A DNA stretch of 64,000 nucleotides from Candidatus Woesearchaeota archaeon (GTDB lineage: Archaea > Nanobdellota > Nanobdellia > SCGC-AAA011-G17 > GW2011-AR17). The notes beneath the pieces are model-generated. The model was not told the origin of the DNA. It saw only the letters and a list, made by a program, of their open reading frames with translations, and made no database searches. Of this stretch, positions 1 through 64,000 are shown piece by piece (within the stretch, counting starts at the first letter, position 1; each line of letters starts with the position of its first letter). Location: assembly GCA_016235495.1 (NCBI GenBank), contig JACRKH010000021.1, positions 14,725-78,724 of the forward strand, read 5' to 3'. Made by a program: the position numbers and the translations under genes.

Positions 1-1257
1 ACTGCTCTTCACTAAATCAACTTGTTCTTTATAGGAAAGCGCACTCAACTCCTGCATCTGTGCAGCATTCCATCCAGATTCTAGCAAAGGAGCAACATAC
101 TGAGAAATGCCTGGTCCATCCAATCTAAAATGAACGACTACTGCATCTTGCCCATCCCTATTTTCATAACTGAATAATTTTTCTTCCTTTTCTGTTTTTG
201 GAACGCTCAAAGGAACATCTGCATAAATAACATTTTTCTTAGAATCTTTTAATCCAGCATTGCTTGTATCAACATTATGAATTTTATCCCCGTTTGCTTC
301 AATCAAATCAACAACAAGATCATGCAAACCTCTAACCTGTTTTCCAGTCAACTTTCTATATTTTTTTAAAGCATCGGCCTGTTCAGAAGCAGACATACTT
401 TCGACATTATTTTCAGAGATAAATGCAGCAACAGAATACAAGCCCATACCGGAAAGAGGACTGACACTTGCTTGCCTTACAACCTCTTTCTGTTTGTCCT
501 CAGAAGGAACAAGAGGATAATGCACATTCACAGTATGTTGATCATTTTCAATAGGAAGATATGAAGTCAAATCCTTTTTCTCTTCCTCATCATGAACAAA
601 GAAAGCAGATGCCATATCTGGCCCTTGAGGGTAGAAGCGTTCAACCAATACAAAAGCACCTAAACCAATGGCTCCAACAGTGCCAACTCCATAAAGAAGA
701 TCTATCAAAGGCTTTTTCCAAGAATTTGGAGTTCCTCTGCGGCCGTGAAATGTGGGAATAGACTCCAAATGATGAGGGGCAGCTCTTGGAGAAGGAGCAC
801 CCATAAAAACATCTTTTATTCTTGAGCTGCTTTCTACCAGAACTTGTGTAGGAGGAAAAGAAACAATGTGCTGAGCATTATTACTATCACCTTCATGCGT
901 TTCAATATACTCAGGTACTGCCGTCTCGCGTACAGGAGGTAAAGGTTCTAATACCTCTAACTTCTCATCAGTCCCTACATGCGAATAAATCCCGAGATCA
1001 GTATCTCGTGCAGAGGGAACATCAAAAGGATCATGATCTGTTTTAGCTGTTTCAAGACTATTTGGTTTTGCACTCCCAGCAGGAGAATAACTCTCACCAC
1101 GCAAATTTACTTCAGCAGGATTTTCCCCACGAGCAGTAAGTTCAGCAACCATAGCATTTTCTTCATCCCTTCCAGTATCTCTTAGTTGATGTTTAGGATC
1201 AAGAGCTACCGGCCTTCTCCTAGGATAACTATGCACAACCATTGTTTTTTTTGCCAT
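1..1257 (-). CDS. Hypothetical membrane-anchored protein, partial (runs off the window start). The ATG is at 1257-1255 (reverse complement); one predicted TM helix (LIDLLYGVGTVGAIGLGAFVLV).
   Basis: I translated the minus strand by hand. It is open from 1257 to position 1 with no stop, which is why it is missing from the ORF track. No recognisable domain. Confidence 0.4.
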   Translation of the reverse strand, partial: MAKKTMVVHSYPRRRPVALDPKHQLRDTGRDEENAMVAELTARGENPAEVNLRGESYSPAGSAKPNSLETAKTDHDPFDVPSARDTDLGIYSHVGTDEKLEVLEPLPPVRETAVPEYIETHEGDSNNAQHIVSFPPTQVLVESSSRIKDVFMGAPSPRAAPHHLESIPTFHGRRGTPNSWKKPLIDLLYGVGTVGAIGLGAFVLVERFYPQGPDMASAFFVHDEEEKKDLTSYLPIENDQHTVNVHYPLVPSEDKQKEVVRQASVSPLSGMGLYSVAAFISENNVESMSASEQADALKKYRKLTGKQVRGLHDLVVDLIEANGDKIHNVDTSNAGLKDSKKNVIYADVPLSVPKTEKEEKLFSYENRDGQDAVVVHFRLDGPGISQYVAPLLESGWNAAQMQELSALSYKEQVDLVKSS

Positions 1258-1333
1258 TTTCTAATATTCGCACTCTTTCTACTAATTTATAAGTTTTTCC
1301 TTATTAAAATCTTATGCAGAAAAGAACAGAAAC

Positions 1334-1343
1334 CTATATAAAT
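1334..1343 (+). promoter_or_regulatory. Archaeal TATA box (ctatataaat) about 28 nt upstream of tRNA-Asn
   Basis: The sequence motif and its spacing to the tRNA 5' end. The same motif recurs upstream of the other stable-RNA genes. Confidence 0.5.
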
Positions 1344-1370
1344 TGCCCAAAACTTCTCTGCATTTAAGTC

Positions 1371-1473
1371 CCAGTAGCTCAGACTTTTTCAAAATGATGT
1401 GAAAAAGGAGTAACGGTGGAGCACGCGGCTGTTAACCGCGCGGTCGGCGGTTCGATCCCGTCCTGGGACGCTT
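1371..1473 (+). tRNA. tRNA-Asn (anticodon GTT) with a ~30-nt non-canonical intron in the D-loop (about 1388-1417). The mature tRNA is 73 nt and CCA is not encoded.
   Basis: Acceptor gtcccag/ctgggac, D-stem gctc/gagc, anticodon stem cgcgg/ccgcg with loop ctGTTaa, T-arm ggcgg-ttcgatc-ccgtc. The 30-nt insertion between agac and ggtg breaks the D-loop. Confidence 0.65.
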
Positions 1474-1508
1474 ATTTTTCTCTTCAGCACAAAAGAGGGT
1501 AGCAAAAA

Positions 1509-1518
1509 GTTTTATAAA
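1509..1518 (+). promoter_or_regulatory. Archaeal TATA box (gttttataaa) about 27 nt upstream of tRNA-Ile
   Basis: The sequence motif and spacing. Confidence 0.45.
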
Positions 1519-1544
1519 GGATTTAAAATTCCATAGTCCCTATA

Positions 1545-1619
1545 AGGACCCGTAGCTCAGCCTGGCTGGAGCACTCGACTGATAATCGAGAGGTCCTGCG
1601 TTCAAATCGCAGCGGGTCC
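1545..1619 (+). tRNA. tRNA-Ile (anticodon GAT), 75 nt, no intron
   Basis: Acceptor ggacccg/cgggtcc, anticodon stem ctcga/tcgag with loop ctGATaa, T-arm ctgcg-ttcaaat-cgcag, discriminator A. Confidence 0.85.
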
Positions 1620-1623
1620 ACTC

Positions 1624-3204
1624 TTACTCAAAAAACTCAGCATATAATTGTGAGATGACTCTTGTCAAATCACTCTCAGCAACACTGATAGTAACATTGC
1701 TTACTTCACAAGGAGGGCCATAGAGCAAGAGCCTATTTCTTCGCACAGAAATAGTATCTGATTTCAATCTTTCTTGAAGAAACCTACACATATCTTCAAT
1801 AGCTTTTCTATCTCTATGTAAGTGTGTACCAATAGACATAGAATCAATAGTAGTAGAAACTCCATGAATAGGAACCTGCATAGAATCAAAACATTCTGCA
1901 AGTTGGGTGGCAAAACCTTTCTCACTATTCATGCCAAATTTCTCAATATGATAAACAGTCATTTCAGTTGCAGCACCGCCAAGAATAGGGCCATAGGAAG
2001 AAGTAGCAACATGATCAACAACTTCTAGAATGCGTTTTCGCAAAGCATGAGAGTTACTTATTCCTTCACCAACAACAGAAATAAGAGCTTGATCATCTCT
2101 CGTTTCCTGCAGATTACATCTCAATCCAAGATCTTGTTCTAAAGCGTCTCTATCATTTTCTTTATTGTAATATTCCTTTTCTCTAACAGCAAGGGAGATA
2201 AAACCATTATTTGTTGCAATCATATCCAAAGAAATTCCTCTTCTTGAAAATATGTCAAAGATTTCCCTAAAATAAGAACTATCTTTAGGATCTCTTCTGC
2301 AGTTATAAACAACAAATCTTTCCTTATCACTAGAAGCAATTCCTACAATAGCTGGTAAGGTAACATCTCTTTCCGCAACGATGCGTGTTCCAGGATTATC
2401 TGGGGAAAATAGGGATCGTACAACAATAGGAATTTTTTCTCTTCTACACCAAGACATTGCCTCTTCTTGAAGAACTTGGTTTCCTCCATAGGAAAGCTCT
2501 CGTACTTCTCTATAAGTTAATTCCCCAATCTGCTTTGCGTGAGGAACAAACTTAGGATTTGTTGCAAGAATACCTCTTTCTGCTTTAAGATTTCCATACA
2601 CTTTTGCACATAAACTTGCAGCAACAACATCCGCACTAAGATCAGAACCCCCGCTGGGAAGCGTAAGGGTTTGGCCTTGAATACTATTCCCATAAAATCC
2701 CCCCATAACAAAGACATCACAGTTCTCTAAAGAAAAAGGCTCAGTAAAAACATGTCGTACTTTGTTTACTCCTAAAGGTGAATCAATCTGAAGAACTCCT
2801 CTTGCATCAAGCCACTCTGCACGCATACCTTTTGAGTGAAGATAAGTCGCAAACAATTGTGCTTGAAAATGTTCTCCCAGGTAAAGATACTCATCGTCAC
2901 TTCGTGCAAGAGAGAGTGCATTTTCAAATTCTCTCACATCAAAAGAAATCCCTAAAGGCTCAGCAATAGCAGTATACATATCTATAATTCTCTGTTCAGT
3001 ATGTTCACCTCTTGCTCTTCTTCGCAGAAGTTCAGTGACACGAAGATCTTCTTTTGGTTCACCAGAATATGCAGGAGCAGAGACAACAGCAACAGTTTGG
3101 TAGCCCTTTGCAACTCTATCTTCCAAGAAATTTCCTAGCTGTACATAACCTTCTGCAGTTCCGCTGGAAACACCCCCAGATTTATACACTTCAATGTCTC
3201 GCAT
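1624..3204 (-). CDS. lysC: Aspartate kinase-like amino-acid kinase with C-terminal ACT domains
   Basis: Motifs VYKSGGVSSG (compare KFGGTSV), VVVSA, GGSDLSADVVAASL, GILATNP and LTYREVRELSYGGNQVL. The C-terminus has ISVVGEGI ACT-like repeats. It overlaps the upstream DAP-decarboxylase gene by 14 nt. Confidence 0.55.
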   Translation of the reverse strand: MRDIEVYKSGGVSSGTAEGYVQLGNFLEDRVAKGYQTVAVVSAPAYSGEPKEDLRVTELLRRRARGEHTEQRIIDMYTAIAEPLGISFDVREFENALSLARSDDEYLYLGEHFQAQLFATYLHSKGMRAEWLDARGVLQIDSPLGVNKVRHVFTEPFSLENCDVFVMGGFYGNSIQGQTLTLPSGGSDLSADVVAASLCAKVYGNLKAERGILATNPKFVPHAKQIGELTYREVRELSYGGNQVLQEEAMSWCRREKIPIVVRSLFSPDNPGTRIVAERDVTLPAIVGIASSDKERFVVYNCRRDPKDSSYFREIFDIFSRRGISLDMIATNNGFISLAVREKEYYNKENDRDALEQDLGLRCNLQETRDDQALISVVGEGISNSHALRKRILEVVDHVATSSYGPILGGAATEMTVYHIEKFGMNSEKGFATQLAECFDSMQVPIHGVSTTIDSMSIGTHLHRDRKAIEDMCRFLQERLKSDTISVRRNRLLLYGPPCEVSNVTISVAESDLTRVISQLYAEFFE

Positions 3205-4378
3205 ATCGTATCAAATCCTCTGTTGTTTCTCTTTTTCTAATGATAGTATGAATTCCATGAGAGACCATAACTTCTGCTGGCTTTGGCTGTCCATTAAATT
3301 GTGAAGCCATTGCAAAACCATACGCCCCTGCAACTTGTATAGCAAGAATATCTCCTTCATGAACGACAGGCATGTCTCTATCTCTTGCAAAACAATCTGT
3401 GCTTTCGCAAATAGGACCAACAATACTATACTTTTCAGTGAATAATGCAGAAGGATTATTCGCAAGGACAATAGGATGATACGCGCCATACAATGCAGGT
3501 CGAATTAAAGTAGTCATCCCAGCATCAACTCCCACAAATTTCCCTTTCATTGTAGTCACGGTCGTGAGCAAAGTTCCAGCTTCAGCAACAAAATATCTTC
3601 CAGGTTCCATCACGAGATTTGCAGGATACGTAAACACCCTCTTAATGCGCTCAGAAACACTTTTCATATCCAATGCTCTTTCATGTGCTTCATACGGAAC
3701 ACCAAAGCCTCCACCAATATCAATAAACTCAAATTCTATCCCCACTTTATTTCCAATGCGTACAGCAATATCTTGTATAGCTTTTGTCATTTCTTCAAAA
3801 TAAGCTTCATTCATCACACAAGAGCCAGTCATCATATGAATGCCAAAATGAACAATACCATTTTCCTTTGCAAGTCTATATGCTTCAGCAGCTCTTTCTT
3901 CAGTCATGCCAAATTTTGAATCTTCCCCAGCACAGACAATGCCTGGAAATTTTCCTTCTCCAAAACCAGGGTTTACTCTAAAACTAATTTTTCTTGGCAG
4001 ACCAATTTTTTGTAATCTTCTAAAGATAGAAAGATCATCTAGATTGAGAATAATCCCGCTCTCTAAAGCTTTTTTAAGGTCATCATTGCTGGGATTCACT
4101 GCACTATAAATTGACTTCTTCATATCAAAGCCTGCAAGCTCTGCAATTTCTATTTCTGCTTTGGAAGAACAGTCGGCACCTAGCCCCTGTTGTACAACAA
4201 GTTGAAGAATATGTAAATTAGAATTTGCTTTGATAGCATAGCAAATCTTAGCCTGTGGAAAAGCTTCTTTCAGCTCTTGTACACGGCGAAGAATAATTTG
4301 TTTATCATAAACATACAAAGGAGTGCCATATTCTTTTGCCAAATAAACTGCGGAGAGTCCTCCTATCTGTAGTTCCAT
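3191..4378 (-). CDS. lysA: Diaminopimelate decarboxylase-like PLP-dependent (fold type III) decarboxylase
   Basis: It has the YAIKAN PLP-lysine motif, a GGGFG motif and an Orn/DAP/Arg decarboxylase family-2 architecture of about 395 aa. Confidence 0.6.
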   Translation of the reverse strand: MELQIGGLSAVYLAKEYGTPLYVYDKQIILRRVQELKEAFPQAKICYAIKANSNLHILQLVVQQGLGADCSSKAEIEIAELAGFDMKKSIYSAVNPSNDDLKKALESGIILNLDDLSIFRRLQKIGLPRKISFRVNPGFGEGKFPGIVCAGEDSKFGMTEERAAEAYRLAKENGIVHFGIHMMTGSCVMNEAYFEEMTKAIQDIAVRIGNKVGIEFEFIDIGGGFGVPYEAHERALDMKSVSERIKRVFTYPANLVMEPGRYFVAEAGTLLTTVTTMKGKFVGVDAGMTTLIRPALYGAYHPIVLANNPSALFTEKYSIVGPICESTDCFARDRDMPVVHEGDILAIQVAGAYGFAMASQFNGQPKPAEVMVSHGIHTIIRKRETTEDLIRYARH

Positions 4379-4413
4379 AGACTCTCAGAAAATAAAATGA
4401 AATTTAAAAAGTT

Positions 4414-6294
4414 TTAGGAAATGCGGGCACCTAGTTCAATATCCTTTTCTGGAGCAAGAAGTACAACTTTTCCATTCGAAGATGCTGCAAGAAGCATACC
4501 TTTACTTTCCACATCTCTGATAATACTTGGCTGCAGGTTTGTAAACACAATAACATTCTTGTGAAGCAATTCCTTTGGATTGTAATGCTGCCGCAGACCC
4601 GCAACAACCTGCCTCTTTTCTGCTCCCAAGTCGACTTGTAAAACATACAATCTATCTGCATTAGGATGTGCATCAACTTTGACAATCTTTCCAACTTGAA
4701 GTTTCATCTTTTCCCAATCTTTGAAGGAAACAATTCCCATCTCAGAGACAGCTTCTCTTGGAGCTTGCTTCATAGGAAGCGTTTCTTTTTTTACAATAGC
4801 TTTTGTAGGCATTTTTTCTTCCTCCACTCGTGTAAATAAATATCCGACTTTCTGAAGAGTATTATTCCCTAATAATCCAAATTTCAATTCTTTGAAGCTC
4901 TCTTTCTTTTTCATACCTAAAGATGTTTGTATTTTACCGGCAGTCTCCGGCATGAAAGGCTCAATCAAAAGAGAAATCAAACGCAGAGAATCTGCAAGAT
5001 TATACAAAACAATATCTAACTTCTGAGTTTCATTCTTCTTTGCCAGTTCCCAAGGCTGCGTATCATTGATATATTTGTTGCAAATATTTACAAACTTCCA
5101 AATCTCTGCTAAAGCATCATGAAAAGCATACGTATTCATAGAAGCATTTATTTTTTTGAGATTCAATTTCTTACTCAGCACATTTTTATTCACTTGTTTT
5201 ATTTTACCTCTCTGATATTTTTCAATCATGGAAAGCGTTCGTGCATGAAGATTGCTTAGGTCATTCACCAATTCCCCATTGTGCCTCTCGTGCAAAGCCT
5301 TCATAGAAAAAGAGCCATCACTCCCGAAAGGAATTTCTCTTGCGAGAAAATAACGAACACTATCTACAGGGTATTTTTTACAGACTTCCATAGGGTCAAT
5401 AACATTGCTTAAAGACTTGGACATCTTCAAACCACCTTCACCCTGAATAAAGCCATGCACCAATAATCTCTTTGGCGGTTTAATCCCAGCAGAAAAAAGC
5501 ATAGACAGCCAGATGACACTGTGATGCCATAGAATGTCATGCGCAATCATATGCACATCTGCAGGCCAGAACTTCGCATTCTTTCCTTGTGCTGCAGAAG
5601 TATAGTTCAGCAATGCATCAAACCAAACATATGCCCTATGTTGTTTATCAAAAGGAAGCGGAACACCCCAGGTGATATTCTTTCGAGAAATAGAAAGGTC
5701 AGTAATACCTCCCTTCATTCTTCCAAGTAAAAAATCCTGTCTAGATTTAGGAAGAATATAATTCTGTTTTTGGATATATTCTTTTACTTTCTTTTCATAC
5801 TTGGACATCTTGAAGAAATATCCTTCTTCTTCCATCCAAATTGTTGCTTTTCCATGCAAAGGGCATTTTCCATCCTTCAAATCTTTTTCAGTATAGTATG
5901 TTTCACAATCAACACAATACCAGCCTTTATATTTCCCTTTGTAAATGTCTCCCTTGTCATAAACAATCTTCAGTATCTTCTGACAGAACTTTTCATGACT
6001 CTTATCTGTCGTCCGAATAAAAATAGTATGAGATAATTCATACTTCTGTGCAAGCTCAAGAAATAACTTTGAAACTTTATCAACATAAGCCTGCGGACTC
6101 AAGCCTGCAAGAGTAGCAGCTTTCTCCACTTTTTGTCCATGCTCATCTGTGCCTGTGCTAAAAAAGACTTCTTCACCTGCAAGCCTATGCCATCTCGCAA
6201 GAATATCAGAAAGAACACCTGTGTAACAATGTCCCATGTGAGGCTTGCCCGTGGGATAATAAATGGGAGTGGTAATGTAAAACTTTTTACTCAT
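4414..6294 (-). CDS. metG: Methionyl-tRNA synthetase with a Zn knuckle and a C-terminal EMAP/tRNA-binding domain
   Basis: HMGH (HIGH-type) motif, KMSKS, CxxC...CPLHG knuckle, and a C-terminal KVDAHPNADRLYVLQVDLG OB-fold. Confidence 0.9.
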   Translation of the reverse strand: MSKKFYITTPIYYPTGKPHMGHCYTGVLSDILARWHRLAGEEVFFSTGTDEHGQKVEKAATLAGLSPQAYVDKVSKLFLELAQKYELSHTIFIRTTDKSHEKFCQKILKIVYDKGDIYKGKYKGWYCVDCETYYTEKDLKDGKCPLHGKATIWMEEEGYFFKMSKYEKKVKEYIQKQNYILPKSRQDFLLGRMKGGITDLSISRKNITWGVPLPFDKQHRAYVWFDALLNYTSAAQGKNAKFWPADVHMIAHDILWHHSVIWLSMLFSAGIKPPKRLLVHGFIQGEGGLKMSKSLSNVIDPMEVCKKYPVDSVRYFLAREIPFGSDGSFSMKALHERHNGELVNDLSNLHARTLSMIEKYQRGKIKQVNKNVLSKKLNLKKINASMNTYAFHDALAEIWKFVNICNKYINDTQPWELAKKNETQKLDIVLYNLADSLRLISLLIEPFMPETAGKIQTSLGMKKKESFKELKFGLLGNNTLQKVGYLFTRVEEEKMPTKAIVKKETLPMKQAPREAVSEMGIVSFKDWEKMKLQVGKIVKVDAHPNADRLYVLQVDLGAEKRQVVAGLRQHYNPKELLHKNVIVFTNLQPSIIRDVESKGMLLAASSNGKVVLLAPEKDIELGARIS

Positions 6295-6329
6295 GAGTTC
6301 AGAGAGGGAACGCTCTCTTATATACCTTA

Positions 6330-6740
6330 CTAAATGCCAAAATTCTCATTCAAGAAATGAAGCATATTCTGATCTTTAAGGACAGCAAAGAGAATTTTCG
6401 CCTCCTCATAATGTCCAGCATTCATACACTCATGAGCGCAGGCACGTATTCGCTGCTCATCCCTTGTCCATTTATAGAAATAAGAAGCATCTTTGAACCT
6501 TCCTTGACGGCACAAATAATCTCCAGCCTCAAACAATTCTTTTTCATTGCCTGCAAGTCCAAAAGCTTTTCCAGACTCTTCAACTCTTCCTTCCTTGAAC
6601 AGAAGCATGCCTGTTTCTGCCAGCACTTCTGCACGGATATTTGCTGGAACAGCAACGCTATCCACACCCTTTTCCATAAGCATTCGAGTAATAGCTGGAT
6701 ACCCCATACACAAACAAAGAAATCTACCCCTTAAAAGCAT
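6330..6740 (-). CDS. Hypothetical protein. The start is uncertain: the ORF-track start at 6830 would overlap the divergent gene, so an internal Met was chosen.
   Basis: Only an open frame; no recognised domain. Confidence 0.25.
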   Translation of the reverse strand: MLLRGRFLCLCMGYPAITRMLMEKGVDSVAVPANIRAEVLAETGMLLFKEGRVEESGKAFGLAGNEKELFEAGDYLCRQGRFKDASYFYKWTRDEQRIRACAHECMNAGHYEEAKILFAVLKDQNMLHFLNENFGI

Positions 6741-6784
6741 TGTTGCACTTGAAGATAAGTTTATAAAAGCCAGTTTTCCTTTCT

Positions 6785-7612
6785 TTGAACATGGAAGATG
6801 TAGAGAAACTAAGCCAAAAATTAGATACAAAGCTCAGAAAACTCTGCAGGCATGAATATATTCATATCACAGACCGTGGAAATTCAGCAATCTTCATCGC
6901 GATGCACATTGCAAAGAAAATGAACCCACGCCCAGACATTCTTATTCCAGACCAAGGTGGTTGGTTTTCCTACAAGGGCTATCCTCCCTTTTTTAATTTA
7001 AATGTGGTAGAAGTAAAAACAGATTATGGGATTATAGACTTAAAAGATTTGAGAAAGAAAGCAAAAACAGCTTCAGCAATTATTCTTACTTCCTTTGCAG
7101 GTTACTTTGCAGAACAGCCTTTAAGAAAAATAAAAACTGTCTGTAAAAAAGTAGGCTGCTTAGTGATTGAAGACGCAACAGGTGCAATTGGGGATAGTAA
7201 ACTCTGCAATGGAAAATACTCTGATATTATTGTAGGCAGTTTTGGGAAATGGAAGCCAGTAGAATGTGGATATGGGGGCTGGATTTCTATGAACAGCAAA
7301 GAATTCTTTGATTCAGCACGAGAGTCACTCTCCATTACAAAAGTACATCCAAGATTTTACAAGGAAATAGAAAAACCTCTGAGAAAAAACAAACTTAAAA
7401 AACTCCTTGCACTCGCAAACAAAGTTAAAGAAGATTTATCTGGGTTTGAAATTCTTCACAAAGAGAAGAGAGGAATTAATGTAGTAGTAAAATTTGATCC
7501 AAAAATATTACAATACTGTCAGGAAAAATCATACCCTTATGTTCTCTGCCCAAATTATATTCGTGTGAATGAACGTGCAATTTCTATTGAACTAAAACGA
7601 CTAAATTTATAA
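6785..7612 (+). CDS. Short PLP-dependent fold-type-I enzyme (DegT/aminotransferase or desulfurase-like), 275 aa
   Basis: SFGKWKPVECGYGG resembles the SFHxxK...GEGG PLP-lysine region of DegT/DnrJ. The N-terminus has a small-domain-like pattern. It is shorter than canonical family members. Confidence 0.35.
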   Translation: MNMEDVEKLSQKLDTKLRKLCRHEYIHITDRGNSAIFIAMHIAKKMNPRPDILIPDQGGWFSYKGYPPFFNLNVVEVKTDYGIIDLKDLRKKAKTASAIILTSFAGYFAEQPLRKIKTVCKKVGCLVIEDATGAIGDSKLCNGKYSDIIVGSFGKWKPVECGYGGWISMNSKEFFDSARESLSITKVHPRFYKEIEKPLRKNKLKKLLALANKVKEDLSGFEILHKEKRGINVVVKFDPKILQYCQEKSYPYVLCPNYIRVNERAISIELKRLNL

Positions 7613-7638
7613 ATTCTGAATGCTCGCTACACACTACA

Positions 7639-8346
7639 ATGAATTTCATAAAGAAAATTGCAGAGCATAAATATGATGAATGGGTGAAAAAACAATTTAC
7701 TCGATATGGGCGTGGAACATATGAAGGAAAAGCTGTAGTGCAGATCACAAAAGGAACTGCATACAAAATTAACACCAGCTTTGAATTTGCAGGAGAACTC
7801 GCATACCAACTCGCAAATACAATATCCGGAAAAACACATGTGACTGGTGGAATGATTACCTCACAAAAGATAACCAATGAAGCCGGTTTTGAATTTGCAG
7901 GAATGAAACAATTCGCAGGAGTAAAGACCTATCTTATTGACACAGATTTAACAAAACAACAAATTCATTCTTTATTTGAAAAGTTTCCTACAACACTTAT
8001 TTTTCTTTCTTTCAAGACAGATGCAGGGGAAATAAAAACAAAAGTAAAAAATCCTAAATCTACAAAACCAGGAAATAAGGAAACAGAAGAGGAGCCAAAG
8101 GCAGACTTCTGTACATTCAAGACAAAAGATAAAGCTATAATTGATGATTTCACTTTTGACATAAAGAAAGATTTCACAAAACTTTCCCTAGTTCATACTT
8201 TTATTATTGAAGATTTAATAATACCTGGCCAATATAAAAATGATTTTGTTGCCGCTCGTCTCCACGCTATGAGAAAAGGAAACTTAATAAGGGAGATTAC
8301 CCTAGATGGAGAGAAGTCCGTAAAGGAATACAAGCTGGAGGCCTAA
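7639..8346 (+). CDS. Hypothetical protein with an internal FEFAG repeat, 235 aa
   Basis: An open frame with good coding periodicity. It contains the repeated FEFAGELAYQ / FEFAGMKQFAG segments and has no known domain. Confidence 0.4.
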   Translation: MNFIKKIAEHKYDEWVKKQFTRYGRGTYEGKAVVQITKGTAYKINTSFEFAGELAYQLANTISGKTHVTGGMITSQKITNEAGFEFAGMKQFAGVKTYLIDTDLTKQQIHSLFEKFPTTLIFLSFKTDAGEIKTKVKNPKSTKPGNKETEEEPKADFCTFKTKDKAIIDDFTFDIKKDFTKLSLVHTFIIEDLIIPGQYKNDFVAARLHAMRKGNLIREITLDGEKSVKEYKLEA

Positions 8347-8347
8347 T

Positions 8348-8593
8348 GTGGACCTGTGGAACATGGTAAAAAGGGTGATAAAAGCGGTATATGTGTTAGT
8401 TATAGCCCTACTTGAATCGCTGACAGTTTCCTTCTACAAAAATGTCAAGAAGCGCTACGAGAAGCCGAATAATGAATACAGAGAGATTAATGTTCCTAAA
8501 GGCTATAAAGACAAAAAACTCGAGCCAGAATACAAGGACATGTCTGCAAATGGAGAATTCTCAGATTTCAGTGGCTTGCCTGGGTTTAAGTAG
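8348..8593 (+). CDS. Small single-TM membrane protein, 81 aa
   Basis: It has an N-terminal hydrophobic helix (VKRVIKAVYVLVIALLESLTVSF). Its start lies 2 nt after the upstream gene's stop. Confidence 0.3.
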   Translation: MDLWNMVKRVIKAVYVLVIALLESLTVSFYKNVKKRYEKPNNEYREINVPKGYKDKKLEPEYKDMSANGEFSDFSGLPGFK

Positions 8594-8653
8594 TCATTTA
8601 CAAGTAGTAATGAGATAGGAAAGTATATAAAGAGAAAGAAAAGCTATCTCTAG

Positions 8654-9418
8654 ATGAAAGTCGATAAATCTATTCTAAGGGAAATTGATAGGAAGCTTGG
8701 GTACATTAAAGAGAAAGAAGGTTCTGCCTATTTTAATTTAGCCTTTAATAGAAGAAGACAGTTTCTCCGTGCACTTGCAAACTTTCATTCTTCTGCAATA
8801 GAACATCCTGTAGAATCAAGTCTTAGCCTCAAAAAAGGGAGAAGATCACATGAAGCAAGAAAAATCAAAGAAGCAGCAAAAGTTATTCAAAGCGCTTGGC
8901 TTGCTTCAATGAGTTACACAGATATTTTTAATCCAGATATGGTAAAGGCAATGAATTACATGATTCAAAATAACACTCCAAATCCTCCAAAGAACAAATT
9001 AGGTGCTTTCCGTCAGGCAAGAGTAACCTTAGGCTTAAATTTTACCCCTCCTAATTATGTCAAAATACCAGAACTGATGGATTCACTCTATAGAAGAATT
9101 CAAACACAATACGAAGGTGCTGCTCATCCTATTGAAGCATCAATTGAAGCACACTTTGGTATTGCAACAATCCAACCTTTTGGAGATGGAAATAAAAGAA
9201 CTGCTCGTCTGTATCAAGCAAGAATCCTTGATTCAAAAGCTCTCCCCATTCCATACATTCCAGTAGGAGAAAGACTTTTTTACCTTAAACTATTGGAAGA
9301 AGCAGGTTACGCAGCATCAGTACATAAAGATAGAGCCTCTACAGAAGAAACGAACTTCGCGAATTACCTTGCTTCTAGAGTCAATGTTTCTCTAGAATTT
9401 ATTTTGGGAAGAAAATAA
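8654..9418 (+). CDS. Fic/Doc family protein with a non-canonical motif QPFGDGNKRTAR (His replaced by Gln; the NKR is Doc-like)
   Basis: The motif at aa 174-185 (nt 9173-9208) matches HxFx(D/N)GNKR of Doc apart from the CAA (Gln) codon in place of His. Its position in the protein fits a Fic fold. Confidence 0.55.
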   Translation: MKVDKSILREIDRKLGYIKEKEGSAYFNLAFNRRRQFLRALANFHSSAIEHPVESSLSLKKGRRSHEARKIKEAAKVIQSAWLASMSYTDIFNPDMVKAMNYMIQNNTPNPPKNKLGAFRQARVTLGLNFTPPNYVKIPELMDSLYRRIQTQYEGAAHPIEASIEAHFGIATIQPFGDGNKRTARLYQARILDSKALPIPYIPVGERLFYLKLLEEAGYAASVHKDRASTEETNFANYLASRVNVSLEFILGRK

Positions 9419-9420
9419 TC

Positions 9421-9633
9421 TTACTTCACAGCTTCTCTGATATCAGAGGATTTAATGGTCTTTCTCCCAGCATGGTGCGCAAGTCGCAGCGCTTTCTCAC
9501 CAATAACCTGAGCATATTCTTCAAGAACTTCTCTCAGCTTTTCCTTGCCATCATCGGCAACTCTCTCTGCTCCTGCCTTTTTCAGAAGTTTTTCCATCGC
9601 AGCTGCAGGTAAGATTGCTTTTCTCGGAGCCAT
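9421..9633 (-). CDS. Archaeal histone (HMfB-like histone fold), 70 aa
   Basis: MAPRKAILPAAAMEKLLKKAGAERVADDGKEKLREVLEEYAQVIGEKALRLAHHAGRKTIKSSDIREAVK closely matches the archaeal histone consensus (AGAERVSDDA...HAGRKTIK.EDI). I chose the internal Met (M54) of the track ORF as the start. Confidence 0.85.
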   Translation of the reverse strand: MAPRKAILPAAAMEKLLKKAGAERVADDGKEKLREVLEEYAQVIGEKALRLAHHAGRKTIKSSDIREAVK

Positions 9634-9650
9634 AACTCTTTCAAGAGCAT

Positions 9651-9660
9651 AAATATATTT
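9651..9660 (-). promoter_or_regulatory. TATA box (aaatatattt) about 20 nt upstream of the histone ATG, implying a leaderless transcript
   Basis: The sequence motif and spacing. Confidence 0.4.
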
Positions 9661-9902
9661 AAATCCTCCTATTAAACCTATATACTCGAGAATACACAAT
9701 AACGAAATCTTTATAAACAGCCTAATTTTTCTCCAAGGACATGAAAATGCAAACAAAGAATTGCATTTAATACTTAACTTGCGAGAGTTCACACAAAGTG
9801 TCGAACACAGGACAAAGGGTCTTGTTTCTCAAAAAGGCGAGTGCAGGTTCGACGTCTCTAAACCTGCTGTCTGAATAAGACAATTACCGAGTACTGCAAT
9901 AT

Positions 9903-10871
9903 ATGGGACATAAACATCACCCAAGGAGAGGAAGTCTGCAATATTGGCCCCACGTTCGAAGTAGTAAGCATGCTCCTAGAATAAGATCATGGACAGCTTC
10001 TAAAGATAAAAAACTTCTCGGATTCCTAGGATACAAAGTAGGAATGACTCATGTCCTTCTCAAAGAAATTAACCCTAACTCTCCAAGAAAAAATATGGAT
10101 GTCTTCACTCCTGTAACAGTAATTGAATGTCCTCCTCTTAAAACTTATTCTGTTCGTTATTACACACAGAATGAAAATGGTGATCTTGCTCTTACATCTG
10201 AAGTGTTTTCCAAAAAAACAGACAAAGAATTAACAAGAAAATTAAAAATATCTAAGAAAGACAATAAGGCACCAGAACAATTTGATCTTGTAAAAGTCCT
10301 TCTCTACTCTCAACCAAAATTAACGGGGGTAAGAAAGAAGAAGCCAGATATGTTAGAATTTGGTCTTGGAGGAAAAAATCTCCAGGAAAAATCAGAATTT
10401 GCATTATCGCTTCTCGATAAAGAAATAAAAATTTCAGATGTATTTAAGGATGGACAATTCCTTGATGTGCATTCTGTAACAAAGGGAAAAGGTTTCTCCG
10501 GAACAAACAAGAAGTTTGGAGTAAAAAGCCTTCAACACAAATCTGAAAAAGGAACAAGAGGTATCGGTACACTTGGACCATGGCATCCGAATAGAGTAGC
10601 ATACACAGTTGCACAAGCAGGAAAATGGGGATACCACTTAAGAACAGAATATAATAAAGTTGCAGTAAAGATAGGGCATAATCCTAAAGAAATCAATCCT
10701 AAAGGGGGATTTATTAATTATGGTTTTGTAAAGAGTGATTTCATATTAGTGAAAGGATCACTACCAGGAGCAACAAAAAGACCAGTAGGTCTCTCCGAAG
10801 CAATTCGTCCTAAACTAAAATCTCAGTTGAAAACAGTCGCATACATAAGTGTGGAGTCTAAACAAAGATGA
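9903..10871 (+). CDS. rpl3: Ribosomal protein uL3
   Basis: The MGHKHHPRRGSLQYWPHVRS N-terminus is typical of archaeal L3. It is the first gene of the r-protein cluster. Confidence 0.9.
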   Translation: MGHKHHPRRGSLQYWPHVRSSKHAPRIRSWTASKDKKLLGFLGYKVGMTHVLLKEINPNSPRKNMDVFTPVTVIECPPLKTYSVRYYTQNENGDLALTSEVFSKKTDKELTRKLKISKKDNKAPEQFDLVKVLLYSQPKLTGVRKKKPDMLEFGLGGKNLQEKSEFALSLLDKEIKISDVFKDGQFLDVHSVTKGKGFSGTNKKFGVKSLQHKSEKGTRGIGTLGPWHPNRVAYTVAQAGKWGYHLRTEYNKVAVKIGHNPKEINPKGGFINYGFVKSDFILVKGSLPGATKRPVGLSEAIRPKLKSQLKTVAYISVESKQR

Positions 10872-11689
10872 AAGCAGCTCTTGTTCAATTGGATGGAAAG
10901 AAAGGAAAAGAACTTACTCTTCCTAGACAATTCTCTGAAGAGTTTAGACCAGACCTTATCAAAAAAGCTGTATTAGTAGTAAGATCACATAACATTCAAG
11001 CATATGGTACAAGTCCAAATGCAGGAAAAAGGCAATCCTCTTTTATCACAAAGAGAAGAAAAGCATACAAAACAACCTATGGTCGTGGACAATCTCGTAC
11101 TCCAAGAAAAATTCTTTCTCGAAGAGGAATGAATATGTATTATGTTGGTGCCTTTGCGCCGAACACTGTAGGTGGTCGAGTGGCGCATCCTTCTAAAGCA
11201 GAAAGAATATGGGATAGAAAAATGAATATTCAAGAGAGAAGAAAAGCAATAAGAAGTGCTCTCGCAGCAACAATGAATCCAGGCCTAGTAAAAAAGCGTG
11301 GGCATCTTGCCGAGTCTTTCGTTGTAGAAAGCAAAGTTGAAGATATCAAAAAAGCAAAAGAAGTATACACATTCCTTATGAATGCAGGTTTAGAAAAAGA
11401 ACTTGCAAGAATCGCAATTAAAAAAATTAGAGCAGGAAAAGGAAAGAATAGAGGAAGACCTTACAAAAAAAAGAAAGGCCCGCTTTTAGTAGTTTCCAAG
11501 AACTGTGCTCTGCTTCAATCTGCAGCAAACTTACAAGGTGTTGATATCTGTGCAGTAAAAGACTTGAATGCAGAGTTGCTTGCACCAGGAACAGATGCAG
11601 GAAGATTGACTATTTGGTCTGACAAAGCCTTAGAAATTATGGAGAAACAAAATCTTTTTTTCACACAAAAAAAGGAGACTAAGAAATGA
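10868..11689 (+). CDS. rpl4: Ribosomal protein uL4
   Basis: Its position after L3, its length and the archaeal L4 sequence pattern. It overlaps the neighbouring gene by 4 nt. Confidence 0.85.
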   Translation: MKAALVQLDGKKGKELTLPRQFSEEFRPDLIKKAVLVVRSHNIQAYGTSPNAGKRQSSFITKRRKAYKTTYGRGQSRTPRKILSRRGMNMYYVGAFAPNTVGGRVAHPSKAERIWDRKMNIQERRKAIRSALAATMNPGLVKKRGHLAESFVVESKVEDIKKAKEVYTFLMNAGLEKELARIAIKKIRAGKGKNRGRPYKKKKGPLLVVSKNCALLQSAANLQGVDICAVKDLNAELLAPGTDAGRLTIWSDKALEIMEKQNLFFTQKKETKK

Positions 11690-11952
11690 TTGACGACACA
11701 TTTGCAGTATTGAAATATCCTCTTACGACAGAGAAAAATGTGAAGCTCATGCAGAATGAAAACAAACTCGTATTCATAGTTGATAGAAAATCAGACAAAA
11801 TACAAATAAAAAAAGCTGCAGAAGAATTATTCAAAATTAAGGTGGCAAAAGTAACAACAAGTATTTTGCCTTCAGGGCAAAAGAAAGCATACTTAAAGTT
11901 ATCACCAGAAACACCTGCAATGGATGTGGCAACGCAGCTAGGATTGTTATAA
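11686..11952 (+). CDS. rpl23: Ribosomal protein uL23
   Basis: 88 aa at the conserved position. Confidence 0.85.
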   Translation: MIDDTFAVLKYPLTTEKNVKLMQNENKLVFIVDRKSDKIQIKKAAEELFKIKVAKVTTSILPSGQKKAYLKLSPETPAMDVATQLGLL

Positions 11953-11953
11953 A

Positions 11954-12679
11954 ATGGGAAAGAATTTAATCATACAAAGGAGAGGAAGAGGAACTTCCAC
12001 TTATAGAGCACCTAGTCATAGATATTATGGTAAGATTAGTTATAGAAGCTATGATGAAGCAGAAAGAAATGCAGTAACCTATGGAAAAATTGTTGATCTT
12101 CTTGCATGCCCAGGTCATATAGCTCCATTAGCCCAAGTCAAATATGAATCCCAAGAAGAAGTGCTTCTCTCAGCACCATTAAAATTAAAAGTAGGAGATA
12201 TTGTTGCCTCTGGCGCATCGGCTCCTGTACAAATCGGAAATGTTCTCCCTCTAAAAAATATCCCTGAAGGAACAGAAATTTATAATCTTGAATGCCATCC
12301 TGGTGATGGTGGAAAGTTAGTACGAACAGCAGGAGTTTTTGCTCGTGTTATTGGAAAAATGGGTGAAGGAGTATTAGTGCGCCTTCCATCCAAGAAACAA
12401 AAATTATTCGTAGGCGATTGTCGTGCAACCATTGGTGTTATTGCTGGTGATGGAAGAATGGAAAAGCCTTTCTTGAAAGCAGGGAAGCGCATGCATGCAA
12501 TGAGAGCAAGAAATAAACTCTATCCACAAACTTCCGGAGTAGCAATGAATGCTGTAGACCATCCATTTGGATCTGGAAGAGGAAGACATGCAGGGAAACC
12601 TAAGACTGCACCTCGTTGGGCTCCATCTGGGAGAAATGTTGGATTGATAAGAGCAAGAAGAACAGGAAGAAGGAGATAA
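11954..12679 (+). CDS. rpl2: Ribosomal protein uL2
   Basis: A conserved GRNxxGxITxRHxGGGHK-like C-terminus (GSGRGRHAGKPK). Confidence 0.9.
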   Translation: MGKNLIIQRRGRGTSTYRAPSHRYYGKISYRSYDEAERNAVTYGKIVDLLACPGHIAPLAQVKYESQEEVLLSAPLKLKVGDIVASGASAPVQIGNVLPLKNIPEGTEIYNLECHPGDGGKLVRTAGVFARVIGKMGEGVLVRLPSKKQKLFVGDCRATIGVIAGDGRMEKPFLKAGKRMHAMRARNKLYPQTSGVAMNAVDHPFGSGRGRHAGKPKTAPRWAPSGRNVGLIRARRTGRRR

Positions 12680-12680
12680 A

Positions 12681-13079
12681 ATGGCAAAAAAAGACTTTAG
12701 CTATCGTGGAAAAACAATAGAAGAGCTCCAAGCAATGAATACTTCAGAGTTCGTAAAGCTCCTTCCCTCCAGACAAAGAAGAAGCCTCACAAGAGGATTT
12801 TCTGAAATGCAAAAAAGATTGCTTTTAAAAATCAAAAAAACCAAAGAAGGAAAATACAAGAAACCAATAAAGACACATTGTAGAGACATGCTCATCATAC
12901 CAGAAATGTTAGGTGTAAATATTCATGTGCATTCAGGAAAAGCATACTTACAAATAGAAATAATTCCAGAAATGCTTGGAAGGTACTTAGGAGAAATGGT
13001 GCTTACAAGAACAAGAGTGGCGCACTCCGCACCAGGGATAGGAGCAACAAAATCTAGCTCTGCTGCATCAGTGAAATAA
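12681..13079 (+). CDS. rps19: Ribosomal protein uS19
   Basis: Conserved order and sequence. Confidence 0.85.
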   Translation: MAKKDFSYRGKTIEELQAMNTSEFVKLLPSRQRRSLTRGFSEMQKRLLLKIKKTKEGKYKKPIKTHCRDMLIIPEMLGVNIHVHSGKAYLQIEIIPEMLGRYLGEMVLTRTRVAHSAPGIGATKSSSAASVK

Positions 13080-13081
13080 AA

Positions 13082-13558
13082 ATGGAAATGAAACAACATA
13101 CTGCAACTGCAAGAGGAACTAATCTGGGTATTTCATGGAAGTTTGCTGTAGAAGTAGCAAAGTTCATCCAAGGAAGAAAGCTAACAAATGCAAAGAAGAT
13201 CCTTGGAGAAGTACTTGAGAAAAAGACTGCAGTTCCGTTCACAAGATATAATATGGATCTTGGTCACAAGCGTGGTCCAATGGGTCCAGGAAGATATCCC
13301 ATGAAAGCAGCAGAAGAGATATTATCCTTACTCAATTCAGCAGAAATGAATGCAAATAATAAAGGGCTTGATCAGGATAGCTTGTTCGTGTTAAGTGCCA
13401 TGGCAAATAAAGGGAGCACACAAATGCGTGCTGGTCGTCACAGAGGAAGACACGCAAAACGAACACACTTTGTAGTAATCCTTGCAGAAAAAGAGAAAAA
13501 GAGTGCTGAGAAGAAAGAACAAAATAAAACAAAGAAGGGAGAGAAGAAGACCAAATGA
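13082..13558 (+). CDS. rpl22: Ribosomal protein uL22 with a K/E-rich tail
   Basis: Conserved order and sequence. Confidence 0.85.
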   Translation: MEMKQHTATARGTNLGISWKFAVEVAKFIQGRKLTNAKKILGEVLEKKTAVPFTRYNMDLGHKRGPMGPGRYPMKAAEEILSLLNSAEMNANNKGLDQDSLFVLSAMANKGSTQMRAGRHRGRHAKRTHFVVILAEKEKKSAEKKEQNKTKKGEKKTK

Positions 13559-14319
13559 TTGAGCGAAAATTTGTTGCGGAAAAAATGAAAGAGTACCTGG
13601 TAAATCAATATCTCTATAAAGAACTAGGACCAGGAAAATACAGTTCCTTTGAAATAAAAAGAACCCCTCTTGGTGAAAGAATAATCATCTATACTGCTCG
13701 CCCAGGTCTCATCGTAGGAAAAGGTGGAGAAAATATCAAAGATCTTACTCGTGTATTCAAAATGAGATTCAAAATGGAGAATCCTCAAATTGAAGTTGCT
13801 GAAATAGGAAATCCAAGTCTTGATGCACAAACTATGGCAGAACAGATTGTAACTGTTCTTGAAAGATTTGGCCCAAAAAGATTCAAATCTGTAGGATATA
13901 AAACTCTTCAAAGAATTATTGATGCAGGCGCAATGGGTTCAGAAATTGTGATAGGTGGAAGAGGTCTTCCTGGTGCACGTGCGAAATCTTGGAGATTTTA
14001 TGCAGGATACTTAAAAAAATCTGGAGATATCTCCATGTCAAAAGTTGCATATGGGGAGGCGACAGCAAACTTAAATTCTGGAAGTGTGGGAGTAAAAGTA
14101 AAAATCCTTCCACCAAATACTGCCCTTCCAGATAGAATAAATCTCATTGAACAGAAACCTCAAACAATTCAAGTTGAAGAGATAAAAACAGAAGCAGTCA
14201 CTGAAGCTCCTGCAGAAGCAGAAGAAAAACCTAAAAAGAAAGTAGTAAAGAAAAAATCTGCTCCTAAAAAAGTAAAAAAAGAAGAAGCAAAAACGAAAGA
14301 AAATGAAGATCAAGAATAG
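13555..14319 (+). CDS. rps3: Ribosomal protein uS3 (KH domain) with a K-rich C-terminal tail
   Basis: A KH motif (GRPGLIVGKGGENIKDL) and the conserved order. Confidence 0.9.
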   Translation: MIERKFVAEKMKEYLVNQYLYKELGPGKYSSFEIKRTPLGERIIIYTARPGLIVGKGGENIKDLTRVFKMRFKMENPQIEVAEIGNPSLDAQTMAEQIVTVLERFGPKRFKSVGYKTLQRIIDAGAMGSEIVIGGRGLPGARAKSWRFYAGYLKKSGDISMSKVAYGEATANLNSGSVGVKVKILPPNTALPDRINLIEQKPQTIQVEEIKTEAVTEAPAEAEEKPKKKVVKKKSAPKKVKKEEAKTKENEDQE

Positions 14320-14512
14320 TGAACTCCGGAAAATGAATAAAGAAGAGCTCGAGAAAAAGCTCATGGAAGTAAGGAAAGACCTTGTTAAAATAAATGCTCA
14401 AGTAGCCGCAGGTACCATCCCAGAAAATCCTGGAAATGTTAAAAATGTTAAAAAAACTGTAGCAAGGATATTAACAATGATCACGGAGGCTGGCAAGAAA
14501 AGCAATGAGTGA
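14303..14512 (+). CDS. rpl29: Ribosomal protein uL29
   Basis: 69 aa with the ELRKMNKEEL pattern. Confidence 0.8.
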   Translation: MKIKNSELRKMNKEELEKKLMEVRKDLVKINAQVAAGTIPENPGNVKNVKKTVARILTMITEAGKKSNE

Positions 14513-14825
14513 AATTTGCTCTAAATGTGGTTTACCTCAAGAACTCTGTGTTTGCGAATCAATAGCAAAAGAGGAGCAGAAAATTGAGATAAAGCTCGTT
14601 AAGCGAAGGTTTGGAAAACTGATAACAGTTATTTCAGGCATCGATGACAAGACCATCAACATCAAAGAGCTTTCAAAGAAACTCAAATCAAAGCTTGCTT
14701 GCGGAGGAACCTCAAAGGATAAAGTCATTGAACTTCAAGGAGATCACCTCGAGAAAGCAAAAAAATACATCATCGAGGAAGGATTTTCATCAAGTTCAAT
14801 AACCCTCGTGAATGAAACAAGATGA
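14505..14825 (+). CDS. Translation initiation factor SUI1 (aSUI1/eIF1)
   Basis: An N-terminal Zn ribbon (CSKCGLPQELCVC) and the SUI1 core (KRRFGKLITVISGI...CGGTSKD...IELQGDH). Confidence 0.85.
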   Translation: MSEICSKCGLPQELCVCESIAKEEQKIEIKLVKRRFGKLITVISGIDDKTINIKELSKKLKSKLACGGTSKDKVIELQGDHLEKAKKYIIEEGFSSSSITLVNETR

Positions 14826-15082
14826 GATCACCAAAAAACATCTCACGCCATGAACTGATTGGCCTCTGGGTTGTGGTGGTTGATGCACAAAACAAAAGCC
14901 TTCAAGGTCTCGAAGGGGAAATTGTCGATGAGACGAAATCAACTTTGAGAATTAAAACAAAGAATGGAGAAAAATCTGTTTTGAAAAAAGGAGCAGACTT
15001 TAAAGTGAACCTTGACGGCCAAGAAATCATAATCAAAGGAGATATTTTGGTTGGAAGACCAGAAGACCGAATAAAAAAATGA
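14822..15082 (+). CDS. rnp1: RNase P protein subunit Rpp29 (Pop4)
   Basis: HELIGLWVVVVDAQNKSLQGLEGEIVDETKSTLRI matches Rpp29. Its position between SUI1 and S17 is typical of archaea. Confidence 0.8.
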   Translation: MRSPKNISRHELIGLWVVVVDAQNKSLQGLEGEIVDETKSTLRIKTKNGEKSVLKKGADFKVNLDGQEIIIKGDILVGRPEDRIKK

Positions 15083-15411
15083 AAACAAAAACAAAGAATG
15101 TTGGAATGGGAATAGTTTCACCTAGTAAACACTGTGAAGATAAACATTGCCCTTTCCATGGAGACATTCAACTGCACGGAAAAACATTTGTAGGAAGAAT
15201 AATTAAAAAAAATCCTCATAAAACTGTAAATGTAGAGTGGGCAAGAATAGTATTCCTTCCAAAATTCGAGAGATATACAAAAAAGAGATCCCGAGTAAAA
15301 GCACATAATCCTAGTTGCATCGATGCAAATATTGGCGATGAAGTAACAATAATTGAGACAAGACCAATAAGTAAAACAAAGAATTTTGTAGTGGTGGGGA
15401 TTAACAAATGA
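15079..15411 (+). CDS. rps17: Ribosomal protein uS17
   Basis: Conserved order and sequence. Confidence 0.85.
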   Translation: MKTKTKNVGMGIVSPSKHCEDKHCPFHGDIQLHGKTFVGRIIKKNPHKTVNVEWARIVFLPKFERYTKKRSRVKAHNPSCIDANIGDEVTIIETRPISKTKNFVVVGINK

Positions 15412-15809
15412 AAGCATTAAGCGGATTCAAAGTAAGAGGACTGCCAGTAGGTGCAGAAGTTCCTACTTGTGATAACTCTGGAGCAAAAGTTGTAAAAATT
15501 ATTAGTGTTAAAGGGCACAAAACAGTGAGAAGAAGAATTGCTTCAGCAGGGGTTGGTGATCTCATCAAAGCATCCGTAATAAAAGGAAAACCAGAAATGA
15601 GAAAACAAGTAGTCTCCGCAATTGTAGTTCGCCAGAAAAAAGAATACAGACGCCCAAATGGCACAAGAATTAAGTTTGAAGATAATGCTGTCATTGTATT
15701 AAAAGATGATAAAGGAACTCCGAAAGGAACAATTTTCAAAGGTGCAGTTGCAAAAGAAGCTGCAGAAAGATGGCCTGGTATCTCAAAAGTATCCAGCGCA
15801 GTGGTATAA
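15408..15809 (+). CDS. rpl14: Ribosomal protein uL14
   Basis: Conserved order and sequence. Confidence 0.9.
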   Translation: MKALSGFKVRGLPVGAEVPTCDNSGAKVVKIISVKGHKTVRRRIASAGVGDLIKASVIKGKPEMRKQVVSAIVVRQKKEYRRPNGTRIKFEDNAVIVLKDDKGTPKGTIFKGAVAKEAAERWPGISKVSSAVV

Positions 15810-15812
15810 AAA

Positions 15813-16217
15813 ATGAAAAATGAATGGTCAAAAAGTTGGAACGCAAGCATTCGTCCTGCAAAGCAGAGAAAATACAAATACAATGCTCCACTCCACATAA
15901 AACATAATCTCCTATCTGCACATCTCAGCCCAGAGTTGAGAAAAAAGCATGAAACAAGAGCAACAACACTAAGAAAAGGAGACCAGGTAAAGATACTTGC
16001 TGGTCAATTCAGAAAGAAAACTGGAAAGGTTAATAAAGTCCTCATTAAAAATCAAAAGGTATACATCGAGGGGATAGAGACGATCAAGAAAGATGGAAGC
16101 AAAGCATTTGTTCCAATACATCCAAGTAACCTTATGATTACAGAATTAGACCTTGCGGATAAACGAAGAAAGGTCAAGGGTAAAGCAAAGAAAGAAAAGA
16201 AACAGGAGAAAAAATAG
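15813..16217 (+). CDS. rpl24: Ribosomal protein uL24 (KOW) with a K-rich tail
   Basis: A KOW motif, KGDQVKILAGQFRKKTGKV. Confidence 0.85.
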   Translation: MKNEWSKSWNASIRPAKQRKYKYNAPLHIKHNLLSAHLSPELRKKHETRATTLRKGDQVKILAGQFRKKTGKVNKVLIKNQKVYIEGIETIKKDGSKAFVPIHPSNLMITELDLADKRRKVKGKAKKEKKQEKK

Positions 16218-16218
16218 A

Positions 16219-16902
16219 ATGGTCAAAAATCACTTATCTCGCTTGAATGCACCAAAGAGTTGGCCTCTAAAGAGGAAAGGAATAAAATTTGTAACCCGCC
16301 CTAGTGCAGGTCCTCACTCATTAAAGGAATCGACATCATTGTCCTTGGTGCTTACAAACATACTCAAGTACGCTCGTACAAGAAAAGAAGTTAAAAAAAT
16401 ATTAAATGATGGAAAAATCCTGGTAAATGGAAAGCTACAAAAAGATCACACCTTCCCAATAGGGTTATTGGATATAATTTCAATACCAAGTCTAAATGAA
16501 TACTACAGGGTATTCTACAACACATTAGGAAAATTCCAACTTCTTGCATTGAAAGAAGAAGAAAGCGATCTGAGAGTTGTAAGAATAAAAGATAAGTCCG
16601 TTATTGCATATGGAAAGATTCAACTGAACAATACTGATGGTTCAAATATAATCCTCGATAAGAATGCATATGCAACAGGAGACACTTTATTTCTATCCTT
16701 CAAAGATGGAAAAATCAAAGAACACCTTACTCTAGGAAAAGGAATGAGAGTATATATGACTGGTGGAACAAAGAGAGGGGTAGTGGCTACAGTAGAGGAA
16801 TTTAAAGATAAAAATATTATCATAAAAACTGATGGAGAGATATTCGAAACAGCAAAACGATATGCACTTGCAATCGGAAAGCTGCGAACACTTGAGCAAT
16901 GA
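16219..16902 (+). CDS. rps4e: Ribosomal protein eS4
   Basis: The archaeal S4e N-terminus (MVKNHLSRLNAPKSW). I moved the start to the in-frame ATG immediately after the L24 stop. Confidence 0.85.
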   Translation: MVKNHLSRLNAPKSWPLKRKGIKFVTRPSAGPHSLKESTSLSLVLTNILKYARTRKEVKKILNDGKILVNGKLQKDHTFPIGLLDIISIPSLNEYYRVFYNTLGKFQLLALKEEESDLRVVRIKDKSVIAYGKIQLNNTDGSNIILDKNAYATGDTLFLSFKDGKIKEHLTLGKGMRVYMTGGTKRGVVATVEEFKDKNIIIKTDGEIFETAKRYALAIGKLRTLEQ

Positions 16903-17423
16903 ATAAAATGAAAGAAATCGAAGTAGAGAAGCTTACTATGAACATAGGTACAGGAAAACCTGGACCTGAGTTAGAAAAAGCAAAAATCTTACTCAACAAA
17001 CTTACTGGTTTGAAACCTTCAGAAACGATTACAAAGAAAAGAATTCCTACATGGGGTTTAAGACCAAACTTGGTTATTGGATGTAAAGCAACATTAAGGG
17101 GGGAAAAAGCAAATCAGATGCTCACTATACTCTTAGCTGCAAAAGACAAATCTCTTGCTGCCCGTTCATTTGATAATTATGGAAACTTTTCCTTTGGGAT
17201 AAAAGAATACTTAGATGTTTCAACATTAAACTACATTCCAGAGGTGGGAATTATTGGATTTGAAGTTGCAGTAACACTTCAAAGAAAAGGCTTCAGAATA
17301 AAGAGAAGAGGTCTGAAGAAAAGATCTATCCCACAAAGACATGCTATTTCAAAACAAGAAGCAATTGACTTTGCAAAAAAACAATTAGGCATTAATGTGC
17401 TCGAAAAAGAGGAGGAAGAATAA
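16899..17423 (+). CDS. rpl5: Ribosomal protein uL5
   Basis: Conserved order and sequence. Confidence 0.85.
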
Positions 17424-17653
17424 TGACAGCAGGCAACTACAAAAAGGTTTTCAAACAGTTAAAGAATAAGCCTGTGGTAATGAAAAAATTCATAAAACAT
17501 AATGCTCCAAAACCAAGAAAGTTTGGAATAAACTCTAAACCCTGTAAAATTTGCGGAAGGTTGGGTGCTCATATACAAAAATATAAACTCGACATTTGCA
17601 GACAATGCTTTAGAGATAATGCAACAAAATTAGGATTCAGGAAATACTACTAA
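17423..17653 (+). CDS. rps14: Ribosomal protein uS14 (Zn-ribbon type)
   Basis: A CKICGR...CRQCFR motif. Confidence 0.8.
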
Positions 17654-17654
17654 A

Positions 17655-18047
17655 ATGGCAATGAACGATACTTTGGCAGCAGCTTTGAGCAATATACTCA
17701 ATGCAGAGAAAGTTGGAAAACCCTCTTGTATAGTGAAACCTATATCTAAGATCACAAAAGCAGTATTTGATATAATGAAGGAAAATCATTACATAGGAGA
17801 ATACACTATTGTTGACGATGGAAAAGGGGGATACTTTGAAATAAATCTTATAGGTGGAATTAACAAATGTGGAGCAATCAAACCAAGATTCTCTGCAAGA
17901 ATGGAGGAATATGATAAGTTCGAAAAAAGATTCCTTCTATCCAAAGATTTTGGGCTTATGATTGTGTCCACTTCACAAGGGATTATGACACAAATTCAAG
18001 CAAAAGAAAAAAATATTGGGGGGAAGCTCTTAGCTTACATATACTAA
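17655..18047 (+). CDS. rps8: Ribosomal protein uS8
   Basis: Conserved order and sequence. Confidence 0.85.
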   Translation: MAMNDTLAAALSNILNAEKVGKPSCIVKPISKITKAVFDIMKENHYIGEYTIVDDGKGGYFEINLIGGINKCGAIKPRFSARMEEYDKFEKRFLLSKDFGLMIVSTSQGIMTQIQAKEKNIGGKLLAYIY

Positions 18048-18048
18048 A

Positions 18049-18594
18049 ATGATAGAAGAAAAAAGACTGAGGAAGGAGATAATCATTCCTCAAGGTGTTG
18101 AGGTTGAACTAGCTGAGAATTTCACAGTAAAGAAAAATAAAAATGAAATTAGTAAAAGGCTTTTCCATCCTACAGTTGAGTTAAAAAAAGAAGAAGGAAA
18201 AATAGTAATCCACCCTAAAAGATTCACAAAGAGAGAAAAGAAAATAATCAATACATTCCGATCACACATAAGAAATATGTTCAAAGGCGTTCAAGAGCCA
18301 TACGAATACAAATTAAAAATTTGCGCAAGTCACTTTCCTATGACTGTAACAGTTGAAGGAAAAAATCTTATCGTAAAGAATTTCCTTGGAGAAAAAGTTC
18401 CAAGAACAGCAGTAATCTTGCCCAATGCTGAAGTAAAAATTGAAGGGGATGTGATTTTAATCACGTCACCAGATAAAGAAATTGCTGGTCAAACTGCAGC
18501 AAATTTCGAGCAGTGCACAAGAATAACGAACAAGGATAGAAGGATATTTCAGGATGGGATATGGATCATCAAAAAAGGAGACAAAGTGTTTTAA
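18049..18594 (+). CDS. rpl6: Ribosomal protein uL6
   Basis: Conserved order and sequence. Confidence 0.85.
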   Translation: MIEEKRLRKEIIIPQGVEVELAENFTVKKNKNEISKRLFHPTVELKKEEGKIVIHPKRFTKREKKIINTFRSHIRNMFKGVQEPYEYKLKICASHFPMTVTVEGKNLIVKNFLGEKVPRTAVILPNAEVKIEGDVILITSPDKEIAGQTAANFEQCTRITNKDRRIFQDGIWIIKKGDKVF

Positions 18595-19190
18595 TGGTCA
18601 ACCTAAAATCCCTTTTAGAATTGAGAAAAGCAATCAATGCAAAGAAGCCAACCTTCCTGAGACAGGATGCTCATAGAAATAAGAGCCTTGAAAAGAAATG
18701 GAGAAAACCAAATGGTTTGCACTCAAAGATTAGATTAAAAATGCGTGGAAGAAGAGTTATGCCCTCTCCAGGCTATGCCTCTCCGCGTCTCGTAAGAGGA
18801 TTGACTAGAGAAGGTCTTGTGCCACACATGGTAAATAACCTCAAAGACTTGGCTCATTTTGATCCAAAAACAGAGATTGTGGTTATCGCACATGTTGGAG
18901 CAAAGAAAAAAGTTGCAATATTAAAAGTATGTTTAGAAAAGAAATATCCAATTTCACGATTAAAAGCACCTGAGGCTTTCGTCAAAAAAGTAGAAGATAC
19001 TCTTGCTTTGAAGAAAAAGAAGCAGAAAGAGTCTGAGGAAAAGAAAAAGAAATCAAAAGAAGAAAGTTTGAAGAAAGCAAAAGAAACAAAAGAAGAAGAA
19101 AAGAAAGAAACTCCTGCAGAAGAAGGAAAAGAAGAAACAAAGAAAGGAGAAAAGAGCGATAAAATCAAGGTCTTGGAGAAAAAACAATGA
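18594..19190 (+). CDS. rpl32e: Ribosomal protein eL32 with a long K/E-rich C-terminal extension
   Basis: Its start (MVNLKSLLELRK) overlaps the L6 stop in a TAATG arrangement. Confidence 0.8.
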   Translation: MVNLKSLLELRKAINAKKPTFLRQDAHRNKSLEKKWRKPNGLHSKIRLKMRGRRVMPSPGYASPRLVRGLTREGLVPHMVNNLKDLAHFDPKTEIVVIAHVGAKKKVAILKVCLEKKYPISRLKAPEAFVKKVEDTLALKKKKQKESEEKKKKSKEESLKKAKETKEEEKKETPAEEGKEETKKGEKSDKIKVLEKKQ

Positions 19191-19642
19191 ACATATCTAA
19201 CCAAAGAGAAATGAGTGCAAAGATGCTCGGTGTGGGAAAGAGCAAAGTCTGGTTCAATGCAGATCGTATCTCCGAAGTCAAAGAAGCAATTACAAAGCAT
19301 GATATTCGCAGTCTTATCAAGAAAAAAGTAATCCAAAGAAAACCAGAACTGCACAGTTCACGTGTTCGTGCAAGGAAAAGGCTTGTACAAAGAAGAAAAG
19401 GTCGCCAGAAAGGACCAGGAACAAAAAAAGGAACAAGTACATCACGATTAGGGAGAAAAGAAGCATGGATGATTACAGTAAGAGGACAGAGAGCGTTCAT
19501 TAAAGAGCTTCGAGTAAAAGATCACATTACAGTCTTAACATACAGAAACCTTTACTCCAAAGTAAAGGGGGGATATTTCAGAAACAAAAGACACATCAAA
19601 TTATACTTAATTGAGCATAAGCTTGGTCAGGAAAAGAAATGA
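19187..19642 (+). CDS. rpl19e: Ribosomal protein eL19
   Basis: Conserved order and sequence. Confidence 0.85.
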   Translation: MNISNQREMSAKMLGVGKSKVWFNADRISEVKEAITKHDIRSLIKKKVIQRKPELHSSRVRARKRLVQRRKGRQKGPGTKKGTSTSRLGRKEAWMITVRGQRAFIKELRVKDHITVLTYRNLYSKVKGGYFRNKRHIKLYLIEHKLGQEKK

Positions 19643-20136
19643 AAAAAATAAAACTATTACCTTACAGAAGAAAACGTGAAGGAAACACGAACTACAAGAA
19701 GCGTTTGGAGCTCTTAAAGTCAGGAAAGATTCGTGTAGTGGTAAGAAGAACATTAAGAAATATTCTTGTTCAAGCAGTGCAGTATGAAAAGGATGGAGAT
19801 AAAACTCTCTTTTCTACAACAAGTAAAGATCTTAAAAAATATGGCTGGAAAGGCTATGGAAGAAATACTCCTGCAGCATATCTTGTAGGGTATCTCTTTG
19901 GAACAAAAGCAAAGCAGCACAAAGTTGCAGAAGCTATCCTTGATCAGGGTCTTTATGCAACAAGACAAGGAACAATTACCTTTGCTGTTCTCAAAGGAGT
20001 AGTAGACGCAGGACTGCAAGTCCCTCACGATCCTAAAATCTTTCCTAACGAGGAGAGAATTAAAGGAAAGCATATTTCAGAGGATGTAAGCAAAGAATTT
20101 GAAGCAGTAAAAGCAAACATCCAAAAGGTGAAATAA
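19639..20136 (+). CDS. rpl18: Ribosomal protein uL18
   Basis: Conserved order and sequence. Confidence 0.85.
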   Translation: MKKIKLLPYRRKREGNTNYKKRLELLKSGKIRVVVRRTLRNILVQAVQYEKDGDKTLFSTTSKDLKKYGWKGYGRNTPAAYLVGYLFGTKAKQHKVAEAILDQGLYATRQGTITFAVLKGVVDAGLQVPHDPKIFPNEERIKGKHISEDVSKEFEAVKANIQKVK

Positions 20137-20898
20137 ATGGTAGTAAAAAAGAAGAAAGACAGGTTTCATGACCAATCAGAAAGTGGAATTTCCAAGGAAA
20201 AAGGTTTTGATAGAGAAGCATGGAAACCAAAGACAGAGCTTGGAAAGAGAGTAAAGAGTGGAGAAATAGCTACCATAGATGAAATCCTCGATAGAGGCTT
20301 GCAGATTTTGGAGCCTGGGATAGTTGATATGCTCTTGCCAAACCTAAAAGTTGACCTTCTTGAAGTTGGCCAGTCAAAAGGAAAATTCGGTGGAGGAAAG
20401 CGAAGCATCTGGAGACAGACACAGAAAAAATCCAAAGAAGGAAACAAAGCATCCTTTGCAACTATCGCAGTATGTGGCGACGGAAATGGATACGTAGGAA
20501 TTGGCTTTGGAAAAGCAAAAGAAACTGTTCCAGCGAGAGAAAAAGCAACCAGAAAAGCAAAACTCAATATCATAAAGATCAAGAGAGGCTGTGGTTCATG
20601 GGAATGTGGCTGTGGTCAACCGCATTCTATTCCATTTACTGTTTCAGGAAAATCCAGTTCAGCTGAATTCACACTTATGCCTGCTCCAAAAGGAGTAAAA
20701 CTCTGTACAGAAAAAGAGTGTCAGAAAATATTGCGTTTTGCAGGCATCAAGGATCTCTATGGCAAAGCTCGTGGCCAGACAAGAACAAAATTAAATGTTG
20801 TCTATGCTTGCTTTGCAGCATTAAAACAATTAAGTAAAATGAAAGTCAAACCGACGCATGTCAAAACTTTGGGCATAGTTGGAGGAAGGAATGAATAA
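20137..20898 (+). CDS. rps5: Ribosomal protein uS5
   Basis: An S5 dsRBD and C-terminal domain. It contains a Cys cluster, CGSWECGCG. Confidence 0.85.
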   Translation: MVVKKKKDRFHDQSESGISKEKGFDREAWKPKTELGKRVKSGEIATIDEILDRGLQILEPGIVDMLLPNLKVDLLEVGQSKGKFGGGKRSIWRQTQKKSKEGNKASFATIAVCGDGNGYVGIGFGKAKETVPAREKATRKAKLNIIKIKRGCGSWECGCGQPHSIPFTVSGKSSSAEFTLMPAPKGVKLCTEKECQKILRFAGIKDLYGKARGQTRTKLNVVYACFAALKQLSKMKVKPTHVKTLGIVGGRNE

Positions 20899-21364
20899 AA
20901 ATATAGCTGTCATTAGGATTCGTGGAAAAACTGGAGTAAACAAAAAGGTAAGTGACACTCTCTCAATGATGCGCCTCTATAAACAAAATGGCTGTGTCAT
21001 TATCCCTAATAATCCACAATATCTTGGAATGATTAAAAAAGCAAAGGACTACATAACATGGGGAGAAATCGACCATGATACCCTTATGTTGCTTTTTACA
21101 AAGCGAGCAAGAGTTGCAGGGAATAAACCATTGACTGAAGAGTATGTAAAAACACATACAAAAACAGACATAAAAACTTTTATTGCTGAAGTATTTAGTT
21201 GCAAGAGAAAATTAAAAGATGTCCCTGGTCTGAAACTCTACTTTAGATTAAACCCCCCAATAAAAGGATTCGAACGTGCAGGAATAAAGAAACCATTTAG
21301 CATGGGTGGATCCTTAGGATACAGAAAAGAAAGAATAAATGATCTCATCAAGAGGATGCTCTAA
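20891..21364 (+). CDS. rpl30: Ribosomal protein uL30
   Basis: The MNKNIAVIRIRG start. Confidence 0.8.
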   Translation: MNKNIAVIRIRGKTGVNKKVSDTLSMMRLYKQNGCVIIPNNPQYLGMIKKAKDYITWGEIDHDTLMLLFTKRARVAGNKPLTEEYVKTHTKTDIKTFIAEVFSCKRKLKDVPGLKLYFRLNPPIKGFERAGIKKPFSMGGSLGYRKERINDLIKRML

Positions 21365-21365
21365 A

Positions 21366-21791
21366 ATGAAACGAACAACACCAAAAAGAAAAACCAAAGG
21401 ATTTCGTGGTTCTATGACTCATGGATGGGGCAGTAAAAAGAAACACAGAGGAAAAGGTTCTCATGGTGGAAAAGGAATGGCTGGGACAGGAAAAAGAGCA
21501 GACACAAAAAAGCCAACAATCATAAACCTCTACGGAAACAGCTACTTTGGAAGGCATGGTTTCGTTGTTCCTGGAGCAAAAGCGTACAAGGCTATCAACC
21601 TAAAAGATGTAGCAGTCCTTGCAGAAAAAAATGCTCTCAAAGAAATCAACTTAGAAGATTTTGGCTATCAAAAATTATTGGCAACTGGAAATATTCATTC
21701 AGCATTAAAAATCACAGTCGCAATGGCTTCTGAGAGTGCAATAGAAAAGGTTAAAAATGCTGGCGGCCAAGTTATTCTCAGTGAAGAATAG
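21366..21791 (+). CDS. rpl15: Ribosomal protein uL15
   Basis: An N-terminal G/K-rich stretch. Confidence 0.8.
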   Translation: MKRTTPKRKTKGFRGSMTHGWGSKKKHRGKGSHGGKGMAGTGKRADTKKPTIINLYGNSYFGRHGFVVPGAKAYKAINLKDVAVLAEKNALKEINLEDFGYQKLLATGNIHSALKITVAMASESAIEKVKNAGGQVILSEE

Positions 21792-21805
21792 GGAGAGCGA
21801 AACAG

Positions 21806-23212
21806 ATGTCTTTGATGGATACAATTTTAATGAACCTTCCAGAGGTAAAAGCGCCTCTGCAAAAGAAACTAGCCTTCAAAGATAAATTAAAATGGACATT
21901 AATCATTCTCGTCGCATTCTTCCTCTTAGGTCTCATTCCTTTATATGGCCTCGGAGAAAACTCTCTTTCACAATTTGAATTCTTATCCATTATCCTTGGA
22001 GCAAGTTTTGGTTCAATAATTTCTCTTGGAATTGGACCACTCGTAACGGGTTCTATCGTCCTCCAGCTCTTGAATGGATCTGGGCTGGTAAAATTTGATT
22101 TAACAACACATGAAGGAAAGAAAAAATTCCAAGGCATACAGAAAATATTATCTTTATTTTTCATTCTCTTTGAAGCAGGCATTTATGTTTTTATGGGTGG
22201 TCTCTCACCTTCACTCGCACTAGACCCAACACAATTTAGAACCATGCAGCTCATCCTTATTTTGCAGCTCGTTATTGGTGGTATACTCATCATGTTCATG
22301 GATGAAATTATCAGCAAGTGGGGTTTTGGTTCAGGAATTTCACTCTTCATCGCAGCAGGAGTTGCATCAGAAGTAGTGATCAGAGCATTTAGTCCATTAA
22401 CAACTGCAGGGGCATGGGCATTTGGAAGCTCACAGGCGCCCGTCGGGAAAGTATGGGTTCTCATAGAATCGCTTGCAAGCCAGAACCCAACAGGTGCAGC
22501 ATTGGCATTCGCAGCCATAATCGCAACGCTGCTCATCTTCTTCCTTGCAGTTTACTTGCAATCAATGAAAGTAGAAATTCCTTTATCCTTTGGAAGAATT
22601 CGTGGGCATGGAATTCGCTGGCCATTGCAATTCTTGTACACATCAAACATTCCTGTGATTCTCATCGCAGCACTGCTTGCAAATGTTCAGTTGTGGGCAA
22701 GGCTTTTAGAAAAATGGGGGCATCCCTTGTTAGGATTATACTCCGGATCAACACCAATATCTGGCTTTGTCCTTTGGGTTACCCCGCAAAATATTGTGCA
22801 AAATATTATTACAGGAAATGTAACAGCAGTAAGCTTTGGCTATGCAGCAGTCTATATGGCATTCATGATCATAGGCTCCATTGTCTTTGGAATTTTCTGG
22901 GTGCAGACCTCTGGAATGGATGCATCAAGCCAGGCAAAACAAATGCTTGCCTCAGGACTGCAGATTCCTGGATTTAGAAGAGACCAAAGAGTGCTTGAAG
23001 CAATTCTCAGTAGATACATTTTCCCATTGACAGTTATGGGTGGAGCAACAGTCGGTTTCCTTGCAGCTGGTGCAGACCTCATGGGTGCATTAACGAGAGG
23101 AACAGGTCTTCTTCTTGCAGTGATGATCGTCTATAAGTTGTATGAAGAAATTGCAAACCAGCACATGATGGATATGCACCCAGCGCTTGCAAAGATGATG
23201 GGGAAGCAATAA
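21806..23212 (+). CDS. secY: Preprotein translocase subunit SecY
   Basis: A 10-TM pattern and its position after L15. Confidence 0.9.
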   Translation: MSLMDTILMNLPEVKAPLQKKLAFKDKLKWTLIILVAFFLLGLIPLYGLGENSLSQFEFLSIILGASFGSIISLGIGPLVTGSIVLQLLNGSGLVKFDLTTHEGKKKFQGIQKILSLFFILFEAGIYVFMGGLSPSLALDPTQFRTMQLILILQLVIGGILIMFMDEIISKWGFGSGISLFIAAGVASEVVIRAFSPLTTAGAWAFGSSQAPVGKVWVLIESLASQNPTGAALAFAAIIATLLIFFLAVYLQSMKVEIPLSFGRIRGHGIRWPLQFLYTSNIPVILIAALLANVQLWARLLEKWGHPLLGLYSGSTPISGFVLWVTPQNIVQNIITGNVTAVSFGYAAVYMAFMIIGSIVFGIFWVQTSGMDASSQAKQMLASGLQIPGFRRDQRVLEAILSRYIFPLTVMGGATVGFLAAGADLMGALTRGTGLLLAVMIVYKLYEEIANQHMMDMHPALAKMMGKQ

Positions 23213-23248
23213 GCAAAGCTTATAAATAAAAACTCTTCTTCTAAATCA

Positions 23249-23692
23249 ATGAGCTTTACATCATTCTTAGATCCCATCCTTGGTCCATTAATGGGCATAC
23301 CAGCACCATGGAACATTCTTCTCCTGAGTTTTCTTCTTACAGTAGTCATTACTTTGGTCTATAAATTTGCTACCGATCAGAAAATGATGAAAGAGCTGAA
23401 AGACGAAATAAAACAAATTCAGAAAGAAATGAAAGAATTCAAAAACTATCCTGATAAAATAATGGATCTTCAAAAGCGTGCATGGGAAAAAACAATGAAA
23501 CAATTTATGCACAGCTTGAAGCCGACATTGATAACATTCATTCCTATATTAATTATATTCGGCTGGATGAGAACTTATTATACTTCTATAGGAAACCCTC
23601 CTGTACTTTTTGGTCTTGGCTGGATATGGATATACATCGTGAGTTCAATACTCTTTAGTATTCTCTTGAGAAAATTACTCAAAGTGCATTAA
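23249..23692 (+). CDS. DUF106/EMC3/YidC-like membrane protein (a candidate archaeal Oxa1-type insertase)
   Basis: Three TM helices with a charged coiled-coil between TM1 and TM2. This gene follows secY in many archaea. Confidence 0.45.
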   Translation: MSFTSFLDPILGPLMGIPAPWNILLLSFLLTVVITLVYKFATDQKMMKELKDEIKQIQKEMKEFKNYPDKIMDLQKRAWEKTMKQFMHSLKPTLITFIPILIIFGWMRTYYTSIGNPPVLFGLGWIWIYIVSSILFSILLRKLLKVH

Positions 23693-24180
23693 GAACTAAA
23701 ACTTCCTATTTCTGCATGAAGAATATCAAAAACTTTTTTCACATCAGCTGTTTTCAATTTTACAGAATGCGTTCGAAGCCCAATATTAAAAGTACTTTCA
23801 GTATTTTCAAAAATACCAACATCCACAAACAGAGGAATACTTTCTTTATGCCCAAAAGGAGGAACAGCACCAATCTCACAGCCGGTTTTCTCCATCACTT
23901 CTTCTGCTGTAGCCATTCTGATTTTGCCTTTTGACCATCCTTTTTTTTCTGCAACAGCTTTCATATTAACTTTTTTGTCTGCAGAAACATCCACAACAAG
24001 CCAGTCATTGCCATTAGTGAGCACAATTGCTTTAATGCCTTGTTTCAGTGCAAAACCTCTCGTGCGTGCAGCATCTTCACTTGTAACAACAGCCTCATGC
24101 TCTAAATAAGTGACAGAAATTCTATATTGAGAAAAAAATGCATGTATCCCTTCAACTTCAGCGATGCCCATAGAAGACAT
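23689..24180 (-). CDS. YbaK/ProX-type aminoacyl-tRNA deacylase
   Basis: A GAVPPFGH motif. I chose the internal Met at 24180, which has a tttataat TATA box just upstream on the minus strand. Confidence 0.6.
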   Translation of the reverse strand: MSSMGIAEVEGIHAFFSQYRISVTYLEHEAVVTSEDAARTRGFALKQGIKAIVLTNGNDWLVVDVSADKKVNMKAVAEKKGWSKGKIRMATAEEVMEKTGCEIGAVPPFGHKESIPLFVDVGIFENTESTFNIGLRTHSVKLKTADVKKVFDILHAEIGSFSS

Positions 24181-24305
24181 GACTAGTACTAGAATTATAA
24201 ATCTTTCCGAGAAAGTTATGGTTCTATAAAAACTCATTAGGTTCTAATAAATACCTATTAGTAACCAAAAAGTTTATATAGCTCTTAGTAGTACCAAGTC
24301 TCAGA

Positions 24306-24896
24306 ATGAATACAAAAAAATTAGATAATGTCAAATTAATAGAGTTAAATGAAGCATATCAAAAAATACTCTACTGGTTTTTCTCCTTTCCAAATACACC
24401 TATTGGACTTAATGATCTCAGCGCAGCCACACAAATTTCTAAAACCACTGCAAAAAAGATTGTAAATAGCCTGGAAAAAGAGAGATTTTTAGATAAAAAG
24501 ATTTATGGAAAAACTTGGATTATAACTTGTAATCAAAGTCATGAGTTTAATCGTACCAAAAAAATAGTTTTTAATTTAAATATGGTTTTTGATACATACT
24601 TAGGGGGATTAAGAGAGGATATTTTAAATTTAGTAGGAAATCCTAAGGTAGCAATTCTTTTTGGAAGCTATAGAAAAGGTGATGATAATGATAAAAGTGA
24701 TATTGATATAGCTGTAGAAATAGCAGGAAATACGGATTTAAAAATAATACACTTGGGAAAAATATCCGAGTTTGGATACAGAAGGGATGTTCCAGTGAAT
24801 GTTCATATATTTTCAAGAAATAAAATAGATATTAATTTATTCTCAAATATTGCAAATGGTATTGTATTAGAAGGCTTTTTAGAGGTGAGAACATGA
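24306..24896 (+). CDS. Minimal nucleotidyltransferase (MNT) with an N-terminal wHTH: the antitoxin component of a HEPN-MNT module
   Basis: GSYRKGDDNDKSDIDIAV matches the Pol-beta NTase GS...DxD motif. It overlaps the downstream HEPN gene by 4 nt. Confidence 0.7.
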   Translation: MNTKKLDNVKLIELNEAYQKILYWFFSFPNTPIGLNDLSAATQISKTTAKKIVNSLEKERFLDKKIYGKTWIITCNQSHEFNRTKKIVFNLNMVFDTYLGGLREDILNLVGNPKVAILFGSYRKGDDNDKSDIDIAVEIAGNTDLKIIHLGKISEFGYRRDVPVNVHIFSRNKIDINLFSNIANGIVLEGFLEVRT

Positions 24897-25297
24897 GATA
24901 TAAACGTCCGGACAAAAAAAATGCTCTGAGTATATTACAAGCATCAGAAAGAGATCTAAAATACACCAATACTTTAACACTTTCAGAAGACTCAAGTTCG
25001 ACAATTATAAGAAATATTTATGAATGCTTTAGAATGTTGGGGGATTCTCTGCTGGTTGCAAAAGGGATTGAATCAGAGGATCATCTCAAGCCTATTCAAG
25101 AACTTATGAACTTAAAAGTAAAAACAGAAAGACCCTTGTTGCTCATAGACAACTTGCGGAGATTAAGGCATAATATTAATTATTATGGATATAGGCCAAG
25201 CTTAGATGAAGCCAAAGAGATAAAAGCCCTGGCAAAAAGCCTATTCGAACCATTGAAGAAGGAAGTTCTTAGAAGTATTCATAGCACTTCTGAATAG
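24893..25297 (+). CDS. HEPN-domain protein (the toxin component)
   Basis: A C-terminal LRRLRHNINYYGY, which is an R-x(n)-H HEPN-like motif followed by NxxYYG. It is paired with the MNT gene. Confidence 0.6.
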   Translation: MRYKRPDKKNALSILQASERDLKYTNTLTLSEDSSSTIIRNIYECFRMLGDSLLVAKGIESEDHLKPIQELMNLKVKTERPLLLIDNLRRLRHNINYYGYRPSLDEAKEIKALAKSLFEPLKKEVLRSIHSTSE

Positions 25298-25353
25298 TAT
25301 TTTCTTCAAAGTCGAAAGAAAGCTTTATAAAGACCTATTTTTTCTCCTTATCC

Positions 25354-25614
25354 ATGGAATTAAAGCATAAGAATCGAACTTTTCGAAGAGTGCAAGTAAA
25401 GCTCTCAAATAAGGTTGTAACACACTACAAAAAGAGAAATCCTGCAAAGGCGCAATGTGGAGAATGTGGAAAAGAGCTGCATGGTGTCCCAAGAGCAAGG
25501 GCTGTAGTGATGCAGAATATTCCTAAGACAAAGAAAAGGCCTGAAAGACCATATGGTGGTGTCCTTTGTTCTCGCTGTATGCGTAACAAAATGATTGCAA
25601 AGGCTCGAGCATAA
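25354..25614 (+). CDS. rpl34e: Ribosomal protein eL34
   Basis: A CGECGKEL...CSRC zinc ribbon and the eL34 pattern. Confidence 0.85.
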   Translation: MELKHKNRTFRRVQVKLSNKVVTHYKKRNPAKAQCGECGKELHGVPRARAVVMQNIPKTKKRPERPYGGVLCSRCMRNKMIAKARA

Positions 25615-25683
25615 TCTCTTGTTGTGGCAAAAGAAGCTTGTATGGCGACATAAAGCAGATAAGACAAGAAGGAGAAAACAAAA

Positions 25684-26058
25684 ATGTTAGAAATTGGAAC
25701 AATATGTATGAAAATAGCAGGCAGAGATGCCGGAAAGACAGCAGTCATTATTGATATTCTAGAAGGACCCTACGTTCTTATTGATGGTGAAGTACGAAGA
25801 AGAAAATGCAACATTCGCCACATAGAGCCAATGGGCAAAAAAATTGAAATAAAGAAAAATGCTTCCCATGCTGATGTTCTTAAAGCACTTGGAATAAAAG
25901 AAGAGAAGAAAAAGAAAGAGAAAAAAGAAAAAGCTTCTCGCCCAAGAAAAATAAAAATAAAGACAGCTACAGAAGAGAAAGCAAAGCCAAAAAAGGAAAA
26001 AGCTCCTAAAGAAAAAGTAGTAGCGAAAGAAAAAGCTCCCAAGGCGAAGAAAGCATAA
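25684..26058 (+). CDS. rpl14e: Ribosomal protein eL14 (KOW) with a K/E/A-rich tail
   Basis: IGTICMKIAGRDAGKTAVII is the KOW region. Confidence 0.8.
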   Translation: MLEIGTICMKIAGRDAGKTAVIIDILEGPYVLIDGEVRRRKCNIRHIEPMGKKIEIKKNASHADVLKALGIKEEKKKKEKKEKASRPRKIKIKTATEEKAKPKKEKAPKEKVVAKEKAPKAKKA

Positions 26059-26459
26059 TGGACGCACAGCCAGATTTTCAGTTGCAGGAATTACAGCAGA
26101 CAATACAGCAGATCCGACAGCAGCTTCACATGCTTCGCCAGCAAAAGCAGGAACTCGAGCAAGTATCCGAAGCAATTGCAGAAATGAAAAAAACCAAAAA
26201 TGGTCATGAGCTTCTTATTCCTCTAGGTGCAGGGGTTTTTACAAAAGCAAAAGTATCCGAAAATAAAACAATCATTCTCAATGTAGGCGCGCAAATCGCA
26301 GTAGAAAAAGATATTTCTTCAGCAGAGGATCTCATAGGAAAGCAGCTGCAGGAGCTTACAGCAATTGAAGCATCCATGAACGAAGAGTTGGCGCACGTGT
26401 CACAGCAGTTCCAGTTTCTCCAGATGTCCCAAGCCGCAAATTCTCCGGAAAAAGAGTAA
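26058..26459 (+). CDS. pfdA: Prefoldin alpha subunit
   Basis: Coiled-coil, beta-hairpin (LIPLGAGVFTKAKV), coiled-coil architecture. Confidence 0.75.
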   Translation: MDAQPDFQLQELQQTIQQIRQQLHMLRQQKQELEQVSEAIAEMKKTKNGHELLIPLGAGVFTKAKVSENKTIILNVGAQIAVEKDISSAEDLIGKQLQELTAIEASMNEELAHVSQQFQFLQMSQAANSPEKE

Positions 26460-26496
26460 ATAAATCTTTAAATAGTAACTTCTGTTCTACAGATGC

Positions 26497-29385
26497 ATGG
26501 ATGCATTCCTAGAGTTCTATTCGAGAAAAGAGATACAGGAAGCAATACTTTCTATTTGTGAAGATAGAGAAGTCGCCCCTCGATATAATCAAGGATTCGG
26601 CAGAAGGCCGGATATTATTCAGTATCCAGGGGATATTCTAGAGATGGCAAAAAAAGGTGCGACATCCTTTCACATATCTGAAGAGCGCTGGAATAGTCCT
26701 TTGGATCTCAAGCCAGGCATGGCAAAGAAAGATCTTGATGAAAATAGAAAAGGTTGGGATCTTTGCCTTCCTGATTTTGAGAAGATTCATATTATTGAAG
26801 ATGGCCACCTTAAACAGGTTCAAATTGATTATTTAAATAAATTTAAAGGCAAACAAATAGGGGAAGGGGAGTATCTTTTAAATAAAGACATAAAAATTCT
26901 AAGCCTTAACCCTAAAGATTATAAAATCCAACTTGAGAAAGTTACAAAATTCTATATACGAGAGAAAAGACCCCAAGAAAAAGTATTTAAATTAACAGTC
27001 GAAGATGGGAGAATAGCATGGGTAAGCGAAGATCATCCTTTACTGGTTTTCACAAAGGAAGGAATGAAAGAAAAAGTTGCAAAGAGAATAACTTCTGAAG
27101 ATTATCTTATTATAAGCACAAAAATCCCTTCTCAATTCAAATCCCAAGAATATAACCTATTAGATGAAATTTACAAAAAGAAGGAAAGATTTTCTTATAT
27201 GGTTGGGAAAACAATCTTAGTGAACAAATTTTTAATTAAAAACAACAAAAATAATAAGCTGCAAATAAAATCAACAATATCAAAGTATCTTGGTAAGCGG
27301 GGAATACCTATTAATTTTTTTCCTCTTTCAATAAAAAAGCAAAACCTTAGCATAGGAATGAGGCATTGTAAGAATTTTATACCTTCTAGAATAGACTTGA
27401 CGAGGGATTTTGGGTTCTTAGTAGGTATATATCTTGCTGAGGCAGCATCAGGAGGAACTCGTATAGAATTTGCATTGCATCTTAAAGAAAGAGATATAGC
27501 TGAAAGAATAATTTCGATAATTAATAAAACTTTTTCTACACATTTCCTAGCAGAATCTTGTATAGAGCAAAATCAAGAAAATGGCATTCGTGTGAGGATA
27601 AATAGCAAATTATTAGATACAATATTTGTAGACATATTGGCTCTTGGGAAATTAGCATACCACAAAAAAATTCCTTCATGGATATTCAACGCAAATACCT
27701 CTTTTATAGATGGTTTACTTGAGGGTTATTTTGTTGGAGGTGGGCATTCAAGACTAGACTCCAATGGAAAAAGCCTTACCTTTAGCGTTATAAGTGTGAG
27801 CAAGGATCTAATAGAAGGAATATCTTTATTACTCCAAATCAAAGGCATAAATTATAAGATAAGAAAAGATCTCCCTCCTCAAAAAGGAGGTAAAGGTAAG
27901 CATAAAAGGAATATCCTTGCTATTTGTGGAGAAAAAGATATATCCTTGTTATATCAATCTTGCCCAGAGATATTCTTAAGAAAAAGATTATATCTCACTA
28001 GAAAGATTATAAATCATCCTTCATTACATGAAAAGTATCCTCCATTTTTTGATAAAACTAAAGTTACCTATAAATATCTAAAAAATGAAGTTCAAAGAGT
28101 TAACTTTCTTAGAGCTATACGCACTAAGGCAAGGGTAAATGAAAAACTAGCAAAAATAGCCGCAAATTCACATCTATCTAAGATTATGAAGAGCAATGTT
28201 TTTCCCATTCGTTGTAAGAAAATTGAAGAGTTTTCCTATAAAGGGCTTCTCTATGATATCCAAACAGAAAAGAATCATAATTTTCTTCAAGGTGATGGAA
28301 TTTTTTCACATAATTGTTTAGACATAGACACCCCTTATTGGGATTATGCAAAATGGACTGCATACTACCTTGTTGAAGCCCTCAAATTTCATGATGTTAA
28401 AAGTATTTCTATAAAATTCTCTGGAGGAAAAGGCTGGCATATTCTTGTTCCCTTTGAAGCATTCCCTGATGAAGTGAATGGAATAAAAACAAAAAATCTT
28501 TTTCCTGAAGGCCCAAGAATAATTACTGCATACCTAGAAAATATGATTCGTGAAATGCTCACAAATAAAATTTTAGAGAAAGAAGACATCGCCACAATTT
28601 GCCAAAAGACAGGCAAAAAAAGAGCAGAGATAATGAAAGACAACAAATTTGATCCCTTTTCGCTCATAGAAATAGACACAGTGCTTATTTCAAACAGGCA
28701 TTTATTTCGTGCACCATTCTCCATGCATGAAAAATCAGGATTAGTTTCTATTCCCATACTTCTAAATCATATTCTCGATTTTGACAAACGAGAAGCAGAG
28801 CCAAAGAATGTAAAAAAAATTCTTCCCTTCTTGGAAAGAGAAAAAGTAAAAGGCGATGCAAAAAGCCTCATTATCCAAGCATTCGATTGGTGGGGGAAAG
28901 CCCATGCAAAGACAGGTCCAGATAGTATAGCAGCAGAAAAACAAGAATATTATCTTCCCAAGTCCGCAATAATCGAGGCCTATTTCCCTGAATGCATAAA
29001 GAAAATGCTTTCCAATAACCTCGCAGATGGAAAAAAGCGTGCATTATTTGTTTTAGTAAATTTCCTAAACCACATGGGCTGGAGAGAAGAAGATATAAAA
29101 AAGCGCCTTCTAGACTGGAATAGCAAACAGCCTAGTCCTCTACCTCCTTCCTACATTCTTGGACAGCTTTCCTGGCACAAAAAACAGAAAGAGCATATTT
29201 TGCCGCCAAACTGCTCAAATAAAGCATATTATCAGGATATGGGCCTAGCTTGTCCTCCTGCAGTCTGTGCAAGGTACAAAAACCCTGTGAATTGTGCAGT
29301 CCAAACAGAACGCAGAGCAAGAGAAGCAGAGGCTCGGCAGAAGCCCAAAAAAGAGTTGAAAAAGCCTGAAACCAAGCCTTTATAA
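26497..29385 (+). CDS. priS: DNA primase small subunit PriS interrupted by a large intein, with a Cys-rich C-terminal extension
   Basis: Extein motifs GATSFHISEERW, LCLDIDTPYWDYAKW (DxD) and FSGGKGWHILVPFEAF (SGGRGYH). The 517-aa insertion carries intein blocks. Confidence 0.8.
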   Translation: MDAFLEFYSRKEIQEAILSICEDREVAPRYNQGFGRRPDIIQYPGDILEMAKKGATSFHISEERWNSPLDLKPGMAKKDLDENRKGWDLCLPDFEKIHIIEDGHLKQVQIDYLNKFKGKQIGEGEYLLNKDIKILSLNPKDYKIQLEKVTKFYIREKRPQEKVFKLTVEDGRIAWVSEDHPLLVFTKEGMKEKVAKRITSEDYLIISTKIPSQFKSQEYNLLDEIYKKKERFSYMVGKTILVNKFLIKNNKNNKLQIKSTISKYLGKRGIPINFFPLSIKKQNLSIGMRHCKNFIPSRIDLTRDFGFLVGIYLAEAASGGTRIEFALHLKERDIAERIISIINKTFSTHFLAESCIEQNQENGIRVRINSKLLDTIFVDILALGKLAYHKKIPSWIFNANTSFIDGLLEGYFVGGGHSRLDSNGKSLTFSVISVSKDLIEGISLLLQIKGINYKIRKDLPPQKGGKGKHKRNILAICGEKDISLLYQSCPEIFLRKRLYLTRKIINHPSLHEKYPPFFDKTKVTYKYLKNEVQRVNFLRAIRTKARVNEKLAKIAANSHLSKIMKSNVFPIRCKKIEEFSYKGLLYDIQTEKNHNFLQGDGIFSHNCLDIDTPYWDYAKWTAYYLVEALKFHDVKSISIKFSGGKGWHILVPFEAFPDEVNGIKTKNLFPEGPRIITAYLENMIREMLTNKILEKEDIATICQKTGKKRAEIMKDNKFDPFSLIEIDTVLISNRHLFRAPFSMHEKSGLVSIPILLNHILDFDKREAEPKNVKKILPFLEREKVKGDAKSLIIQAFDWWGKAHAKTGPDSIAAEKQEYYLPKSAIIEAYFPECIKKMLSNNLADGKKRALFVLVNFLNHMGWREEDIKKRLLDWNSKQPSPLPPSYILGQLSWHKKQKEHILPPNCSNKAYYQDMGLACPPAVCARYKNPVNCAVQTERRAREAEARQKPKKELKKPETKPL
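26764..28314 (+). mobile_element. Intein (517 aa) with a LAGLIDADG homing-endonuclease domain, inside priS
   Basis: It starts at Cys (tgc, 26764) and ends at HN (aat, 28312-28314) followed by Cys. Block B is VSEDHPLLVF. LAGLIDADG-like motifs are LVGIYLAEAASGG and IDGLLEGYFVGGGHS. The terminal block is LLYDIQTEKNHNF...GIFSHN. Confidence 0.8.
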
Positions 29386-29400
29386 AGAGGCTCTATTCGA

Positions 29401-29736
29401 ATGTATAATATGACATTTGATGATAATACAGCAAGGAGAGCACTGCAGATAGTTTCTCCAGAGATAACACTTGAAGGAACAGAAACTGCAGAAAAAGTAG
29501 AATCATTGCTAGAAAAAGCAATAGAAAATAACTTTTCTCATCTTTTAAGAATCTGGAAACAAAGAGGAGAAGTTTCCTTGATGTCTCTCATTTACAATCT
29601 TCCTGCGAGCGATAGATTTAGAGAATCAGTAGAAGAATACGAAAATGTAGTCTATGCAGCCGCAGCTGTAGTACTTCAAAGAAATGATTTTACCTATAAT
29701 CAAGAAAGATCAACCTGGTATTACAACAAAGCTTAA
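29401..29736 (+). CDS. Hypothetical protein, 111 aa
   Basis: An open frame between priS and the Cas4-like gene. Confidence 0.3.
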   Translation: MYNMTFDDNTARRALQIVSPEITLEGTETAEKVESLLEKAIENNFSHLLRIWKQRGEVSLMSLIYNLPASDRFRESVEEYENVVYAAAAVVLQRNDFTYNQERSTWYYNKA

Positions 29737-29760
29737 GAAAGAGCTTTTATTCTTAAAACT

Positions 29761-30582
29761 ATGATTAGTGTCACAGACCTTACTTCGTACATGTATTGTT
29801 CGAGAAAATTATACTTTACAAAAGTCTTAAGAATTCGTGAAAAACCAAAAGAAAAAACAATCAAAGGAACCATTAAGCATCAAGTCTATGATTTGGTAGG
29901 AAGAGAGAACAAAAATATTATTCTGGATTTTACTGCAAAAGAATCTCTGGAAGAATTAGAAATGCGTTTTCGTCGAGTATACTATAAAACATTAATGTTC
30001 TGCATTCAGAGAGCAAAATCGGACTTAGAAGCACAGAAGCTAAAAATGCTTGAACTCTATCAGGAACTCTGGCCATTTTTTTTAGAAGAAGCAAAAGAAC
30101 AAAGTTCTTTCTTTTTTCAATTTGCACAGGAAAAAAATTGTTATGGAGAACAGCTTTGGTTAGCACTTCCCAAAGCAGTATCTGAGCTAAGAATTGTTTC
30201 AGAAAATCTTCGCTTGGTTGGTGTAGTGGATAAACTAGAACTGGAAAAAGATTTCACTCCTGTGGAAATAAAAACAGGAAAAGCACCTAAAGATGGAGTC
30301 TGGAAAGATAACATGGTGCAGCTTGGTGCCTACATGCTTCTTCTCAGCGAACATTATGGCAAAGAAATTAAGGAAGGCTTTATCGACTATAAAGCGATCA
30401 ACGAACGCAGAAAAATCACCATGAATCCTTTTCTCAAAGATGAAATTATAGCATTGATAGACCGAGTCCACATACTTCTCACACAAAAGGAACTTCCTGA
30501 AAAAACCAAAGATGAATGGAAGTGCAAAATATGTGGGATTCGAGAGGAATGCTTCAAAGAAGAAAAGCCAAAAGCTTTATAA
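29761..30582 (+). CDS. Cas4-like / DUF83 RecB-family nuclease with a 4Fe-4S cluster
   Basis: An N-terminal Cys (YMYCSRKLYF) plus a C-terminal C-x2-C-x5-C (CKICGIREEC). Nuclease motifs are VDKLE...VEIKTGK and QLGAYMLLL. Confidence 0.7.
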   Translation: MISVTDLTSYMYCSRKLYFTKVLRIREKPKEKTIKGTIKHQVYDLVGRENKNIILDFTAKESLEELEMRFRRVYYKTLMFCIQRAKSDLEAQKLKMLELYQELWPFFLEEAKEQSSFFFQFAQEKNCYGEQLWLALPKAVSELRIVSENLRLVGVVDKLELEKDFTPVEIKTGKAPKDGVWKDNMVQLGAYMLLLSEHYGKEIKEGFIDYKAINERRKITMNPFLKDEIIALIDRVHILLTQKELPEKTKDEWKCKICGIREECFKEEKPKAL

Positions 30583-30584
30583 AT
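30575..30584 (+). promoter_or_regulatory. TATA box (ctttataaat) about 22 nt upstream of the 5S rRNA
   Basis: Identical to the TATA motif upstream of tRNA-Tyr. Confidence 0.5.
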
Positions 30585-30603
30585 GCCAGATTAATTCTCT
30601 AAG

Positions 30604-30724
30604 CTGTGAGCGGCCATAGTGGCCTGGTACCACCTGTTCCCATTTCGAACACAGAAGTGAAATAGGCCGACGTTCCGTTGCTGTACTGCATTAAATGCGG
30701 GAAACTCGGTTCGCTGCTCCACCT
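30604..30724 (+). rRNA. rrf: 5S ribosomal RNA, stand-alone
   Basis: GCGGCCATAGTGGCC...CCATTTCGAACACAGAAGTGAAATAGGCCGAC...GTACTGCATTAAATGCGGGAAACTCGG matches the 5S consensus (loop C/helix III motif, GTACTG). The 5' and 3' ends pair (gagcggc/gctgctc). A T-run terminator follows. Confidence 0.8.
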
Positions 30725-30789
30725 TTTATTTTTTTAACTGGTACTCAAGCATAGCAATTCTTTTAAGTATTCTTTCTCCAAACAAAGAA

Positions 30790-31986
30790 ATGCTCTTCGC
30801 ACATTTCTCAGATTGCCATGTAGGTGGATGGAAAGAGGAAAAACTCAAAGATTTGAATATGCAATGTTTTAAGCGTGCAATTGCTTTGGTCATTGAAAAG
30901 CAAGTTGACTTCCTTCTCATCTCTGGAGACCTTTTCAACACAGCCCTGCCACAGATAGACTATATAAAAGAATGCACTTCTGAATTAAAAAAACTCAAAG
31001 ATAAAAACATTCCGGTCTATATGATTGCAGGCTCTCACGATTACTCTCCTAGTGGAAAAACTATGTTAGATGTTCTCGAAAAAGCAGGGCTCATTATGAA
31101 TGTCATGCAGTTCAATGAAGATGGCACATTAAAATTCACTGAAGATAAATCTGGAGCAAAAATTACAGGCATGCTCGGAAAGAAAGGAGGCTTAGAAATC
31201 AGTGACTATGAAACACTAAACACAAAAAGTCTCGAAGAAGAACAAGGCTTCAAAATTTTTATGTTCCACACTGCTATCAATGAATTCAAACCGCAGGGTC
31301 TCGAAGATATGCCAGGTGCAGCCCTTGCGACACTGCCCAACAACTTCCATTATTACGCAGGCGGGCATGTGCACTACATTTTCCAAAAGAATTTCGGGCA
31401 AGGAGTCCTCACTTTTCCCGGCGCACTCTTTCCAAACAACTTCAAAGAAATGGAAGAGTGGCAGAACGGCGGTGTCTACTTTGTCAATGAAAAAACAGAA
31501 TGGAACTATGTTCCCATTAGATTAAAAGAAGTGGTTACATTTAGTCTCGATGTATCAAATCTCAGTCCTGAACAAGCCACAGCAAAAATAATTGAAGAAA
31601 TAAAAAAGAAAGACACGAAAGATGCAATTGTAACCCTCCGTGTGAAAGGAGAGATTGATGGAAAGACTGCTGATCTGAACTTTAAAGAGATTATGGAACA
31701 TTTACAAGGGGCTTATTTTGTATTAAAGAACACAGCAAAGCTGCAGTCAAAATCAACACAAGAAATAACTATGAAGCTTGGGACAATAGAAGAGATCGAG
31801 CAAGAAATTCTTCAAGAATCAAAACAAGAAATCCCACTTAAAGATTTTTCGAAAGAAAAAGAAGATGCTTTTACCATAGATCTCATACAACTTCTCAACA
31901 AAGAAAAGGAAGATGGAGAAAAAGTAGCAGATTTTGAAAAGAGAATAATCTCGGAAGCAGTGAAGGTGCTGGAAATTGAGAATTAA
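30790..31986 (+). CDS. mre11: Mre11 DNA double-strand-break repair nuclease
   Basis: Phosphoesterase motifs HFSDCHVG, GDLF and GSHD. Confidence 0.85.
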   Translation: MLFAHFSDCHVGGWKEEKLKDLNMQCFKRAIALVIEKQVDFLLISGDLFNTALPQIDYIKECTSELKKLKDKNIPVYMIAGSHDYSPSGKTMLDVLEKAGLIMNVMQFNEDGTLKFTEDKSGAKITGMLGKKGGLEISDYETLNTKSLEEEQGFKIFMFHTAINEFKPQGLEDMPGAALATLPNNFHYYAGGHVHYIFQKNFGQGVLTFPGALFPNNFKEMEEWQNGGVYFVNEKTEWNYVPIRLKEVVTFSLDVSNLSPEQATAKIIEEIKKKDTKDAIVTLRVKGEIDGKTADLNFKEIMEHLQGAYFVLKNTAKLQSKSTQEITMKLGTIEEIEQEILQESKQEIPLKDFSKEKEDAFTIDLIQLLNKEKEDGEKVADFEKRIISEAVKVLEIEN

Positions 31987-34027
31987 CAAAATTAAACTAG
32001 AGAATATTCGAAGTTATGTCTCTCAAGAAATTATTTTTCCCGAGGGGAAAGTACTGCTTTGGGGGAACATAGGCTCTGGCAAGAGCAGTATTCTCCACGC
32101 AATAGACTTTGCTCTCTTCGGTCTGCAGCGCTCTGAACTCGCAGGTGCATCACTCTTAAGAAATGGCACTGATGAAGGCACTGTAGAACTCTTCTTCTCC
32201 ATTGACGAAAAGGACTATGTGATAAAAAGAACCCTAAAAAGATCAAAATCTGCAGTCACACAAGATGCAGGATATATTATTCGCAATGGAATAAAGGAAG
32301 AAAAGACAGCAATAGAGCTCAAACAAATAGTTTTAGAATTACTCCATTATCCCAAAGACCTCATTACCAAAAACAAGACTCTTATTTATCGTTACACAGT
32401 CTACACACCGCAGGAGGAAATGAAAACAATCCTTCTTGGAAGCAAGGAAGAAAGACTGGACACTTTAAGAAAAGTATTTGCCGTGGACAAGTACAAAAGA
32501 ATCAAAGAAAATGTCAAAATTATTGTTTCAGATATGAAAGAAAAGAAAAAACTCTATGAAGGCGCAACAGTAGACATACAAGAGAAAATTATCGATAAAG
32601 AAAAAAAATCCCAAGAAAAAATTATCCTTGAGAAAAAACTCACAGAAATACTCATCCCATTAGAAGAACTAAGCAAAATGGTTCAGACAAAAAAAGAAGA
32701 GCTTATACTCCTTGAGGGAAAACGAGAAGAGATTCTCAAAGAAAAACGAGAACTATTTCTTTGGGAAATCGAGTGCAAAAATAAACTAAAAGAAAAAGAA
32801 GAAACAGAACAAAAAATATCTCTTCTCCAACAAGAAATAGTTATTTTAGAGAAGGAAAACCTAGAAACTCCTGATGTAAAAGAGAGTCTTTCAAAAGGAA
32901 ATGAATTGCTCACAGGAAAAGAAAAAGAGCTTCGTGAAATTCTTAACAAAATCCAAGATTGTAAAACCAGGAAAGCTCATGCACTTCTTATCAAACAAAA
33001 GGTAGAGAGTCTTGAGAAATGCCCCACATGTCAGCAGAAAGTTTCGCCTGAACACAAGCATAATATTATCGAAAAAACAAATGCAGAAACGCAAAATCAT
33101 GATAGTGAAATAGCCATTCTCGAAAAGAATCAGCAAACTAGAGAAGAAGAAATGAGAGATCTCCGGGGAGAAATAGATTTACTTCGGAAAAAAGAAAGCG
33201 AAGCAGCAATAAACCTAATGAAAAAGCAGCAACTGCTTAAAAAACGGGGAGAGTGTTTTGAGCTTATGGAAAAACTAACAGGAAATAAAAAATCCCAAGA
33301 GGAACTGAACACAAAAATAGCGGAAGCAAAGGAAAAACAGAAAGATACAGAAACATTAGAAATTTTATACATTGCAAACAAACAAGAAGCAGAACAGCTC
33401 CAGAACAAATATCACACACTCAACCTAGAAAAGGCAACAGTAACTGCAACACTGAACCATTATACACAGACCCTCAATCAATTAACAGAGGAAATTCAAA
33501 AGAAACTAATATTAAGAGAGAAAAAAGAATACCTCAATAAAATTCAATTCTGGTTAACAGATTCCTTCACGCCCTTGTTAGATACAATGGAAAAAAACAT
33601 CCTCTTCAAAGTGCATGCAGAATTCAACAGCCTCTTTGAAAAATGGTTTTCTATACTTATCGACAACCAAAGCCTGCAAATGAGTTTGGATGAAGACTAC
33701 TCCCCAAAAATTCTGCAGAATGACTATGATATCGAGTATGAATATCTTTCTGGTGGAGAGAAAACAGCAGGTGCCTTGGCATACAGATTAGCATTGAACC
33801 AAGTTATTAACAACATGAACACAGGAATAAAAACGAATGACCTCTTAATATTAGACGAACCAACAGATGGCTTTAGTCACGAACAATTAGACCGATTAAA
33901 GATTCTCATGGAAGAAATAAACATTCCACAAATAATTCTTGTCAGTCATGAGGCGCAGATAGAATGCTTTGCTGATCACATTCTTCGCTTTGAAAAACAA
34001 AACCATATCACAAGCCTTGTATCCTAA
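31976..34027 (+). CDS. rad50: Rad50 ATPase
   Basis: Walker A (GNIGSGKSS), long coiled-coil, zinc hook (CPTCQQ), signature (SGGEKTAGALA) and Walker B (LILDEP). It overlaps mre11 by 11 nt. Confidence 0.85.
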   Translation: MRINKIKLENIRSYVSQEIIFPEGKVLLWGNIGSGKSSILHAIDFALFGLQRSELAGASLLRNGTDEGTVELFFSIDEKDYVIKRTLKRSKSAVTQDAGYIIRNGIKEEKTAIELKQIVLELLHYPKDLITKNKTLIYRYTVYTPQEEMKTILLGSKEERLDTLRKVFAVDKYKRIKENVKIIVSDMKEKKKLYEGATVDIQEKIIDKEKKSQEKIILEKKLTEILIPLEELSKMVQTKKEELILLEGKREEILKEKRELFLWEIECKNKLKEKEETEQKISLLQQEIVILEKENLETPDVKESLSKGNELLTGKEKELREILNKIQDCKTRKAHALLIKQKVESLEKCPTCQQKVSPEHKHNIIEKTNAETQNHDSEIAILEKNQQTREEEMRDLRGEIDLLRKKESEAAINLMKKQQLLKKRGECFELMEKLTGNKKSQEELNTKIAEAKEKQKDTETLEILYIANKQEAEQLQNKYHTLNLEKATVTATLNHYTQTLNQLTEEIQKKLILREKKEYLNKIQFWLTDSFTPLLDTMEKNILFKVHAEFNSLFEKWFSILIDNQSLQMSLDEDYSPKILQNDYDIEYEYLSGGEKTAGALAYRLALNQVINNMNTGIKTNDLLILDEPTDGFSHEQLDRLKILMEEINIPQIILVSHEAQIECFADHILRFEKQNHITSLVS

Positions 34028-34081
34028 ATATAGTTTCAATCTAACAAAAAGTATTTAAATCTACAAACAATAAGAGCCCTC

Positions 34082-35545
34082 ATGAAAAGAGGCATATTCA
34101 TAGTTCTACTCGTAGTAGTACTCTGTTCTGCAATCACACTGGCAGAAGAAGGCATATCTATCTCAGAAATCAACGCATCAAAACAAGTTGAGCCGGGGCA
34201 GACTGCAGTCTTCAACCTTCTTCTCACAAATGATGGGTCAAAGGAATACACTGTGCAGATACAAGGCGACCCCTATGTTGGTCTTCCATCCAGTGACTTT
34301 GATTACCTCTTTATCAACCCAACCATTATTACTCTCACTGGCCACGAACAAAAAGAAATTACAGTATCCACAAAACTAAAATCAACAGTTCTCCGTCAGA
34401 AAAGATACAAAACATATGTGACTGCAACTGCACTCAATCATGATGGGGTTTCAGCAACATATGATTTAGAAGTCTTCGCAATGCCTCCGCAGAGTGCAAT
34501 AACCATTTCTCTTCCAAGCCCGGAAACAAAAGTAGGCCCTGGTGGAATATTCGCATTAAAAATGACTTTAAAGAACAATCTGCAGGACAACTTGCACAAT
34601 ATTGATGTTCATGTGACCAGTGACCTGTTTAACGACCAGCAGACCATAGAACTCTTTAAAGGCCAGTCAAAAGATTTAGAATTTGCTCTTCCCATCTCCA
34701 AAGATGCAGCGCCAAAATCCTACTCCTACAATGTAAGAATTTATTTTGACAAAGAACTGCAGGGAAGCAATCAAGGAACAATTACTGTCGATGAGAATCT
34801 AAATGTTTCACAGCACACAGAAACAAGTTCTGGTTTCTTGTACACAGAACGAAAAACAACATTCATTAACAATGGAAATGTAGAAGTCAGCGATTCCTAT
34901 TTTGAGGAGCCATCAACAATAGCAGCCTGGTTCACATCCTATTCCTTGGATCCAAACTATGATGATGAGCTGGGAAGGCCAACATGGACCTTTACTATTT
35001 CCCCAAGCCAGTCCATAACCATTACAAGCAAAGAAGACTATAGATCATTGCTTTTTGGTATCATTGCACTTATACTCTTGGGAATCATTGCATATTATCT
35101 TTTCATAAAAAGAGTAACAGTAAGAAAAGAAGTATTCAAACTCAAATACAGCGTTGATGGGGTGTCAGATTTCAAAGTGCTCTTGCATGTGAAAAACAGT
35201 ACAAACAAACCAATAAAAGATGTTACTATCATTGATGTACTTCCTAAACTCATCCAGCCGAAGACCAACTTTGGAACCTTGCATCCAAGTGGCATTGAGC
35301 GCGGGGACAAAGGGATTCGTATGATGTGGAAGATTCCAGAGCTGGTAAATGGTGAAGAAAGAGTAATCTCCTATGAAGTAGAAGCACAGTTCAAAGTGAT
35401 TGGAGAAATTACCCTGCCAAATGCAACAGTCAAATACAAGAACAAATCTGGAAGAATCATCCATGTTCGTTCTAATAGTGTCAACTTCCTCTCTGGCATT
35501 GCCGAGACAGTAAAGAAAAGATTTAGGAAAAAGCAGAAAGAATAA
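34082..35545 (+). CDS. Secreted/surface protein with a signal peptide, beta-rich ectodomain, one TM helix and a C-terminal domain
   Basis: A signal peptide (MKRGIFIVLLVVVLCSAITLA) and an internal TM (LLFGIIALILLGIIAYYLFI). Confidence 0.5.
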   Translation: MKRGIFIVLLVVVLCSAITLAEEGISISEINASKQVEPGQTAVFNLLLTNDGSKEYTVQIQGDPYVGLPSSDFDYLFINPTIITLTGHEQKEITVSTKLKSTVLRQKRYKTYVTATALNHDGVSATYDLEVFAMPPQSAITISLPSPETKVGPGGIFALKMTLKNNLQDNLHNIDVHVTSDLFNDQQTIELFKGQSKDLEFALPISKDAAPKSYSYNVRIYFDKELQGSNQGTITVDENLNVSQHTETSSGFLYTERKTTFINNGNVEVSDSYFEEPSTIAAWFTSYSLDPNYDDELGRPTWTFTISPSQSITITSKEDYRSLLFGIIALILLGIIAYYLFIKRVTVRKEVFKLKYSVDGVSDFKVLLHVKNSTNKPIKDVTIIDVLPKLIQPKTNFGTLHPSGIERGDKGIRMMWKIPELVNGEERVISYEVEAQFKVIGEITLPNATVKYKNKSGRIIHVRSNSVNFLSGIAETVKKRFRKKQKE

Positions 35546-35546
35546 A

Positions 35547-36005
35547 ATGGATATTGCTAGGGGTAAACCCGCGGGTAAAAAACAAAAAGTAGTCTTGTCC
35601 AAAATTTGGGGATGGACAATCTTAATAGCATTAGTTCTTTTGGATGCGTTTCTCGATGTAATTTTTACAAAAGGAAAGGGGCTTGAAAGTCCAGTGTGGA
35701 AGCCAATAGCAAATCTACTAGGAGTAAGCAATCCTCTTTTTTTAACCCCTCTTGTTATAATAATATTCTATTTTGGAGTTAAAGGTGGGGCTTGGTTATC
35801 TGAAAAAGTAGATAAAATCCCAGCTCAAACCGAAGAATTAGTCTTAACAACCATGGTTATTGTCTATGGTGTTTTTGACTTGTGGCTCATTTCAGTTTAT
35901 CTCTTTAATTTTACATTATTCAAAAATCATTATTATTTAATTCCAATACTTATTACAATTGGAATAGCTTATAGCTGGTGGGCTGAAAATAAATTAAAAA
36001 AATAA
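35547..36005 (+). CDS. Small 4-TM membrane protein
   Basis: Hydrophobicity pattern. Its start is 2 nt after the upstream stop. Confidence 0.4.
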   Translation: MDIARGKPAGKKQKVVLSKIWGWTILIALVLLDAFLDVIFTKGKGLESPVWKPIANLLGVSNPLFLTPLVIIIFYFGVKGGAWLSEKVDKIPAQTEELVLTTMVIVYGVFDLWLISVYLFNFTLFKNHYYLIPILITIGIAYSWWAENKLKK

Positions 36006-36116
36006 AAAATCAACTCAGAGAGCACTTAGCCCCTCCTTTCTGCAGGGCTTAACCACATTGGCAAACTTTGCCTAACACAAAAAACCCAGACAATGTAGCA
36101 ATAAGCAGGGAGCAAA

Positions 36117-36126
36117 CTTTATAAAT
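36117..36126 (+). promoter_or_regulatory. TATA box (ctttataaat) about 24 nt upstream of tRNA-Tyr
   Basis: The sequence motif and spacing. Confidence 0.5.
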
Positions 36127-36149
36127 CGCCACTTTTTTAACTTAGCTAC

Positions 36150-36275
36150 CCCCACGTAGCTTAATGGTTTGAGCACTTGGCTGTAGATAAATTCCCCTTT
36201 TGACACTGCAAAGCAGAGGATGAAATAAGGGTAGCTGAACCCGAGAGGTTCCTGGTTCGAGTCCGGGCGTGGGGA
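36150..36275 (+). tRNA. tRNA-Tyr (anticodon GTA) with a ~53-nt canonical-position intron (about 36188-36240)
   Basis: Acceptor ccccacg/cgtgggg (C1:G72, the archaeal Tyr identity pair), D-arm gctt..gagc, anticodon stem cttgg/ccgag with loop ctGTAga, T-arm cctgg-ttcgagt-ccggg, discriminator A. Confidence 0.7.
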
Positions 36276-36292
36276 CTTATTATTCTAAGAGG
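36197..36292 (+). repeat. Direct-repeat copy 1 (part of the tRNA-Tyr intron, the 3' exon and 17 nt downstream)
   Basis: About 95 bp, matching 37333-37426 with about 5 mismatches or indels. Confidence 0.8.
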
Positions 36293-36308
36293 GAAAGAGT
36301 TGCTCTTT

Positions 36309-36737
36309 CTAGAAAATCATACCCTTTAATGAAGGATAGAGCTTTTTCAGAAATGCTAAGACTTTATCTGCATATTCCTTATTGAAAATAGTCCCATAAT
36401 ATTTTATCCCATTTCTATTATATCTTAGTTCATTCATAAACCTTAATTCTGGCTCAGAAAACTGAAGAATTGTTAAATAGGAAACCTCTGCTTCATGAGA
36501 ACTCTTTGAGGCATATCCATCAAGAAGCATTTTTCCACGGATAATCTCAATAAGGATATCATAAGAAGAATCAATAATAAAATTAGGAGAGATTTTTTCT
36601 TTAGGAATTTTCTCTAAGGCTATTTCTAAGAATGCTTTCTTTTCTTGTGCCTCTTCAAGTAAAGATAAAGCTCTGGCTCTGTTTGAAGACTGTTTTGTGA
36701 CAATCCCCTCTTTTAGGAACTCCTCAAATACTTTCAT
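36309..36737 (-). CDS. HEPN-domain protein (toxin), paralogue of 24893-25297
   Basis: A C-terminal LRYNRNGIKYYG, the same R..N.YYG motif as the first HEPN. Confidence 0.6.
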   Translation of the reverse strand: MKVFEEFLKEGIVTKQSSNRARALSLLEEAQEKKAFLEIALEKIPKEKISPNFIIDSSYDILIEIIRGKMLLDGYASKSSHEAEVSYLTILQFSEPELRFMNELRYNRNGIKYYGTIFNKEYADKVLAFLKKLYPSLKGMIF

Positions 36738-37282
36738 AACTCTATTGCTCCATTAATTGTTATTCCATTAAGAATATTATTCAATAAGTGCTTGTCTATT
36801 CTTTTGAAAAAGTCATAAAAATTGATATTTATTTCTCGTTCTAATTTTTTCTCAAAAGCTTCTAAATTTATTTCTTTCTGTTTTGCTCCTATTACTGCTA
36901 TATCAATATCAGATCTTATTGTATCTTCCCCCCATGCATAAGAGCCAAACAATATAATGGTTGTACCAGGGAATTTCTTGCTCAGCTCTTCTACTAGCTT
37001 TGATTCATAAAGAAGTTTTATATTATTAGCCCTTTTTAAGCCGTGTATTAAAATATTATCTTCATTTAATGAAATGGAAAGCCTTTTTGTTTCTTTATTT
37101 TTGATGACTTTTATATAATCTTCCTTTTCTAAATTTCTTAATGCCTTTCCAATCCCTGGCTGTGAAACGTTTAATGCTACTGCTAGAGCCCTTGCTGTAA
37201 ATACCTCCCCTTTTCTTATGAAAAGAAAATTGAGTACTTCCTGTTCTAATATTGTTAACTGGAGTTTATACATAGTAACCAT
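36734..37282 (-). CDS. MNT nucleotidyltransferase with wHTH (antitoxin), paralogue of 24306-24896
   Basis: A GSYAWGEDTIRSDIDIAV motif and a 4-nt overlap with the HEPN gene. Confidence 0.7.
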   Translation of the reverse strand: MVTMYKLQLTILEQEVLNFLFIRKGEVFTARALAVALNVSQPGIGKALRNLEKEDYIKVIKNKETKRLSISLNEDNILIHGLKRANNIKLLYESKLVEELSKKFPGTTIILFGSYAWGEDTIRSDIDIAVIGAKQKEINLEAFEKKLEREININFYDFFKRIDKHLLNNILNGITINGAIEL

Positions 37283-37332
37283 AGCTTAGTAATATAATCT
37301 GTAGTTTATATACCTTTCTATGAGATTATAGC

Positions 37333-37426
37333 TCTTTTGACGCTGCAAAGCAGAGGATGAAATAAGGGTAGCTGAACCCGAGAGCTTCCTGGTTCGAGTC
37401 CTGGCGTGGGGCTTATTATTCTAAAG
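37333..37426 (+). repeat. Direct-repeat copy 2: a partial tRNA-Tyr copy (intron part plus 3' exon) lacking the 5' exon
   Basis: ttttgacgctgcaaagcagaggatgaaataagggtagctgaacccgagagcttcctggttcgagtcctggcgtggggcttattattctaa. Confidence 0.8.
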
Positions 37427-37428
37427 AA

Positions 37429-37776
37429 CTACAGCATTTTCAAATCGCCAGTAATGCTGTCAATCTTCTTCTCGCTATCCGGACCAATTGCCAAGCAGGT
37501 CACAGTTGGCTTATTGAACACAGTCTTGCCCGCATCGGTAATCAGTGCAGTGACTAAGCCAGCCTCTTCCGCCATTTTCTTGTACTTCATCATTTCTCGC
37601 AAATCAGTGACTTTCAGAGAAACTTTTTTCATGCCTTCTTTTCTCCATTCTTTCACTGCTTCTTTCGTCGACGCTAAAGTCGCTTCCACTGCAGCATGCG
37701 CCACCTGAACAGAAAGTTTCCCTTTCTCCATCTTCAAGTCCATACGCACGAGAATAACCTGCTTCATAAATATCAA
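37429..37776 (-). CDS. pth2: Peptidyl-tRNA hydrolase, archaeal type
   Basis: A KQVILVRMDLKMEKGKLSVQVAHAAV motif. Confidence 0.85.
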   Translation of the reverse strand: MIFMKQVILVRMDLKMEKGKLSVQVAHAAVEATLASTKEAVKEWRKEGMKKVSLKVTDLREMMKYKKMAEEAGLVTALITDAGKTVFNKPTVTCLAIGPDSEKKIDSITGDLKML

Positions 37777-37845
37777 GAAAGATTCAAATTATATAAATAT
37801 TTCCAAAAAGTTTATATTCTATTACAACTTACAAAAAAAGTATAA

Positions 37846-39573
37846 ATGAAAAAGATTTCAGTCTTCATAATCACATGCTTCTTGCTTTCTGCAAGCTTTG
37901 CAAGTGCAAATGTACTGAGTAGCGGATGGAATTTTTTAATAACAGGATATGATGTTGTAGAGGAAAGCCCTGCGCCGAGTGGAGACACAGGAACAAGCCC
38001 TGTACCGAGTGACACGATAGCTCCACAGCCTTCTGTATCACAACCCGTTGCAGACCAACAACCCCAACAGCCAGATCAATCTCAACAGCCCCAGCAGTTT
38101 CAAGACCAAAATCAATGCCAGCCTGATCAACCATGTTTTCAAAATCAGCCTAGTCAATCCCAAGAGGGTCAACGGTTCCAGCAGCAAGATCAATCTCAAC
38201 AACCCCAGCAGTTTCAAGACCAAAGGGAATTTAATCAAGGTCAAGAGCAACTCATGCAATTTAATCAGCAAAGACAGCAGCAGCGGCAGAATTGTCCCTC
38301 TGAAGACCAAATAAATCAAATGATTTCTGGCTGTAACCAGCACGGAGGAAACTGGATAAGAAATACAGATCCAAGCGGGTGTACATTCATAGATTGTTCT
38401 TTTAGTGGTGGAAGTCAGCAAGGGCAATTCCAAGGAGCTCCGCAATTTAATCAGCAAGGCCAGTTTGCTCAGCAGCCAGCGCCAACTTGTCGTATAAATG
38501 GAGTAGAGACTCCAGGTGCATGCAGTAATTTTGGAGGAGGACAGCAGGGTCAGTTCCAAGGGGCTCCACAATTTGGCCAGCAAGATCCATTCAGTGGACA
38601 AGCATGTCAAAGCAAAGAGGAAGCAGATCAACAAGCACAAACCTGTGCACAAATAGGCGCACAGCCCATTGCCTCCCCAGGGCAGAATGGTTGTGCTCCG
38701 ATAATTACTTGTAGCCAGAGTGGAAAAGGCGGTTTAAGTTATGATCAATATCAACAAGGTCAACAAGCATTTGAGAGTGGACAAATAGATTCTGTGCAAG
38801 TTCTTGAGGCAATACTAAAAATGGATAGTTTAAAAATCCAAATAAGCAATACACAAAAACAAATGCAGGACATCGCAAATTATTATGAAAGTCAAGGTGA
38901 CTCCGCATCAGCAGCAAGCTACAACAATGCAGCAGACATATTGAGCCAAGTTGCATCAAAGATAGATGAACAGAAGCAAGTTCTGAAAGATGCAGTTTCT
39001 GCAGGGACATTGGATTATGAAACCATTTTCCAAATCAGGTCAGACTTACAATACTCTGTTGATGAACTTATGAACCAAGTAATAAGTGCACTTCTCGGCG
39101 TAGAATACACGGGAATAAGTGGGCAGGCAGGAGAGCTTGAATGTGGCAGCAATGGACTCTGCTTCCAGAATGATTTCAGAGAATGTGCAGCAGGTGCAAC
39201 CTTTAGTCCAGAATCAGGCATATCAATAACTATTTCCGGAGTAGGAAGTGATGATAGCTGTGGATTGCAGGTTTCTGGGCCATTTGGTCAAGCAACCTGT
39301 AATGTCCCTAATTACAGATTCGCACAGTTAAGCAAAGAGGCAATCATGCCCTACTGTGAAGGTTTGCCGGACATGAGTCAAGGACAAGACCAAAATCCTA
39401 GCGAGAATTTTCAAGAACAAGATTCATTCCAGCAGCAAGCTGAAGGAGTAGAGCCTGTAGAGCCTGTAGAACCAATACAGCCAGTAGAACCAGCACCACA
39501 GCCAGCAGAATCCATCTCCCAGGAGCCTACATCAACGCCAGCCCCTGAAGAAACAACACAAGGAGGAGCATAA
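37846..39573 (+). CDS. Secreted Gln/Pro-rich repeat protein with a Cys-containing C-terminal domain and a PVEP-repeat tail
   Basis: A signal peptide, repeated DQSQQPQQFQDQ and GGxQQGQFQGAPQF units, and PVEPVEPVEPIQPVEP at the C-terminus. Confidence 0.55.
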   Translation: MKKISVFIITCFLLSASFASANVLSSGWNFLITGYDVVEESPAPSGDTGTSPVPSDTIAPQPSVSQPVADQQPQQPDQSQQPQQFQDQNQCQPDQPCFQNQPSQSQEGQRFQQQDQSQQPQQFQDQREFNQGQEQLMQFNQQRQQQRQNCPSEDQINQMISGCNQHGGNWIRNTDPSGCTFIDCSFSGGSQQGQFQGAPQFNQQGQFAQQPAPTCRINGVETPGACSNFGGGQQGQFQGAPQFGQQDPFSGQACQSKEEADQQAQTCAQIGAQPIASPGQNGCAPIITCSQSGKGGLSYDQYQQGQQAFESGQIDSVQVLEAILKMDSLKIQISNTQKQMQDIANYYESQGDSASAASYNNAADILSQVASKIDEQKQVLKDAVSAGTLDYETIFQIRSDLQYSVDELMNQVISALLGVEYTGISGQAGELECGSNGLCFQNDFRECAAGATFSPESGISITISGVGSDDSCGLQVSGPFGQATCNVPNYRFAQLSKEAIMPYCEGLPDMSQGQDQNPSENFQEQDSFQQQAEGVEPVEPVEPIQPVEPAPQPAESISQEPTSTPAPEETTQGGA

Positions 39574-39575
39574 AA

Positions 39576-39758
39576 ATGAGAAAAAAAATACTAGCAATAT
39601 TTTTCATTCTTTGCCTTCTGTTTGTACTAACTGCATGCAGTTCTCAAAAGACAACGATAAAATCTGATGAACAAGCAGTAGCTTCGATACAAGATGTAAG
39701 CAAAGATGTGTCTGGTATTTCTAGTTCTTTGAAAGATATTAATAATAATCTAGGCTAG
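39576..39758 (+). CDS. Small lipoprotein (lipobox LTAC), 60 aa
   Basis: A signal peptide plus a lipobox Cys. Confidence 0.35.
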   Translation: MRKKILAIFFILCLLFVLTACSSQKTTIKSDEQAVASIQDVSKDVSGISSSLKDINNNLG

Positions 39759-39764
39759 AATTTT

Positions 39765-40811
39765 TTATTTCACATGCAGCTCTATAACATCTTCATCCAT
39801 CAGCTCATGCTCTAATCCTACTTTCTGCCCAGCATGTTTTGCACTTGGGCCCCAGATGCGTGCATACTTAAATCGCTTAAAAAAATCTTTGTGAATCATT
39901 CGAGCAAGGGTTTTAATCGTATCCCCGCCATGCAGTGCAACAGGAGGCCAGTCTTTATTTTTCCCTAAACTTTTCGTATACACTTTAATCAAATTTAATG
40001 CCTGAAAGACATTATCCTTAAATGCATCTAATCCCTTTCCTGTTTTTGCAGAAATTCCTTCCCCTCGTATATCAGCCTTAGTAGGAATAATCAGCAAAGG
40101 AAGATACACAATGGATTCATTCAGTATATCTGCAAGGTCTTCAATAGTGACAGTTTCAAATGCAGTAACAATAGCATTGTGGTAGCCATTTGCAGTAAGA
40201 ATTTCTATAGCCTCCTTCTGAGTAAAAGAAAAATATTTTTTTCCTAAGAACTCAATTCCTCCCATGCCAGTTTTTTTAATAGTAATCTTAGGCCGCTCGG
40301 CATTGAGTTTAATCTGTCCTTTTTCAAATTCATCATAAAGAAGTTCTAACTGTTTTTCTTTGTTCTGGGTATTATCAATGAGAAAAACAACCAAATCAGC
40401 ACTGCGAATCACACTGAACAGAGATGGTCCATCACCCTTATACGCATAATCCTTAAAGAAAGCAGGCAGTTCAATAATTTGAATATTAATTCCCTTATAA
40501 TCCATGATGCCAAACTCTGGTTTTGTCGTGGTAAATTTATATTCAGCAATCAAAGGTTTTGCATTGGTCAGCGCAGCAAGCAGACTGGACTTTCCAGCAT
40601 TAGTCACAGAAGCAAGAATCACCTGTGCAGCTCCTTCTCGCTTTACAGAGAGTGTATTTCCCTTCCCGCCCTTTGCAGTTGTTCTGTTTTTCTCTAACTG
40701 CGAACGAAACTTTGCAAGCCTCTGTTTGATTCCTGCACGAAGCGTCTCGCTCCCTTTGTGATTTGGTGCAGTTCTGAGCATTTCCTCCAGAGCACTAATT
40801 CTCGCAGACAT
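39765..40811 (-). CDS. Developmentally regulated GTP-binding protein (DRG, Obg family) with a TGS domain
   Basis: A G1 motif (VTNAGKSSLL) and a C-terminal TGS (IKVYTK...HGGDTIKTLARMIHKDF). I chose the start at MSARISALEE; the track ORF extends 32 codons further upstream to 40907. Confidence 0.75.
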   Translation of the reverse strand: MSARISALEEMLRTAPNHKGSETLRAGIKQRLAKFRSQLEKNRTTAKGGKGNTLSVKREGAAQVILASVTNAGKSSLLAALTNAKPLIAEYKFTTTKPEFGIMDYKGINIQIIELPAFFKDYAYKGDGPSLFSVIRSADLVVFLIDNTQNKEKQLELLYDEFEKGQIKLNAERPKITIKKTGMGGIEFLGKKYFSFTQKEAIEILTANGYHNAIVTAFETVTIEDLADILNESIVYLPLLIIPTKADIRGEGISAKTGKGLDAFKDNVFQALNLIKVYTKSLGKNKDWPPVALHGGDTIKTLARMIHKDFFKRFKYARIWGPSAKHAGQKVGLEHELMDEDVIELHVK

Positions 40812-40951
40812 AGTCTCAGCTTCGTTGTATTTCTTTTCTGCTTTGAAATATTCAGGTTTTGCATTGATGGGCATACTTTTGAAAAAGGAAATGCCTTTTA
40901 AAAGCATTTTGCCCCCAAAGTTATTTAAACAAAAACAGCCCCAAAAGGGCT

Positions 40952-41482
40952 ATGGCGATACTTGCATACCAGTCAGACATCCTGACCAGCATTGTTGCAG
41001 GGGTGCTGATACTTGGTTTTGGCATTCTTGTAGGAAATCTCATTGCAGTAGTTTCAAGAAAAGCCCTGCAGAGTTTTGAAATAGACAGACTTCTCCAGGA
41101 TATAGGGGTTCGCTTTCCTTTTGAAGAATTCTTCAGCTCGCTTCTCAGGTACATTGTCTACATTGCTGCATTGATTCTCGGCCTCACTTTTTTAGGGCTT
41201 GAGAAAATATTCCTTTACATCATCCTTTTCATTCTCCTGGGGCTTTTCATAGTCTTTATTCTCTTTTCCTTGAAAGACTTTATCCCCAATGCATTCGCAG
41301 CATTCATCATTCAGTTCAAACAGAAACTTAAGAAAGGGGATATCATACAGATTGATACTATCGAAGGAAAAATTATTCACATGGATATGCTGGAAATACA
41401 AGTAAGAAGTGCAGACAACGAAGTAGTCGTCATTCCAAACATTCTCGTGCAGAAATCGCTTATTACAAAGAAGAAAAAGTAA
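40952..41482 (+). CDS. Mini MscS-type mechanosensitive channel, 176 aa
   Basis: Three TM helices plus the MscS beta-domain motif TIEGKIIHMDMLEIQVRSADNEVVVIPN. Confidence 0.55.
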   Translation: MAILAYQSDILTSIVAGVLILGFGILVGNLIAVVSRKALQSFEIDRLLQDIGVRFPFEEFFSSLLRYIVYIAALILGLTFLGLEKIFLYIILFILLGLFIVFILFSLKDFIPNAFAAFIIQFKQKLKKGDIIQIDTIEGKIIHMDMLEIQVRSADNEVVVIPNILVQKSLITKKKK

Positions 41483-42388
41483 TTAATAAATAACTACAAG
41501 CACTGCAAGACACCACAAAGCAATTCCAGTTATTAATCTTGTATCTTTATAAAAATACTCTGGGCTTCTTGCTATAACAGATGCACTTTCGACAAGGAAA
41601 AGATAGCGGAGGATCACATAAAATGCAAAAGGCAGCGTGTAAATCAAATGAGGGTACACACTCAAAAAAGAATAGAGGCTGTAGGACATAAGCAAGGCAG
41701 TAGTTGCAACGGCCATAAGCATTCCAGTTATATTTTCTCCATAAGAAGCTAAAACTTTCTTATGCACAGGAGCTTTTTCTTCCAGGAATTTATATTCAGC
41801 TCTTCTCTTTCCCACAGCAATAAAGAAGCTCAAAAAGAAAGTACAGACAATCAGCCAAGGGCTTATTCGTACATGAAGGACATACGCACCTGCAGCTGCA
41901 CGAAGAACAAAATTCACTGCAATAAACAGAGTATCTGCAAAAAGCTCCTCTTTGAAATACACCGAATACAGCAAAGTCAAGAAGAAAAATAAGAGAAGTA
42001 TAAGAAAGAAAGAGAAAGATAATACTATTCCAATGCTCAGAGAAACAACAGCAAGAATGCCAGCAAGAGTACCAGCAGTCCACAGAGAGATTTTACCAGA
42101 AGCCAATGGTCTTTCCTTTTTCTCTGGATGCACTTTATCTTTTTCTCTATCAATAATATCATTAATGATATAATTCACAGAAGACATCATACATAAAGCA
42201 AAAAACGCAAGAATACTCAAAAGAATACTTTTTTCATCAGTAGCAAGCCCTACAAAAACCAAAGGAAGAAACACGAGAAGGTTCTTATACCATTGCCTAA
42301 CACGAAAAAGCTGGATAAGCATACGAAAAAAATAAAATCTGTTTATATAAACACTCAGCCTCTCCAAAATATATCCCTTATTAAGCAT
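41483..42388 (-). CDS. UbiA-family prenyltransferase (a candidate DGGGP synthase)
   Basis: An NDIIDREKD Asp-rich motif and multiple TM helices. Confidence 0.6.
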   Translation of the reverse strand: MLNKGYILERLSVYINRFYFFRMLIQLFRVRQWYKNLLVFLPLVFVGLATDEKSILLSILAFFALCMMSSVNYIINDIIDREKDKVHPEKKERPLASGKISLWTAGTLAGILAVVSLSIGIVLSFSFFLILLLFFFLTLLYSVYFKEELFADTLFIAVNFVLRAAAGAYVLHVRISPWLIVCTFFLSFFIAVGKRRAEYKFLEEKAPVHKKVLASYGENITGMLMAVATTALLMSYSLYSFLSVYPHLIYTLPFAFYVILRYLFLVESASVIARSPEYFYKDTRLITGIALWCLAVLVVIY

Positions 42389-42434
42389 ATTCAGTAAGGA
42401 ATAATATTAAAAGGAAGAATAGAGCAGAGAACAT

Positions 42435-42824
42435 ATGCATAGAAAAAGCTTGGAAAGCATAGAAAGATGTCTTAAGAACATTAATATTTTTATCTCAAGA
42501 AATAATACTCTCATAGAGCTCTTTTTTCTTATACTTTATTCTCTTGAACAAGTATTCTTAATTTATTTTACTTTAAAACAACAAACACACTTAGAATATA
42601 CCATCTCTCTTTTTATAGTAATCTTTCTATTTACCTTCGCATTGCAGAAAATATGCATGGAAATGAGAATAAAATACTTAGAGCGACTCCTTCAAGATAC
42701 AATCTCAGAAAAAGACCACATTTATAAGGAAAGTAGAGAAATACACGAAAATACTATCTCTTTAAAGAAAGATTTAAATAAATCAGAATCTAAGAAAAAA
42801 GGAGGAAAACAAAAAGATGAGTGA
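42435..42824 (+). CDS. Hypothetical membrane protein
   Basis: Open frame plus hydrophobic segments. Confidence 0.3.
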   Translation: MHRKSLESIERCLKNINIFISRNNTLIELFFLILYSLEQVFLIYFTLKQQTHLEYTISLFIVIFLFTFALQKICMEMRIKYLERLLQDTISEKDHIYKESREIHENTISLKKDLNKSESKKKGGKQKDE

Positions 42825-43002
42825 TGCCGAATTCATTAAAGAGTTGGAAAAAGTCATAGAAAAGAATACCCTATCTATGAAGAAGATTGAGGAAAGCAAT
42901 AAGAAAATAAATGAAAATTTTAAGAAGATATTAGCCATTCTCTAGAACATTCAAGCCTTTTCCAGCACAACATTAATAAAGAATCACTTCTAAATAAAGC
43001 CC

Positions 43003-43506
43003 ATGAAAAAGATTGCCTTGCTTATACTTGTACTAGTATTCGTAACAGCATGCACAACACAGAAGGAAACAACAATGAACAGCGCAGATATTCTTATAGA
43101 AACAAATAAAGGAAATTTTAGCATTGCATTATATGATGACACACCTATAACAAAAGCAAACTTCATCTCGTTAGTTCAATCACAATTCTATGATGGCTTG
43201 ACATTCCATAGGTATGAACCTGGCTTCGTTATCCAAGGTGGAGACCCAAATGGTGATGGCACTGGTGGCAGTGAGAAAACAATTCCCTTAGAAATTGTTT
43301 CAGGAAAATCACACAGTAGAGGAACAGTAGGTATGGCTCGCTCTTCTGATCCAAACAGTGCAAGCTCTCAGTTCTTCGTTAACCTAGTAGACAATACATT
43401 CCTAGATAATCAATATACAGTCTTCGGGGAAGTCACTGAAGGTATGGATGTAGTGGATTCTCTCAGAGCTGGGGATAAAATGATAAAAGTAGAAATAATT
43501 TCTTAA
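43003..43506 (+). CDS. Cyclophilin-type peptidyl-prolyl isomerase, lipoprotein
   Basis: A lipobox (VTAC) and FHRYEPGFVIQGGDP. Confidence 0.8.
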   Translation: MKKIALLILVLVFVTACTTQKETTMNSADILIETNKGNFSIALYDDTPITKANFISLVQSQFYDGLTFHRYEPGFVIQGGDPNGDGTGGSEKTIPLEIVSGKSHSRGTVGMARSSDPNSASSQFFVNLVDNTFLDNQYTVFGEVTEGMDVVDSLRAGDKMIKVEIIS

Positions 43507-43616
43507 TACCCTTCTCAGAAAAATAAATAATTATTTAAGGCGCTATAAAGTAATTCAAAAGTTTTATATAAGCATTATGTGTATTAAATATATTAAATAA
43601 TAACTGTGGAAATAAA

Positions 43617-43856
43617 ATGGCAACAATAACCCTTTCAGTTCCTGAGGAACTCAAGCTTGAAATGGATAAATCTAAGTTTATTAATTGGTCTGCGGTTGCA
43701 CGTGAGGCAATCAAGACAAAAGTGATGCAATTAAAAATTCTTAACTCCATTGCAGCAAAATCAGAGTTGACAGAAAAAGATGCAATTGAAATTGGAAGAA
43801 AAATTAAGAAGAGTATGCATCAGAAGTACCAGAAAGAATATCCTAGGCCACAGTAG
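43617..43856 (+). CDS. RHH/VapB-like antitoxin
   Basis: A small protein with an N-terminal beta-strand and helices (ATITLSVPEELKLEMDK), directly upstream of a PIN gene. Confidence 0.45.
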   Translation: MATITLSVPEELKLEMDKSKFINWSAVAREAIKTKVMQLKILNSIAAKSELTEKDAIEIGRKIKKSMHQKYQKEYPRPQ

Positions 43857-44263
43857 ATGGATCTTGTTATTGATGCTAATATAGTTATTTCTACCATAAT
43901 AGCTCTCCAAGGAAAGACACGTGAGTTGCTTTTTCATGAAGATATTCATTTATTTGCACCAGAGTTTTTGTTGGAAGAATTTGCTAAGCATAGAAAAGAA
44001 ATACTTCAAAAATCTAAACTCCAAGATGAAGATCTTCAACTGGCCCTGAGTTTAATTTCTACAAGGATAAATTTCATCCCTTTTTCCGACATAGAAAAAT
44101 ATGTCTTTTCTGGAAGCTAAGCCCAGACCCAGATGTTGTAGAGTATTTTGCATTGGCACTAAAATTAAATTTTCCCATATGGACCAATGATAAGCTTTTG
44201 AAACAGCAAAGAGTGGTGAAGATCTATTCAACTTCAGAATTATTAAAAGATTTTAATCTCTGA
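43857..44263 (+). pseudogene. PIN-domain (VapC-like) toxin gene disrupted by a -1 frameshift near 44110-44120
   Basis: The N-terminal part (MDLVIDANIVIS...) stops at 44120. The C-terminal part (PDPDVVEYFALALKLNFPIWTNDKLL...) continues in the +2 frame to the TGA at 44263. Confidence 0.55.
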
Positions 44264-44269
44264 AAACTT

Positions 44270-45259
44270 CTAATACCCCCCAGGGTGTGCAAGATGCCAT
44301 TCCCATGCACTGCGAATAATATCTTTAATCCTGTACTGTGCTTTCCAGCCTAATTCATTTTTTATTTTTACTGATGAAGCAACTAAAACAGGAGGATCTC
44401 CTTCTCGTCTTGCACTCTCATGCACAGTAAAATCTTTCCCAGTAACTTCTTTGCAGACTTTAATAATTTCTCGGACAGAATAGCCCTTTTCAGAGCCTAA
44501 GTTATAAACTCCAGACCTTCCATTCTCCAAAGATTCTAAAGCAAGAATATGCGCATCTGCTAGATCTAAAACATGTACATAATCCCTAACACAGGTGCCA
44601 TCCTCTGTTTCATAATCTGTACCATAAATAGAAACACCTTCTCTTTTTCCTAATGCAGCATGAAGAGCCAAAGGAATCAAATGTGTCTCCGGCTTGTGAT
44701 CTTCTCCAACGCCATAGGCAGCACCAGCAGCATTAAAATATCGTAATGCAACATATTTGATGCCAAAGGCTTCATCATACACTTGCAAAGCCTTCTCAAA
44801 TAAATACTTCGTAAGCCCATAAGGGTTAATTGGTGCTTGTCGTACCCCTTCATGAATAGGGATCTCATGAACATCACCATAAGTTGCACAGGAAGAAGAA
44901 AAAACCATTTTTTTCACATGATTATTTTTAAGACATTCTAAGAAACTCATACTTTTTCTCAAATTATTCTCAAAATACAATGCAGGATCTTCAACGGATT
45001 CCCCCACATAGGCATAGGCAGCAAAATGAATCACACCATCAATAGAATAATCCTGAAGAAGCTTATTTACTTTTCTTTCATCAGCAATATCCCCTTCAAC
45101 AAATTGTGCCTGAGATGGAATAGATTGTCTATGCCCTCGAGAGAGATTGTCATAAATAAGAACATGATAGCCTTTCTCCAGAAGTCTTCGAGAAACAATG
45201 CTTCCAATATAGCCAGCTCCTCCAGTGACAAGAATAGTTTTCACACTTTTAAACTTCAA
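44270..45259 (-). CDS. galE: UDP-glucose 4-epimerase (SDR family)
   Basis: VTGGAGYIGS and YxxxK (YGLTKY). Confidence 0.8.
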   Translation of the reverse strand: MKFKSVKTILVTGGAGYIGSIVSRRLLEKGYHVLIYDNLSRGHRQSIPSQAQFVEGDIADERKVNKLLQDYSIDGVIHFAAYAYVGESVEDPALYFENNLRKSMSFLECLKNNHVKKMVFSSSCATYGDVHEIPIHEGVRQAPINPYGLTKYLFEKALQVYDEAFGIKYVALRYFNAAGAAYGVGEDHKPETHLIPLALHAALGKREGVSIYGTDYETEDGTCVRDYVHVLDLADAHILALESLENGRSGVYNLGSEKGYSVREIIKVCKEVTGKDFTVHESARREGDPPVLVASSVKIKNELGWKAQYRIKDIIRSAWEWHLAHPGGY

Positions 45260-45290
45260 AAAGAGATTTATAAGGCTTGTGGATGCACAT

Positions 45291-46079
45291 TTATCCTATT
45301 ACAGAAGTCTTAATCCCTTCCCTGCAGGAGCACTCTGTAAACTGAATCTTTGGCAGCACATCCTTCAAGAGCATCTTCACTCGTTCTGCATTCTCATGCA
45401 TCACGCGAAGCACTTCATCAATAGTCACATGCGCAGTACCCTCTCTCCAGCAATCAAAGTCAGTGCTCATTGCAATAGCAGCATAACAGATGCCAGCTTC
45501 ACGCGCTAACACCACTTCAGGCACACTACTCATGTTAATAATATGCCCTCCCCATGCACGAAACATATGCGACTCAGCACGAGTAGAAAATCTTGGCCCT
45601 TCAATGGTCACCACAGTCCCGCTTCGGTGCGCAACAATATGTAATGCATCAGCACTCTCTCCAAATAAATTTTTTAATTTCCCACAGAAAGGATCCGCCA
45701 TAGGAATATGACAGACTTTGTTTGTATCATAAAAAGTCTGCGCTCGTTTTGTGGTTCTGTCAATGAACTGATCAGGAAAAACAAGATGCCCAGGAGCAAT
45801 ATCTTCTCGTAAAGAACCTACTGCAGTGGTCGCAATGATATGCGTGCATCCTAATTCTTTCAAAGCCCAGATATTCGCACGATAATTCACATGTGATGGC
45901 ATAATCTGATGCTTCTTTCCATGCCGTGCAAGGATAGCAACCTCAACACCATTCAATCTGCCTTGTGTAATCGAAGAAGAAGCCTGTCCATACGGAGTGA
46001 CGACATCAACTACTTCATAATTTTCCAGCAATTTTGGATCATCAAGTCCAGAACCACCAATAATCCCTACTTTTACCAT
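45291..46079 (-). CDS. 5'-methylthioadenosine / purine nucleoside phosphorylase
   Basis: PNP/MTAP family pattern (IIGGSG..., [25 protein letters not shown]). Confidence 0.75.
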
Positions 46080-46116
46080 CTTCTTTATTTTTTACTCAGT
46101 ATTTAAAAGAATTCTG

Positions 46117-47034
46117 TTACTGCTGTACTATCTTAAATCCCACAGAATCAATATGTTCAAAGCCATAATCCAAGCGTATCCATCCATCATACTGCTTTTG
46201 ATTCCCAATCAACAAATTCGTACCAATATTTTCAATCTTACAGCTTGCTTCAGCAGTATATTTTCCATTCTCAAATTTCAACATCCCGCAATCTTGTGCT
46301 TTGCCAAACAAAATCACAGAAAGAGGAAGAGAAACAGAAGTGATACTTGGATCCTGTGCCAATACGCAGGTATTACTTGTGGTATCAGCAACAGCAATCA
46401 ATCGCTCATTTGCTCGTGCAGACAAAGAAGCCTTTACACGCAGTCTCATCGTCACAGAATTGCTTCCCACAGCACTGAGTTCCTCAGTCACAGAATCAAT
46501 CTGCACTGGAGCGGAAGAAGAGCTTGTCAAAATATTTCCTGTACTTGTACAGCTGGTATCAGTAAAAGGATCCGTTGTAATGCAGGCGCTAAAAGGCCCA
46601 TAAGTAGTATAGGCATACCTGTTATATACAGTTGCATGCTGTTCTCCTGTTGCACTCTTTGAAACAAAAGCTGTAGGGAATTCTATCTGCGTACTCTGAA
46701 AGTTAGCATCATGGGTATCATCAAGAGTAATATAATAACTCTGGCAGTTGCAGCTGCCTAAACTTCCAAAAACATTTGCATCCAACCCAGTCTCACAGAC
46801 TTCAGCATTGGAAACGCTCGACTCTCCAGCATCAACAAGCCCTACAGAAACAAGCAGCCTGTCGCCGCCATACACATTTCCTTCATTGCTAGGAGAATTG
46901 ATAGTACTCACAACACCTGCACTGCCTCCACTGCAATCAGGAGGGCATGCAGTTGCAGTTTTCTCAGTCGTCTGCGTGCTGCATGCAGCAATAAAGAAGA
47001 TACTCAACAACAAAAGAAAGATTATTTTTTTCAT
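46117..47034 (-). CDS. Secreted lipoprotein, hypothetical
   Basis: A signal peptide plus a lipobox (IAAC). Confidence 0.45.
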   Translation of the reverse strand: MKKIIFLLLLSIFFIAACSTQTTEKTATACPPDCSGGSAGVVSTINSPSNEGNVYGGDRLLVSVGLVDAGESSVSNAEVCETGLDANVFGSLGSCNCQSYYITLDDTHDANFQSTQIEFPTAFVSKSATGEQHATVYNRYAYTTYGPFSACITTDPFTDTSCTSTGNILTSSSSAPVQIDSVTEELSAVGSNSVTMRLRVKASLSARANERLIAVADTTSNTCVLAQDPSITSVSLPLSVILFGKAQDCGMLKFENGKYTAEASCKIENIGTNLLIGNQKQYDGWIRLDYGFEHIDSVGFKIVQQ

Positions 47035-48317
47035 GCAACTAGACTCGCTCCTGCAGCTTTGATAGTAACAGTCTCTTGTTTCTTTTTCACTTTATATACA
47101 TACTTGGCATCGACTACATAGTTCTTCGTCACATAAGGTGCTTCAGCAAAAATATTTGGATCAATTGCCAGCCAGCACTGGAAGCTATGCAATCCTGCTT
47201 GCCCAAAGAAGGCATTATTTTGAACATAATTGACAAAGATTTGATCCTTAATTCCTGCATCAACATTATACTCTGTTCCATCTCTGCTTCTTCCTGTTTC
47301 AATGAAAGGACAGCTTAAACTTGGAGCGCCATTCAGATCGCTATTCAAAGTAACTCCCTCAGGAAGTGTTAAAGTTAAATCATCAAGGGAGCTAATGCTG
47401 CCGCCCCATTCATTCTTCAGTGTAATGCCTACAGTATTGTAAGAAGAAGTATCACCGCTTCGCACGACAACAGGCTGTCCCTCAGTTCCTTCCCCGCCAA
47501 CACCAATGCCTATGCTTATTGGTTCTCCATTATAGGTGGCAAGCAAGTCTTTTGCCTTGACATTCAGATTATACGCATCAAAGAAATCTTTCGTACCTAA
47601 TTGATCAGCAACAGTGCCTGGGATCATATACACAGGAATGCTTGCATCCTTTGTTTCAGTTTGGAAAGAGAAACTTCCAAAAATGCTGTAAGGCCCATTT
47701 AAATCTGCAGTATCAGTCCCATGGATTCTGCAAAGAACACTTGTCCCTTTTCGTACAGTCATCTGTTCTGCAGGAATAATCTTTCCAAGAACTTCTACAT
47801 CTTTCGTTTTATTAAAACTGCAAAAGAAATCTGCAGTATAACTTACCCCGCTCGGAACATTGTCAAAAGAAATATCATACTTCAAATCAAAATCTTGCCC
47901 AGCAGGTATTTCTTGACCAGCAATAGAAGTAAATGCCTTAAGGTCGATGCCATTCTTCGTACTGGAAGTATTTATCTTGCTGGAAAAATAATCCCCTGAG
48001 CCAGTTGCAAAAATTTCTGCAAAGAAATTGCTAATAGGATCAAAAGCAAAACTCTTAATAAAATCCCATCCAGACTGCAGCGCTCTTTTCCCTGCATCAC
48101 TACTAAAATAGCCTAAAGCAAAAATTCCTCCAACAAGCAAAACAAAAATAACCGTGACAATCAGTAAAGTATTTTTCCCATGCTGTGCACCTGCTGCAGC
48201 ACCAGATCGTAAGGAATCATAAGTGCTATTTTTATTACTAGAAAGAATTTCTCCTCTTCTTTTGAAAGACAAATCTTGCAAAATTTTCCTGCGTGCAGAA
48301 GCCTTAAACCACCCCAT
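47031..48317 (-). CDS. Membrane-anchored extracellular protein, hypothetical
   Basis: An N-terminal TM after a short cytoplasmic segment. It overlaps the downstream lipoprotein gene by 4 nt. Confidence 0.45.
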   Translation of the reverse strand: MGWFKASARRKILQDLSFKRRGEILSSNKNSTYDSLRSGAAAGAQHGKNTLLIVTVIFVLLVGGIFALGYFSSDAGKRALQSGWDFIKSFAFDPISNFFAEIFATGSGDYFSSKINTSSTKNGIDLKAFTSIAGQEIPAGQDFDLKYDISFDNVPSGVSYTADFFCSFNKTKDVEVLGKIIPAEQMTVRKGTSVLCRIHGTDTADLNGPYSIFGSFSFQTETKDASIPVYMIPGTVADQLGTKDFFDAYNLNVKAKDLLATYNGEPISIGIGVGGEGTEGQPVVVRSGDTSSYNTVGITLKNEWGGSISSLDDLTLTLPEGVTLNSDLNGAPSLSCPFIETGRSRDGTEYNVDAGIKDQIFVNYVQNNAFFGQAGLHSFQCWLAIDPNIFAEAPYVTKNYVVDAKYVYKVKKKQETVTIKAAGASLVA

Positions 48318-48361
48318 AGGAAACAGATAAGCTTATGAATATTTAAATCTTTTTAGTAAGA

Positions 48362-48661
48362 ATGGTCTTAGATTTCTGTACAGAGGGTATTATTCGTTTA
48401 TTTGCAGTAATCTTAAGATTTGCTCTTACCCACTGGGGTTGGACAATTGTATTCATCATTGCAGTATACCTTGCAGCCAAACTTATCTCTAAATTGGGGT
48501 TGAAGATATTTGAATTTTCTGGAATAATGTTCATTGTATACTTCCCTATACTCATCATTCTCATGTTTAGTGCATTAATCCTCGGATTTTACATTGCATC
48601 ATGGTTTTCTGGAGCGCCAGTCTGTTCCCTAGTCGATGAATTCAGCCGCTGGTTCATATAG
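48362..48661 (+). CDS. Small 3-TM membrane protein
   Basis: Hydrophobicity. Confidence 0.3.
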   Translation: MVLDFCTEGIIRLFAVILRFALTHWGWTIVFIIAVYLAAKLISKLGLKIFEFSGIMFIVYFPILIILMFSALILGFYIASWFSGAPVCSLVDEFSRWFI

Positions 48662-48710
48662 ATATTCCAACATAACAAAACTTTAAATTTCCTTTCCTAT
48701 AGCAAAGAGT

Positions 48711-50159
48711 ATGAAATTGCTTTTCATCTGTCTATTTTCTCTATTTCTTGTAGCCTGCACAAGCCAAACAGAACAAGCAGACCCCTATGCCGCACAATTT
48801 AATTTTACCTATACCACTTCTGTATACAATCTCACCCTGGAGTATAACAACATAACGGACCCCTTCGCACAGGGTGACGCACTATTAATAGAAGCAAGAA
48901 TACACAACACCGATCCAAGAACAGCAATCCCTTACTACAAAAAAGCTCTACAAACAGCAAGCCCTGAAGAAAAGGCGCTGCTCTATGAAAGCATTGCATC
49001 GATTGAAAACAAAAGAGAATATTACTGGACTTCTTATTTTATTTGGAAACAGCTCGGCAATGATTTTCATGCACAAACAGATTGGTATCTGCTCTATGGC
49101 CTTGACCCTCCATACAAAGCAGATATATACGAACTACCTTCTCCTTATTTTGCAACCTCCAAGAATGCAACAGAAATCACAATAGGAGAAACATCATTCA
49201 CACTCAATAAAAGTGATATTCTTATCTCACAGGTAGATCGAGTGACGAGAGACTGGCTTTCTTCACAACTGCAAAACCCAGAAACAAATAATCTTTTAAC
49301 AGTATTCTCAGAAAAATATGATGTAGAAAATATTGGCTGGCATGAAGGAGGGAGAATAACACAGTACAAAAAAGAAACGAATCTCACACACATCCCAGCA
49401 ACAGGAACTTTAGTGAGAAAAATCAATGGAACATGGTATGCGGCAAATGAAAATGGAACATTCATGTTTGATGTGCCTATAGACAAGGTAGAATACCCTA
49501 CAACAAGATTCTTCAATGAAAATCTTGGAATGATTATTGATACGCATGGAGTAAACATGCTCGTAGAACAGGCTATCAATGACAATGCCACAGTAGTCAT
49601 GGCCTGCTGTGACCATATTGGAAAAATAAAAGCAGCATTATATCTCAATGAAAGAGGAATAAAAGTCATTTGCAATACGGATAAATACCTCCCTCTTGCT
49701 TTGGGGCAGACAAATACAACACTTGGCTCAGCACCATTTTATCCTCGGGGAAACACACTTCTTTTTGGGAATCAGTCCATAAATATAAGTCTCAATGAGA
49801 AGATTATTGTACTGAATGCAACAGAAAAATATGGGCTTAGCTACTATGCAACACCAACTATTTACTTTACAACATTGCAAAAGAGAACTTTACTGCCATT
49901 AGATATGTATTATATCAATATAGACAATTACAATCAAATGCAAAAAGTAGTGAACAAAGCACACGAAGAAAATGCTTCAGTCATCGCAGCACGAGTCTAC
50001 AATGAAGATGATTATAGTGTTCTAAGCGCATGGTTGCAGGAAAATGAAAGCAATAGGCTCATACTCTTCCACTCAGAAGCATACCCTTATGGTTATTTAC
50101 TTCTAAGAAATTACCCTAAACAAATTACTTTTGATGATATTATGCCAAAATTTAAGTAA
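48711..50159 (+). CDS. Secreted lipoprotein, hypothetical, 482 aa
   Basis: A signal peptide plus a lipobox (VACTSQ). Confidence 0.45.
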   Translation: MKLLFICLFSLFLVACTSQTEQADPYAAQFNFTYTTSVYNLTLEYNNITDPFAQGDALLIEARIHNTDPRTAIPYYKKALQTASPEEKALLYESIASIENKREYYWTSYFIWKQLGNDFHAQTDWYLLYGLDPPYKADIYELPSPYFATSKNATEITIGETSFTLNKSDILISQVDRVTRDWLSSQLQNPETNNLLTVFSEKYDVENIGWHEGGRITQYKKETNLTHIPATGTLVRKINGTWYAANENGTFMFDVPIDKVEYPTTRFFNENLGMIIDTHGVNMLVEQAINDNATVVMACCDHIGKIKAALYLNERGIKVICNTDKYLPLALGQTNTTLGSAPFYPRGNTLLFGNQSINISLNEKIIVLNATEKYGLSYYATPTIYFTTLQKRTLLPLDMYYINIDNYNQMQKVVNKAHEENASVIAARVYNEDDYSVLSAWLQENESNRLILFHSEAYPYGYLLLRNYPKQITFDDIMPKFK

Positions 50160-50205
50160 AGTTTAAATATAACAAACACTCCAAAAGATATATCAGGGCT
50201 CTAAA

Positions 50206-51126
50206 ATGAAAAAATTAATTTTCCTAACAATGTTGGTGTCGATGATTCTTCTTTCATCACTAAGTCTAGCATCAGAGCAATTTGATTGTAAGGAAACTGG
50301 TGATGTTGGGAATGACCCTCTCACAGATGGGAGTGTGACACTCACCAATGCAAGCGTGACAAATCGAATTGAATATGATTCCTGTTCCATAAATATAACC
50401 TTTGGGTATTCCTATAGGACGGAATATTCCTGTGATTCTAAAGATGTAAGAATAAAGAACTACTATTGTGATGGCTGTACAAACTCCTCTGTATGCGACA
50501 CTGCTATTGATACAATAACAAACTATGCAAGTGAAACTGATGGAGGAAATTATCCATTAATACCAGGAAGTCTTGCAAAGACAGTGCTTCTTACAACAAA
50601 CCCAAGCGGAAAAAGATATTCTACAAAGGAATTCATCTTTGATAAATGTTCCTCAGCAGAGAAATTAACAGAAGTTGCAATAGAGAAAACAGCGCTTATC
50701 AAAGGAAATTACACCTGTTCCTCAATAAACGCAAGCTATTCCTGCATAACAGGAACATGGGGTGGATTCTGTGGAACAGCCTGCACAAGCGATGCTGATT
50801 GTGAAATAGGCTCTTGCGACACAAATGCTAATTCAGTAACCAAAGGAAGCTGCCAAGGAGATGCAATAAGAGTTATAGAAGTTCCAAAAACAGCAACGGC
50901 ATGCACCATAGGCGGAACAGAATGTTCTTCAGGTGCAGTGTGCTCTGAAGAAACTCTAACCTGCGTAGCAGAACAGAATACAAACACTGAAAGTGCAACA
51001 ACAAGTACACCCAGTAAAGCAGACACCGAAACTTCAAGTTCTAGTTCCTCTGAGTCAAAAGAAGTATTTACGACAAGCACAGAAAGTTTCTGGACAAGAT
51101 TTTGGAACTGGTTGTTTGGAAAATAG
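50206..51126 (+). CDS. Secreted Cys-rich protein, hypothetical
   Basis: A signal peptide, many Cys residues and a Ser/Thr-rich tail. Confidence 0.45.
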   Translation: MKKLIFLTMLVSMILLSSLSLASEQFDCKETGDVGNDPLTDGSVTLTNASVTNRIEYDSCSINITFGYSYRTEYSCDSKDVRIKNYYCDGCTNSSVCDTAIDTITNYASETDGGNYPLIPGSLAKTVLLTTNPSGKRYSTKEFIFDKCSSAEKLTEVAIEKTALIKGNYTCSSINASYSCITGTWGGFCGTACTSDADCEIGSCDTNANSVTKGSCQGDAIRVIEVPKTATACTIGGTECSSGAVCSEETLTCVAEQNTNTESATTSTPSKADTETSSSSSSESKEVFTTSTESFWTRFWNWLFGK

Positions 51127-51176
51127 ATATTCTCCCTTCTATTTTTTTTTAAATTATTTCTGAATCATTTGAAAGA

Positions 51177-52514
51177 ATGAACAAAAAGCTCTTCATAGTC
51201 CTATTTCTCTCTCTCATAGCAAGAATAGCCTACCTTTTCACAGTAAAAGACCTCTGGTGGGACGCAGCAGTCTATCTCTCTATGAGCAAATACTTCCTCT
51301 CTGCAGGGCATCTCGGTCTCTGGGAGCCCATTCGCCCCCTGCTCTGGCCATTCCTGCTCAGTTATGCATACCTTCTGCACATCCCTGCAACACTTTGGGG
51401 TGAGATACTCAGTACACTATTCTCCCTAGGCTGCATTTATCTTACCTACAAAATTGCAGAAAAACTCTTTGACAAGAAAGTAGCCTTTCTTTCATCCTTC
51501 CTATTAAGTTTTACATGGATATTTTTCTTTTTCAATGCACGTTTATACACAGAAATACCCGCAGTTTTTTTTGCACTGGCAGCATATTATTACTTTCTCA
51601 AAGACAAACCCTTAGAAACAGGAATCTGTGCAGCTTTAGCATTCCTTACAAAATTTCCTGAAGGCTTGATCATAATCATCTTTGCTTTGTTCTGGATAAA
51701 ATCATTCAAGAAACTCTTTTTTCTTTCTGTAGGTTTTATTGCACTTCTAATCCCCTATCTTACATTCAATTACTTTGCATACGGCTCCCCTATTGCAACG
51801 CTTTTCTTTGCACAGGAATTCCTGAAGTATGCAGGCATATGGATTTTTAAGCAGCCTTGGTATTATTATCCGCTTGAAATAATAAAACAGAATTTCTTAT
51901 ACCTTTTTGCAATACCTGGTTTTTATATTGCATGGAGAAAAAGAAGATATGAACTAGCCCTCATCATACTTGCCTCATTGCTGTACTTCTCCAGCATGGC
52001 GCATAAGGAGATTCGCTTTGCAATACTCTTCCTTCCCTTCCTTGCAATCCTCGCAGCACTGGGCTACAGACAACTTTTCAAAGACAAAATAATTTTCATT
52101 ATTATTATCTTAATCATAGGAGTTGTCCATCTTCAGTTTGATGCAGGAGCAAGCAACTCTTATTTCACATATTTTGAAGGAAAAAATATTTCTGGGGAGA
52201 TTCTTGCAGCAAATCCTCTTACAGCATATTATGCGGAGAAAGAAATAACAATGATGTACTATCCTTGGTTCAATGCATCACAAGGAGAGTACTGGCTTAT
52301 GTACATTAAAGAAAAACAGCCAGACTATGTTTCTCTAGACACTTGTGAAGGAGGATTTATTTGCCCACTAGATGAGAATGCTTGTGAAGAAAAAAGGCTG
52401 CAGATTATTTCTTACTTGGATATAAACTACACAAAAGTTTTTGAGAATGGCTGGTCAAAATGTCAATATTTTATTTACAAATCAGAAGCAAGTAACACCT
52501 TAACCTCTTCATAA
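51177..52514 (+). CDS. GT-C-fold membrane glycosyltransferase (PMT/ArnT/GT39-like)
   Basis: Multi-TM with an ArnT/PMT-like N-terminal pattern. Confidence 0.5.
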   Translation: MNKKLFIVLFLSLIARIAYLFTVKDLWWDAAVYLSMSKYFLSAGHLGLWEPIRPLLWPFLLSYAYLLHIPATLWGEILSTLFSLGCIYLTYKIAEKLFDKKVAFLSSFLLSFTWIFFFFNARLYTEIPAVFFALAAYYYFLKDKPLETGICAALAFLTKFPEGLIIIIFALFWIKSFKKLFFLSVGFIALLIPYLTFNYFAYGSPIATLFFAQEFLKYAGIWIFKQPWYYYPLEIIKQNFLYLFAIPGFYIAWRKRRYELALIILASLLYFSSMAHKEIRFAILFLPFLAILAALGYRQLFKDKIIFIIIILIIGVVHLQFDAGASNSYFTYFEGKNISGEILAANPLTAYYAEKEITMMYYPWFNASQGEYWLMYIKEKQPDYVSLDTCEGGFICPLDENACEEKRLQIISYLDINYTKVFENGWSKCQYFIYKSEASNTLTSS

Positions 52515-53134
52515 GAAGTATAACCCTCCCTTTTTTCTTTGCCATTAACAATGATAGTTGGACTTGTGGTAATATTATAATAGATTTTAACTGTGGAAAT
52601 GGCGCTATCTCCTGCAAAATTCTGGTTTATAGAGAATACATCAACACTTCCATTAGCTTCATTAGCAACCCTATCTAAAACATACCCCTGAAGAGCAGAT
52701 TGTGAATCTTCAGGATCATAGAAATAAAGGATAACATCATTTTTAATATGACATTTATCTTTGAGCTCATTAAACTGAGTATAACCTTTAATCTCCAAAA
52801 GGAAATAACGTCTTGCAAGATATTTAAATTCCGCATCTTGGAAAATATTTTTTTGTTCATAGGATTCCAAAGTCTGCCCCAATTGAATTAACTCAGAGGA
52901 AATTTGAGCAAGCCTTGGTTCAGCAAAACTACAATCATCACCCCCTGCAAAACTATCCAGAAAATTCTGTTCAATAAGAAAACTCTCTGTATCCAACTCA
53001 TTTGTTCGAAGATCATCAGAGACATCCTGGGATCGATACTTATCTAAATTCCAGCCCAATAATAACCCTGCTCCAAATACAAGAATGCTAATAAGTAAAG
53101 TAGTAAGGAATATCTGTTTTGAAAATCCTACCAT
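52475..53134 (-). CDS. Membrane-anchored protein with a thioredoxin-fold-like C-terminus (DsbA-like), but no CxxC
   Basis: An N-terminal TM and a C-terminal SPTIIVNGK pattern. Confidence 0.3.
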   Translation of the reverse strand: MVGFSKQIFLTTLLISILVFGAGLLLGWNLDKYRSQDVSDDLRTNELDTESFLIEQNFLDSFAGGDDCSFAEPRLAQISSELIQLGQTLESYEQKNIFQDAEFKYLARRYFLLEIKGYTQFNELKDKCHIKNDVILYFYDPEDSQSALQGYVLDRVANEANGSVDVFSINQNFAGDSAISTVKIYYNITTSPTIIVNGKEKREGYTSYEEVKVLLASDL

Positions 53135-54366
53135 TTCTTCCTCGCTCGAAACAATTCTTTATACACTGCAGTCATCCAGTGGCAGGATCGCATGACTGGA
53201 TATACAGTTAAGTATGCTGCCAATGCCAAGGGGAACCGCCATCTCTCTTTTAAGTTTTTATGTGCCAAATGGTAGATAAAAAGAGCAATACAAAAAGAAA
53301 TTGCAATAGGGAAGTAAATAGTCAGATTTATACCCAAGAAAAATTCTTTTACGCCGGGAATGTGGCCATCCAGAATATACAATGGCCCTAAATGAAAAAC
53401 CTTTAGAATTATTCCATATAATCTTTGACCAAAAGTAAAAGCCAACAAGCTAAACATAATAATAACAGTACCCACAGAAATAATATTCAAAGGATATTGA
53501 AAACTTCCAAGTATCCCATATTTCTTTTTGAAGAGCATCCCCTTATACTTCATATTGTTATAAATAAATCCTCTAAACCATCGCACCCTTTGCTTCCAAA
53601 GTGATGTAAATGTAGCAGGAGCCTTCGTGTAATTAACTGCTTCCTTTGCAAGCTTAATGCTATACCCATGATAGCGCAATCGCATAGCCATCTCAAGATC
53701 CTCCGTGATATTATGCTCATCAAATCCACCATATCTATCAAATATTTCTTTTCTGTACACACTAAGCGCACCAGGAGTAACATGCAGTGTATCAATCTTT
53801 GACATAAGCCCTCGGGTAAATGTCGCAAAGATATATTCCAAATGTTGTATCTTTTCATAAATTGTCTGTGGAGAATAAACCTTAATAGTGCTTATCACTG
53901 CACCAACATCCTTATCCCCAAAATAAGGAACCATATGCCCCAGAGCATCACTCATGACAATGGTATCAGCATCAACACAGGCGACAAACTCTCCATTGGC
54001 CTTACGCAGCCCTTCATTGAATGCATGCGCTTTCATATCCCCGCCATGCCTTTCCTTATAAGCAAGAATAATATGCTCAGAAGGATATTGCGCAATAAGC
54101 TGCCTCGCAATGGAAGAAGTTTTATCTGAAGAGCCATGGTCTACAATAATAATTTCTTTCTTATCAAGAGGATAATCAAGTGTAATCAAGGAGTGTACTG
54201 TTTTCCAAAGTCCTTTTTCCTCGTTATAAGCAGGGACAATGAAGCTAACCTTAGGAAATTCTTGCAAAGCCTTTGGCTTTTCCTCTCTAAGAGAAATAAC
54301 ATGCAGCCAGAATATCCCTACATACAAGCCTATGAAAGATACCCCCCAAATAAACCATCCTATCAT
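53128..54366 (-). CDS. Family-2 glycosyltransferase, processive polysaccharide-synthase type
   Basis: FIVPAYNEE, IIIVDHGSSD, DADTI and QRVRWFRG (QxxRW) motifs, with a C-terminal TM bundle. Confidence 0.7.
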   Translation of the reverse strand: MIGWFIWGVSFIGLYVGIFWLHVISLREEKPKALQEFPKVSFIVPAYNEEKGLWKTVHSLITLDYPLDKKEIIIVDHGSSDKTSSIARQLIAQYPSEHIILAYKERHGGDMKAHAFNEGLRKANGEFVACVDADTIVMSDALGHMVPYFGDKDVGAVISTIKVYSPQTIYEKIQHLEYIFATFTRGLMSKIDTLHVTPGALSVYRKEIFDRYGGFDEHNITEDLEMAMRLRYHGYSIKLAKEAVNYTKAPATFTSLWKQRVRWFRGFIYNNMKYKGMLFKKKYGILGSFQYPLNIISVGTVIIMFSLLAFTFGQRLYGIILKVFHLGPLYILDGHIPGVKEFFLGINLTIYFPIAISFCIALFIYHLAHKNLKERWRFPLALAAYLTVYPVMRSCHWMTAVYKELFRARKKW

Positions 54367-55799
54367 GCACTAACCTTCCAAATTTCTACTCCATCTTTAT
54401 CATAGATTCTATTAAAGCTTTTGGTGTACTGCAGTATAAAAAGGAGGCCATCAGTATCATAGTCCCATAGCTTATTTTTCATGCTGGAATCAATCCATAC
54501 ATAGCGAATATCATACTTTGCAAATAATTCACTGGTTCTATTCAGATCTCTCGATGCAAACAATTCCTGAGAATCACGAAGCCTTTCCTTAGAGTCAGGG
54601 GCAAAAACATAATTCTCATCCATAACATTTTCATGTCCGGATGAAGTAATCCATGACCCCTTGCTATAATCACTAAACACAACACCAGATTCCTGTTCAG
54701 CAAGGAAGGCTATAGCTTCCAGCTCTGCTTCATTCGGTTCTGTGTTGAGAATAGTATTCATTTGTGAAATAGCTGAGAAAACAAACCCCGAAAGAATCAC
54801 TAAAAGAATAAAATAATGATAATATTCGTGAGTCCATTTCCTTTCAGCAAGAAAAATAAATCCCTTTGCAGCAAGAATAATGAGAAAGAGGTTAAGGACA
54901 AGACTGCTTTCCGGAATAAAAAAAGCAAGAGTAAGGAAAAGCAAGACACTAAAGAAAATAAAAAGATGTTCATATTTTTCTCCCCAGAATAAAAGTATAC
55001 CTAATGCTCCCAAGAGGGATATAAAAATGCTCAGCCCATAAGCGCTTCCAAGATCATAAAATAAGGAACCAAGGAGATGGAAATTTCCTCCTTGTACAAG
55101 ATCAATTTGTTGCGGGAGTCCGGCCTTGTAAAAGATATATCCATAATAAAGCCCTGTGACAAGAATAGAGAATAATAGAAGGATAAAAAATAATTTTTTT
55201 CTATCTTTTCGTACAAAGAAGCTATAGAAGCAGAGTAGCAAAAGAAACAAACCTGTAACAATAAGATTAAAGAGTGGTAAAACGAGCACAATAGGAATAA
55301 CCCAAAACTTAAACTTCTTCTCTATAAACAAATAAAACCCGGCAAGTGAGAGGAAGAATGCAATAAATAAACTATTTGTGAAACTAAAGAGATAAATAAA
55401 AGAAGGGGAAAGGATAAACAAAAGTAAGCTGAGATAAATAAAAGTAGCATCCTTGCTAAAATGTTTAAGTATCCTTTCAACAAGTAAAACACTGAGAATC
55501 CCCAATAAAAAAGGAAGTACAACGAGAAGCACACTCGGTGTAGCACTTAACACCAGACCGGTGCCCCATGGGTAGGCAGCAAACCTCCCGCCAAAGCTGA
55601 GAGGATCATACAAAGAATGCAAACTCGCAATTCGGGAATAAAAGAAAGGCTCTGTGCCAATCAAAGGCCCTTTAAGCAGAGGGACAACTAAGAGAAGTAC
55701 GGTACAGAGTGCTAAAAGCACATACCTAACATACCACTTTGTAAATAGTTGCAAATCCATTCTTGAATACTTCCTGGAAGCAATTTTCATCGCTTGCAT
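54363..55799 (-). CDS. Large multi-TM membrane protein with a C-terminal soluble domain (putative GT-C / glycosylation)
   Basis: Paralogous to the next gene; the two share C-terminal motifs (YDIRYVWIDSSMK...VEIWKV versus YGVQYVYFSDKTK...ATIYKVV). Confidence 0.4.
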   Translation of the reverse strand: MQAMKIASRKYSRMDLQLFTKWYVRYVLLALCTVLLLVVPLLKGPLIGTEPFFYSRIASLHSLYDPLSFGGRFAAYPWGTGLVLSATPSVLLVVLPFLLGILSVLLVERILKHFSKDATFIYLSLLLFILSPSFIYLFSFTNSLFIAFFLSLAGFYLFIEKKFKFWVIPIVLVLPLFNLIVTGLFLLLLCFYSFFVRKDRKKLFFILLLFSILVTGLYYGYIFYKAGLPQQIDLVQGGNFHLLGSLFYDLGSAYGLSIFISLLGALGILLFWGEKYEHLFIFFSVLLFLTLAFFIPESSLVLNLFLIILAAKGFIFLAERKWTHEYYHYFILLVILSGFVFSAISQMNTILNTEPNEAELEAIAFLAEQESGVVFSDYSKGSWITSSGHENVMDENYVFAPDSKERLRDSQELFASRDLNRTSELFAKYDIRYVWIDSSMKNKLWDYDTDGLLFILQYTKSFNRIYDKDGVEIWKVSA

Positions 55800-57192
55800 A
55801 TTTTAATTCACGCACATCATAAAGAGCTTTAGTCTTATCGGAGAAATAAACATATTGAACTCCATAATTATCTAAAGCTTTCTTTGCCTTGACAACAGAC
55901 TCTGTCGTAAATATAGTTTGGACATCTAAGATTCTACTGTCTGCTCGAAGAAATTCTGTATCTATAACATTTGTCCGGTCTGCAATAGAAATAATAAGAT
56001 TCCCTTCATAAGCATTTGCAGCAATGACACTATCATGGGCTGTATTAAATTTAATCCAATGTAAAGCCTCAATTTCTGCAGGAGTAACTCCTGTATGTAC
56101 CACTTTCAGCGCGCTTGTCGTCGAAGGAATAAGTAAAGTTGTCACAGTGAGAATAATAAAAATGCTTATAATCAATTTACTTTTTTTTGCAATTTTTGTA
56201 AGGGGTAAATATTCCATAATTTTTGCCATACTGACTGCAGAGACAATGCAAAGTATAATCGCAAGAAATATAATCCCATCCCTGAACGCAATAATACGCA
56301 ATAAGAGCAGACTAAAATCCGCAGCAAGCACTGCGCTAAGCAAAATCATAACCCTGCTCTTTCTTTTGTAAAGAATGAATCCAGCAACACCTAATAGTAA
56401 AGGAATGACACCAACACTAGCAACAGTTTCAAAGAGATTAAAATTCTGGAAAATCTGCCCATAAAGTTCTAAAGGTAAATTTCCCCAAATCGTTGCAAGT
56501 CCTTGTTTAAGATAAAGTTGTTTATAGAGGATAAGATTGACAAGGAGAAAAAAAACGACAAAAAGACCCATACCATCTACTTCCTCTCTTTTCAAGGTTA
56601 AGGATTCAGCAAATATGAGAATTCCAAAAAATAAAAGAGTGAAAAGCATAAGTAAATTCAAAGGCTGCAGTAAAACAAGAATAATAACAGAAGCAAAGAA
56701 CCACATTTTTTTTCTTTCAATCTCCAGAAGAAAATACAAAGTAAGAAGAAAGAGTGGCACAAATACGCTTAGAATAGAAATCTGATTTATGGTTGCTCCA
56801 ATGAAACTAGGAATAAAAGCACTGAGCAACGCTGCAAAGAGTGAGGCATATTCATTCTGAGTAAGCTCCTTTGCAAGAAGATAAACAATAAAAACAATAC
56901 TGCTCGCAAGCAAGGCAGGAAGTAATTTATAGACCACAACATCCGGAAGCGTGGAATTAAAGAAAGCAAGAAAGTAATGAAAGACATGCGTATTAAGAAT
57001 AATATTCCCTCCATAACTTTGGGGATCATAGATCAAGGGAAAAAAATGTTGAAGAATATATTTTGAGTGTCTGAGATTAAAATAAGCCTCATCACTGCTG
57101 TAAAAAGGAACACGAAACAAAAACAGAAGACGAAAACCGAATGCCACAAGAAAAGTCAAGAATAAAATGAGATGCTCTCTTTTGATTCCCAT
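55726..57192 (-). CDS. Large multi-TM membrane protein, a paralogue of the previous gene (putative GT-C)
   Basis: The first loop has SSDEAYFNLRH, which resembles the D-x-x-Y-x-x-x-R loop of STT3/AglB-type enzymes. No WWDYG motif is present. Confidence 0.4.
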   Translation of the reverse strand: MGIKREHLILFLTFLVAFGFRLLFLFRVPFYSSDEAYFNLRHSKYILQHFFPLIYDPQSYGGNIILNTHVFHYFLAFFNSTLPDVVVYKLLPALLASSIVFIVYLLAKELTQNEYASLFAALLSAFIPSFIGATINQISILSVFVPLFLLTLYFLLEIERKKMWFFASVIILVLLQPLNLLMLFTLLFFGILIFAESLTLKREEVDGMGLFVVFFLLVNLILYKQLYLKQGLATIWGNLPLELYGQIFQNFNLFETVASVGVIPLLLGVAGFILYKRKSRVMILLSAVLAADFSLLLLRIIAFRDGIIFLAIILCIVSAVSMAKIMEYLPLTKIAKKSKLIISIFIILTVTTLLIPSTTSALKVVHTGVTPAEIEALHWIKFNTAHDSVIAANAYEGNLIISIADRTNVIDTEFLRADSRILDVQTIFTTESVVKAKKALDNYGVQYVYFSDKTKALYDVRELKYASDENCFQEVFKNGFATIYKVVC

Positions 57193-57193
57193 T

Positions 57194-57916
57194 TTATCTG
57201 CCAAAATCATCAGCATCAAGACTAAGAAGGACTTCGTGAGGGCTTCTCTCTACTTCCAAACCCTCATTTGTTGCAGTGACTGCCTCCTCTTTCTCACTGG
57301 TATTTTTCTTTTTTCTTACCAGTTTTATTTCTTTATCCTTCTTTTCTTCTTCAGGAGCAGGAGTTTCTTCTTGAGGAGTATCCTTCACTGGAGCTTCAGA
57401 GACATCGCTCAGTTTTTCCTGCCTTTCCATAACATCCTGCATCTTCTGTTTCATATTTGCTTCAATGACATCGAAATATTCAAAGAATTTAGGGGCAAGT
57501 TTCAATGTTCTTGTTCTTCCATGCTTTTCAGAAGCAATAAATTCAATATCTTTCAAATGATGAATATGATCATAAGCAGTATTCCCGCGCATTTTAATAA
57601 TATCAGACTGCAGTATAGGCTGTTTGTATGCAATCAAAGCAAGAGTAGCTTGTGTTGGAGCATCCAACTCTGCACCGCTTAAAAGCTTTGTAGAAAGATG
57701 ATTGTACTGCTTTTTTATATTGAGCCTATACTTTCCATCTTCACAAAAAATCTCAAGACCTCCCAGCCTATTTTGATACTCCTTCATAAGCTCATGCATA
57801 GCATCCTTGAGAGAGCCAACACTGCCAATGTTGCAGAACTGTGCAATTTCCTCCAAACTCATTGCCTTCCCAGTAATAAAGAGCACCGCTTCTATCTTAT
57901 TTTTAATTTCCTGCAT
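57194..57916 (-). CDS. scpB: Segregation and condensation protein B (ScpB)
   Basis: Tandem wHTH (IEAVLFITGKAMSLEEIAQ...) and an acidic tail. Confidence 0.7.
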   Translation of the reverse strand: MQEIKNKIEAVLFITGKAMSLEEIAQFCNIGSVGSLKDAMHELMKEYQNRLGGLEIFCEDGKYRLNIKKQYNHLSTKLLSGAELDAPTQATLALIAYKQPILQSDIIKMRGNTAYDHIHHLKDIEFIASEKHGRTRTLKLAPKFFEYFDVIEANMKQKMQDVMERQEKLSDVSEAPVKDTPQEETPAPEEEKKDKEIKLVRKKKNTSEKEEAVTATNEGLEVERSPHEVLLSLDADDFGR

Positions 57917-58035
57917 AGTTCCTTTGAGGCAAAGATTATTTAAAAATCTTCTGATTATATGGAGAAATAGAAAGAAAGCCTATCCTGCAAAAAAGCCTGG
58001 AAAAGCTTATATAAAAGGAGTTTACAATAAAAATC

Positions 58036-58701
58036 ATGAAATTCTATGAAATAAAACCTGGATTGCGAGGCATAGAAAATATTGCAGGGCAGCCAGTAAC
58101 TTTTTCAGAACTCTATGGAACAAGAATTTGGGATCCAAGTTACACAGAAGGTCTCAATATTCTCACTGCTACAAGAACATTCTGCCTCCATGCACCAGGA
58201 AGAAGATTCAAAGTTTCAGATACATTTCCCTGGAGGATGCTCCATCCAAAATATTTAGATAGAGCTTCATTTGGAGAAAAATCAGTTGTTTCAATAATGG
58301 AAGAAGAATATGCAACAGCTGAGGGAGCAGAATTTATACTTATCCACCCTATTGACTTTCCAAGAGAAACCTATGCTCTCCCTATAAATCATTTCATTAA
58401 CCCTAGGCTCACAAAAGAAGAGCTCACAAAGATAGCCTCGCCAATAGAAAGAGGTCTAGGAAGAAAAGAGGCCTTGGATCATAAAGTTCTTTTCTCCCTT
58501 CTTGAAGAGAATAGTGATATTGTAAAAGAAGTTGTAGAGTATGCATTTGCCCATAATACTTCTGGGTCGCTTCCATTAGAAATAACAATCAAGGATGCAG
58601 GTTGTTATGGAGCAACAATGTTTGCAACGACAGGGTATAGTGAAGGTTTTAGAATAACAAACCAATCATTTAAAGAAAAACTTCTATTTTTTATTCCTTA
58701 A
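58036..58701 (+). CDS. Hypothetical protein, 221 aa
   Basis: An open frame with no recognised domain. Confidence 0.35.
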   Translation: MKFYEIKPGLRGIENIAGQPVTFSELYGTRIWDPSYTEGLNILTATRTFCLHAPGRRFKVSDTFPWRMLHPKYLDRASFGEKSVVSIMEEEYATAEGAEFILIHPIDFPRETYALPINHFINPRLTKEELTKIASPIERGLGRKEALDHKVLFSLLEENSDIVKEVVEYAFAHNTSGSLPLEITIKDAGCYGATMFATTGYSEGFRITNQSFKEKLLFFIP

Positions 58702-60185
58702 CTCAAAGCAAAACGCAGAATTGCAGCAATCTTTCCAATATCCCTCAGCTGTTCACCTTCGCTCGTATCAGTGCTGATAATAAAAAGTTCCGCACCTGAC
58801 TGCTCTGCAACTTCCTCGAAATGATCAACCTTCTCATCATCCATAGACTCAGAGACAAGCAATGTATGCACAGCACCCATTTCTAAAGCCCGGCTCACTT
58901 CTGCCTCGCCATAAGCAACTTTTTCAGGCTCTGTTGCAAGCAGCTTGAAAAACTTGCTCATAATCTCCCTCTCTTCGGTAATAGCTTCCTTCGCAAGAGC
59001 ATCCTTGCTTTTCTCGACGAGCTCTCGCAGTCCAAAATCTCCTGTATAGCTCAGATCCTGAATGCTGACCACTTTCCTTTTTAACTGCTCATTCAAAAAA
59101 CCTTCATCAATAAAATGATTTTTCGTCATACCTGGCCCGCCAAGAAGTATTCCTTTTAATTCTTTAACCTCAAGAAAAGCTTTGTTCGCTGCTTCGCTAA
59201 TTCTATTAAAAAATTCTTTTGTCGCCTCTTCCCTTATTCTTGCAAATCTCTGAGCAGAATTATGCACAACAATTCCTTCAGCGATAAAATTTTCATTCTC
59301 TACTTTTATATCAATAAGCCTCATAGTTTTATCTTCAACAACAATTTTTTTTATGACTTCTCCCTTGCCATCATCATTGAGAAGCATCATTCCTTCTCGA
59401 AGTTCTTCGGCAGCTTTAGTTGTACCATCCTCTAAGAAGAAAAGATGATTTGCAGATGCAGTTATTGCTTCAGAAGCAGTAATCACATAAATTTTATTTT
59501 TTGTGACATCCCATTTCTCCAAAACTTTACTGGGAACAAAATCTTTTTTTGTAAAATCATAACTTAATACCATATCTCCAATTTCAAGATCTTCCAGAGG
59601 AACCCACTGCCCATCATCAAGACAAACCGCAGTTTCCGGATGTAAACACTGCCCTCCAGCCCTTGTCTTTCCAGGAACAGCAGAAGTCAGTTCAGTAACC
59701 TGCTGAATTTGTGTCCCTTTGAGAAAACCAATATTCCCTTCTCTTTTATCAAGAACAATAAGTCCATAAGTCTCCCGTACATCCATCATTTCTTTCAAGA
59801 CCTCAAGAATAAAAGTTTGGTCGCAGCGATACAATCGTATACGCAGCGGCTGAGGAGGCTCAATGCTGAATACCTGAATGTCTGTTTTTCCTTCTTTATC
59901 AGAAATATTCCCTGAAAATACAGCAAGCCCATTCTCAGGAGTTTTCTTAAACAGCCGCAGATGTCGAATCATTCTTTCTAAAGAATCAATAACATGTAGC
60001 TGTGTTGTTTTATCTTTAATGTTTGATGCAGTACCCTGCTCCTGTGCAAGATGTTGAATAATTTTAATAAGTTCATAGCCAGCAGGGACATACACAGAAA
60101 CAAGCTCAGTATGTCTCCCTCTAATATTTTGCAAGCTGCGTACAAAACGCTTCAATTTTTGTTTTTCTTTGGTGCTTATCTGCAT
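58698..60185 (-). CDS. prf1: Peptide chain release factor aRF1 interrupted by a mini-intein after the GGQ motif
   Basis: An eRF1 domain-1 NIKS-like (TASNIKD), GGQ at aa 177-179, and eRF1 domain 3 in the C-terminus. Confidence 0.85.
   Translation of the reverse strand: MQISTKEKQKLKRFVRSLQNIRGRHTELVSVYVPAGYELIKIIQHLAQEQGTASNIKDKTTQLHVIDSLERMIRHLRLFKKTPENGLAVFSGNISDKEGKTDIQVFSIEPPQPLRIRLYRCDQTFILEVLKEMMDVRETYGLIVLDKREGNIGFLKGTQIQQVTELTSAVPGKTRAGGQCLHPETAVCLDDGQWVPLEDLEIGDMVLSYDFTKKDFVPSKVLEKWDVTKNKIYVITASEAITASANHLFFLEDGTTKAAEELREGMMLLNDDGKGEVIKKIVVEDKTMRLIDIKVENENFIAEGIVVHNSAQRFARIREEATKEFFNRISEAANKAFLEVKELKGILLGGPGMTKNHFIDEGFLNEQLKRKVVSIQDLSYTGDFGLRELVEKSKDALAKEAITEEREIMSKFFKLLATEPEKVAYGEAEVSRALEMGAVHTLLVSESMDDEKVDHFEEVAEQSGAELFIISTDTSEGEQLRDIGKIAAILRFALS
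59259..59648 (-). mobile_element. Mini-intein (130 aa, HINT domain only) in aRF1 immediately after GGQ
   Basis: The extein KTRAGGQ is followed by CLHPETAVCLDDGQ (block A), then ...EGIVVHN, then Ser. Its size leaves no room for an endonuclease domain. Confidence 0.8.
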
Positions 60186-60224
60186 GGTATTTCCTTTTAT
60201 TTTTCATGATATATAAGAGTATTG

Positions 60225-62612
60225 CTAAATTATAATGCTCAATTTATTCCCAAAACTTATTTTTTCAGCTTTGGTGACAGCCTTAAAATCATCAATAAAA
60301 CCCGCAACATCTTTTTCATTCATTGGTAGAATAATTTCCTTGACATTTTCTTTCAAAGAAAGATTTCTTTCTGATTTTGCTTTTCGCACAAGAGAAATAA
60401 TTTCAATAATTTCATCACCCTTCTTTTCTATATCCTTTTCTATTAATTTTTTATCCGCGATTGGCCAGGATTCAAGGTGAATAGATTTCTTTTCTTTGAA
60501 AACACTTTGATAAATTTCTTCAGTAACATAAGGCATAAGTGGAGCAAACATTTTCAATAAATCCAATAAACACTGTGAAAGAGTATACTGCGCTGAAGCC
60601 TTTGCTTCTTTTCCTCTTGCATCTGAGTTGTAGAGTCTATCTTTAACAATTTCGAGATACAAATCACAGAATGTAATCCAAAAGAATTTTTCTGTTTCAG
60701 ATTTCACTTTAGAATATTCATAAATCTCAAAATTTTCTGTATTTGCTACAATAAGTTTTTGCAGTTTAGAGAGCATCCATACATCAAATGCTTCCATTTT
60801 TCCTTTCTTCCCATTAAAATCAGCAAACTGAGGAACACAGAACCGCGTTGCATTCCAAAGCTTGGTAATTGTTTTCTGCCCTGTAAACAAATCTTTCTCA
60901 AGATATCGCAAATCATCACCGAGCTTCGATCCTGCTGCCCAGAATCGCAGAGCATCAGCAGGATATTTCTTCAACACTTCCCCAGGCTCTATAGTATTGC
61001 CCTTAGATTTATGCATAGATTCCCCCTTGGGATCAAGCACATGCCCAGAGATAACAATATTTTTCCATGGAGCTTTTCCCTCATGGTAGACACCTTGTAC
61101 AATAGTATAGAAAGCCCAAGTTCGAATGATATCATGTGCCTGTGGTCTGAGACTGCAAGGATACATTTTCTCAAAATCAATATCATATCCTTTGTCTTTC
61201 GCCCAATTGAGTATAATCTGCGGGCTCACACTAGAAGTTGCCCAAGTATCCATAACATCTTTCTCACCTTCAAACTCTTGTGAACCACAGGAGCATTTTC
61301 CTTTTGGCTTTGCTGCTAAAGGATCAACAGGCAGTTGATTTTTATCAGCAACAAGAACATTGCCGCACTTTTTACAATTCCACACAGGAAAAGGAACACC
61401 AAAATGTCTCTGACGAGAAATGCACCAGTCCCAACCTAATCCCTCAATCCAGTGCTCGTACCGAGTGCGCATAAATTCTGGATGCCAAGAAATCTTTTTT
61501 CCTGCTGCAATAAATCTTTCTTTATTCTCTAAAATTTTAATGAACCATTGTTTCGTGCTAAGAAATTCAATTTCTGTTCCGCATCGCTCATGCACATTTA
61601 CAGTATGTCGAATAGCCTTCTTTGTCACAAGCAGTTTTTCTTTTTCCAAATCATGAAGAATTTCTCGTCGGGCATCTTTAATCTTCAACCCTTCATATTT
61701 CCCAGCAAGAGCATTCATTTTTCCATCACGGGTAAAAACAACTCTTGGGCTTAATTGTCTTCTATTGACAGCCTCAACATCATTCTTATCTCCATAACTG
61801 CAAATCATCAATATCCCTGTTCCTTTTTCCATCTGAACCGAAGGATCAGGGAATATAGGAACACTATGATGAAATAAAGGAACTATTGCACTCTTTTCTA
61901 AAAGGTGGGTATATCTTTTATCATTAGGATGTACAAATATTGCAACACAGGCGGCAAGTAACTCAGGTCTTGTTGTTGCAATAATAATCTTTTCTCCATT
62001 TTCAACAGTAAAATAAATATCATTGAAAGTAGAATCAAAATCTTTATCTTCTAAATCTGCCTGCGCAATAGCAGTCTGGCACTGGACACACCACATGCTT
62101 GGTGCAATGTGTTGGTAAACTAAATCTTTTTGATATAAATCTAAGAAAGATAACTGCGAAGTTTTGATAGAATGTGCATCAATGGTAGAGTATGCCTCAG
62201 AAAAGTCACAGCTCATCCCAATAATTTTCCAGTCATTGATAAAATCAGGTTTAATTTCTTTTATAGTTTTGTCACAGAGCGCAACAAACTCAGCTCTGCT
62301 CATCTTTGTAGATTTTACATTTTTTAATTTTTCAACAAGCCTTTCTGTAGGCAGACCATTATCATCAGTGCCAAAAGGATAAAACACATTTTCTCCCTTC
62401 ATTCTATGGTATCGTGCAATAAAATCCTGCTGGCTATAAGAGAATGCATGCCCAATATGCATTTTCCCAGAAACAGTTGGTGGGGGGGTATCAATAGCAT
62501 AAAGTTTTTTCTTAGAGTTTTTATCAAACTTGTAAATGCCTTCCCTCTCCCAATATGCTCTCCACTTTGCCTCAGATGCACAAGAGTCATACTTTTCAGC
62601 AAGTTCTTTCAT
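60225..62612 (-). CDS. valS: Class I aminoacyl-tRNA synthetase, most likely valyl-tRNA synthetase
   Basis: HIGH (PPPTVSGKMHIGHA), ISRQ and KMSKS-like (MHKSKGN) motifs. The 795-aa size fits a compact ValRS better than IleRS or LeuRS. Confidence 0.6.
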   Translation of the reverse strand: MKELAEKYDSCASEAKWRAYWEREGIYKFDKNSKKKLYAIDTPPPTVSGKMHIGHAFSYSQQDFIARYHRMKGENVFYPFGTDDNGLPTERLVEKLKNVKSTKMSRAEFVALCDKTIKEIKPDFINDWKIIGMSCDFSEAYSTIDAHSIKTSQLSFLDLYQKDLVYQHIAPSMWCVQCQTAIAQADLEDKDFDSTFNDIYFTVENGEKIIIATTRPELLAACVAIFVHPNDKRYTHLLEKSAIVPLFHHSVPIFPDPSVQMEKGTGILMICSYGDKNDVEAVNRRQLSPRVVFTRDGKMNALAGKYEGLKIKDARREILHDLEKEKLLVTKKAIRHTVNVHERCGTEIEFLSTKQWFIKILENKERFIAAGKKISWHPEFMRTRYEHWIEGLGWDWCISRQRHFGVPFPVWNCKKCGNVLVADKNQLPVDPLAAKPKGKCSCGSQEFEGEKDVMDTWATSSVSPQIILNWAKDKGYDIDFEKMYPCSLRPQAHDIIRTWAFYTIVQGVYHEGKAPWKNIVISGHVLDPKGESMHKSKGNTIEPGEVLKKYPADALRFWAAGSKLGDDLRYLEKDLFTGQKTITKLWNATRFCVPQFADFNGKKGKMEAFDVWMLSKLQKLIVANTENFEIYEYSKVKSETEKFFWITFCDLYLEIVKDRLYNSDARGKEAKASAQYTLSQCLLDLLKMFAPLMPYVTEEIYQSVFKEKKSIHLESWPIADKKLIEKDIEKKGDEIIEIISLVRKAKSERNLSLKENVKEIILPMNEKDVAGFIDDFKAVTKAEKISFGNKLSIII

Positions 62613-62766
62613 TCAAAATTTTTAACTTCCGCATCTTTAAAAGCTTTTTTGTCCCTCTCTTGTTCCAGAATCTATATAAATAGTCACTTAACTAGCTTAA
62701 ACCCTAGAATTTTTATCGAAACTATGCAAGCATAAATTAATAAATCTTCTTCGCCCTATATTTTTT

Positions 62767-64000
62767 ATGGGAGCTCATTTGATATCATTAACAGAAAAGA
62801 TTATTCATTTGAATCAAAGGCAAATTGCTATTCTCAGAGACTTTGAGTACCGCCAGAAATTCTTTGCTCGTCACAAACAAGAAGTAGATGCACTCGTAAA
62901 TGCAGCAGAACAGCTTATTCACAAGCCTACACCAAAAATATATAGAATACTGCAAGCACATGTCACAGCCTTGCAAGTTCTCATGAGCACTTCATTGCGT
63001 TACCTCTCTCAGGAAGAACTAGAACGTGATGAAACAAATCTTCTCTCTGAAGAAAGAACAGCAGACACAAATGCACTTCGTATGTTGGAGACAGACTACA
63101 CAGAACTTTGGCAGAATCTTAAACAATTGCATGAGGGAGAAGTAAAATCTTCATTAATGCTTTATCTGATTGATCTTCAGAAAGAAGAGGATGATGTAAA
63201 AAAAGAGCAGAGCATAAATAAAGAATTACAAAAGATTCTTGCAAATTTAGAAGGGCTTATTGAAGAAGAAAAAAACCTTCTTGAGGATGAATTGAATATT
63301 CTCCATCAAAAATTTAATTTTTCTCTTAATCAACTTGACGAGACAAAGAAAGCAGAACTCAGTTCAGCAGCAGAATCTATTGTCCATGTGGCAGAAAGTT
63401 TAAGAAATCTTATAGAGAGAGAAAATGGCCGGTTTATACAGCCGCTTCGTGCATTCACTTCACAGAAATATGCTCTGAATCAAAGGATTCTCCGTACAGT
63501 AAGCAGGAAAGTCATAACCCTGGGCATGATAAAAAGAGATCTTGCAGAATTAAAGCCTCTGCAGGCAGAACAATACATGGAACAGCTATTTGAACACTAT
63601 CAACAATTTGAACCCACTGCGGTAACATATTTTCTTCGTTTTAAACGTTTTATGGGAAGAAAGACCAAAGAAAAAACAATGAAAGAAGAACAGCTTATAA
63701 GAGAAGGAATAGCAGTGCACAAGACAAGAGCGCAATATGACTCACTAGGAATGTTGAACAGAAAATATGGTGACGAACTGCTTACAGAAAGAATCAAACT
63801 TGCACTCACAAAGGGGGAAGAGATATTCATTCTTCTCATAGATGCAGACAAGTTCAAAGAAATAAATGATACCTATGGCCACCATACTGGAGATATAGTT
63901 CTCATGGCAATTTCATCGATAGCACAGGAAAGCATTGGAGAAAAAGACACTTTCTTTCGCTGGGGGGGTGAAGAATTTATAGTTCTTTTTAACTCTATTA
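62767..64000 (+). CDS. Signal-transduction protein with an N-terminal coiled-coil region and a C-terminal GGDEF (diguanylate cyclase) domain; partial, runs off the window end
   Basis: I translated the frame by hand. It is open from the ATG at 62767 to 64000. The C-terminus reads YDSLGMLNRKYGDE...ILLIDADKFKEINDTYGHHTGDIVL...FFRWGGEEFIVLF, the GGDEF consensus with a GGEEF active site. It is missing from the ORF track because it has no stop. Confidence 0.7.
   Translation, partial: MGAHLISLTEKIIHLNQRQIAILRDFEYRQKFFARHKQEVDALVNAAEQLIHKPTPKIYRILQAHVTALQVLMSTSLRYLSQEELERDETNLLSEERTADTNALRMLETDYTELWQNLKQLHEGEVKSSLMLYLIDLQKEEDDVKKEQSINKELQKILANLEGLIEEEKNLLEDELNILHQKFNFSLNQLDETKKAELSSAAESIVHVAESLRNLIERENGRFIQPLRAFTSQKYALNQRILRTVSRKVITLGMIKRDLAELKPLQAEQYMEQLFEHYQQFEPTAVTYFLRFKRFMGRKTKEKTMKEEQLIREGIAVHKTRAQYDSLGMLNRKYGDELLTERIKLALTKGEEIFILLIDADKFKEINDTYGHHTGDIVLMAISSIAQESIGEKDTFFRWGGEEFIVLFNSI

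Follow-up and report, generated by a model that had tools for sequence, protein, structure and literature searches.

Class II HEPN/MNT modules are among the described systems closest to the loci analyzed here. Their HEPN proteins lack RX4H and have a conserved Tyr, GSX10DXD is retained in the MNT, and no biochemistry is available for the class (Yao 2020, PMC7641770). These modules, which are widespread in archaea, combine a PF05168-type HEPN protein with a PF01909 minimal nucleotidyltransferase (MNT), and as in our loci the MNT gene lies upstream, the two genes overlap, and the conserved Tyr of the HEPN protein is near a conserved Arg. AF0298-like HEPN-T proteins keep the motif Arg but lack the His, and they have an alternative conserved His within an insert that follows helix 2 and precedes helix 3 (Anantharaman et al. 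2013, PMC3710099). Type VII HepT/MntA systems (Shewanella SO_3166/SO_3165; the Aphanizomenon HEPN/MNT) also have GSX10DXD in the MNT; their HEPN protein carries RX4HXY and their MntA has no wHTH domain. PDC-M05, a candidate system that is itself uncharacterised, pairs a nucleotidyltransferase of ~200 aa with a HEPN protein of ~147 aa. It is enriched in archaea, small defence candidates are over-represented in DPANN genomes, and its antiviral role is unconfirmed (PMC12988326). Lastly, an unusually conserved DPANN cluster of MNT-HEPN genes was described in housekeeping contexts and an important role was suggested for it (Makarova et al. 2019, PMC6393860), so the housekeeping context of such genes is already known.

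The window, by which we mean the whole 64-kb stretch of archaeal DNA analyzed, holds two gene pairs of this kind, here called pair 1 and pair 2:

24306-24896, + strand: MNT1, an ORF of 196 aa
24893-25297, + strand: HEPN1, an ORF of 134 aa
36734-37282, − strand: MNT2, an ORF of 182 aa
36309-36737, − strand: HEPN2, an ORF of 142 aa

Open reading frames, Pfam matches and motifs bear out the architecture that a sequence-only reading had assigned to both pairs, a wHTH-MNT followed by a HEPN protein with a gene overlap of 4 nt. Both MNTs score above the Pfam thresholds for NTP_transf_2 and Polbeta and have N-terminal wHTH matches. MNT1 runs from a winged-helix DNA-binding domain (about aa 16-75) through a long helix into the minimal nucleotidyltransferase, and MNT2 joins a MarR-like wHTH (a sub-threshold MarR_2 match) to a minimal nucleotidyltransferase (NTP_transf_2, 5e-11). 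The nucleotidyltransferase motifs are FGSYRKGDDNDKSDIDIAV in MNT1 and FGSYAWGEDTIRSDIDIAV in MNT2. GSX10DXD consists of G120-S121, ten residues and D132-I-D134 in MNT1 and reads GSYAWGEDTIRSDID in MNT2; its residues are invariant across 26 homologues and can be aligned to MntA (5yep).

The C-terminal HEPN motifs are LRRLRHNINYYG in HEPN1 and LRYNRNGIKYYG in HEPN2. The HEPN domain of HEPN1 has four helices and is of the AF0298/UPF0332 (HEPN-T, Class II) type; in it, R40, E44, R47, D63-H64, R89, R92, H93, N96, Y97, Y98, G99 and Y100 are invariant or nearly so. Within its family R92 and Y97 are invariant, Y98 and Y100 are conserved in 96-100% of members, and H64 in 97-100%. The family consensus LRRLRHNINYYGY corresponds to R89-x3-H93 and R92-x4-Y97; the HEPN2 and L088 subfamilies have N in place of H93. 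HEPN2 keeps an alternative His (H81) together with R105-x2-R108-x4-Y113-Y114-G115, and its family retains Y113 and Y114.

Both HEPN families show the Class II combination of a missing RX4H and a conserved Tyr. HEPN1 also resembles the AF0298-like proteins, judged from sequence positions and secondary structure, in that R92 is invariant and H64 sits between two helices (32-57 and 65-72). Identity to AF0298 itself (PDB 2hsb, UPF0332) is only 16%, and the DPANN families have an additional invariant motif, R-x2-R-x4-Y-Y-G(-Y). To our knowledge, no activity is established for AF0298 or for the DPANN HEPN families. Relative to Class II modules, the MNTs here add the N-terminal wHTH and belong to DPANN-specific families. 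The two pairs differ from type VII systems in that HEPN1 and HEPN2 lack RX4HXY, whereas MNT1 and MNT2 carry the wHTH that MntA lacks. Rx4-6H is absent from the family alignments of the HEPN partners of both pairs, which excludes a canonical HepT with that motif. In Pfam, neither pair matches PF01934 (DUF86) or PF08780 at E 0.1 or better, HEPN1 falls below the PF05168 threshold and HEPN2 has no match; the NCBIfam MntA_antitoxin model gives 32-35 bits (cut-off 60).

In both pairs, adjacent genes match the two PADLOC profiles of PDC-M05. The matches to PDC-M05A (MNT1, 6e-10; MNT2, 1e-13), a profile that spans the wHTH region too, and to PDC-M05B (HEPN1, 4e-5; HEPN2, 9e-3) are modest and are made with profiles that have no curated cut-offs. 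By its description, cls.004259 (NEQ050) resembles the modules here in being DPANN-restricted, unusually conserved and located beside housekeeping genes, but it is described as a single fused protein, while we find two genes and an added wHTH. The two pairs are further members of a known module type, and the finding is real but largely ordinary.

The sequence-only reading had described the two pairs as paralogous and duplicated. Pairwise alignment supports paralogy, with similarity beyond chance for the MNTs (29% identity over 178 aa, E 1e-12) and for the HEPN proteins (31% over 49 aa, E 2e-4). The HEPN1 and HEPN2 family profiles align over 121 columns in hhalign (91% probability, E 1e-6) with their key residues in register, including H64 of HEPN1 with H81 of HEPN2. 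As judged from these alignments, the likeness of MNT1 to MNT2 and of HEPN1 to HEPN2 is distant, yet above chance. Each MNT has its own DPANN family, one of over 800 clusters and one of over 1,200, and MNT2 has 848 homologues, of which those listed are 53-90% identical and mostly 182 aa long. With only 29% identity between the MNTs and a separate large family for each pair, the pairs are not recent duplicates, and the word "duplicated" misleads: they represent two old, separately conserved DPANN subfamilies. Recent copying of one pair into the other is excluded by the same MNT identity and by the separate families of more than 800 members each.

Pair 1 is surrounded by genes for SecY, a DUF106/EMC3-like protein and a convergent YbaK-type editing domain on one side and eL34 on the other, and with the YbaK-type gene it occupies the slot between SecY-DUF106 and eL34, as first noted from the sequence. 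The features of this locus outside the gene pair are as follows:

23689..24237, − strand: YbaK-type aminoacyl-tRNA editing-domain gene (Pfam tRNA_edit, E 5e-26), convergent with DUF106
24220..24296, + strand: promoter and candidate operator of pair 1, from sequence reading and conservation
25317..25332, + strand: the own BRE/TATA promoter of eL34, AGAAAGCTTTATAAAG, kept downstream of the insertion

The gene order at this locus is not ancestral. In a synteny comparison, DUF106 is followed directly by eL34 in seven close relatives (SecY 74-83% identical), and gene order indicates that pair 1 is a genuine insertion. The YbaK-type gene is part of the inserted DNA. Its orthologues at the same junction are 71% (L083/L084) and 80% (L131) identical, the gene call in L131 is 141 aa long, and the true start of the gene in the window is probably internal, near 24168. 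The insertion of pair 1 is common to one other genome only, an independent assembly (L131); its locus and the window run collinear, with 89% of nucleotides identical. Between the two, dS is alike over the cassette and its flanks, and dN/dS is 0.15 for MNT1 and 0.07 for HEPN1. In L088, the contig ends 133 nt past the HEPN gene.

A BRE/TATA element is present 27-30 nt upstream of eL34 (ATG at 25354 in the window) in most relatives, most clearly where SecY is at least 74% identical, and it is found with or without an insertion (insert-free examples are L082, L096, L093, L094 and L123). Among relatives, the DUF106-eL34 junction is a recurrent insertion site for unrelated genes. Since eL34 retains a conserved promoter of its own and insertions recur at the junction, we place pair 1 at a boundary between two ribosomal-protein transcription units and not within an operon, a location that would be benign; the earlier claim of a module lodged inside the ribosomal-protein super-operon does not stand. 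The same reading had pointed to the absence of adk and cmk from the window. No adk- or cmk-like P-loop ORF is indeed found there, but the absence is irrelevant, as the slot is without both genes across the sampled lineage. Displacement of adk and cmk by pair 1 is excluded by insert-free relatives, which lack the two genes at this position too. No flanking repeats were found around pair 1. By eye, the 3′ end of DUF106 and the sequence before the eL34 promoter share a 7-nt resemblance, which we judged too short.

Pair 1 has a TATA box, TTTATATA, at 24273-24280, 33 nt before the ATG. Half-sites of the form GGTTCT/GTAACC/GTACC lie around it at 24220-24225, 24240-24245, 24261-24266 and 24292-24296. 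This promoter layout is conserved upstream of MNT1 orthologues at 52 loci: 35 of the 52 have the TATA box at 29-30 nt from the ATG, and 30 have GGTWAC no farther than 20 nt upstream of that box (0.4% background).

Pair 2 lies on the opposite strand, in the tRNA-Tyr-associated cassette reported earlier; the adjoining tRNA is an intron-containing tRNA-Tyr(GTA). Its surroundings contain the following features:

36150..36275, + strand: intact tRNA-Tyr(GTA) gene with an intron, the target of pair 2 (Rfam tRNA, 47.6 bits; ARAGORN)
36197..36288, + strand: left (attL-like) copy of a 92-nt direct repeat, from a repeat search
37334..37424, + strand: right (attR-like) copy, an orphan tRNA-Tyr 3′ fragment, from a repeat search and alignment
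~37304-37319, − strand: the own BRE/TATA promoter of MNT2, from sequence reading
37429-37776, − strand: Pth2, whose stop codon is abutted by the attR-like copy

The tRNA intron is 53 nt long (ARAGORN with introns), and the attL-like copy takes in the 3′ part of this intron together with the 3′ exon and a further 13 nt downstream. The 92-nt repeat is made up of a 78-nt block at 96% identity and a 17-nt block, has a spacing of 1137 bp, and is the sole such repeat within the 64-kb window. The 1,045 bp between the copies hold only HEPN2 and MNT2. The attR-like copy lacks the 5′ exon and contains a mismatch that breaks the T-stem. In a relative with an empty site (L123), the tRNA-Tyr, which was found by eye and alignment and is below the Rfam gathering threshold, is followed directly by Pth2; alignment with this site places the attR-like copy at the ancestral position of the tRNA 3′ end. 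The cassette-tRNA junction in L139 is the same as that of pair 2, and blastn found no tRNA/att sequence in the other loci compared.

Elements that integrate into tRNA genes and their remnants without an integrase (CIME-like elements, tandem accretion) are a close described parallel to pair 2. Pair 2 is like them in that direct repeats of a tRNA 3′ part flank the insert, that one flank holds the intact tRNA and the other an orphan 3′ fragment, and that a relative has the site empty. In contrast, pair 2 is only ~1.05 kb long, carries just the two module genes with no integrase found, and has a repeat that begins within the tRNA intron. The suggestion that the modules are possibly mobile is supported by the att-like repeats and empty site of pair 2 and by the empty sites of pair 1 in close relatives, and on this genomic evidence both pairs are probably mobile. 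Carriage by viruses is not supported, as no relatives of MNT1 were found on IMG/VR viral contigs.

We favor the reading that both loci are ~1.1-kb Class II HEPN/MNT (PDC-M05) cassettes, TA-like or defence-like and abundant in DPANN, that were both inserted, and we give it a probability of roughly 60% together with the following mechanism. Transcription from the own BRE/TATA, whose position ~30 nt from the ATG is conserved, would yield a leaderless bicistronic mRNA. The wHTH of the MNT may bind the GGTWAC/GTWACC half-sites flanking the TATA box and repress its own promoter, as the conservation of these sites suggests; autoregulatory operators are typical of TA loci. The ATGA overlap, present in 60 of the 77 orthologous pairs, would couple translation of the MNT and the HEPN protein. 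By analogy with HepT/MntA, the GSX10DXD nucleotidyltransferase would NMPylate Y97, Y98 or Y100 near R92 and leave the HEPN protein inactive, while the unmodified protein may act as an RNase through an alternative AF0298-type site formed by R92 and by H64 from the helix 2-3 insert.

As for the insertions, pair 2 would have gone into the tRNA-Tyr gene, whose 3′ part was thereby duplicated over 92 nt. For pair 1, a YbaK insertion would have come first, and the pair would have settled downstream of it, between the end of a spc-type unit (SecY-DUF106) and a separately promoted eL34-eL14 unit, disturbing neither unit and being vertically inherited under purifying selection since then. The TA assignment made from the sequence survives in part: the architecture is TA-like and arrays are shared with TA genes. 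Because the HEPN proteins lack Rx4-6H and are of the Class II/AF0298-like type, we infer their toxin activity and do not take it as established. Class II HEPN/MNT (PDC-M05) modules are among the commonest two-gene modules of archaea, and the test residues are defined (HEPN H64, R89, R92, Y97, Y98 and Y100; MNT G120, S121, D132 and D134). With these residues and a conserved candidate operator, the Class II mechanism is directly testable.

The modules are unusually well conserved for TA modules (50-84% identity over more than 140 species, low dN/dS), which could indicate a housekeeping role. The pairs might accordingly encode the two subunits of a conserved nucleotidyltransferase that has a function in the DPANN cell, in which the MNT is catalytic, the HEPN protein binds substrate (cf. 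kanamycin nucleotidyltransferase) and the wHTH is only a regulator. Purifying selection of this strength, the missing Rx4-6H and the conserved cluster in housekeeping contexts of Makarova et al. (2019, PMC6393860) all agree with such an enzyme, as do the MNT2-type modules joined to enolase by a 4-nt overlap in L135-L138. MNT1 and HEPN1 stand side by side in all but one of 80 species-level genomes (79 of 80). However, we found no conserved neighbourhood across the 80 loci, and genomic position varies over the 80 species. Close relatives are empty at both positions, so that neither of these two sites is required, and a genome can carry several paralogous modules. Att-like flanking repeats, arrays shared with bona fide TA genes and a candidate autoregulatory operator also speak against the enzyme, and we consider it unlikely.

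Alternatively, the modules may be primarily antiviral abortive-infection systems (PDC-M05), whose location simply reflects where a streamlined genome tolerates small defence cassettes. The PADLOC matches to both PDC-M05 profiles point this way, as do the enrichments in archaea and in DPANN noted above and the neighbouring Fic, RelE-like, HicAB-like and VapBC-like (RHH+PIN) genes. Set against them are the unconfirmed antiviral role of PDC-M05 and the modest size of the matches (E 6e-10 to 9e-3, with no curated threshold). An antiviral role is compatible with a TA mechanism and differs mainly in the biological role that it assumes; as the primary function we hold it to be quite improbable.

In the preferred reading, the loci are inserted cassettes, and some modules in other DPANN genomes resemble pair 2 in having flanking duplications. 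The modules share arrays with RelE-like, HicAB-like, VapBC-like (RHH+PIN) and Fic genes, and the arrays of L026 and L069 have cassette-sized spacing and are bracketed by repeats like pair 2. The targets are tRNA-Tyr, a glycosylase-like ORF and small ORFs closed by stop codons, and the flanking repeats correspond to their 3′ ends. That these repeats are attC sites and the modules integron/CALIN gene cassettes is very unlikely, for although reports describe archaeal integrons and CALINs from GTDB Nanoarchaeota and the spacing in L026 and L069 is cassette-sized, the repeats are target-gene 3′ ends, none folds as a long imperfect attC-like hairpin with an end-to-end stem (z-scores of −1.7 to +1.9 for ssDNA folds judged against shuffles), no consistent R″/R′ core sites were seen by eye, and a crude motif screen saw no tyrosine-recombinase-like or IntI-like ORF in the window and six loci.

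We tentatively propose, as an idea more likely wrong than right, that wHTH-MNT/HEPN modules and the neighbouring RelE-like, HicAB-like, VapBC-like (RHH+PIN) and Fic genes are discrete ~1.1-kb cassettes that insert at tRNA and protein-gene 3′ ends, regenerate the target by a duplication of 30-110 nt, and build arrays separated by copies of the target end, with neither attC hairpins nor a linked integrase. If so, cassettes would be captured or moved in a way that differs from both integrons and classical integrase-bearing islands, driven perhaps in trans, perhaps through an as yet undescribed recombination pathway. Pair 2 and the arrays of L026 and L069 provide before-and-after junctions for studying the movement of small TA cassettes in streamlined DPANN genomes. 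Exact flanking repeats of at least 18 nt are enriched around modules, at 6 of the 86 compared with 14 of 2,941 control segments, whereas most modules (76 of 86) have no exact flanking repeat of at least 14 nt.

The four open reading frames of the two gene pairs in this Candidatus Woesearchaeota (DPANN) archaeon lie where the sequence-only reading placed them, and within each pair the genes overlap by 4 nt (ATGA), in keeping with the common architecture it described: a wHTH plus minimal nucleotidyltransferase (MNT, antitoxin-like) with a HEPN partner (toxin-like).

24306-24896, + strand: MNT1
24893-25297, + strand: HEPN1
36309-36737, - strand: HEPN2
36734-37282, - strand: MNT2

The catalytic segments of MNT1 (FGSYRKGDDNDKSDIDIAV) and MNT2 (FGSYAWGEDTIRSDIDIAV) satisfy GSX10DXD and are alignable with the AMPylating antitoxin MntA. 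Pairwise alignment of MNT1 and MNT2 gives 29% identity over 178 residues (E 1e-12); that of HEPN1 and HEPN2 is confined to the C-terminal 49 residues, and at family level the HEPN profiles match across 121 columns (hhalign; E 1e-6, probability 91%). The pairs are thus paralogous, as had been proposed. The MNT1 family comprises 1,209 clusters (best 120 of 1,209 at 59-84% identity), the HEPN1 family 1,327 and the MNT2 family 848 (53-90% identity among the matches listed, mostly with a fixed length of 182 aa), and the membership of all three is almost wholly DPANN. These separate, large families argue that the pairs are two old subfamilies of one architecture. The term "duplicated" does not fit them: the low MNT identity and the separate families rule out a recent duplication of one pair into the other.

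HEPN1 falls below the Pfam HEPN threshold (17.2 bits, cut-off 22), HEPN2 has no Pfam match, and the HEPN1 family profile found nothing in the PDB by sequence. Structure prediction yielded a high-confidence model (pLDDT 93) that is clearly a HEPN domain. Its structural matches include HepT, AMPylated HEPN toxins, the HEPN domain of sacsin and the C-terminal domain of kanamycin NTase, and its best Foldseek matches are likewise HEPN proteins. Family alignments of HEPN1 lack the Rx4-6H motif and instead conserve L-R89-R-L-R92-H-N-I-N-Y97-Y98-G-Y100, together with R40, E44, R47 and D63-H64. A His after helix 2 and R-x2-R-x4-Y-Y-G are kept across the three available HEPN subfamilies. These features match the AF0298-like HEPN-T group of Anantharaman et al., which lacks the motif His and for which an alternative active site, completed by a conserved His of the helix 2/3 insert, has been proposed (PMC3710099).

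Class II HEPN/MNT modules, as defined by Yao et al., combine an MNT carrying GSX10DXD with a partner that has a conserved Tyr and no RX4H, and are without biochemical study (PMC7641770). Both pairs share these features: GSX10DXD in the MNT, a conserved Tyr and no RX4H in the HEPN protein. Both components of each pair also match the PADLOC profiles of PDC-M05, a putative system reported to be enriched in archaea (PMC12988326). By architecture and motifs we assign the pairs to Class II HEPN/MNT (PDC-M05), their HEPN being of the AF0298 type. HepT/MntA sensu stricto does not apply to them: the HEPN proteins lack RX4HXY and fall outside its Pfam families. The sharply defined residues would permit a first biochemical test of Class II modules. 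In DPANN, MNT-HEPN genes were previously reported to be unusually conserved and to occur in housekeeping contexts (PMC6393860). The location of pair 1 is of moderate to low interest; the cassette junctions and the defined residues are of somewhat more.

Pair 2 has been inserted into a tRNA-Tyr gene. It is bracketed by the only repeat of its kind in the 64-kb window, a 92-nt direct repeat (96% identity, copies 1137 bp apart) that encloses exactly these two genes.

36197-36288: left copy, 3' portion of an intact tRNA-Tyr(GTA) that contains an intron
37334-37424: right copy, orphan tRNA-Tyr 3' fragment with a T-stem mismatch, abutting the Pth2 stop codon

Apart from the gene pair, its promoter and a short hairpin, the 1,045 bp between the copies contain nothing, and in particular no integrase. 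A relative, L123 (SecY 76% identical), retains the same block of Rad50, g487, Pth2, g575 and GTPase genes and passes directly from tRNA-Tyr to Pth2 with no MNT/HEPN genes, providing the empty site. In a locus from another sample with an MNT2 90% identical, the junction between the tRNA fragment and the MNT2 promoter is the same as in the window and the DNA beyond it is different. The window also has a 575-aa secreted-looking protein with long Gln/Pro-rich low-complexity repeats (37846-39573), whose gene region includes tandem 47-nt DNA repeats (38064-38224). Another housekeeping context for the MNT2 family occurs in four further loci (L135-L138; e.g. L135 5001-7293), where MNT, HEPN and enolase form one string, enolase joined by a 4-nt overlap, followed by a RelA/SpoT-like gene.

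Pair 1 is preceded by genes for SecY, a DUF106/EMC3-like membrane protein and, in convergent orientation, a YbaK-type editing domain, and is followed by those for eL34, eL14 and prefoldin. We compared this order in 49 metagenomic loci retrieved with the window's SecY. The closest relatives (SecY 74-83% identical) have SecY, DUF106, eL34, eL14, PfdA and PriS, with a DUF106-eL34 gap of about 40-140 bp in seven loci (L082, L085, L093, L094, L095, L096, L123), which supports insertion of pair 1. More distant relatives (SecY 55-67%) likewise pass from DUF106 to eL34 with no gene between. The window contains no adk- or cmk-like P-loop ORF, as had been noted; since no sampled member of the lineage has either gene in this slot, with inserts or without, the module did not displace them.

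Other loci carry different inserts at this junction: a YbaK gene that shares 71% identity with that of the window, accompanied by a 161-aa and a 277-aa ORF (L083, L084); a small acetyltransferase-like gene (L086, L087, L089, L090); other ORFs (L091, L092); and, in L088, the same acetyltransferase-like gene and after it a third wHTH-MNT/HEPN module (35% identity to MNT2). The DUF106-eL34 junction is a recurrent insertion hotspot for unrelated genes and for another MNT/HEPN module. In most relatives, insert or not, the eL34 ATG is preceded at a distance of 27-30 nt by a BRE/TATA element (GAAAGCTTTATAAA), whose conservation is most evident at SecY identities of 74% or more.

25317-25332: eL34 BRE/TATA element GAAAGCTTTATAAA, intact in the window and conserved in most relatives (L082-L123)

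This conservation argues that the junction is a boundary between transcription units, placing the module between units and not, as first read, inside the operon. A more distant relative has a 7-kb insertion between SecY and DUF106 (L100 11383-18521), containing an ABC transporter, a GST-like gene and a 207-aa plus 192-aa pair, the 207-aa protein with a nucleotidyltransferase-like GG...DIDI motif.

Only one other genome, L131, from a different sample, carries MNT1-HEPN1 at the DUF106-eL34 site. The two loci are collinear and share 88.9% nucleotide identity (protein identity: flanking genes 92-99%, YbaK 80%, MNT1 84%, HEPN1 92%). The dS values are similar for the cassette (0.59-0.66) and outside it (0.48-0.61), and dN/dS is 0.15 for MNT1, 0.07 for HEPN1 and 0.03-0.05 for the neighbours. 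The insertion is therefore real and no assembly artefact; similar dS and low dN/dS indicate that it is older than the split from L131 and vertically inherited under purifying selection. MNT1 homologues about 75% identical (L002, L003, L132) are located elsewhere. The closest of them (L132 81-2433, 75%) lies in a TA-rich neighbourhood, beside a 2'-5' RNA-ligase-like gene and a ParE-toxin gene that has a small ORF upstream.

A scan for MNT1 orthologues, one genome per GTDB species, recovered 80 loci. HEPN1 directly follows MNT1 in 79, and 60 of 77 pairs have the 4-nt overlap. No neighbour is conserved across the 80 loci, and SecY or spc-type genes adjoin none; L071 alone has eL34, eL14, PfdA and PriS, about 5 kb off on the other strand. 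In 35 of 52 MNT1-orthologue loci a TATA box (TTTATATA) begins 29-30 nt upstream of the ATG, with GGTWAC/GTWACC half-sites on both sides; 30 of the 52 have GGTWAC no more than 20 nt upstream of the box (background 0.4%). The upstream consensus is ...TGGTaaCcaAAAag followed by TTTATATAGTt....a.gTtACcA, with a degenerate second unit upstream.

24220-24296: MNT1 promoter/operator-type layout in the window, matching the 52-locus pattern

We infer a leaderless, autoregulated promoter that would be bound by the fused wHTH domain. The YbaK ORF (23689-24237, 182 aa as listed) probably has an over-extended N-terminus, its orthologues having 141 aa (L131) and 161 aa (L083); its real start is likely an internal Met near 24168, which would leave a divergent promoter region common with MNT1.

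Of 86 modules, 6 are flanked on both sides by an exact direct repeat 18 nt or longer, compared with 14 of 2941 random 1,050-bp segments of the same loci; when extended, these repeats span 29-112 nt. Single MNT1-HEPN1 modules lie between genome-specific direct repeats of 29-67 nt, 1.1-1.3 kb apart:

L013, 2779 and 3963
L019, 3499 and 4754
L050, 1181 and 2463
L017, 5706 and 6821

At least three repeats correspond to the 3' end of an upstream gene or ORF: the last 45 nt, stop codon included, of a 187-aa HhH-glycosylase-like gene (L019), the 3' end of a 67-aa ORF (L069) and the end of a TM-anchored ORF (L026). L026 and L069 hold arrays of TA-type cassettes. In L026 (8563-11115) three copies of a 112-nt repeat part a RelE-like plus HicB/HicA cassette from MNT1-HEPN1, and next comes a VapBC-like (RHH+PIN) pair; in L069 (929-5117) four copies part a 234-aa ORF, MNT1-HEPN1 and a RelE-like gene, followed by Fic. 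The repeats show no attC-like folding, and a crude motif screen revealed no recombinase. The pattern could reflect decay of larger integrated elements down to addictive TA genes, or genuine cassette-level mobility. Together with the repeat and empty site of pair 2 and the absence of pair 1 from the junction in close relatives, it supports the suggestion that the modules are probably mobile.

Downstream of pair 1, the window has a 962-aa primase small-subunit gene (26497-29385) with an intein bearing a LAGLIDADG homing-endonuclease domain (Pfam); in relatives including L082 and L123 the matches cover the extein parts alone, as two abutting segments, so the intein is apparently absent. A stand-alone 5S rRNA gene (30606-30722; Rfam, 67 bits) has a Cas4-like/PD-(D/E)XK gene on one side and Mre11-Rad50 on the other, with no 16S or 23S gene nearby within the window.

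Follow-up and report, generated by a model that had tools for sequence, protein, structure and literature searches.

Inteins cluster in replisome proteins. In the stretch of Candidatus Woesearchaeota DNA analyzed here (64 kb in all; the window), a predicted primase gene encodes 962 aa, and a reading made from the letters and their translations (the sequence-only reading) proposed that a LAGLIDADG intein is inserted in it. We ask here whether the segment is an intein, which primase it interrupts, and whether its endonuclease can still move it. We propose that the single-chain primase of this archaeon is very probably interrupted by a canonical class 1 intein at the motif I strand, with an endonuclease that is most likely inactive.

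Host primase and insertion site

The reading frame of 962 aa, the length first reported, is uninterrupted, and its features are listed in Table 1. The precursor is NCBI MBI5797576.1 from Candidatus Woesearchaeota archaeon; because the database record reads "hypothetical protein HZA98_01580," the primase of the source genome is currently unannotated. Excision of residues 90 to 606 leaves a product of 445 aa, which has more than 2300 homologs in Woesearchaeota and Nanoarchaeota assemblies; 120 to 150 of these roughly 2300 were listed, and those named are Woesearchaeota or Nanoarchaeota. Among 120 matches listed, the product covers 91 to 100% of the length against homologs of 416 to 513 aa, and its top identity is 73%, over the full length, to an intein-free homolog.

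Table 1. Features of the precursor gene, with positions in the window
Feature	Position	Strand	Remarks
Complete precursor ORF	26497..29385	+	962 aa plus stop, uninterrupted frame
N-extein, aa 1-89, ends ...ENRKGWDL	26497..26763	+	Colinear with N termini of intein-free homologs
Intein, 517 aa, ORF residues 90-606	26764..28314	+	Pfam, NCBIfam, exact alignment gap, AF2 model, Foldseek, composition
Block A, CLPDFEKIHIIEDG	26764..26805	+	Cys1 is the predicted first splicing nucleophile; Cys1 in 6/6 full-length site a inteins
Block B, GRIAWVSEDHPLLVF	27007..27051	+	Ser88 and His91 (S88-E-D-H91); "S.DHP" common to all site a inteins
LAGLIDADG motif 1, FLVGIYLAEAASGG, intein residues 218-231	27415..27456	+	Glu226 kept; next Gly replaced by Ala227
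LAGLIDADG motif 2, FIDGLLEGYFVGGGHS, intein residues 314-329	27703..27750	+	Catalytic Asp replaced by Gly326
Private 10-aa insertion DLPPQKGGKG, endonuclease domain	27868..27897	+	Absent from all other site a inteins; low model confidence
Blocks F and G, LLYDIQTEKNHNFLQG ... GIFSHN	28246..28314	+	Asp498, His505, His516, terminal Asn517 (intein numbering)
C-extein start, Cys+1 (28315-28317), then L-D-I-D, primase motif I	28315..28329	+	
Catalytic Asp92 and Asp94 (extein numbering)	28321-28323, 28327-28329	+	Invariant columns
Rest of AEP catalytic domain, including motifs II and III	28315..28959	+	Pfam DNA_primase_S, invariant columns, AEP fold matches
PriL C-terminal-domain-like helical region, four Cys	28960..29307	+	Weak PriL match, homolog annotation

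Pfam DNA_primase_S matched the host at 32 bits (cut-off, 26.8). The NCBIfam PriS equivalog models scored far under their own cut-offs, so the host is a divergent AEP/PriS-type member. The AF2 model of the extein (mean pLDDT, 91.2) has the AEP fold, and the best 50 of its 62 Foldseek matches in the PDB (E ≤ 0.001) are all AEP enzymes, including Prim-PolC, human Pri1, Pyrococcus PriS, and LigD-Pol. Motif II reads KFSGGKGWH, with S125, G126, G129, and H131 invariant in the homolog alignment (extein numbering here and below), and motif III is RHLFRAPFSMHEKSG, a conserved RHLFR...S.HEK.G block containing R217, H218, S225, E228, and K229, the first two of which are invariant; Pri1 of human and of Tetrahymena can be aligned with the motif II/III region. 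Toward the C terminus, NCBIfam PriL gave a weak match (E 0.012) to a region with four Cys residues (C316, C389, C402, and C407; all but C402 invariant in homologs), which are the presumed ligands of a 4Fe-4S cluster that this region would bind. PF01896 plus PF04104 are annotated (precomputed) in many close homologs.

The host is therefore not the plain PriS first named but the single-chain replicative primase that DPANN cluster II archaea typically have, in which PriS and PriL are fused. Monomeric fusions of ~430 to 450 aa are known from that group in the literature on the fusion primase, so the extein length is normal for the family. The same literature gives DPANN cluster II no replicative primase other than this fusion, a description implying that the spliced product has to be made.

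The insertion point lies between L89 and residue 90, in what the AF2 extein model shows as a β-strand (extein residues 89 to 94). The sequence-only reading placed it at the catalytic DxD; it is indeed inside the motif I strand, but two residues upstream of the first Asp and not between the aspartates. Excision was expected to restore motif I, and it does: the ligated junction reads ...GWDL-CLDIDT..., that is, WDL-C-LDIDT, an hhhDhD motif with both catalytic Asp residues of the invariant DxD. D92 and D94 are invariant in 101/101 homologs, and position 90 is I/V/L/F in the same 101/101.

The intein and its same-site relatives

ORF residue 90 is Cys (codon 26764-26766), residues 605 and 606 are His-Asn, and residue 607 is Cys. 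These boundaries, already proposed from the sequence, hold at the level of residues and codons, and when 13 intein-free homologs are aligned with the precursor, the sole large gap falls exactly at residues 90 to 606. The insert carries intein blocks, unlike a lineage-specific domain devoid of them. Blocks A, B, F, and G and two LAGLIDADG motifs are present as described earlier (VSEDHPLLVF, LLYDIQTEKNHNF, and GIFSHN).

Intein profiles agree, with scores well outside what chance would give. Pfam Intein_splicing (E 2e-18; 67 bits against a cut-off of 35.8; ORF residues 102 to 606) and LAGLIDADG_3 (E 2e-8; 34.7 bits against 22.5) pass their cut-offs, as does NCBIfam intein_Cterm (25.1 bits against 15.6), and several NCBIfam models of intein-containing proteins match the precursor with E values of 1e-21 to 5e-27. 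The G+C content is 0.31 in the intein versus 0.39 to 0.41 in the exteins. The AF2 model of the intein has a pLDDT of 80.5 and a pTM of 0.84, with residues 1 to 120 and 478 to 517 above a pLDDT of 90. A Hint fold is present by Intein_splicing, by the model, and by Foldseek matches to full inteins and mini-inteins; this splicing domain is split by a LAGLIDADG endonuclease domain and accessory regions. Block B is a TxxH-type motif with Ser in place of Thr and its His kept, and the C-terminal splicing residues read YD498...NH505NF...GIFSH516N517, followed by Cys+1. The evidence supports residues 90 to 606 as a canonical class 1 Hint-fold intein that is predicted to splice. When every six-frame ORF of ≥100 aa in the 64-kb window was scanned with profiles, no other intein was found.

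Because the intein sits at the start of the strand with the catalytic aspartates, the precursor cannot form the active site. Splicing would begin with an N-S acyl shift at Cys1 and trans-thioesterification onto Cys+1; Asn517 would then cyclize with His516 assisting, and an S-N shift would join ...GWDL to CLDIDT..., releasing the active 445-aa primase and the free intein.

An exhaustive HMMER search with pattern scans found homologous inteins at the same position (site a) in seven other sequences, which come from at least six further lineages in public metagenomes: P0123/L001 (MAG nzgw41), L002/L006 (Woesearchaeota, Hainich groundwater), P0124, L007, L008, L009/L010, and L011. All interrupt the same host family at the junction GWD(L/A)-C...HN-C(L/I/V)D(L/I/V)D (hyphens mark the splice points), are 508 to 517 aa long and colinear, and share 36 to 44% identity with the intein studied here. 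Cys1, S.DHP, YD...N.NF, HN, and Cys+1 are common to the set, and the Ser of block B is probably tolerated, since all site a relatives have it. Unlike the intein studied here, the relatives keep the consensus catalytic residues in both endonuclease motifs where these are covered and lack the 10-aa insertion.

The distribution of the site a intein among lineages is patchy. Exteins of the relatives are 39 to 50% identical to the studied extein, whose nearest relatives (73%) are intein-free. Such empty alleles, which the sequence-only reading suggested seeking in related genomes, include that of P0001, the closest relative among the matches listed (73% identity), in which the site is empty within the same gene neighborhood (L14e-like KOW protein, prefoldin, primase, small ORF, Cas4-like nuclease, and Mre11-like gene). 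The empty-site sequence in L038 is ...AAAGGCTGGGATCTTGTCTTGGATATCGAT..., also given as ...CGAAAAGGCTGGGATCTTGTCTTGGATATCGATGTT.... In intein-free P0012, the corresponding residues are GWDL-C-LDIDTPYWDY, the very sequence predicted after ligation, so Cys at this position occurs in an otherwise ordinary primase. Different stages of an intein life cycle have apparently been caught here: empty sites, sites occupied by inteins with intact endonuclease motifs, the allele with a damaged endonuclease, and, in one allele, an empty site with a Cys "scar."

From these alleles we infer a history. An endonuclease of the PI-PkoII/PI-PfuI type would originally have spread the element by cutting the coding sequence of GWDL-(I/V/L)LDID in empty alleles; because these have I/V/L at that position, homing repair would also have had to copy the Cys codon. 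If the endonuclease is inactive, as argued below, the intein would now be passed on vertically, and it would be kept only because a deletion that missed its exact ends would ruin an active site that the cell needs.

Endonuclease activity and alternative readings

Two LAGLIDADG helices stand in one chain with the αββαββα core fold of double-motif enzymes (LAGLIDADG_3 is above its cut-off, and Foldseek also matches I-DmoI and I-Tsp061I). Site a relatives covering the motifs read GYYL(A/S)EG and GDG, whereas the intein studied here reads GIYLAEA and GGG. GDG is found at motif 2 in all six other site a inteins whose sequence spans it and, in the alignment, at the corresponding position of PI-PkoII (LEGYFIGDGD); the Asp is also present in the aligned primase and RpoA'' inteins, except P0122, which has GAD. 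Rather than an acid at the end of both motifs, the studied intein has Glu226 in the first and Gly326 in the second, and because of Gly326 we class the domain as LAGLIDADG-fold, probably without activity. Losing either catalytic acid of PI-SceI or I-DmoI abolishes double-strand cleavage. The Gly326 codon is GGT (nucleotides 27739 to 27741), and GAT would give Asp back; the contig is metagenome assembled, and a single-base assembly error at this codon is possible. Another acidic residue might compensate for Gly326. K218F and Y222I in motif 1 were considered as signs of decay and rejected, as the string FGFLVGIYLA also occurs in an RpoA'' intein.

The endonuclease has most likely lost its activity or retains nicking at most, a judgment that turns on one substitution read against alignments, Gly326, to which the Gly-to-Ala change after the first acid and the private 10-aa insertion add. 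The sequence-only reading saw a possible new homing-endonuclease allele; the endonuclease is instead probably degenerate. It is possible, though unlikely, that the LAGLIDADG endonuclease of this intein is still active and the element currently mobile: the ORF is intact, most of residues 210 to 400 are modeled with high confidence, the motif 1 acid is kept, and the lineage distribution is patchy, but motif 2 has lost an Asp that PI-PkoII and every other site a intein covering the motif retain, the closing Gly of motif 1 is Ala, and the insertion is private and modeled with low confidence. Private departures from otherwise invariant columns are also most numerous here (26, versus 1 to 16 in site a relatives), a count due in part to the outlying position of this intein.

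An apparently decayed endonuclease beside intact splicing residues would also fit an intein that is kept for something besides homing. The intein could have been co-opted as a conditional switch in which a Cys1/Cys+1 disulfide, or other redox or stress sensing, gates the primase and replication. Cys residues are the nucleophiles at both junctions, insertion at the catalytic strand means that the precursor must be inactive, and redox-controlled splicing is documented in other replication-protein inteins (PMC6195587). We consider co-option improbable, as the same pattern would arise whenever an intein is caught in the active site of an essential enzyme, and close relatives manage without one. 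In its general form, a posttranslational gate on replication priming with a redox or other environmental cue controlling the supply of the only primase in the cell, the idea is a long shot; if true, inteins in all three catalytic motifs would reflect selection for control and not just selfish safe harbors. The host is a reduced-genome archaeon of a mostly ectosymbiotic group.

It is very unlikely that the 517-aa segment is a retained lineage-specific domain or a splicing-dead intein remnant, or that the gene is a pseudogene. Ser for Thr in block B would suit a dead remnant, but the catalytic splicing residues are all conserved, here and in the seven related sequences, the frame is intact, and the exteins are strongly conserved over their full length (73% identity to the intein-free ortholog). 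Retention is also hard to reconcile with activity, because the segment interrupts the strand on which the invariant DxD lies. A chimeric contig joining a primase gene to an intein from elsewhere is scarcely credible: the source is a metagenome-assembled genome and the intein is lower in G+C than the exteins, but low G+C is common in inteins and mobile DNA, both junctions are in frame and codon exact, and the same architecture recurs at the same site in assemblies made independently from different samples (L001, L006, L007, L008, and L010). The preferred reading remains a canonical class 1 intein with a probably inactive endonuclease.

Comparison with known inteins and primases

The type of element is well known, and its presence leaves the understanding of how inteins work unchanged; archaeal primase as its host is unreported in the searchable literature, where no account of such an intein turned up (subscription journals and InBase lay outside its scope). 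In a figure legend of a 2016 survey (PMC4760082), archaeal primase and PCNA are drawn as core fork components without inteins. The suggestion that the insertion site and allele might be new thus holds for that literature but not for databases, which contain the site a inteins of at least six other lineages.

Together with its relatives, the locus studied here adds archaeal primase to the known intein hosts. Each of the three insertion sites falls on one of the AEP catalytic motifs (I, II, or III), and the pattern of active-site inteins in replication enzymes extends to another fork component. Site b inteins occupy motif II of the same primase family (KF-S...HN-SGNKGFH; P0125, P0126, P0171, and P0270), and a site c intein occupies motif III (PY-S...HN-SLHEKTG; P0183). 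Pfam identifies both kinds as genuine inteins with Hint and LAGLIDADG domains, each within a catalytic motif as at site a, but they use Ser1 with a native conserved Ser at +1, while site a has Cys where empty alleles have I/V/L. Their identity to the site a intein is 20 to 23%. The site a intein is also a candidate new Cys1/Cys+1 intein for protein engineering, presumably from a mesophile.

The nearest nonprimase inteins are those of RpoA'' (P0121, P0122, and P0274) and an ABC-ATPase (P0273), with 23 to 36% local identity. P0122 has the same ten-residue string in motif 1, FGFLVGIYLA, but these inteins lie in other host genes, and the likeness is limited to the Hint blocks and endonuclease core. 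Word-index searches with the intein alone or with a three-sequence profile returned only these RpoA'' and ABC-ATPase inteins and missed MBI5797576.1 itself, P0123, and P0124; they covered at most 8000 candidates, a number probably swamped by Lys-rich words, and are uninformative on rarity. A phage search with the intein gave only two weak, partial matches (24 to 25% identity), which is no sign of a phage origin.

The spliced product resembles the monomeric primase of DPANN cluster II and Nanoarchaeum equitans and PolpTN2 of the Thermococcus plasmid pTN2, in which an AEP domain is likewise combined with a PriL-CTD-like four-Cys region; descriptions of the fusion primase in the searchable literature make no mention of inteins.

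For the intein itself, the top Foldseek match is PI-PkoII (Thermococcus kodakarensis PolB intein 2; PDB 2cw7; E 1e-25; TM 0.65). PI-PkoII, PI-PfuI (1dq3), and the Thermococcus/Pyrococcus VMA inteins (7qss and 7qst) match the model with E values of 1e-25 to 2e-17 and TM scores of 0.53 to 0.65, and the same group gives the best PDB sequence match (E 3.5e-8); TliVMA and PI-SceI are among the matches to the model. Like the primase intein, the inteins of this group are archaeal, belong to class 1, and combine a Hint domain with a double-motif LAGLIDADG endonuclease and further regions that bind DNA; all sit in the catalytic motifs of replication or ATPase proteins. They differ in host and site, share only 13 to 16% identity with it over the structural alignment, and, in the case of PI-PkoII, keep GDG in motif 2 where the primase intein has GGG.

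Primase precursor, intein boundaries and host enzyme

A single unbroken ORF (table) encodes the primase precursor, whose exact sequence has the NCBI accession MBI5797576.1 ('hypothetical protein HZA98_01580 [Candidatus Woesearchaeota archaeon]') and comes from a contig of 79 kb. Cys stands at position 90 (codon 26764-26766) and again at position 607, directly after His-Asn at 605-606. Pfam Intein_splicing matches residues 102-606 (E 2e-18; 67 bits, cut-off 35.8), LAGLIDADG_3 also passes (E 2e-8; 34.7 bits, cut-off 22.5), and DNA_primase_S (E 3e-7) lies downstream of the insertion. NCBIfam intein_Cterm passes its cut-off, and partial matches to curated intein-containing models (Tes, RpoA'', PolD large subunit) are strong. 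These predictive signals are far above chance. A profile scan of all six-frame ORFs of at least 100 aa in the window gave no second intein. When the precursor was aligned with 13 intein-free homologues, residues 90-606 formed the only large gap. GC3 is 0.23 in the intein and 0.33-0.34 in the exteins, which, like the G+C values, is consistent with a foreign origin or with relaxed constraint.

With residues 1-89 joined directly to 607-962, the product is a 445-aa protein with >2300 homologues. The best 120 of these are 416-513 aa long, with 91-100% query coverage and up to 73% identity; those named come from Woesearchaeota, Nanoarchaeota, and unclassified 'archaeon' assemblies. Intein-free homologues read ...GWDL-(I/V/L)-LDIDT... 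at the junction, and all of a set of 101 keep D92 and D94 (extein numbering). The residue matching Cys+1 in these 101 is Ile (68), Val (23), Leu (9), or Phe (1), never Cys, Ser, or Thr. AlphaFold models the excised product with a mean pLDDT of 91.2 and places residues 89-94 in one beta-strand; the intein therefore breaks the strand bearing the catalytic DxD, entering two residues ahead of the first Asp. All 50 Foldseek matches listed from the PDB, out of 62 at E <= 0.001, are archaeo-eukaryotic primase (AEP)-fold enzymes, including Prim-PolC, human and yeast Pri1, Pyrococcus PriS, and LigD polymerase domains.

The sequence-only reading had described residues 90-606 as an intein running from Cys to His-Asn before Cys, with block B, two LAGLIDADG motifs, and terminal blocks, whose removal restores motif I with its aspartates. 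Re-reading the ORF translation bore out its coordinates, these motifs, and every peptide quoted; the profile matches, the exact alignment gap, and invariant D92/D94 agree with the rest. Its assignment of the host to PriS held for primase identity, but the host is not a plain PriS: it is the DPANN monomeric PriS-PriL fusion. The C-terminal third of the extein has four Cys (C316, C389, C402, C407) and a weak PriL match, and many close homologues have precomputed PF01896 and PF04104 matches. In Nanoarchaeum and DPANN cluster II, this single-chain fusion is described as taking the place of the two-subunit enzyme as replicative primase (PMC3973330; preprint 10.64898/2026.06.17.729505), so 445 aa is a normal size for the family. 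Many homologues (P0152, P0169, P0198, P0222, P0233, P0183, P0270) carry a 60-100 aa, zinc-ribbon-like insertion with several CxxC pairs between motifs II and III, which neither the window protein nor its closest relatives possess. The small ORF (103-111 aa) and Cas4-like gene directly 3' of the primase are a conserved pair, found also in two relatives.

Coordinates of the primase gene, its neighbours, and related loci (L036 and L038)
Feature	Sequence	Position	Strand	Remark
Ribosomal protein L34e, KOW protein, and prefoldin subunit genes	window			upstream of primase
Primase precursor ORF	window	26497-29385	+	962 aa; whole window G+C 0.37
N-terminal extein	window	26497-26763	+	G+C 0.41
Intein	window	26764-28314	+	G+C 0.31
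C-terminal extein	window	28315-29385	+	G+C 0.39
Small ORF	window	29401-29736		no Pfam match
Cas4-like PD-(D/E)XK nuclease	window	29761-30582
5S rRNA	window	30606-30722	+	lone, not adjacent to other rRNA genes
Mre11-like/Rad50-like pair	window	30790-34027
tRNA	window	36150-36275	+	Rfam, 126 nt, 47.6 bits; not reported by ARAGORN; probably an intron-containing archaeal tRNA
P0012 primase allele	L036	1-1252		ENA ERZ27254767 k141_1079115
Small ORF and Cas4-like gene	L036	1274-2422
Small ORF and Cas4-like gene	L038	4356-5499

Occupied and empty alleles

The full precursor was searched exhaustively with HMMER against 1.84 billion representatives; a large majority of the homologues returned were intein-free, and some carried inteins. 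GTDB genomes and JGI/ENA metagenomes, scanned by pattern, supplied further loci. The motif I junction (site a), GWD(L/A)-C...HN-C(L/I/V)D(L/I/V)D, occurs in loci L001 (= P0123; MAG nzgw41), L002/L006 (Woesearchaeota, Hainich groundwater), L007, L008, L009/L010, and L011 and in protein P0124. Six full-length site-a inteins are 508-517 aa long and share 36-56% identity, the window intein sharing 36-39% with each of the other five. The nearest extein relatives of the window protein, L001, and L006 are intein-free (73%, 77%, and 58% identity, respectively), with other carriers' exteins reaching at most 53%, while L007, L008, and L010 form one carrier clade. Carriers of the site-a allele are thus scattered patchily across at least four lineages.

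In P0001, the closest relative, the site is empty and the gene neighbourhood is the same; this is an intein-free allele of the kind the sequence-only reading suggested looking for. Its junction DNA matches the spliced junction of the window gene at 51/72 positions. Among 186 intein-free homologues, Cys is found at +1 in one (P0012) and I/V/L/F/M in the others. P0012, from a Nanoarchaeia MAG (L036 = L037; GCA_035288605.1, DATDZU010000084.1), also has the small ORF and Cas4-like gene downstream. Its junction is RRGWDL-C-LDIDTPYWDY, in which GWDL-C-LDIDTPYWDY is identical to the junction predicted for the spliced window protein; one conservative Lys-to-Arg difference lies four residues before the junction. 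The simplest reading of this Cys 'scar' is that it may be a footprint of precise intein loss, though it could also have arisen by convergence. Whatever the origin of this Cys, P0012 is a natural example of a primase with Cys at +1.

Splicing and endonuclease state

The predicted splicing residues are all intact: Cys1, the first residue of block A; Ser88 and His91 in block B, GRIAWVSEDHPLLVF; and Asp498, His505, His516, and Asn517 in blocks F and G, LLYDIQTEKNHNF...GIFSHN. By the standard class-1 pathway, an N-S shift at Cys1 would be followed by trans-thioesterification onto Cys+1, Asn517 cyclisation, and an S-N shift releasing the 445-aa primase. In a structure model built together with ten related inteins (pLDDT 80.5, pTM 0.84), both Hint lobes score above 90 pLDDT (residues 1-120 and 478-517) and the endonuclease core (about 210-400) is mostly confident; across the intein, the weak stretches are 163-175, 370-380, and 412-456.

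In an alignment of eight site-a inteins, LAGLIDADG motif 1 is GYYL(A/S)EG and motif 2 GDG in every other sequence covering them; the window intein has GIYLAEA and GGG. The motif 2 Gly codon, GGT, is a single transition from GAT. A wider alignment added primase site-b and site-c (motif II and III), RpoA'', and ABC-ATPase inteins. There, only the window intein has Ala after the acid in motif 1 and no acid in motif 2, where 8/9 others have GDG or CDG and P0122 has GAD. A 10-aa insertion, DLPPQKGGKG, is private to the window intein and lies in a low-confidence loop. Private departures from otherwise invariant columns number 26, against 1-16 in other site-a inteins, partly reflecting its being the most divergent sequence. 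Splicing has probably been kept and homing lost, the latter judged from established LAGLIDADG enzymology. We infer that the element would have spread earlier through cutting of empty sites by its LAGLIDADG endonuclease and would now be immobile.

P0122, an RpoA'' protein, carries the nearest non-primase intein and has the string FGFLVGIYLA in common with the window intein. It ends ...NGLNVVD instead of His-Asn and has GAD instead of GDG, so it may be non-canonical or decayed.

Other insertion sites and known inteins

Site b, KF-S...LLHN-SGNKGFH, is occupied in P0125, P0126, P0171, and P0270, and site c, PY-S...LLHN-SLHEKTG, in P0183. Pfam confirmed Intein_splicing and LAGLIDADG_3 in all three site-b/c carriers scanned. 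Since sites b and c fall inside AEP motifs II and III, all three catalytic motifs of the DPANN primase are intein targets. Inteins at b and c are of Ser1/Ser+1 type and use a native conserved Ser as +1 nucleophile, whereas site a has none, so homing into an empty site a must copy the Cys codon too.

Archaeal intein hosts are listed in a 2016 survey, 'Intein clustering suggests functional importance in different domains of life' (PMC4760082), whose archaeal network figure legend gives 'Pri, primase' as a critical protein without inteins. In the literature searched, the only primases reported as hosts are bacterial DnaG and phage TOPRIM, of a fold unrelated to AEP primase. Full-text searching, outside InBase and subscription journals, found archaeal and AEP primases nowhere described as carrying an intein. 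The suggestion that site and allele may be new thus stands for that literature but not for databases, where the allele already lies unannotated in several public assemblies. The primase intein is of moderate interest to intein and archaeal-replication specialists.

PI-PkoII is the best PDB match by structure (2cw7; Foldseek E 1e-25, TM 0.65) and by sequence (E 3.5e-8), and its LEGYFIGDGD aligns to LEGYFVGGGH of the window intein. The TliVMA and PhoVMA inteins, PI-PfuI, and PI-SceI are further best structural matches, and free-standing I-DmoI resembles the endonuclease core. The element type is entirely conventional; the host, the site, and the three-site pattern in one enzyme are new with respect to the literature searched.

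Follow-up and report, generated by a model that had tools for sequence, protein, structure and literature searches.

The stand-alone Cas4-family nuclease gene and the mre11-rad50 pair that follow one another on this contig probably do not form a repair operon; the stretch more likely comprises three, or possibly four, separately transcribed units brought next to one another by lineage-specific gene order. The contig belongs to a small genome, a MAG of Ca. Woesearchaeota, and the window, meaning the whole stretch of DNA analysed, covers 64 kb of its 79 kb. The first unit would be a solo-Cas4 gene passed on by vertical descent, perhaps on one transcript with the small upstream orf111. The second would be a 5S rRNA gene served by a BRE/TATA promoter of its own, which overlaps the stop codon of cas4, and by an oligo-T terminator. 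The third would be a bicistronic mre11-rad50 under a promoter box of its own, with a conserved gene for a secreted protein behind it. The order of the cas4-like, 5S, mre11 and rad50 genes, all on the + strand, was given in a first-pass annotation and was confirmed here, with every element in the place assigned to it. Judged from the sequence, the arrangement is largely ordinary: solo-Cas4 in DPANN without CRISPR and mre11-rad50 without herA/nurA are both already known.

The nuclease gene (29761..30582, + strand) encodes a 273-aa 4Fe-4S PD-(D/E)xK protein of the Cas4 fold with a helical insertion of ~100 aa. It matches PF01930 Cas_Cas4 at 64.2 bits (cut-off 22.7), TIGR00372 cas4 at 103.4 bits (cut-off 65) and PF12705 at 54.9 bits. 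The Fe-S signature and RecB motifs noted in the earlier annotation are present. C13 ... C255-x2-C258-x5-C264 provides a full set of predicted 4Fe-4S ligands, and the RecB/PD-(D/E)xK residues are D157, E169, K171, Q187 and Y191. Across 28 homologues, C13, C255 and C258 are invariant, as are D157, E169, K171 and Y191, while Q187 is nearly so (at least 90% of sequences). The four cysteines, C13, C255, C258 and C264, would hold the 4Fe-4S cluster, and D157, E169 and K171 would support metal-dependent cleavage.

The protein also has the architecture of a Dna2-like Fe-S PD-(D/E)xK nuclease domain. The subfamily to which it belongs is longer (~270 aa) than other solo-Cas4 proteins owing to the helical insertion, and it is because of this insertion that it resembles the nuclease domain of Dna2. 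Compared with the eukaryotic Dna2 nuclease domain (PDB 5EAN), however, it consists of the nuclease domain only, with neither the C-terminal SF1B helicase domain nor any OB or RPA-binding region. Its sequence is nearer to CRISPR Cas4 than to Dna2, with a PDB profile search returning Cas4 at E 8e-14 versus Dna2 at E 2e-9. Since the Dna2-like helical arch would suit an enzyme that threads free single-stranded 5' ends or flaps, the protein may act as a general 5'-end or flap nuclease in DNA replication and repair.

The conclusion that this is a solo-Cas4 protein with no CRISPR connection is supported by its surroundings. Among the annotated genes of the 64-kb window there are no members of the HerA, NurA or cas families, and the unannotated ORFs mostly encode signal-peptide proteins. 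No CRISPR-like repeat array was found in the window, nor were array-like CRISPR repeats found in 86 related loci (1.29 Mb in total). The absence of HerA/NurA, cas genes and a CRISPR array within 64 kb, as first proposed, was thereby borne out. An adaptation-module Cas4 was considered and rejected, as there is no adjoining cas1/cas2 and no array within 64 kb. Most DPANN, including Woesearchaeota, have solo-Cas4 and lack CRISPR-associated Cas4, with mainly vertical inheritance (Hudaiberdiev 2017, PMC5704561). The gene described here is of this kind: it belongs to the Cas4 family, comes from a Woesearchaeota MAG and lies outside any CRISPR-cas locus, sharing with DPANN solo-Cas4 (COG1468/PF01930, PMC5704561) a single copy, four Cys ligands and RecB motifs. 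For comparison, 80 loci at GTDB species level that encode a relative were used; among them the gene is single-copy per genome and the clades of its tree correspond to synteny classes, as expected of a housekeeping gene inherited vertically. Its product would then be a housekeeping Fe-S PD-(D/E)xK nuclease, as described for most DPANN without CRISPR-Cas.

These same observations weigh on a different role, in which the nuclease would defend against mobile elements independently of CRISPR, a proposal made for some DPANN solo-Cas4 genes that neighbour restriction-modification genes. Several DPANN solo-Cas4 genes do have restriction-modification contexts, and viruses often capture cas4 (Hudaiberdiev et al. 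2017, PMC5704561). Moreover, ACE1 Cas4-family proteins work with Argonautes (PMC12094033), and 9iac/9iab is a structural match. However, neither the window nor its 80 relatives has a single flanking defence gene, the neighbourhood consists of ribosomal-protein, translation, replication and repair genes, and a single-copy gene whose tree follows synteny clades is what vertical inheritance predicts. A defence role is hard to credit on this evidence.

Between primase and cas4 lies orf111 (29401..29736, + strand), a small, fast-evolving and clade-restricted ORF whose stop is 24 nt upstream of cas4, with which it may be co-transcribed. It has no Pfam or NCBIfam matches. Homologues occur only in L002-L007, with tandem duplicates in places, and unrelated small ORFs take its position in L008 and L009.

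Downstream of cas4, the stand-alone 5S rRNA gene (30606..30722, + strand) matches Rfam RF00001 at full length (model positions 1-120; 67.3 bits, gathering score 38; E 5e-12). Using nhmmer, an orthologous 5S gene was found 3' of cas4 in L002-L004 and L006-L009 and in no other related locus (L001 being the window's own sequence). The candidate BRE/TATA box aaaagcTTTATAAAtg (30570..30585, + strand) is centred ~27 nt 5' of the 5S 5' end and spans the cas4 stop codon (30580-30582). A (G)AAAG(C/G)TTTATAAA box lies at equal distance 5' of the 5S gene in L003, L004, L006, L007, L008 and L009, and most genes in the window, as well as both tRNAs, have a similar BRE/TATA box in front of them. Conservation of the box in seven loci supports the earlier suggestion that the 5S gene has its own promoter, and the gene is best described as a putative independent unit. 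The oligo-T tract ttttattttttt (30724..30735, + strand), immediately behind the 5S gene, is a probable archaeal terminator; each of the seven loci compared has a T-rich tract after this gene.

A further TATA-like box, caattcttttaagtatt (30756..30772, + strand), lies ~25 nt 5' of the mre11 ATG. In six relatives, a conserved 'ACAATAATnnATATAAA' box is found at equal distance to the mre11 start regardless of upstream content. We infer that this box drives an mre11-rad50 transcript with a short leader or none. Lying between cas4 and mre11 are the conserved candidate promoter of the 5S gene, that gene itself, its oligo-T tract and the conserved promoter box ahead of mre11. A cas4-mre11-rad50 operon, implied by the first-pass annotation, was rejected on account of these intervening promoters and the putative terminator, whose motifs argue against co-transcription.

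The mre11 gene (30790..31986, + strand) encodes a 398-aa protein of archaeal type, identified by PF00149 and NCBIfam Mre11 models. Its best NCBIfam matches are the archaeal Mre11_Sulfo and Mre11_Pyroc (E 2.5e-28, below equivalog cut-offs), and its translation shows the phosphoesterase motifs DxH, GD, G(S)HD, H and GHxH. More than 3400 homologues were found, with 50-81% identity across Woesearchaeota. The rad50 gene (31976..34027, + strand; 683 aa, TTG start) likewise matches archaeal Rad50 NCBIfam models best (E 2.3e-37, below equivalog cut-offs), with an additional match to Rad50_zn_hook (E 7.8e-5). The translation contains Walker A, LSGGE, Walker B and an H-loop, together with a short coiled coil and a CPTC zinc hook. 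In motifs and gene overlap this is an archaeal Mre11-Rad50 pair, which would recognise and trim DNA ends as in other archaea. The 11-nt overlap reported earlier holds, as genes called independently on the matching Logan contig include rad50 at identical coordinates, and rad50 is probably co-transcribed with mre11.

Directly 3' of rad50 is orf487 (34082..35545, + strand), which encodes a secreted or membrane-anchored protein with weak DUF11 and choice-of-anchor matches. Orthologues (25-45% identity) occupy the same position in L003, L004, L006, L008 and L009, the clade loci that reach far enough downstream, and in L084-L086. It is part of the conserved neighbourhood, without an evident repair role. 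Across Woesearchaeota, mre11-rad50 and this gene for a ~480-aa secreted protein form a conserved unit. In L084, L085 and L086, where mre11 and rad50 also overlap, the unit is kept with varying upstream neighbours and without herA/nurA.

A four-gene herA-mre11-rad50-nurA operon has been described for (hyper)thermophiles (PMC7690668) and is a thermophile trait. The window shares with it the overlapping archaeal-type mre11-rad50 pair but lacks herA and nurA, and its flanking nuclease has a PD-(D/E)xK rather than a NurA fold and is predicted to sit in a separate transcription unit. With no match to HerA or NurA families in the window or in the L084-L086 flanks, the locus was not assigned to this operon type. 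Another parallel is the mesophile Haloferax volcanii, whose mre11-rad50 is likewise a two-gene operon without apparent HerA/NurA (PMC2700283), although the window differs in its conserved secreted-protein gene after rad50 and in an unusually short Rad50 of ~680 aa.

Gene order around cas4 was compared across the 80 loci. Besides the window, only L002-L009 have the order primase-orf-cas4-5S-mre11-rad50-orf487, and in an NJ tree of cas4 these nine loci form one monophyletic clade. Their region is collinear, beginning with prefoldin and primase and extending as far as the gene that follows rad50. Unrelated ORFs, 0-3 per locus, are inserted between cas4 and mre11, and some of these run on the minus strand. 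For example, L009 carries a 496-aa gene in the spacer, and in L002 and L003 an ORF separates cas4 from the 5S gene. The cas4 orthologue in at least 45 further Woesearchaeales loci has a PRC-barrel gene directly 3' of it, followed directly by the RFC small subunit in 31 of 45. None of these 45 has mre11 or rad50 within 10 kb of cas4 (tblastn up to E=1). In L086 a Cas4 gene lies 3.6 kb upstream of mre11-rad50, and other Woesearchaeota keep mre11-rad50 without an adjoining cas4. Adjacency of cas4 and mre11 across divergent lineages was thus not found among the 80 loci; it is confined to one clade of nine and traces to a single evolutionary event, which gives it little statistical weight. Nonetheless, all three contexts of the cas4 orthologue hold replication or repair genes, namely primase, mre11-rad50, and the RFC small subunit with FEN1 nearby, a hint of non-random neighbourhoods, and its retention near mre11 (nine genomes and L086) could reflect weak selection for proximity.

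This bears directly on the proposal that solo-Cas4 has, in this reduced genome, taken the place of NurA (and HerA) as the 5'-3' nuclease dedicated to resection alongside Mre11-Rad50, and that its position just upstream of mre11 reflects this partnership. Characterised Cas4 proteins are indeed 5'-3' ssDNA exonucleases (PMC5704561), the predicted Dna2-like fold makes a role in 5'-end processing plausible, herA/nurA are absent beside mre11-rad50 in 4/4 Woesearchaeota contexts, and adjacency to mre11 is kept in nine species-level genomes, with proximity at 3.6 kb in L086. However, the adjacency arose once inside a fully collinear block, the spacer tolerates inserted unrelated genes, and separate promoters and a terminator appear to stand between cas4 and mre11, while at least 45 orthologues lie elsewhere, beside PRC-barrel and RFC-S genes. 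Nor are the phyletic patterns complementary, since Pyrococcus furiosus and P. horikoshii have solo-Cas4 alongside HerA-NurA, whereas H. volcanii has mre11-rad50 without either apparent HerA/NurA or solo-Cas4. Furthermore, no Cas4 is listed for AR20, a complete genome of Woesearchaeota, and no helicase partner is evident. What stands of the original interpretation is therefore a solo Cas4 unlinked to CRISPR, an mre11-rad50 without flanking herA/nurA and an independent 5S gene. Gene order as a sign of a NurA stand-in is not supported, as the linkage is loose, limited to one clade and interrupted by putative promoters, the 5S gene and a probable terminator. With separate units brought together in one lineage only, replacement of NurA seems quite unlikely.

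Alternatively, solo-Cas4 might be a replication-associated, helicase-less Dna2-type flap nuclease for Okazaki-fragment or primer processing, with primase, RFC and FEN1 rather than Mre11-Rad50 as its true partners. The Dna2-like fold fits such a role, and a primase gene lies directly 5' in the window's clade and in the distant L073, the RFC small subunit two genes 3' of cas4 in 31-45 species, and FEN1 a few genes off in 13 loci. Yet these primase and RFC neighbourhoods are also mere conserved collinear blocks, with intergenic gaps (median 83 and 53 nt) that allow separate promoters and with unrelated neighbours such as TyrRS, peptidases and secreted proteins. The C-terminal tails show no obvious PCNA-interaction motif when inspected by eye. 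We know of no experiment that places an archaeal Cas4 in lagging-strand synthesis, and we consider such a role very unlikely.

A broader version sees in the woesearchaeal solo-Cas4 proteins a subfamily of Dna2-type 5'-end/flap nucleases without a helicase, which in DPANN without HerA-NurA would supply the 5'-strand nuclease for Mre11-Rad50 resection, Okazaki-flap processing, or both. This, too, is unlikely. If true, the recurrent placement of cas4 by primase, RFC-S/FEN1 or mre11-rad50 would be a trace of a 5'-nuclease role.

Neighbourhoods with Mre11-Rad50, primase or RFC are not mentioned for the archaeal genes in the solo-Cas4 paper (PMC5704561). In Fusobacteria, tree labels point to a Cas4-like gene adjoining SbcD-SbcC, the bacterial Mre11-Rad50 homologues (Cas4-UvrD/SbcC-SbcD; Hudaiberdiev 2017, supplementary file 3). 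That nuclease is bacterial, pfam12705-type and fused or linked to a UvrD helicase, whereas the window's is archaeal, PF01930-type and without a helicase.

Four plus-strand genes follow one another in the window: a Cas4-like nuclease gene (29761-30582), a complete 5S rRNA gene (30606-30722; Rfam, 67.3 bits), mre11 (30790-31986) and rad50 (31976-34027; TTG start), the last two overlapping by 11 nt. Their coordinates in the first-pass annotation proved exact in HMM and Rfam searches and in a separate gene call, which returned the same gene boundaries on a Logan contig of identical sequence (sample SRR12113407). By their best NCBIfam matches, Mre11 and Rad50 are archaeal-type, and Rad50 carries a CPTC zinc hook. 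The Mre11 of archaeon GW2011_AR17, a close relative, is 81% identical. Rad50 is 683 aa long in the window, and every Woesearchaeota relative seen has a version of ~680 aa. The matched NCBIfam archaeal models span ~870-895 positions, implying a much shorter coiled coil in Woesearchaeota.

The 273-aa Cas4-like protein scores above the curated thresholds of both PF01930 (64.2 bits) and TIGR00372 (cas4, 103.4 bits) in profile searches, with further matches to PF12705 and, at its N-terminus, to a Dna2 model. It has the cysteine signature C13 plus C255-x2-C258-x5-C264, and across 28 aligned homologues D157, E169, K171 and Y191 of the RecB motifs never vary, and Q187 hardly does. A confident AlphaFold model built from the family alignment (pLDDT 91.3) predicts a PD-(D/E)xK core with a ~100-residue helical insertion (residues ~30-135). 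In a profile search against PDB sequences, CRISPR Cas4 comes top (E 8e-14 to 2.5e-11), followed by Dna2 (E 2e-9). The protein is thus a Cas4-family member to which the extra helices of the model give a Dna2-nuclease-like architecture. Such an architecture would suit cleavage at free 5' single-stranded ends or flaps.

To follow the gene order from the cas4 side, one genome per GTDB species was scanned, yielding 80 loci with relatives of cas4, each from a different assembly; identity along the best-aligned segment is 33-68%. The order orf124, prefoldin, primase, small ORF, cas4, 5S, mre11, rad50, orf487 (the gene after rad50) was recovered by tblastn and nhmmer only in L002-L009, loci whose Cas4 is at least 52% identical to that of the window. 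In the remaining loci, mre11, rad50 and 5S were not found within 10 kb of cas4, even at E=1. A neighbour-joining tree of Cas4 proteins groups the mre11-linked loci in a single clade, so the linkage traces back to a single evolutionary event within a fully collinear block. Inside this clade the linkage is loose. The 5S gene is the only gene between cas4 and mre11 in the window and L006 alone; a minus-strand gene is inserted between cas4 and the 5S gene in L002 and L003, an additional gene lies between the 5S gene and mre11 in L003, L004, L007 and L008, and L009 has three additional genes between cas4 and mre11, one of them a 496-aa minus-strand gene.

The small ORF before cas4, orf111 (29401-29736, plus strand), belongs to a fast-evolving family of small proteins of no known domain. 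The family is confined to the interval from primase to cas4 in the mre11-linked clade and is present as tandem duplicates in L002, L004 and L005. Its candidacy as a conserved Cas4 partner was rejected, as it is clade-restricted, fast-evolving and sometimes duplicated, and unrelated ORFs take its place in L008 and L009.

Elsewhere, at least 45 other Woesearchaeales species (among L010-L081) have a cas4 ortholog whose next gene downstream, on its own strand, encodes an 88-aa PRC-barrel protein (for example L046, 404-1225 and 1342-1605). In 31 of those 45 loci the gene after PRC-barrel is that of the RFC small subunit, with median gaps of 83 and 53 nt along the three genes. A TyrRS/TrpRS-type synthetase gene lies upstream of cas4 on the opposite strand in loci of this type, and FEN1 is found a few genes upstream of cas4 in 13 of them. 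This context is a second replication-linked neighbourhood of the same Cas4 nuclease. One alternative was that the Cas4 linked to mre11 is a paralog, confined to its clade, of the RFC-linked protein. This reading is disfavoured, with two copies found in 0 of the 80 genomes' loci, MAGs being incomplete. Single copies throughout, together with L073, which retains prefoldin-primase-cas4 at only 36% Cas4 identity and with no mre11 nearby, favour probable orthology of the two.

Seen from mre11, a different set of neighbours is constant. In three long Woesearchaeota contigs (L084, L085 and L086) with Mre11 homologues 50-58% identical, mre11-rad50 is always followed by an orf487-like gene, the genes upstream of mre11 are unrelated to each other, and neither HerA nor NurA was found within 8 kb of mre11-rad50. 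L086 does encode a 254-aa Cas4 3.6 kb upstream of mre11, with four intervening genes in mixed orientation. Because the downstream arrangement is constant while the upstream neighbours vary, the conserved unit is mre11-rad50(-orf487), not cas4-mre11-rad50. Throughout Woesearchaeota, an orf487-type gene of 25-45% identity is the immediate downstream neighbour of rad50 (window 34082-35545, plus strand; L084 11901-13307; L085 11320-12732; L086 11206-12639). It encodes a protein of 470-490 aa with a signal peptide, a C-terminal membrane anchor and faint DUF11/CLIPPER and choice-of-anchor matches.

Signals between the genes point the same way. The putative 5S promoter box aaaagcTTTATAAAtg (30570-30585) overlaps the stop codon of cas4, ~27 nt ahead of the 5S 5' end; a (G)AAAG(C/G)TTTATAAA box occurs at equal distance in 6/6 alignable relatives. 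A T-tract (30724-30735) lies 3' of the 5S gene, where relatives are also T-rich. The first-pass view that the 5S gene has its own promoter gains support from the conserved box. A TATA-like box ~25 nt upstream of the mre11 ATG is likewise conserved as 'ACAATAATnnATATAAA' in relatives, regardless of the preceding gene. Across the window, start codons and tRNA 5' ends are as a rule preceded by a comparable box at a distance of 22-35 nt. This pattern points to probable leaderless or short-leader transcripts, each gene or overlapping gene pair having a single promoter. A sigma-70 promoter and intrinsic-terminator scan returned 6 promoter-like sites vs 10.8 expected, that consensus not being suited to an archaeal host. 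Since boxes and the T-tract lie between the genes, the most likely arrangement is three separate transcription units: the 5S gene, mre11-rad50, and cas4, which may be joined by orf111 24 nt before it. A cas4-mre11-rad50 operon was therefore rejected, with synteny in 80 genomes and promoter/terminator conservation both against it.

Pfam and NCBIfam annotation, which covers essentially all genes of the 64-kb window, gave no match to HerA, NurA or any Cas family, and a repeat search found no CRISPR-like array there; the local absence of all of these, as first described, holds. A 3-copy repeat in L004 was rejected as a CRISPR array, being a 45-nt coding tandem repeat. Literature searches, DPANN comparative studies included, found no statement on HerA or NurA in DPANN or Woesearchaeota and nothing naming Woesearchaeota together with Mre11. 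The juxtaposition of cas4, 5S and mre11-rad50 seems unreported.

Phyletic patterns give no sign of solo-Cas4 and NurA substituting for one another, because the two coexist in Pyrococcus and neither is apparent in Haloferax volcanii. The HerA-NurA system is present in Pyrococcus furiosus and P. horikoshii. One solo-cas4 is listed for each of these two species, and none for H. volcanii or the complete Woesearchaeota genome AR20 (Hudaiberdiev et al. 2017, PMC5704561). As in the window, mre11-rad50 of H. volcanii has no adjacent herA or nurA; it forms an operon in a genome with no apparent HerA/NurA (PMC2700283). The four-gene herA-mre11-rad50-nurA operon has been described as a (hyper)thermophile feature (PMC7690668). 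For a mesophile, mre11-rad50 without herA/nurA is not unusual. In most DPANN archaea, among them Woesearchaeota, Cas4 is present as solo-Cas4 and not in a CRISPR-associated form, and solo-cas4 evolution is mainly vertical, with 'uncharacterized defense or repair functions' proposed; Mre11/Rad50 is not mentioned for archaea in that study, which labels a Cas4-UvrD-SbcC-SbcD context in Fusobacteria in its tree (Hudaiberdiev et al. 2017, PMC5704561).

The first-pass annotation had proposed that the Cas4-type nuclease beside mre11-rad50 may substitute for NurA. A solo Cas4, an independent 5S gene and the local absence of herA/nurA are retained from this interpretation; functional substitution is not, as a single collinear clade, a loose spacer, separate promoters and non-complementary phyletic patterns argue against reading the gene order that way. 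Comparative sequence data indicate that the juxtaposition is probably incidental, and the best explanation is that three independent transcription units, involving a known gene type, lie side by side through gene order particular to this lineage. The locus is an ordinary one of known kind. The questions it touches are how long-range 5'-strand resection proceeds without HerA-NurA in mesophilic and DPANN archaea, and what cellular job the very widespread solo-Cas4 proteins perform. A conserved cas4-mre11-rad50 operon, if true, would be a direct lead on both; given the comparative data, there is none. The window contributes only a weak hint: the predicted fold of the nuclease is Dna2-like, and its gene repeatedly lies close to genes of replication and repair. 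That a Dna2-like solo-Cas4 handles 5' ends in DPANN archaea, as the nuclease of resection, of lagging-strand processing or of both, is an improbable reading.

The window also contains a ribosomal-protein superoperon, SecY, aminoacyl-tRNA synthetases, glycosyltransferases and ScpB (Pfam/NCBIfam). Its primase gene (26497-29385, plus strand; 962 aa) contains an intein that carries a LAGLIDADG homing-endonuclease domain; the primase of L002-L009 is intein-free (366-449 aa), and that of the distant L073 is again 957 aa. The eRF1 gene (58698-60185, minus strand) holds a mini-intein, with Intein_splicing, Hint and PT-HINT matches between eRF1 domains 1 and 2. A 126-nt Rfam tRNA match missed by ARAGORN (36150-36275, plus strand) probably represents a tRNA gene with an intron. 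Just upstream of the ribosomal-protein operon, a Fic-domain protein gene adjoins an archaeal histone-fold gene (8654-9418, plus strand, and 9421-9792, minus strand), and a PIN/RHH toxin-antitoxin pair lies at ~43.6-44.1 kb. ORFs without a family match are mostly signal-peptide or lipoprotein-like proteins; those clustered at 46117-51126 and 37846-39573 probably encode cell-surface proteins, the gene at 37846-39573 containing Q/P-rich 36-78-nt repeats.
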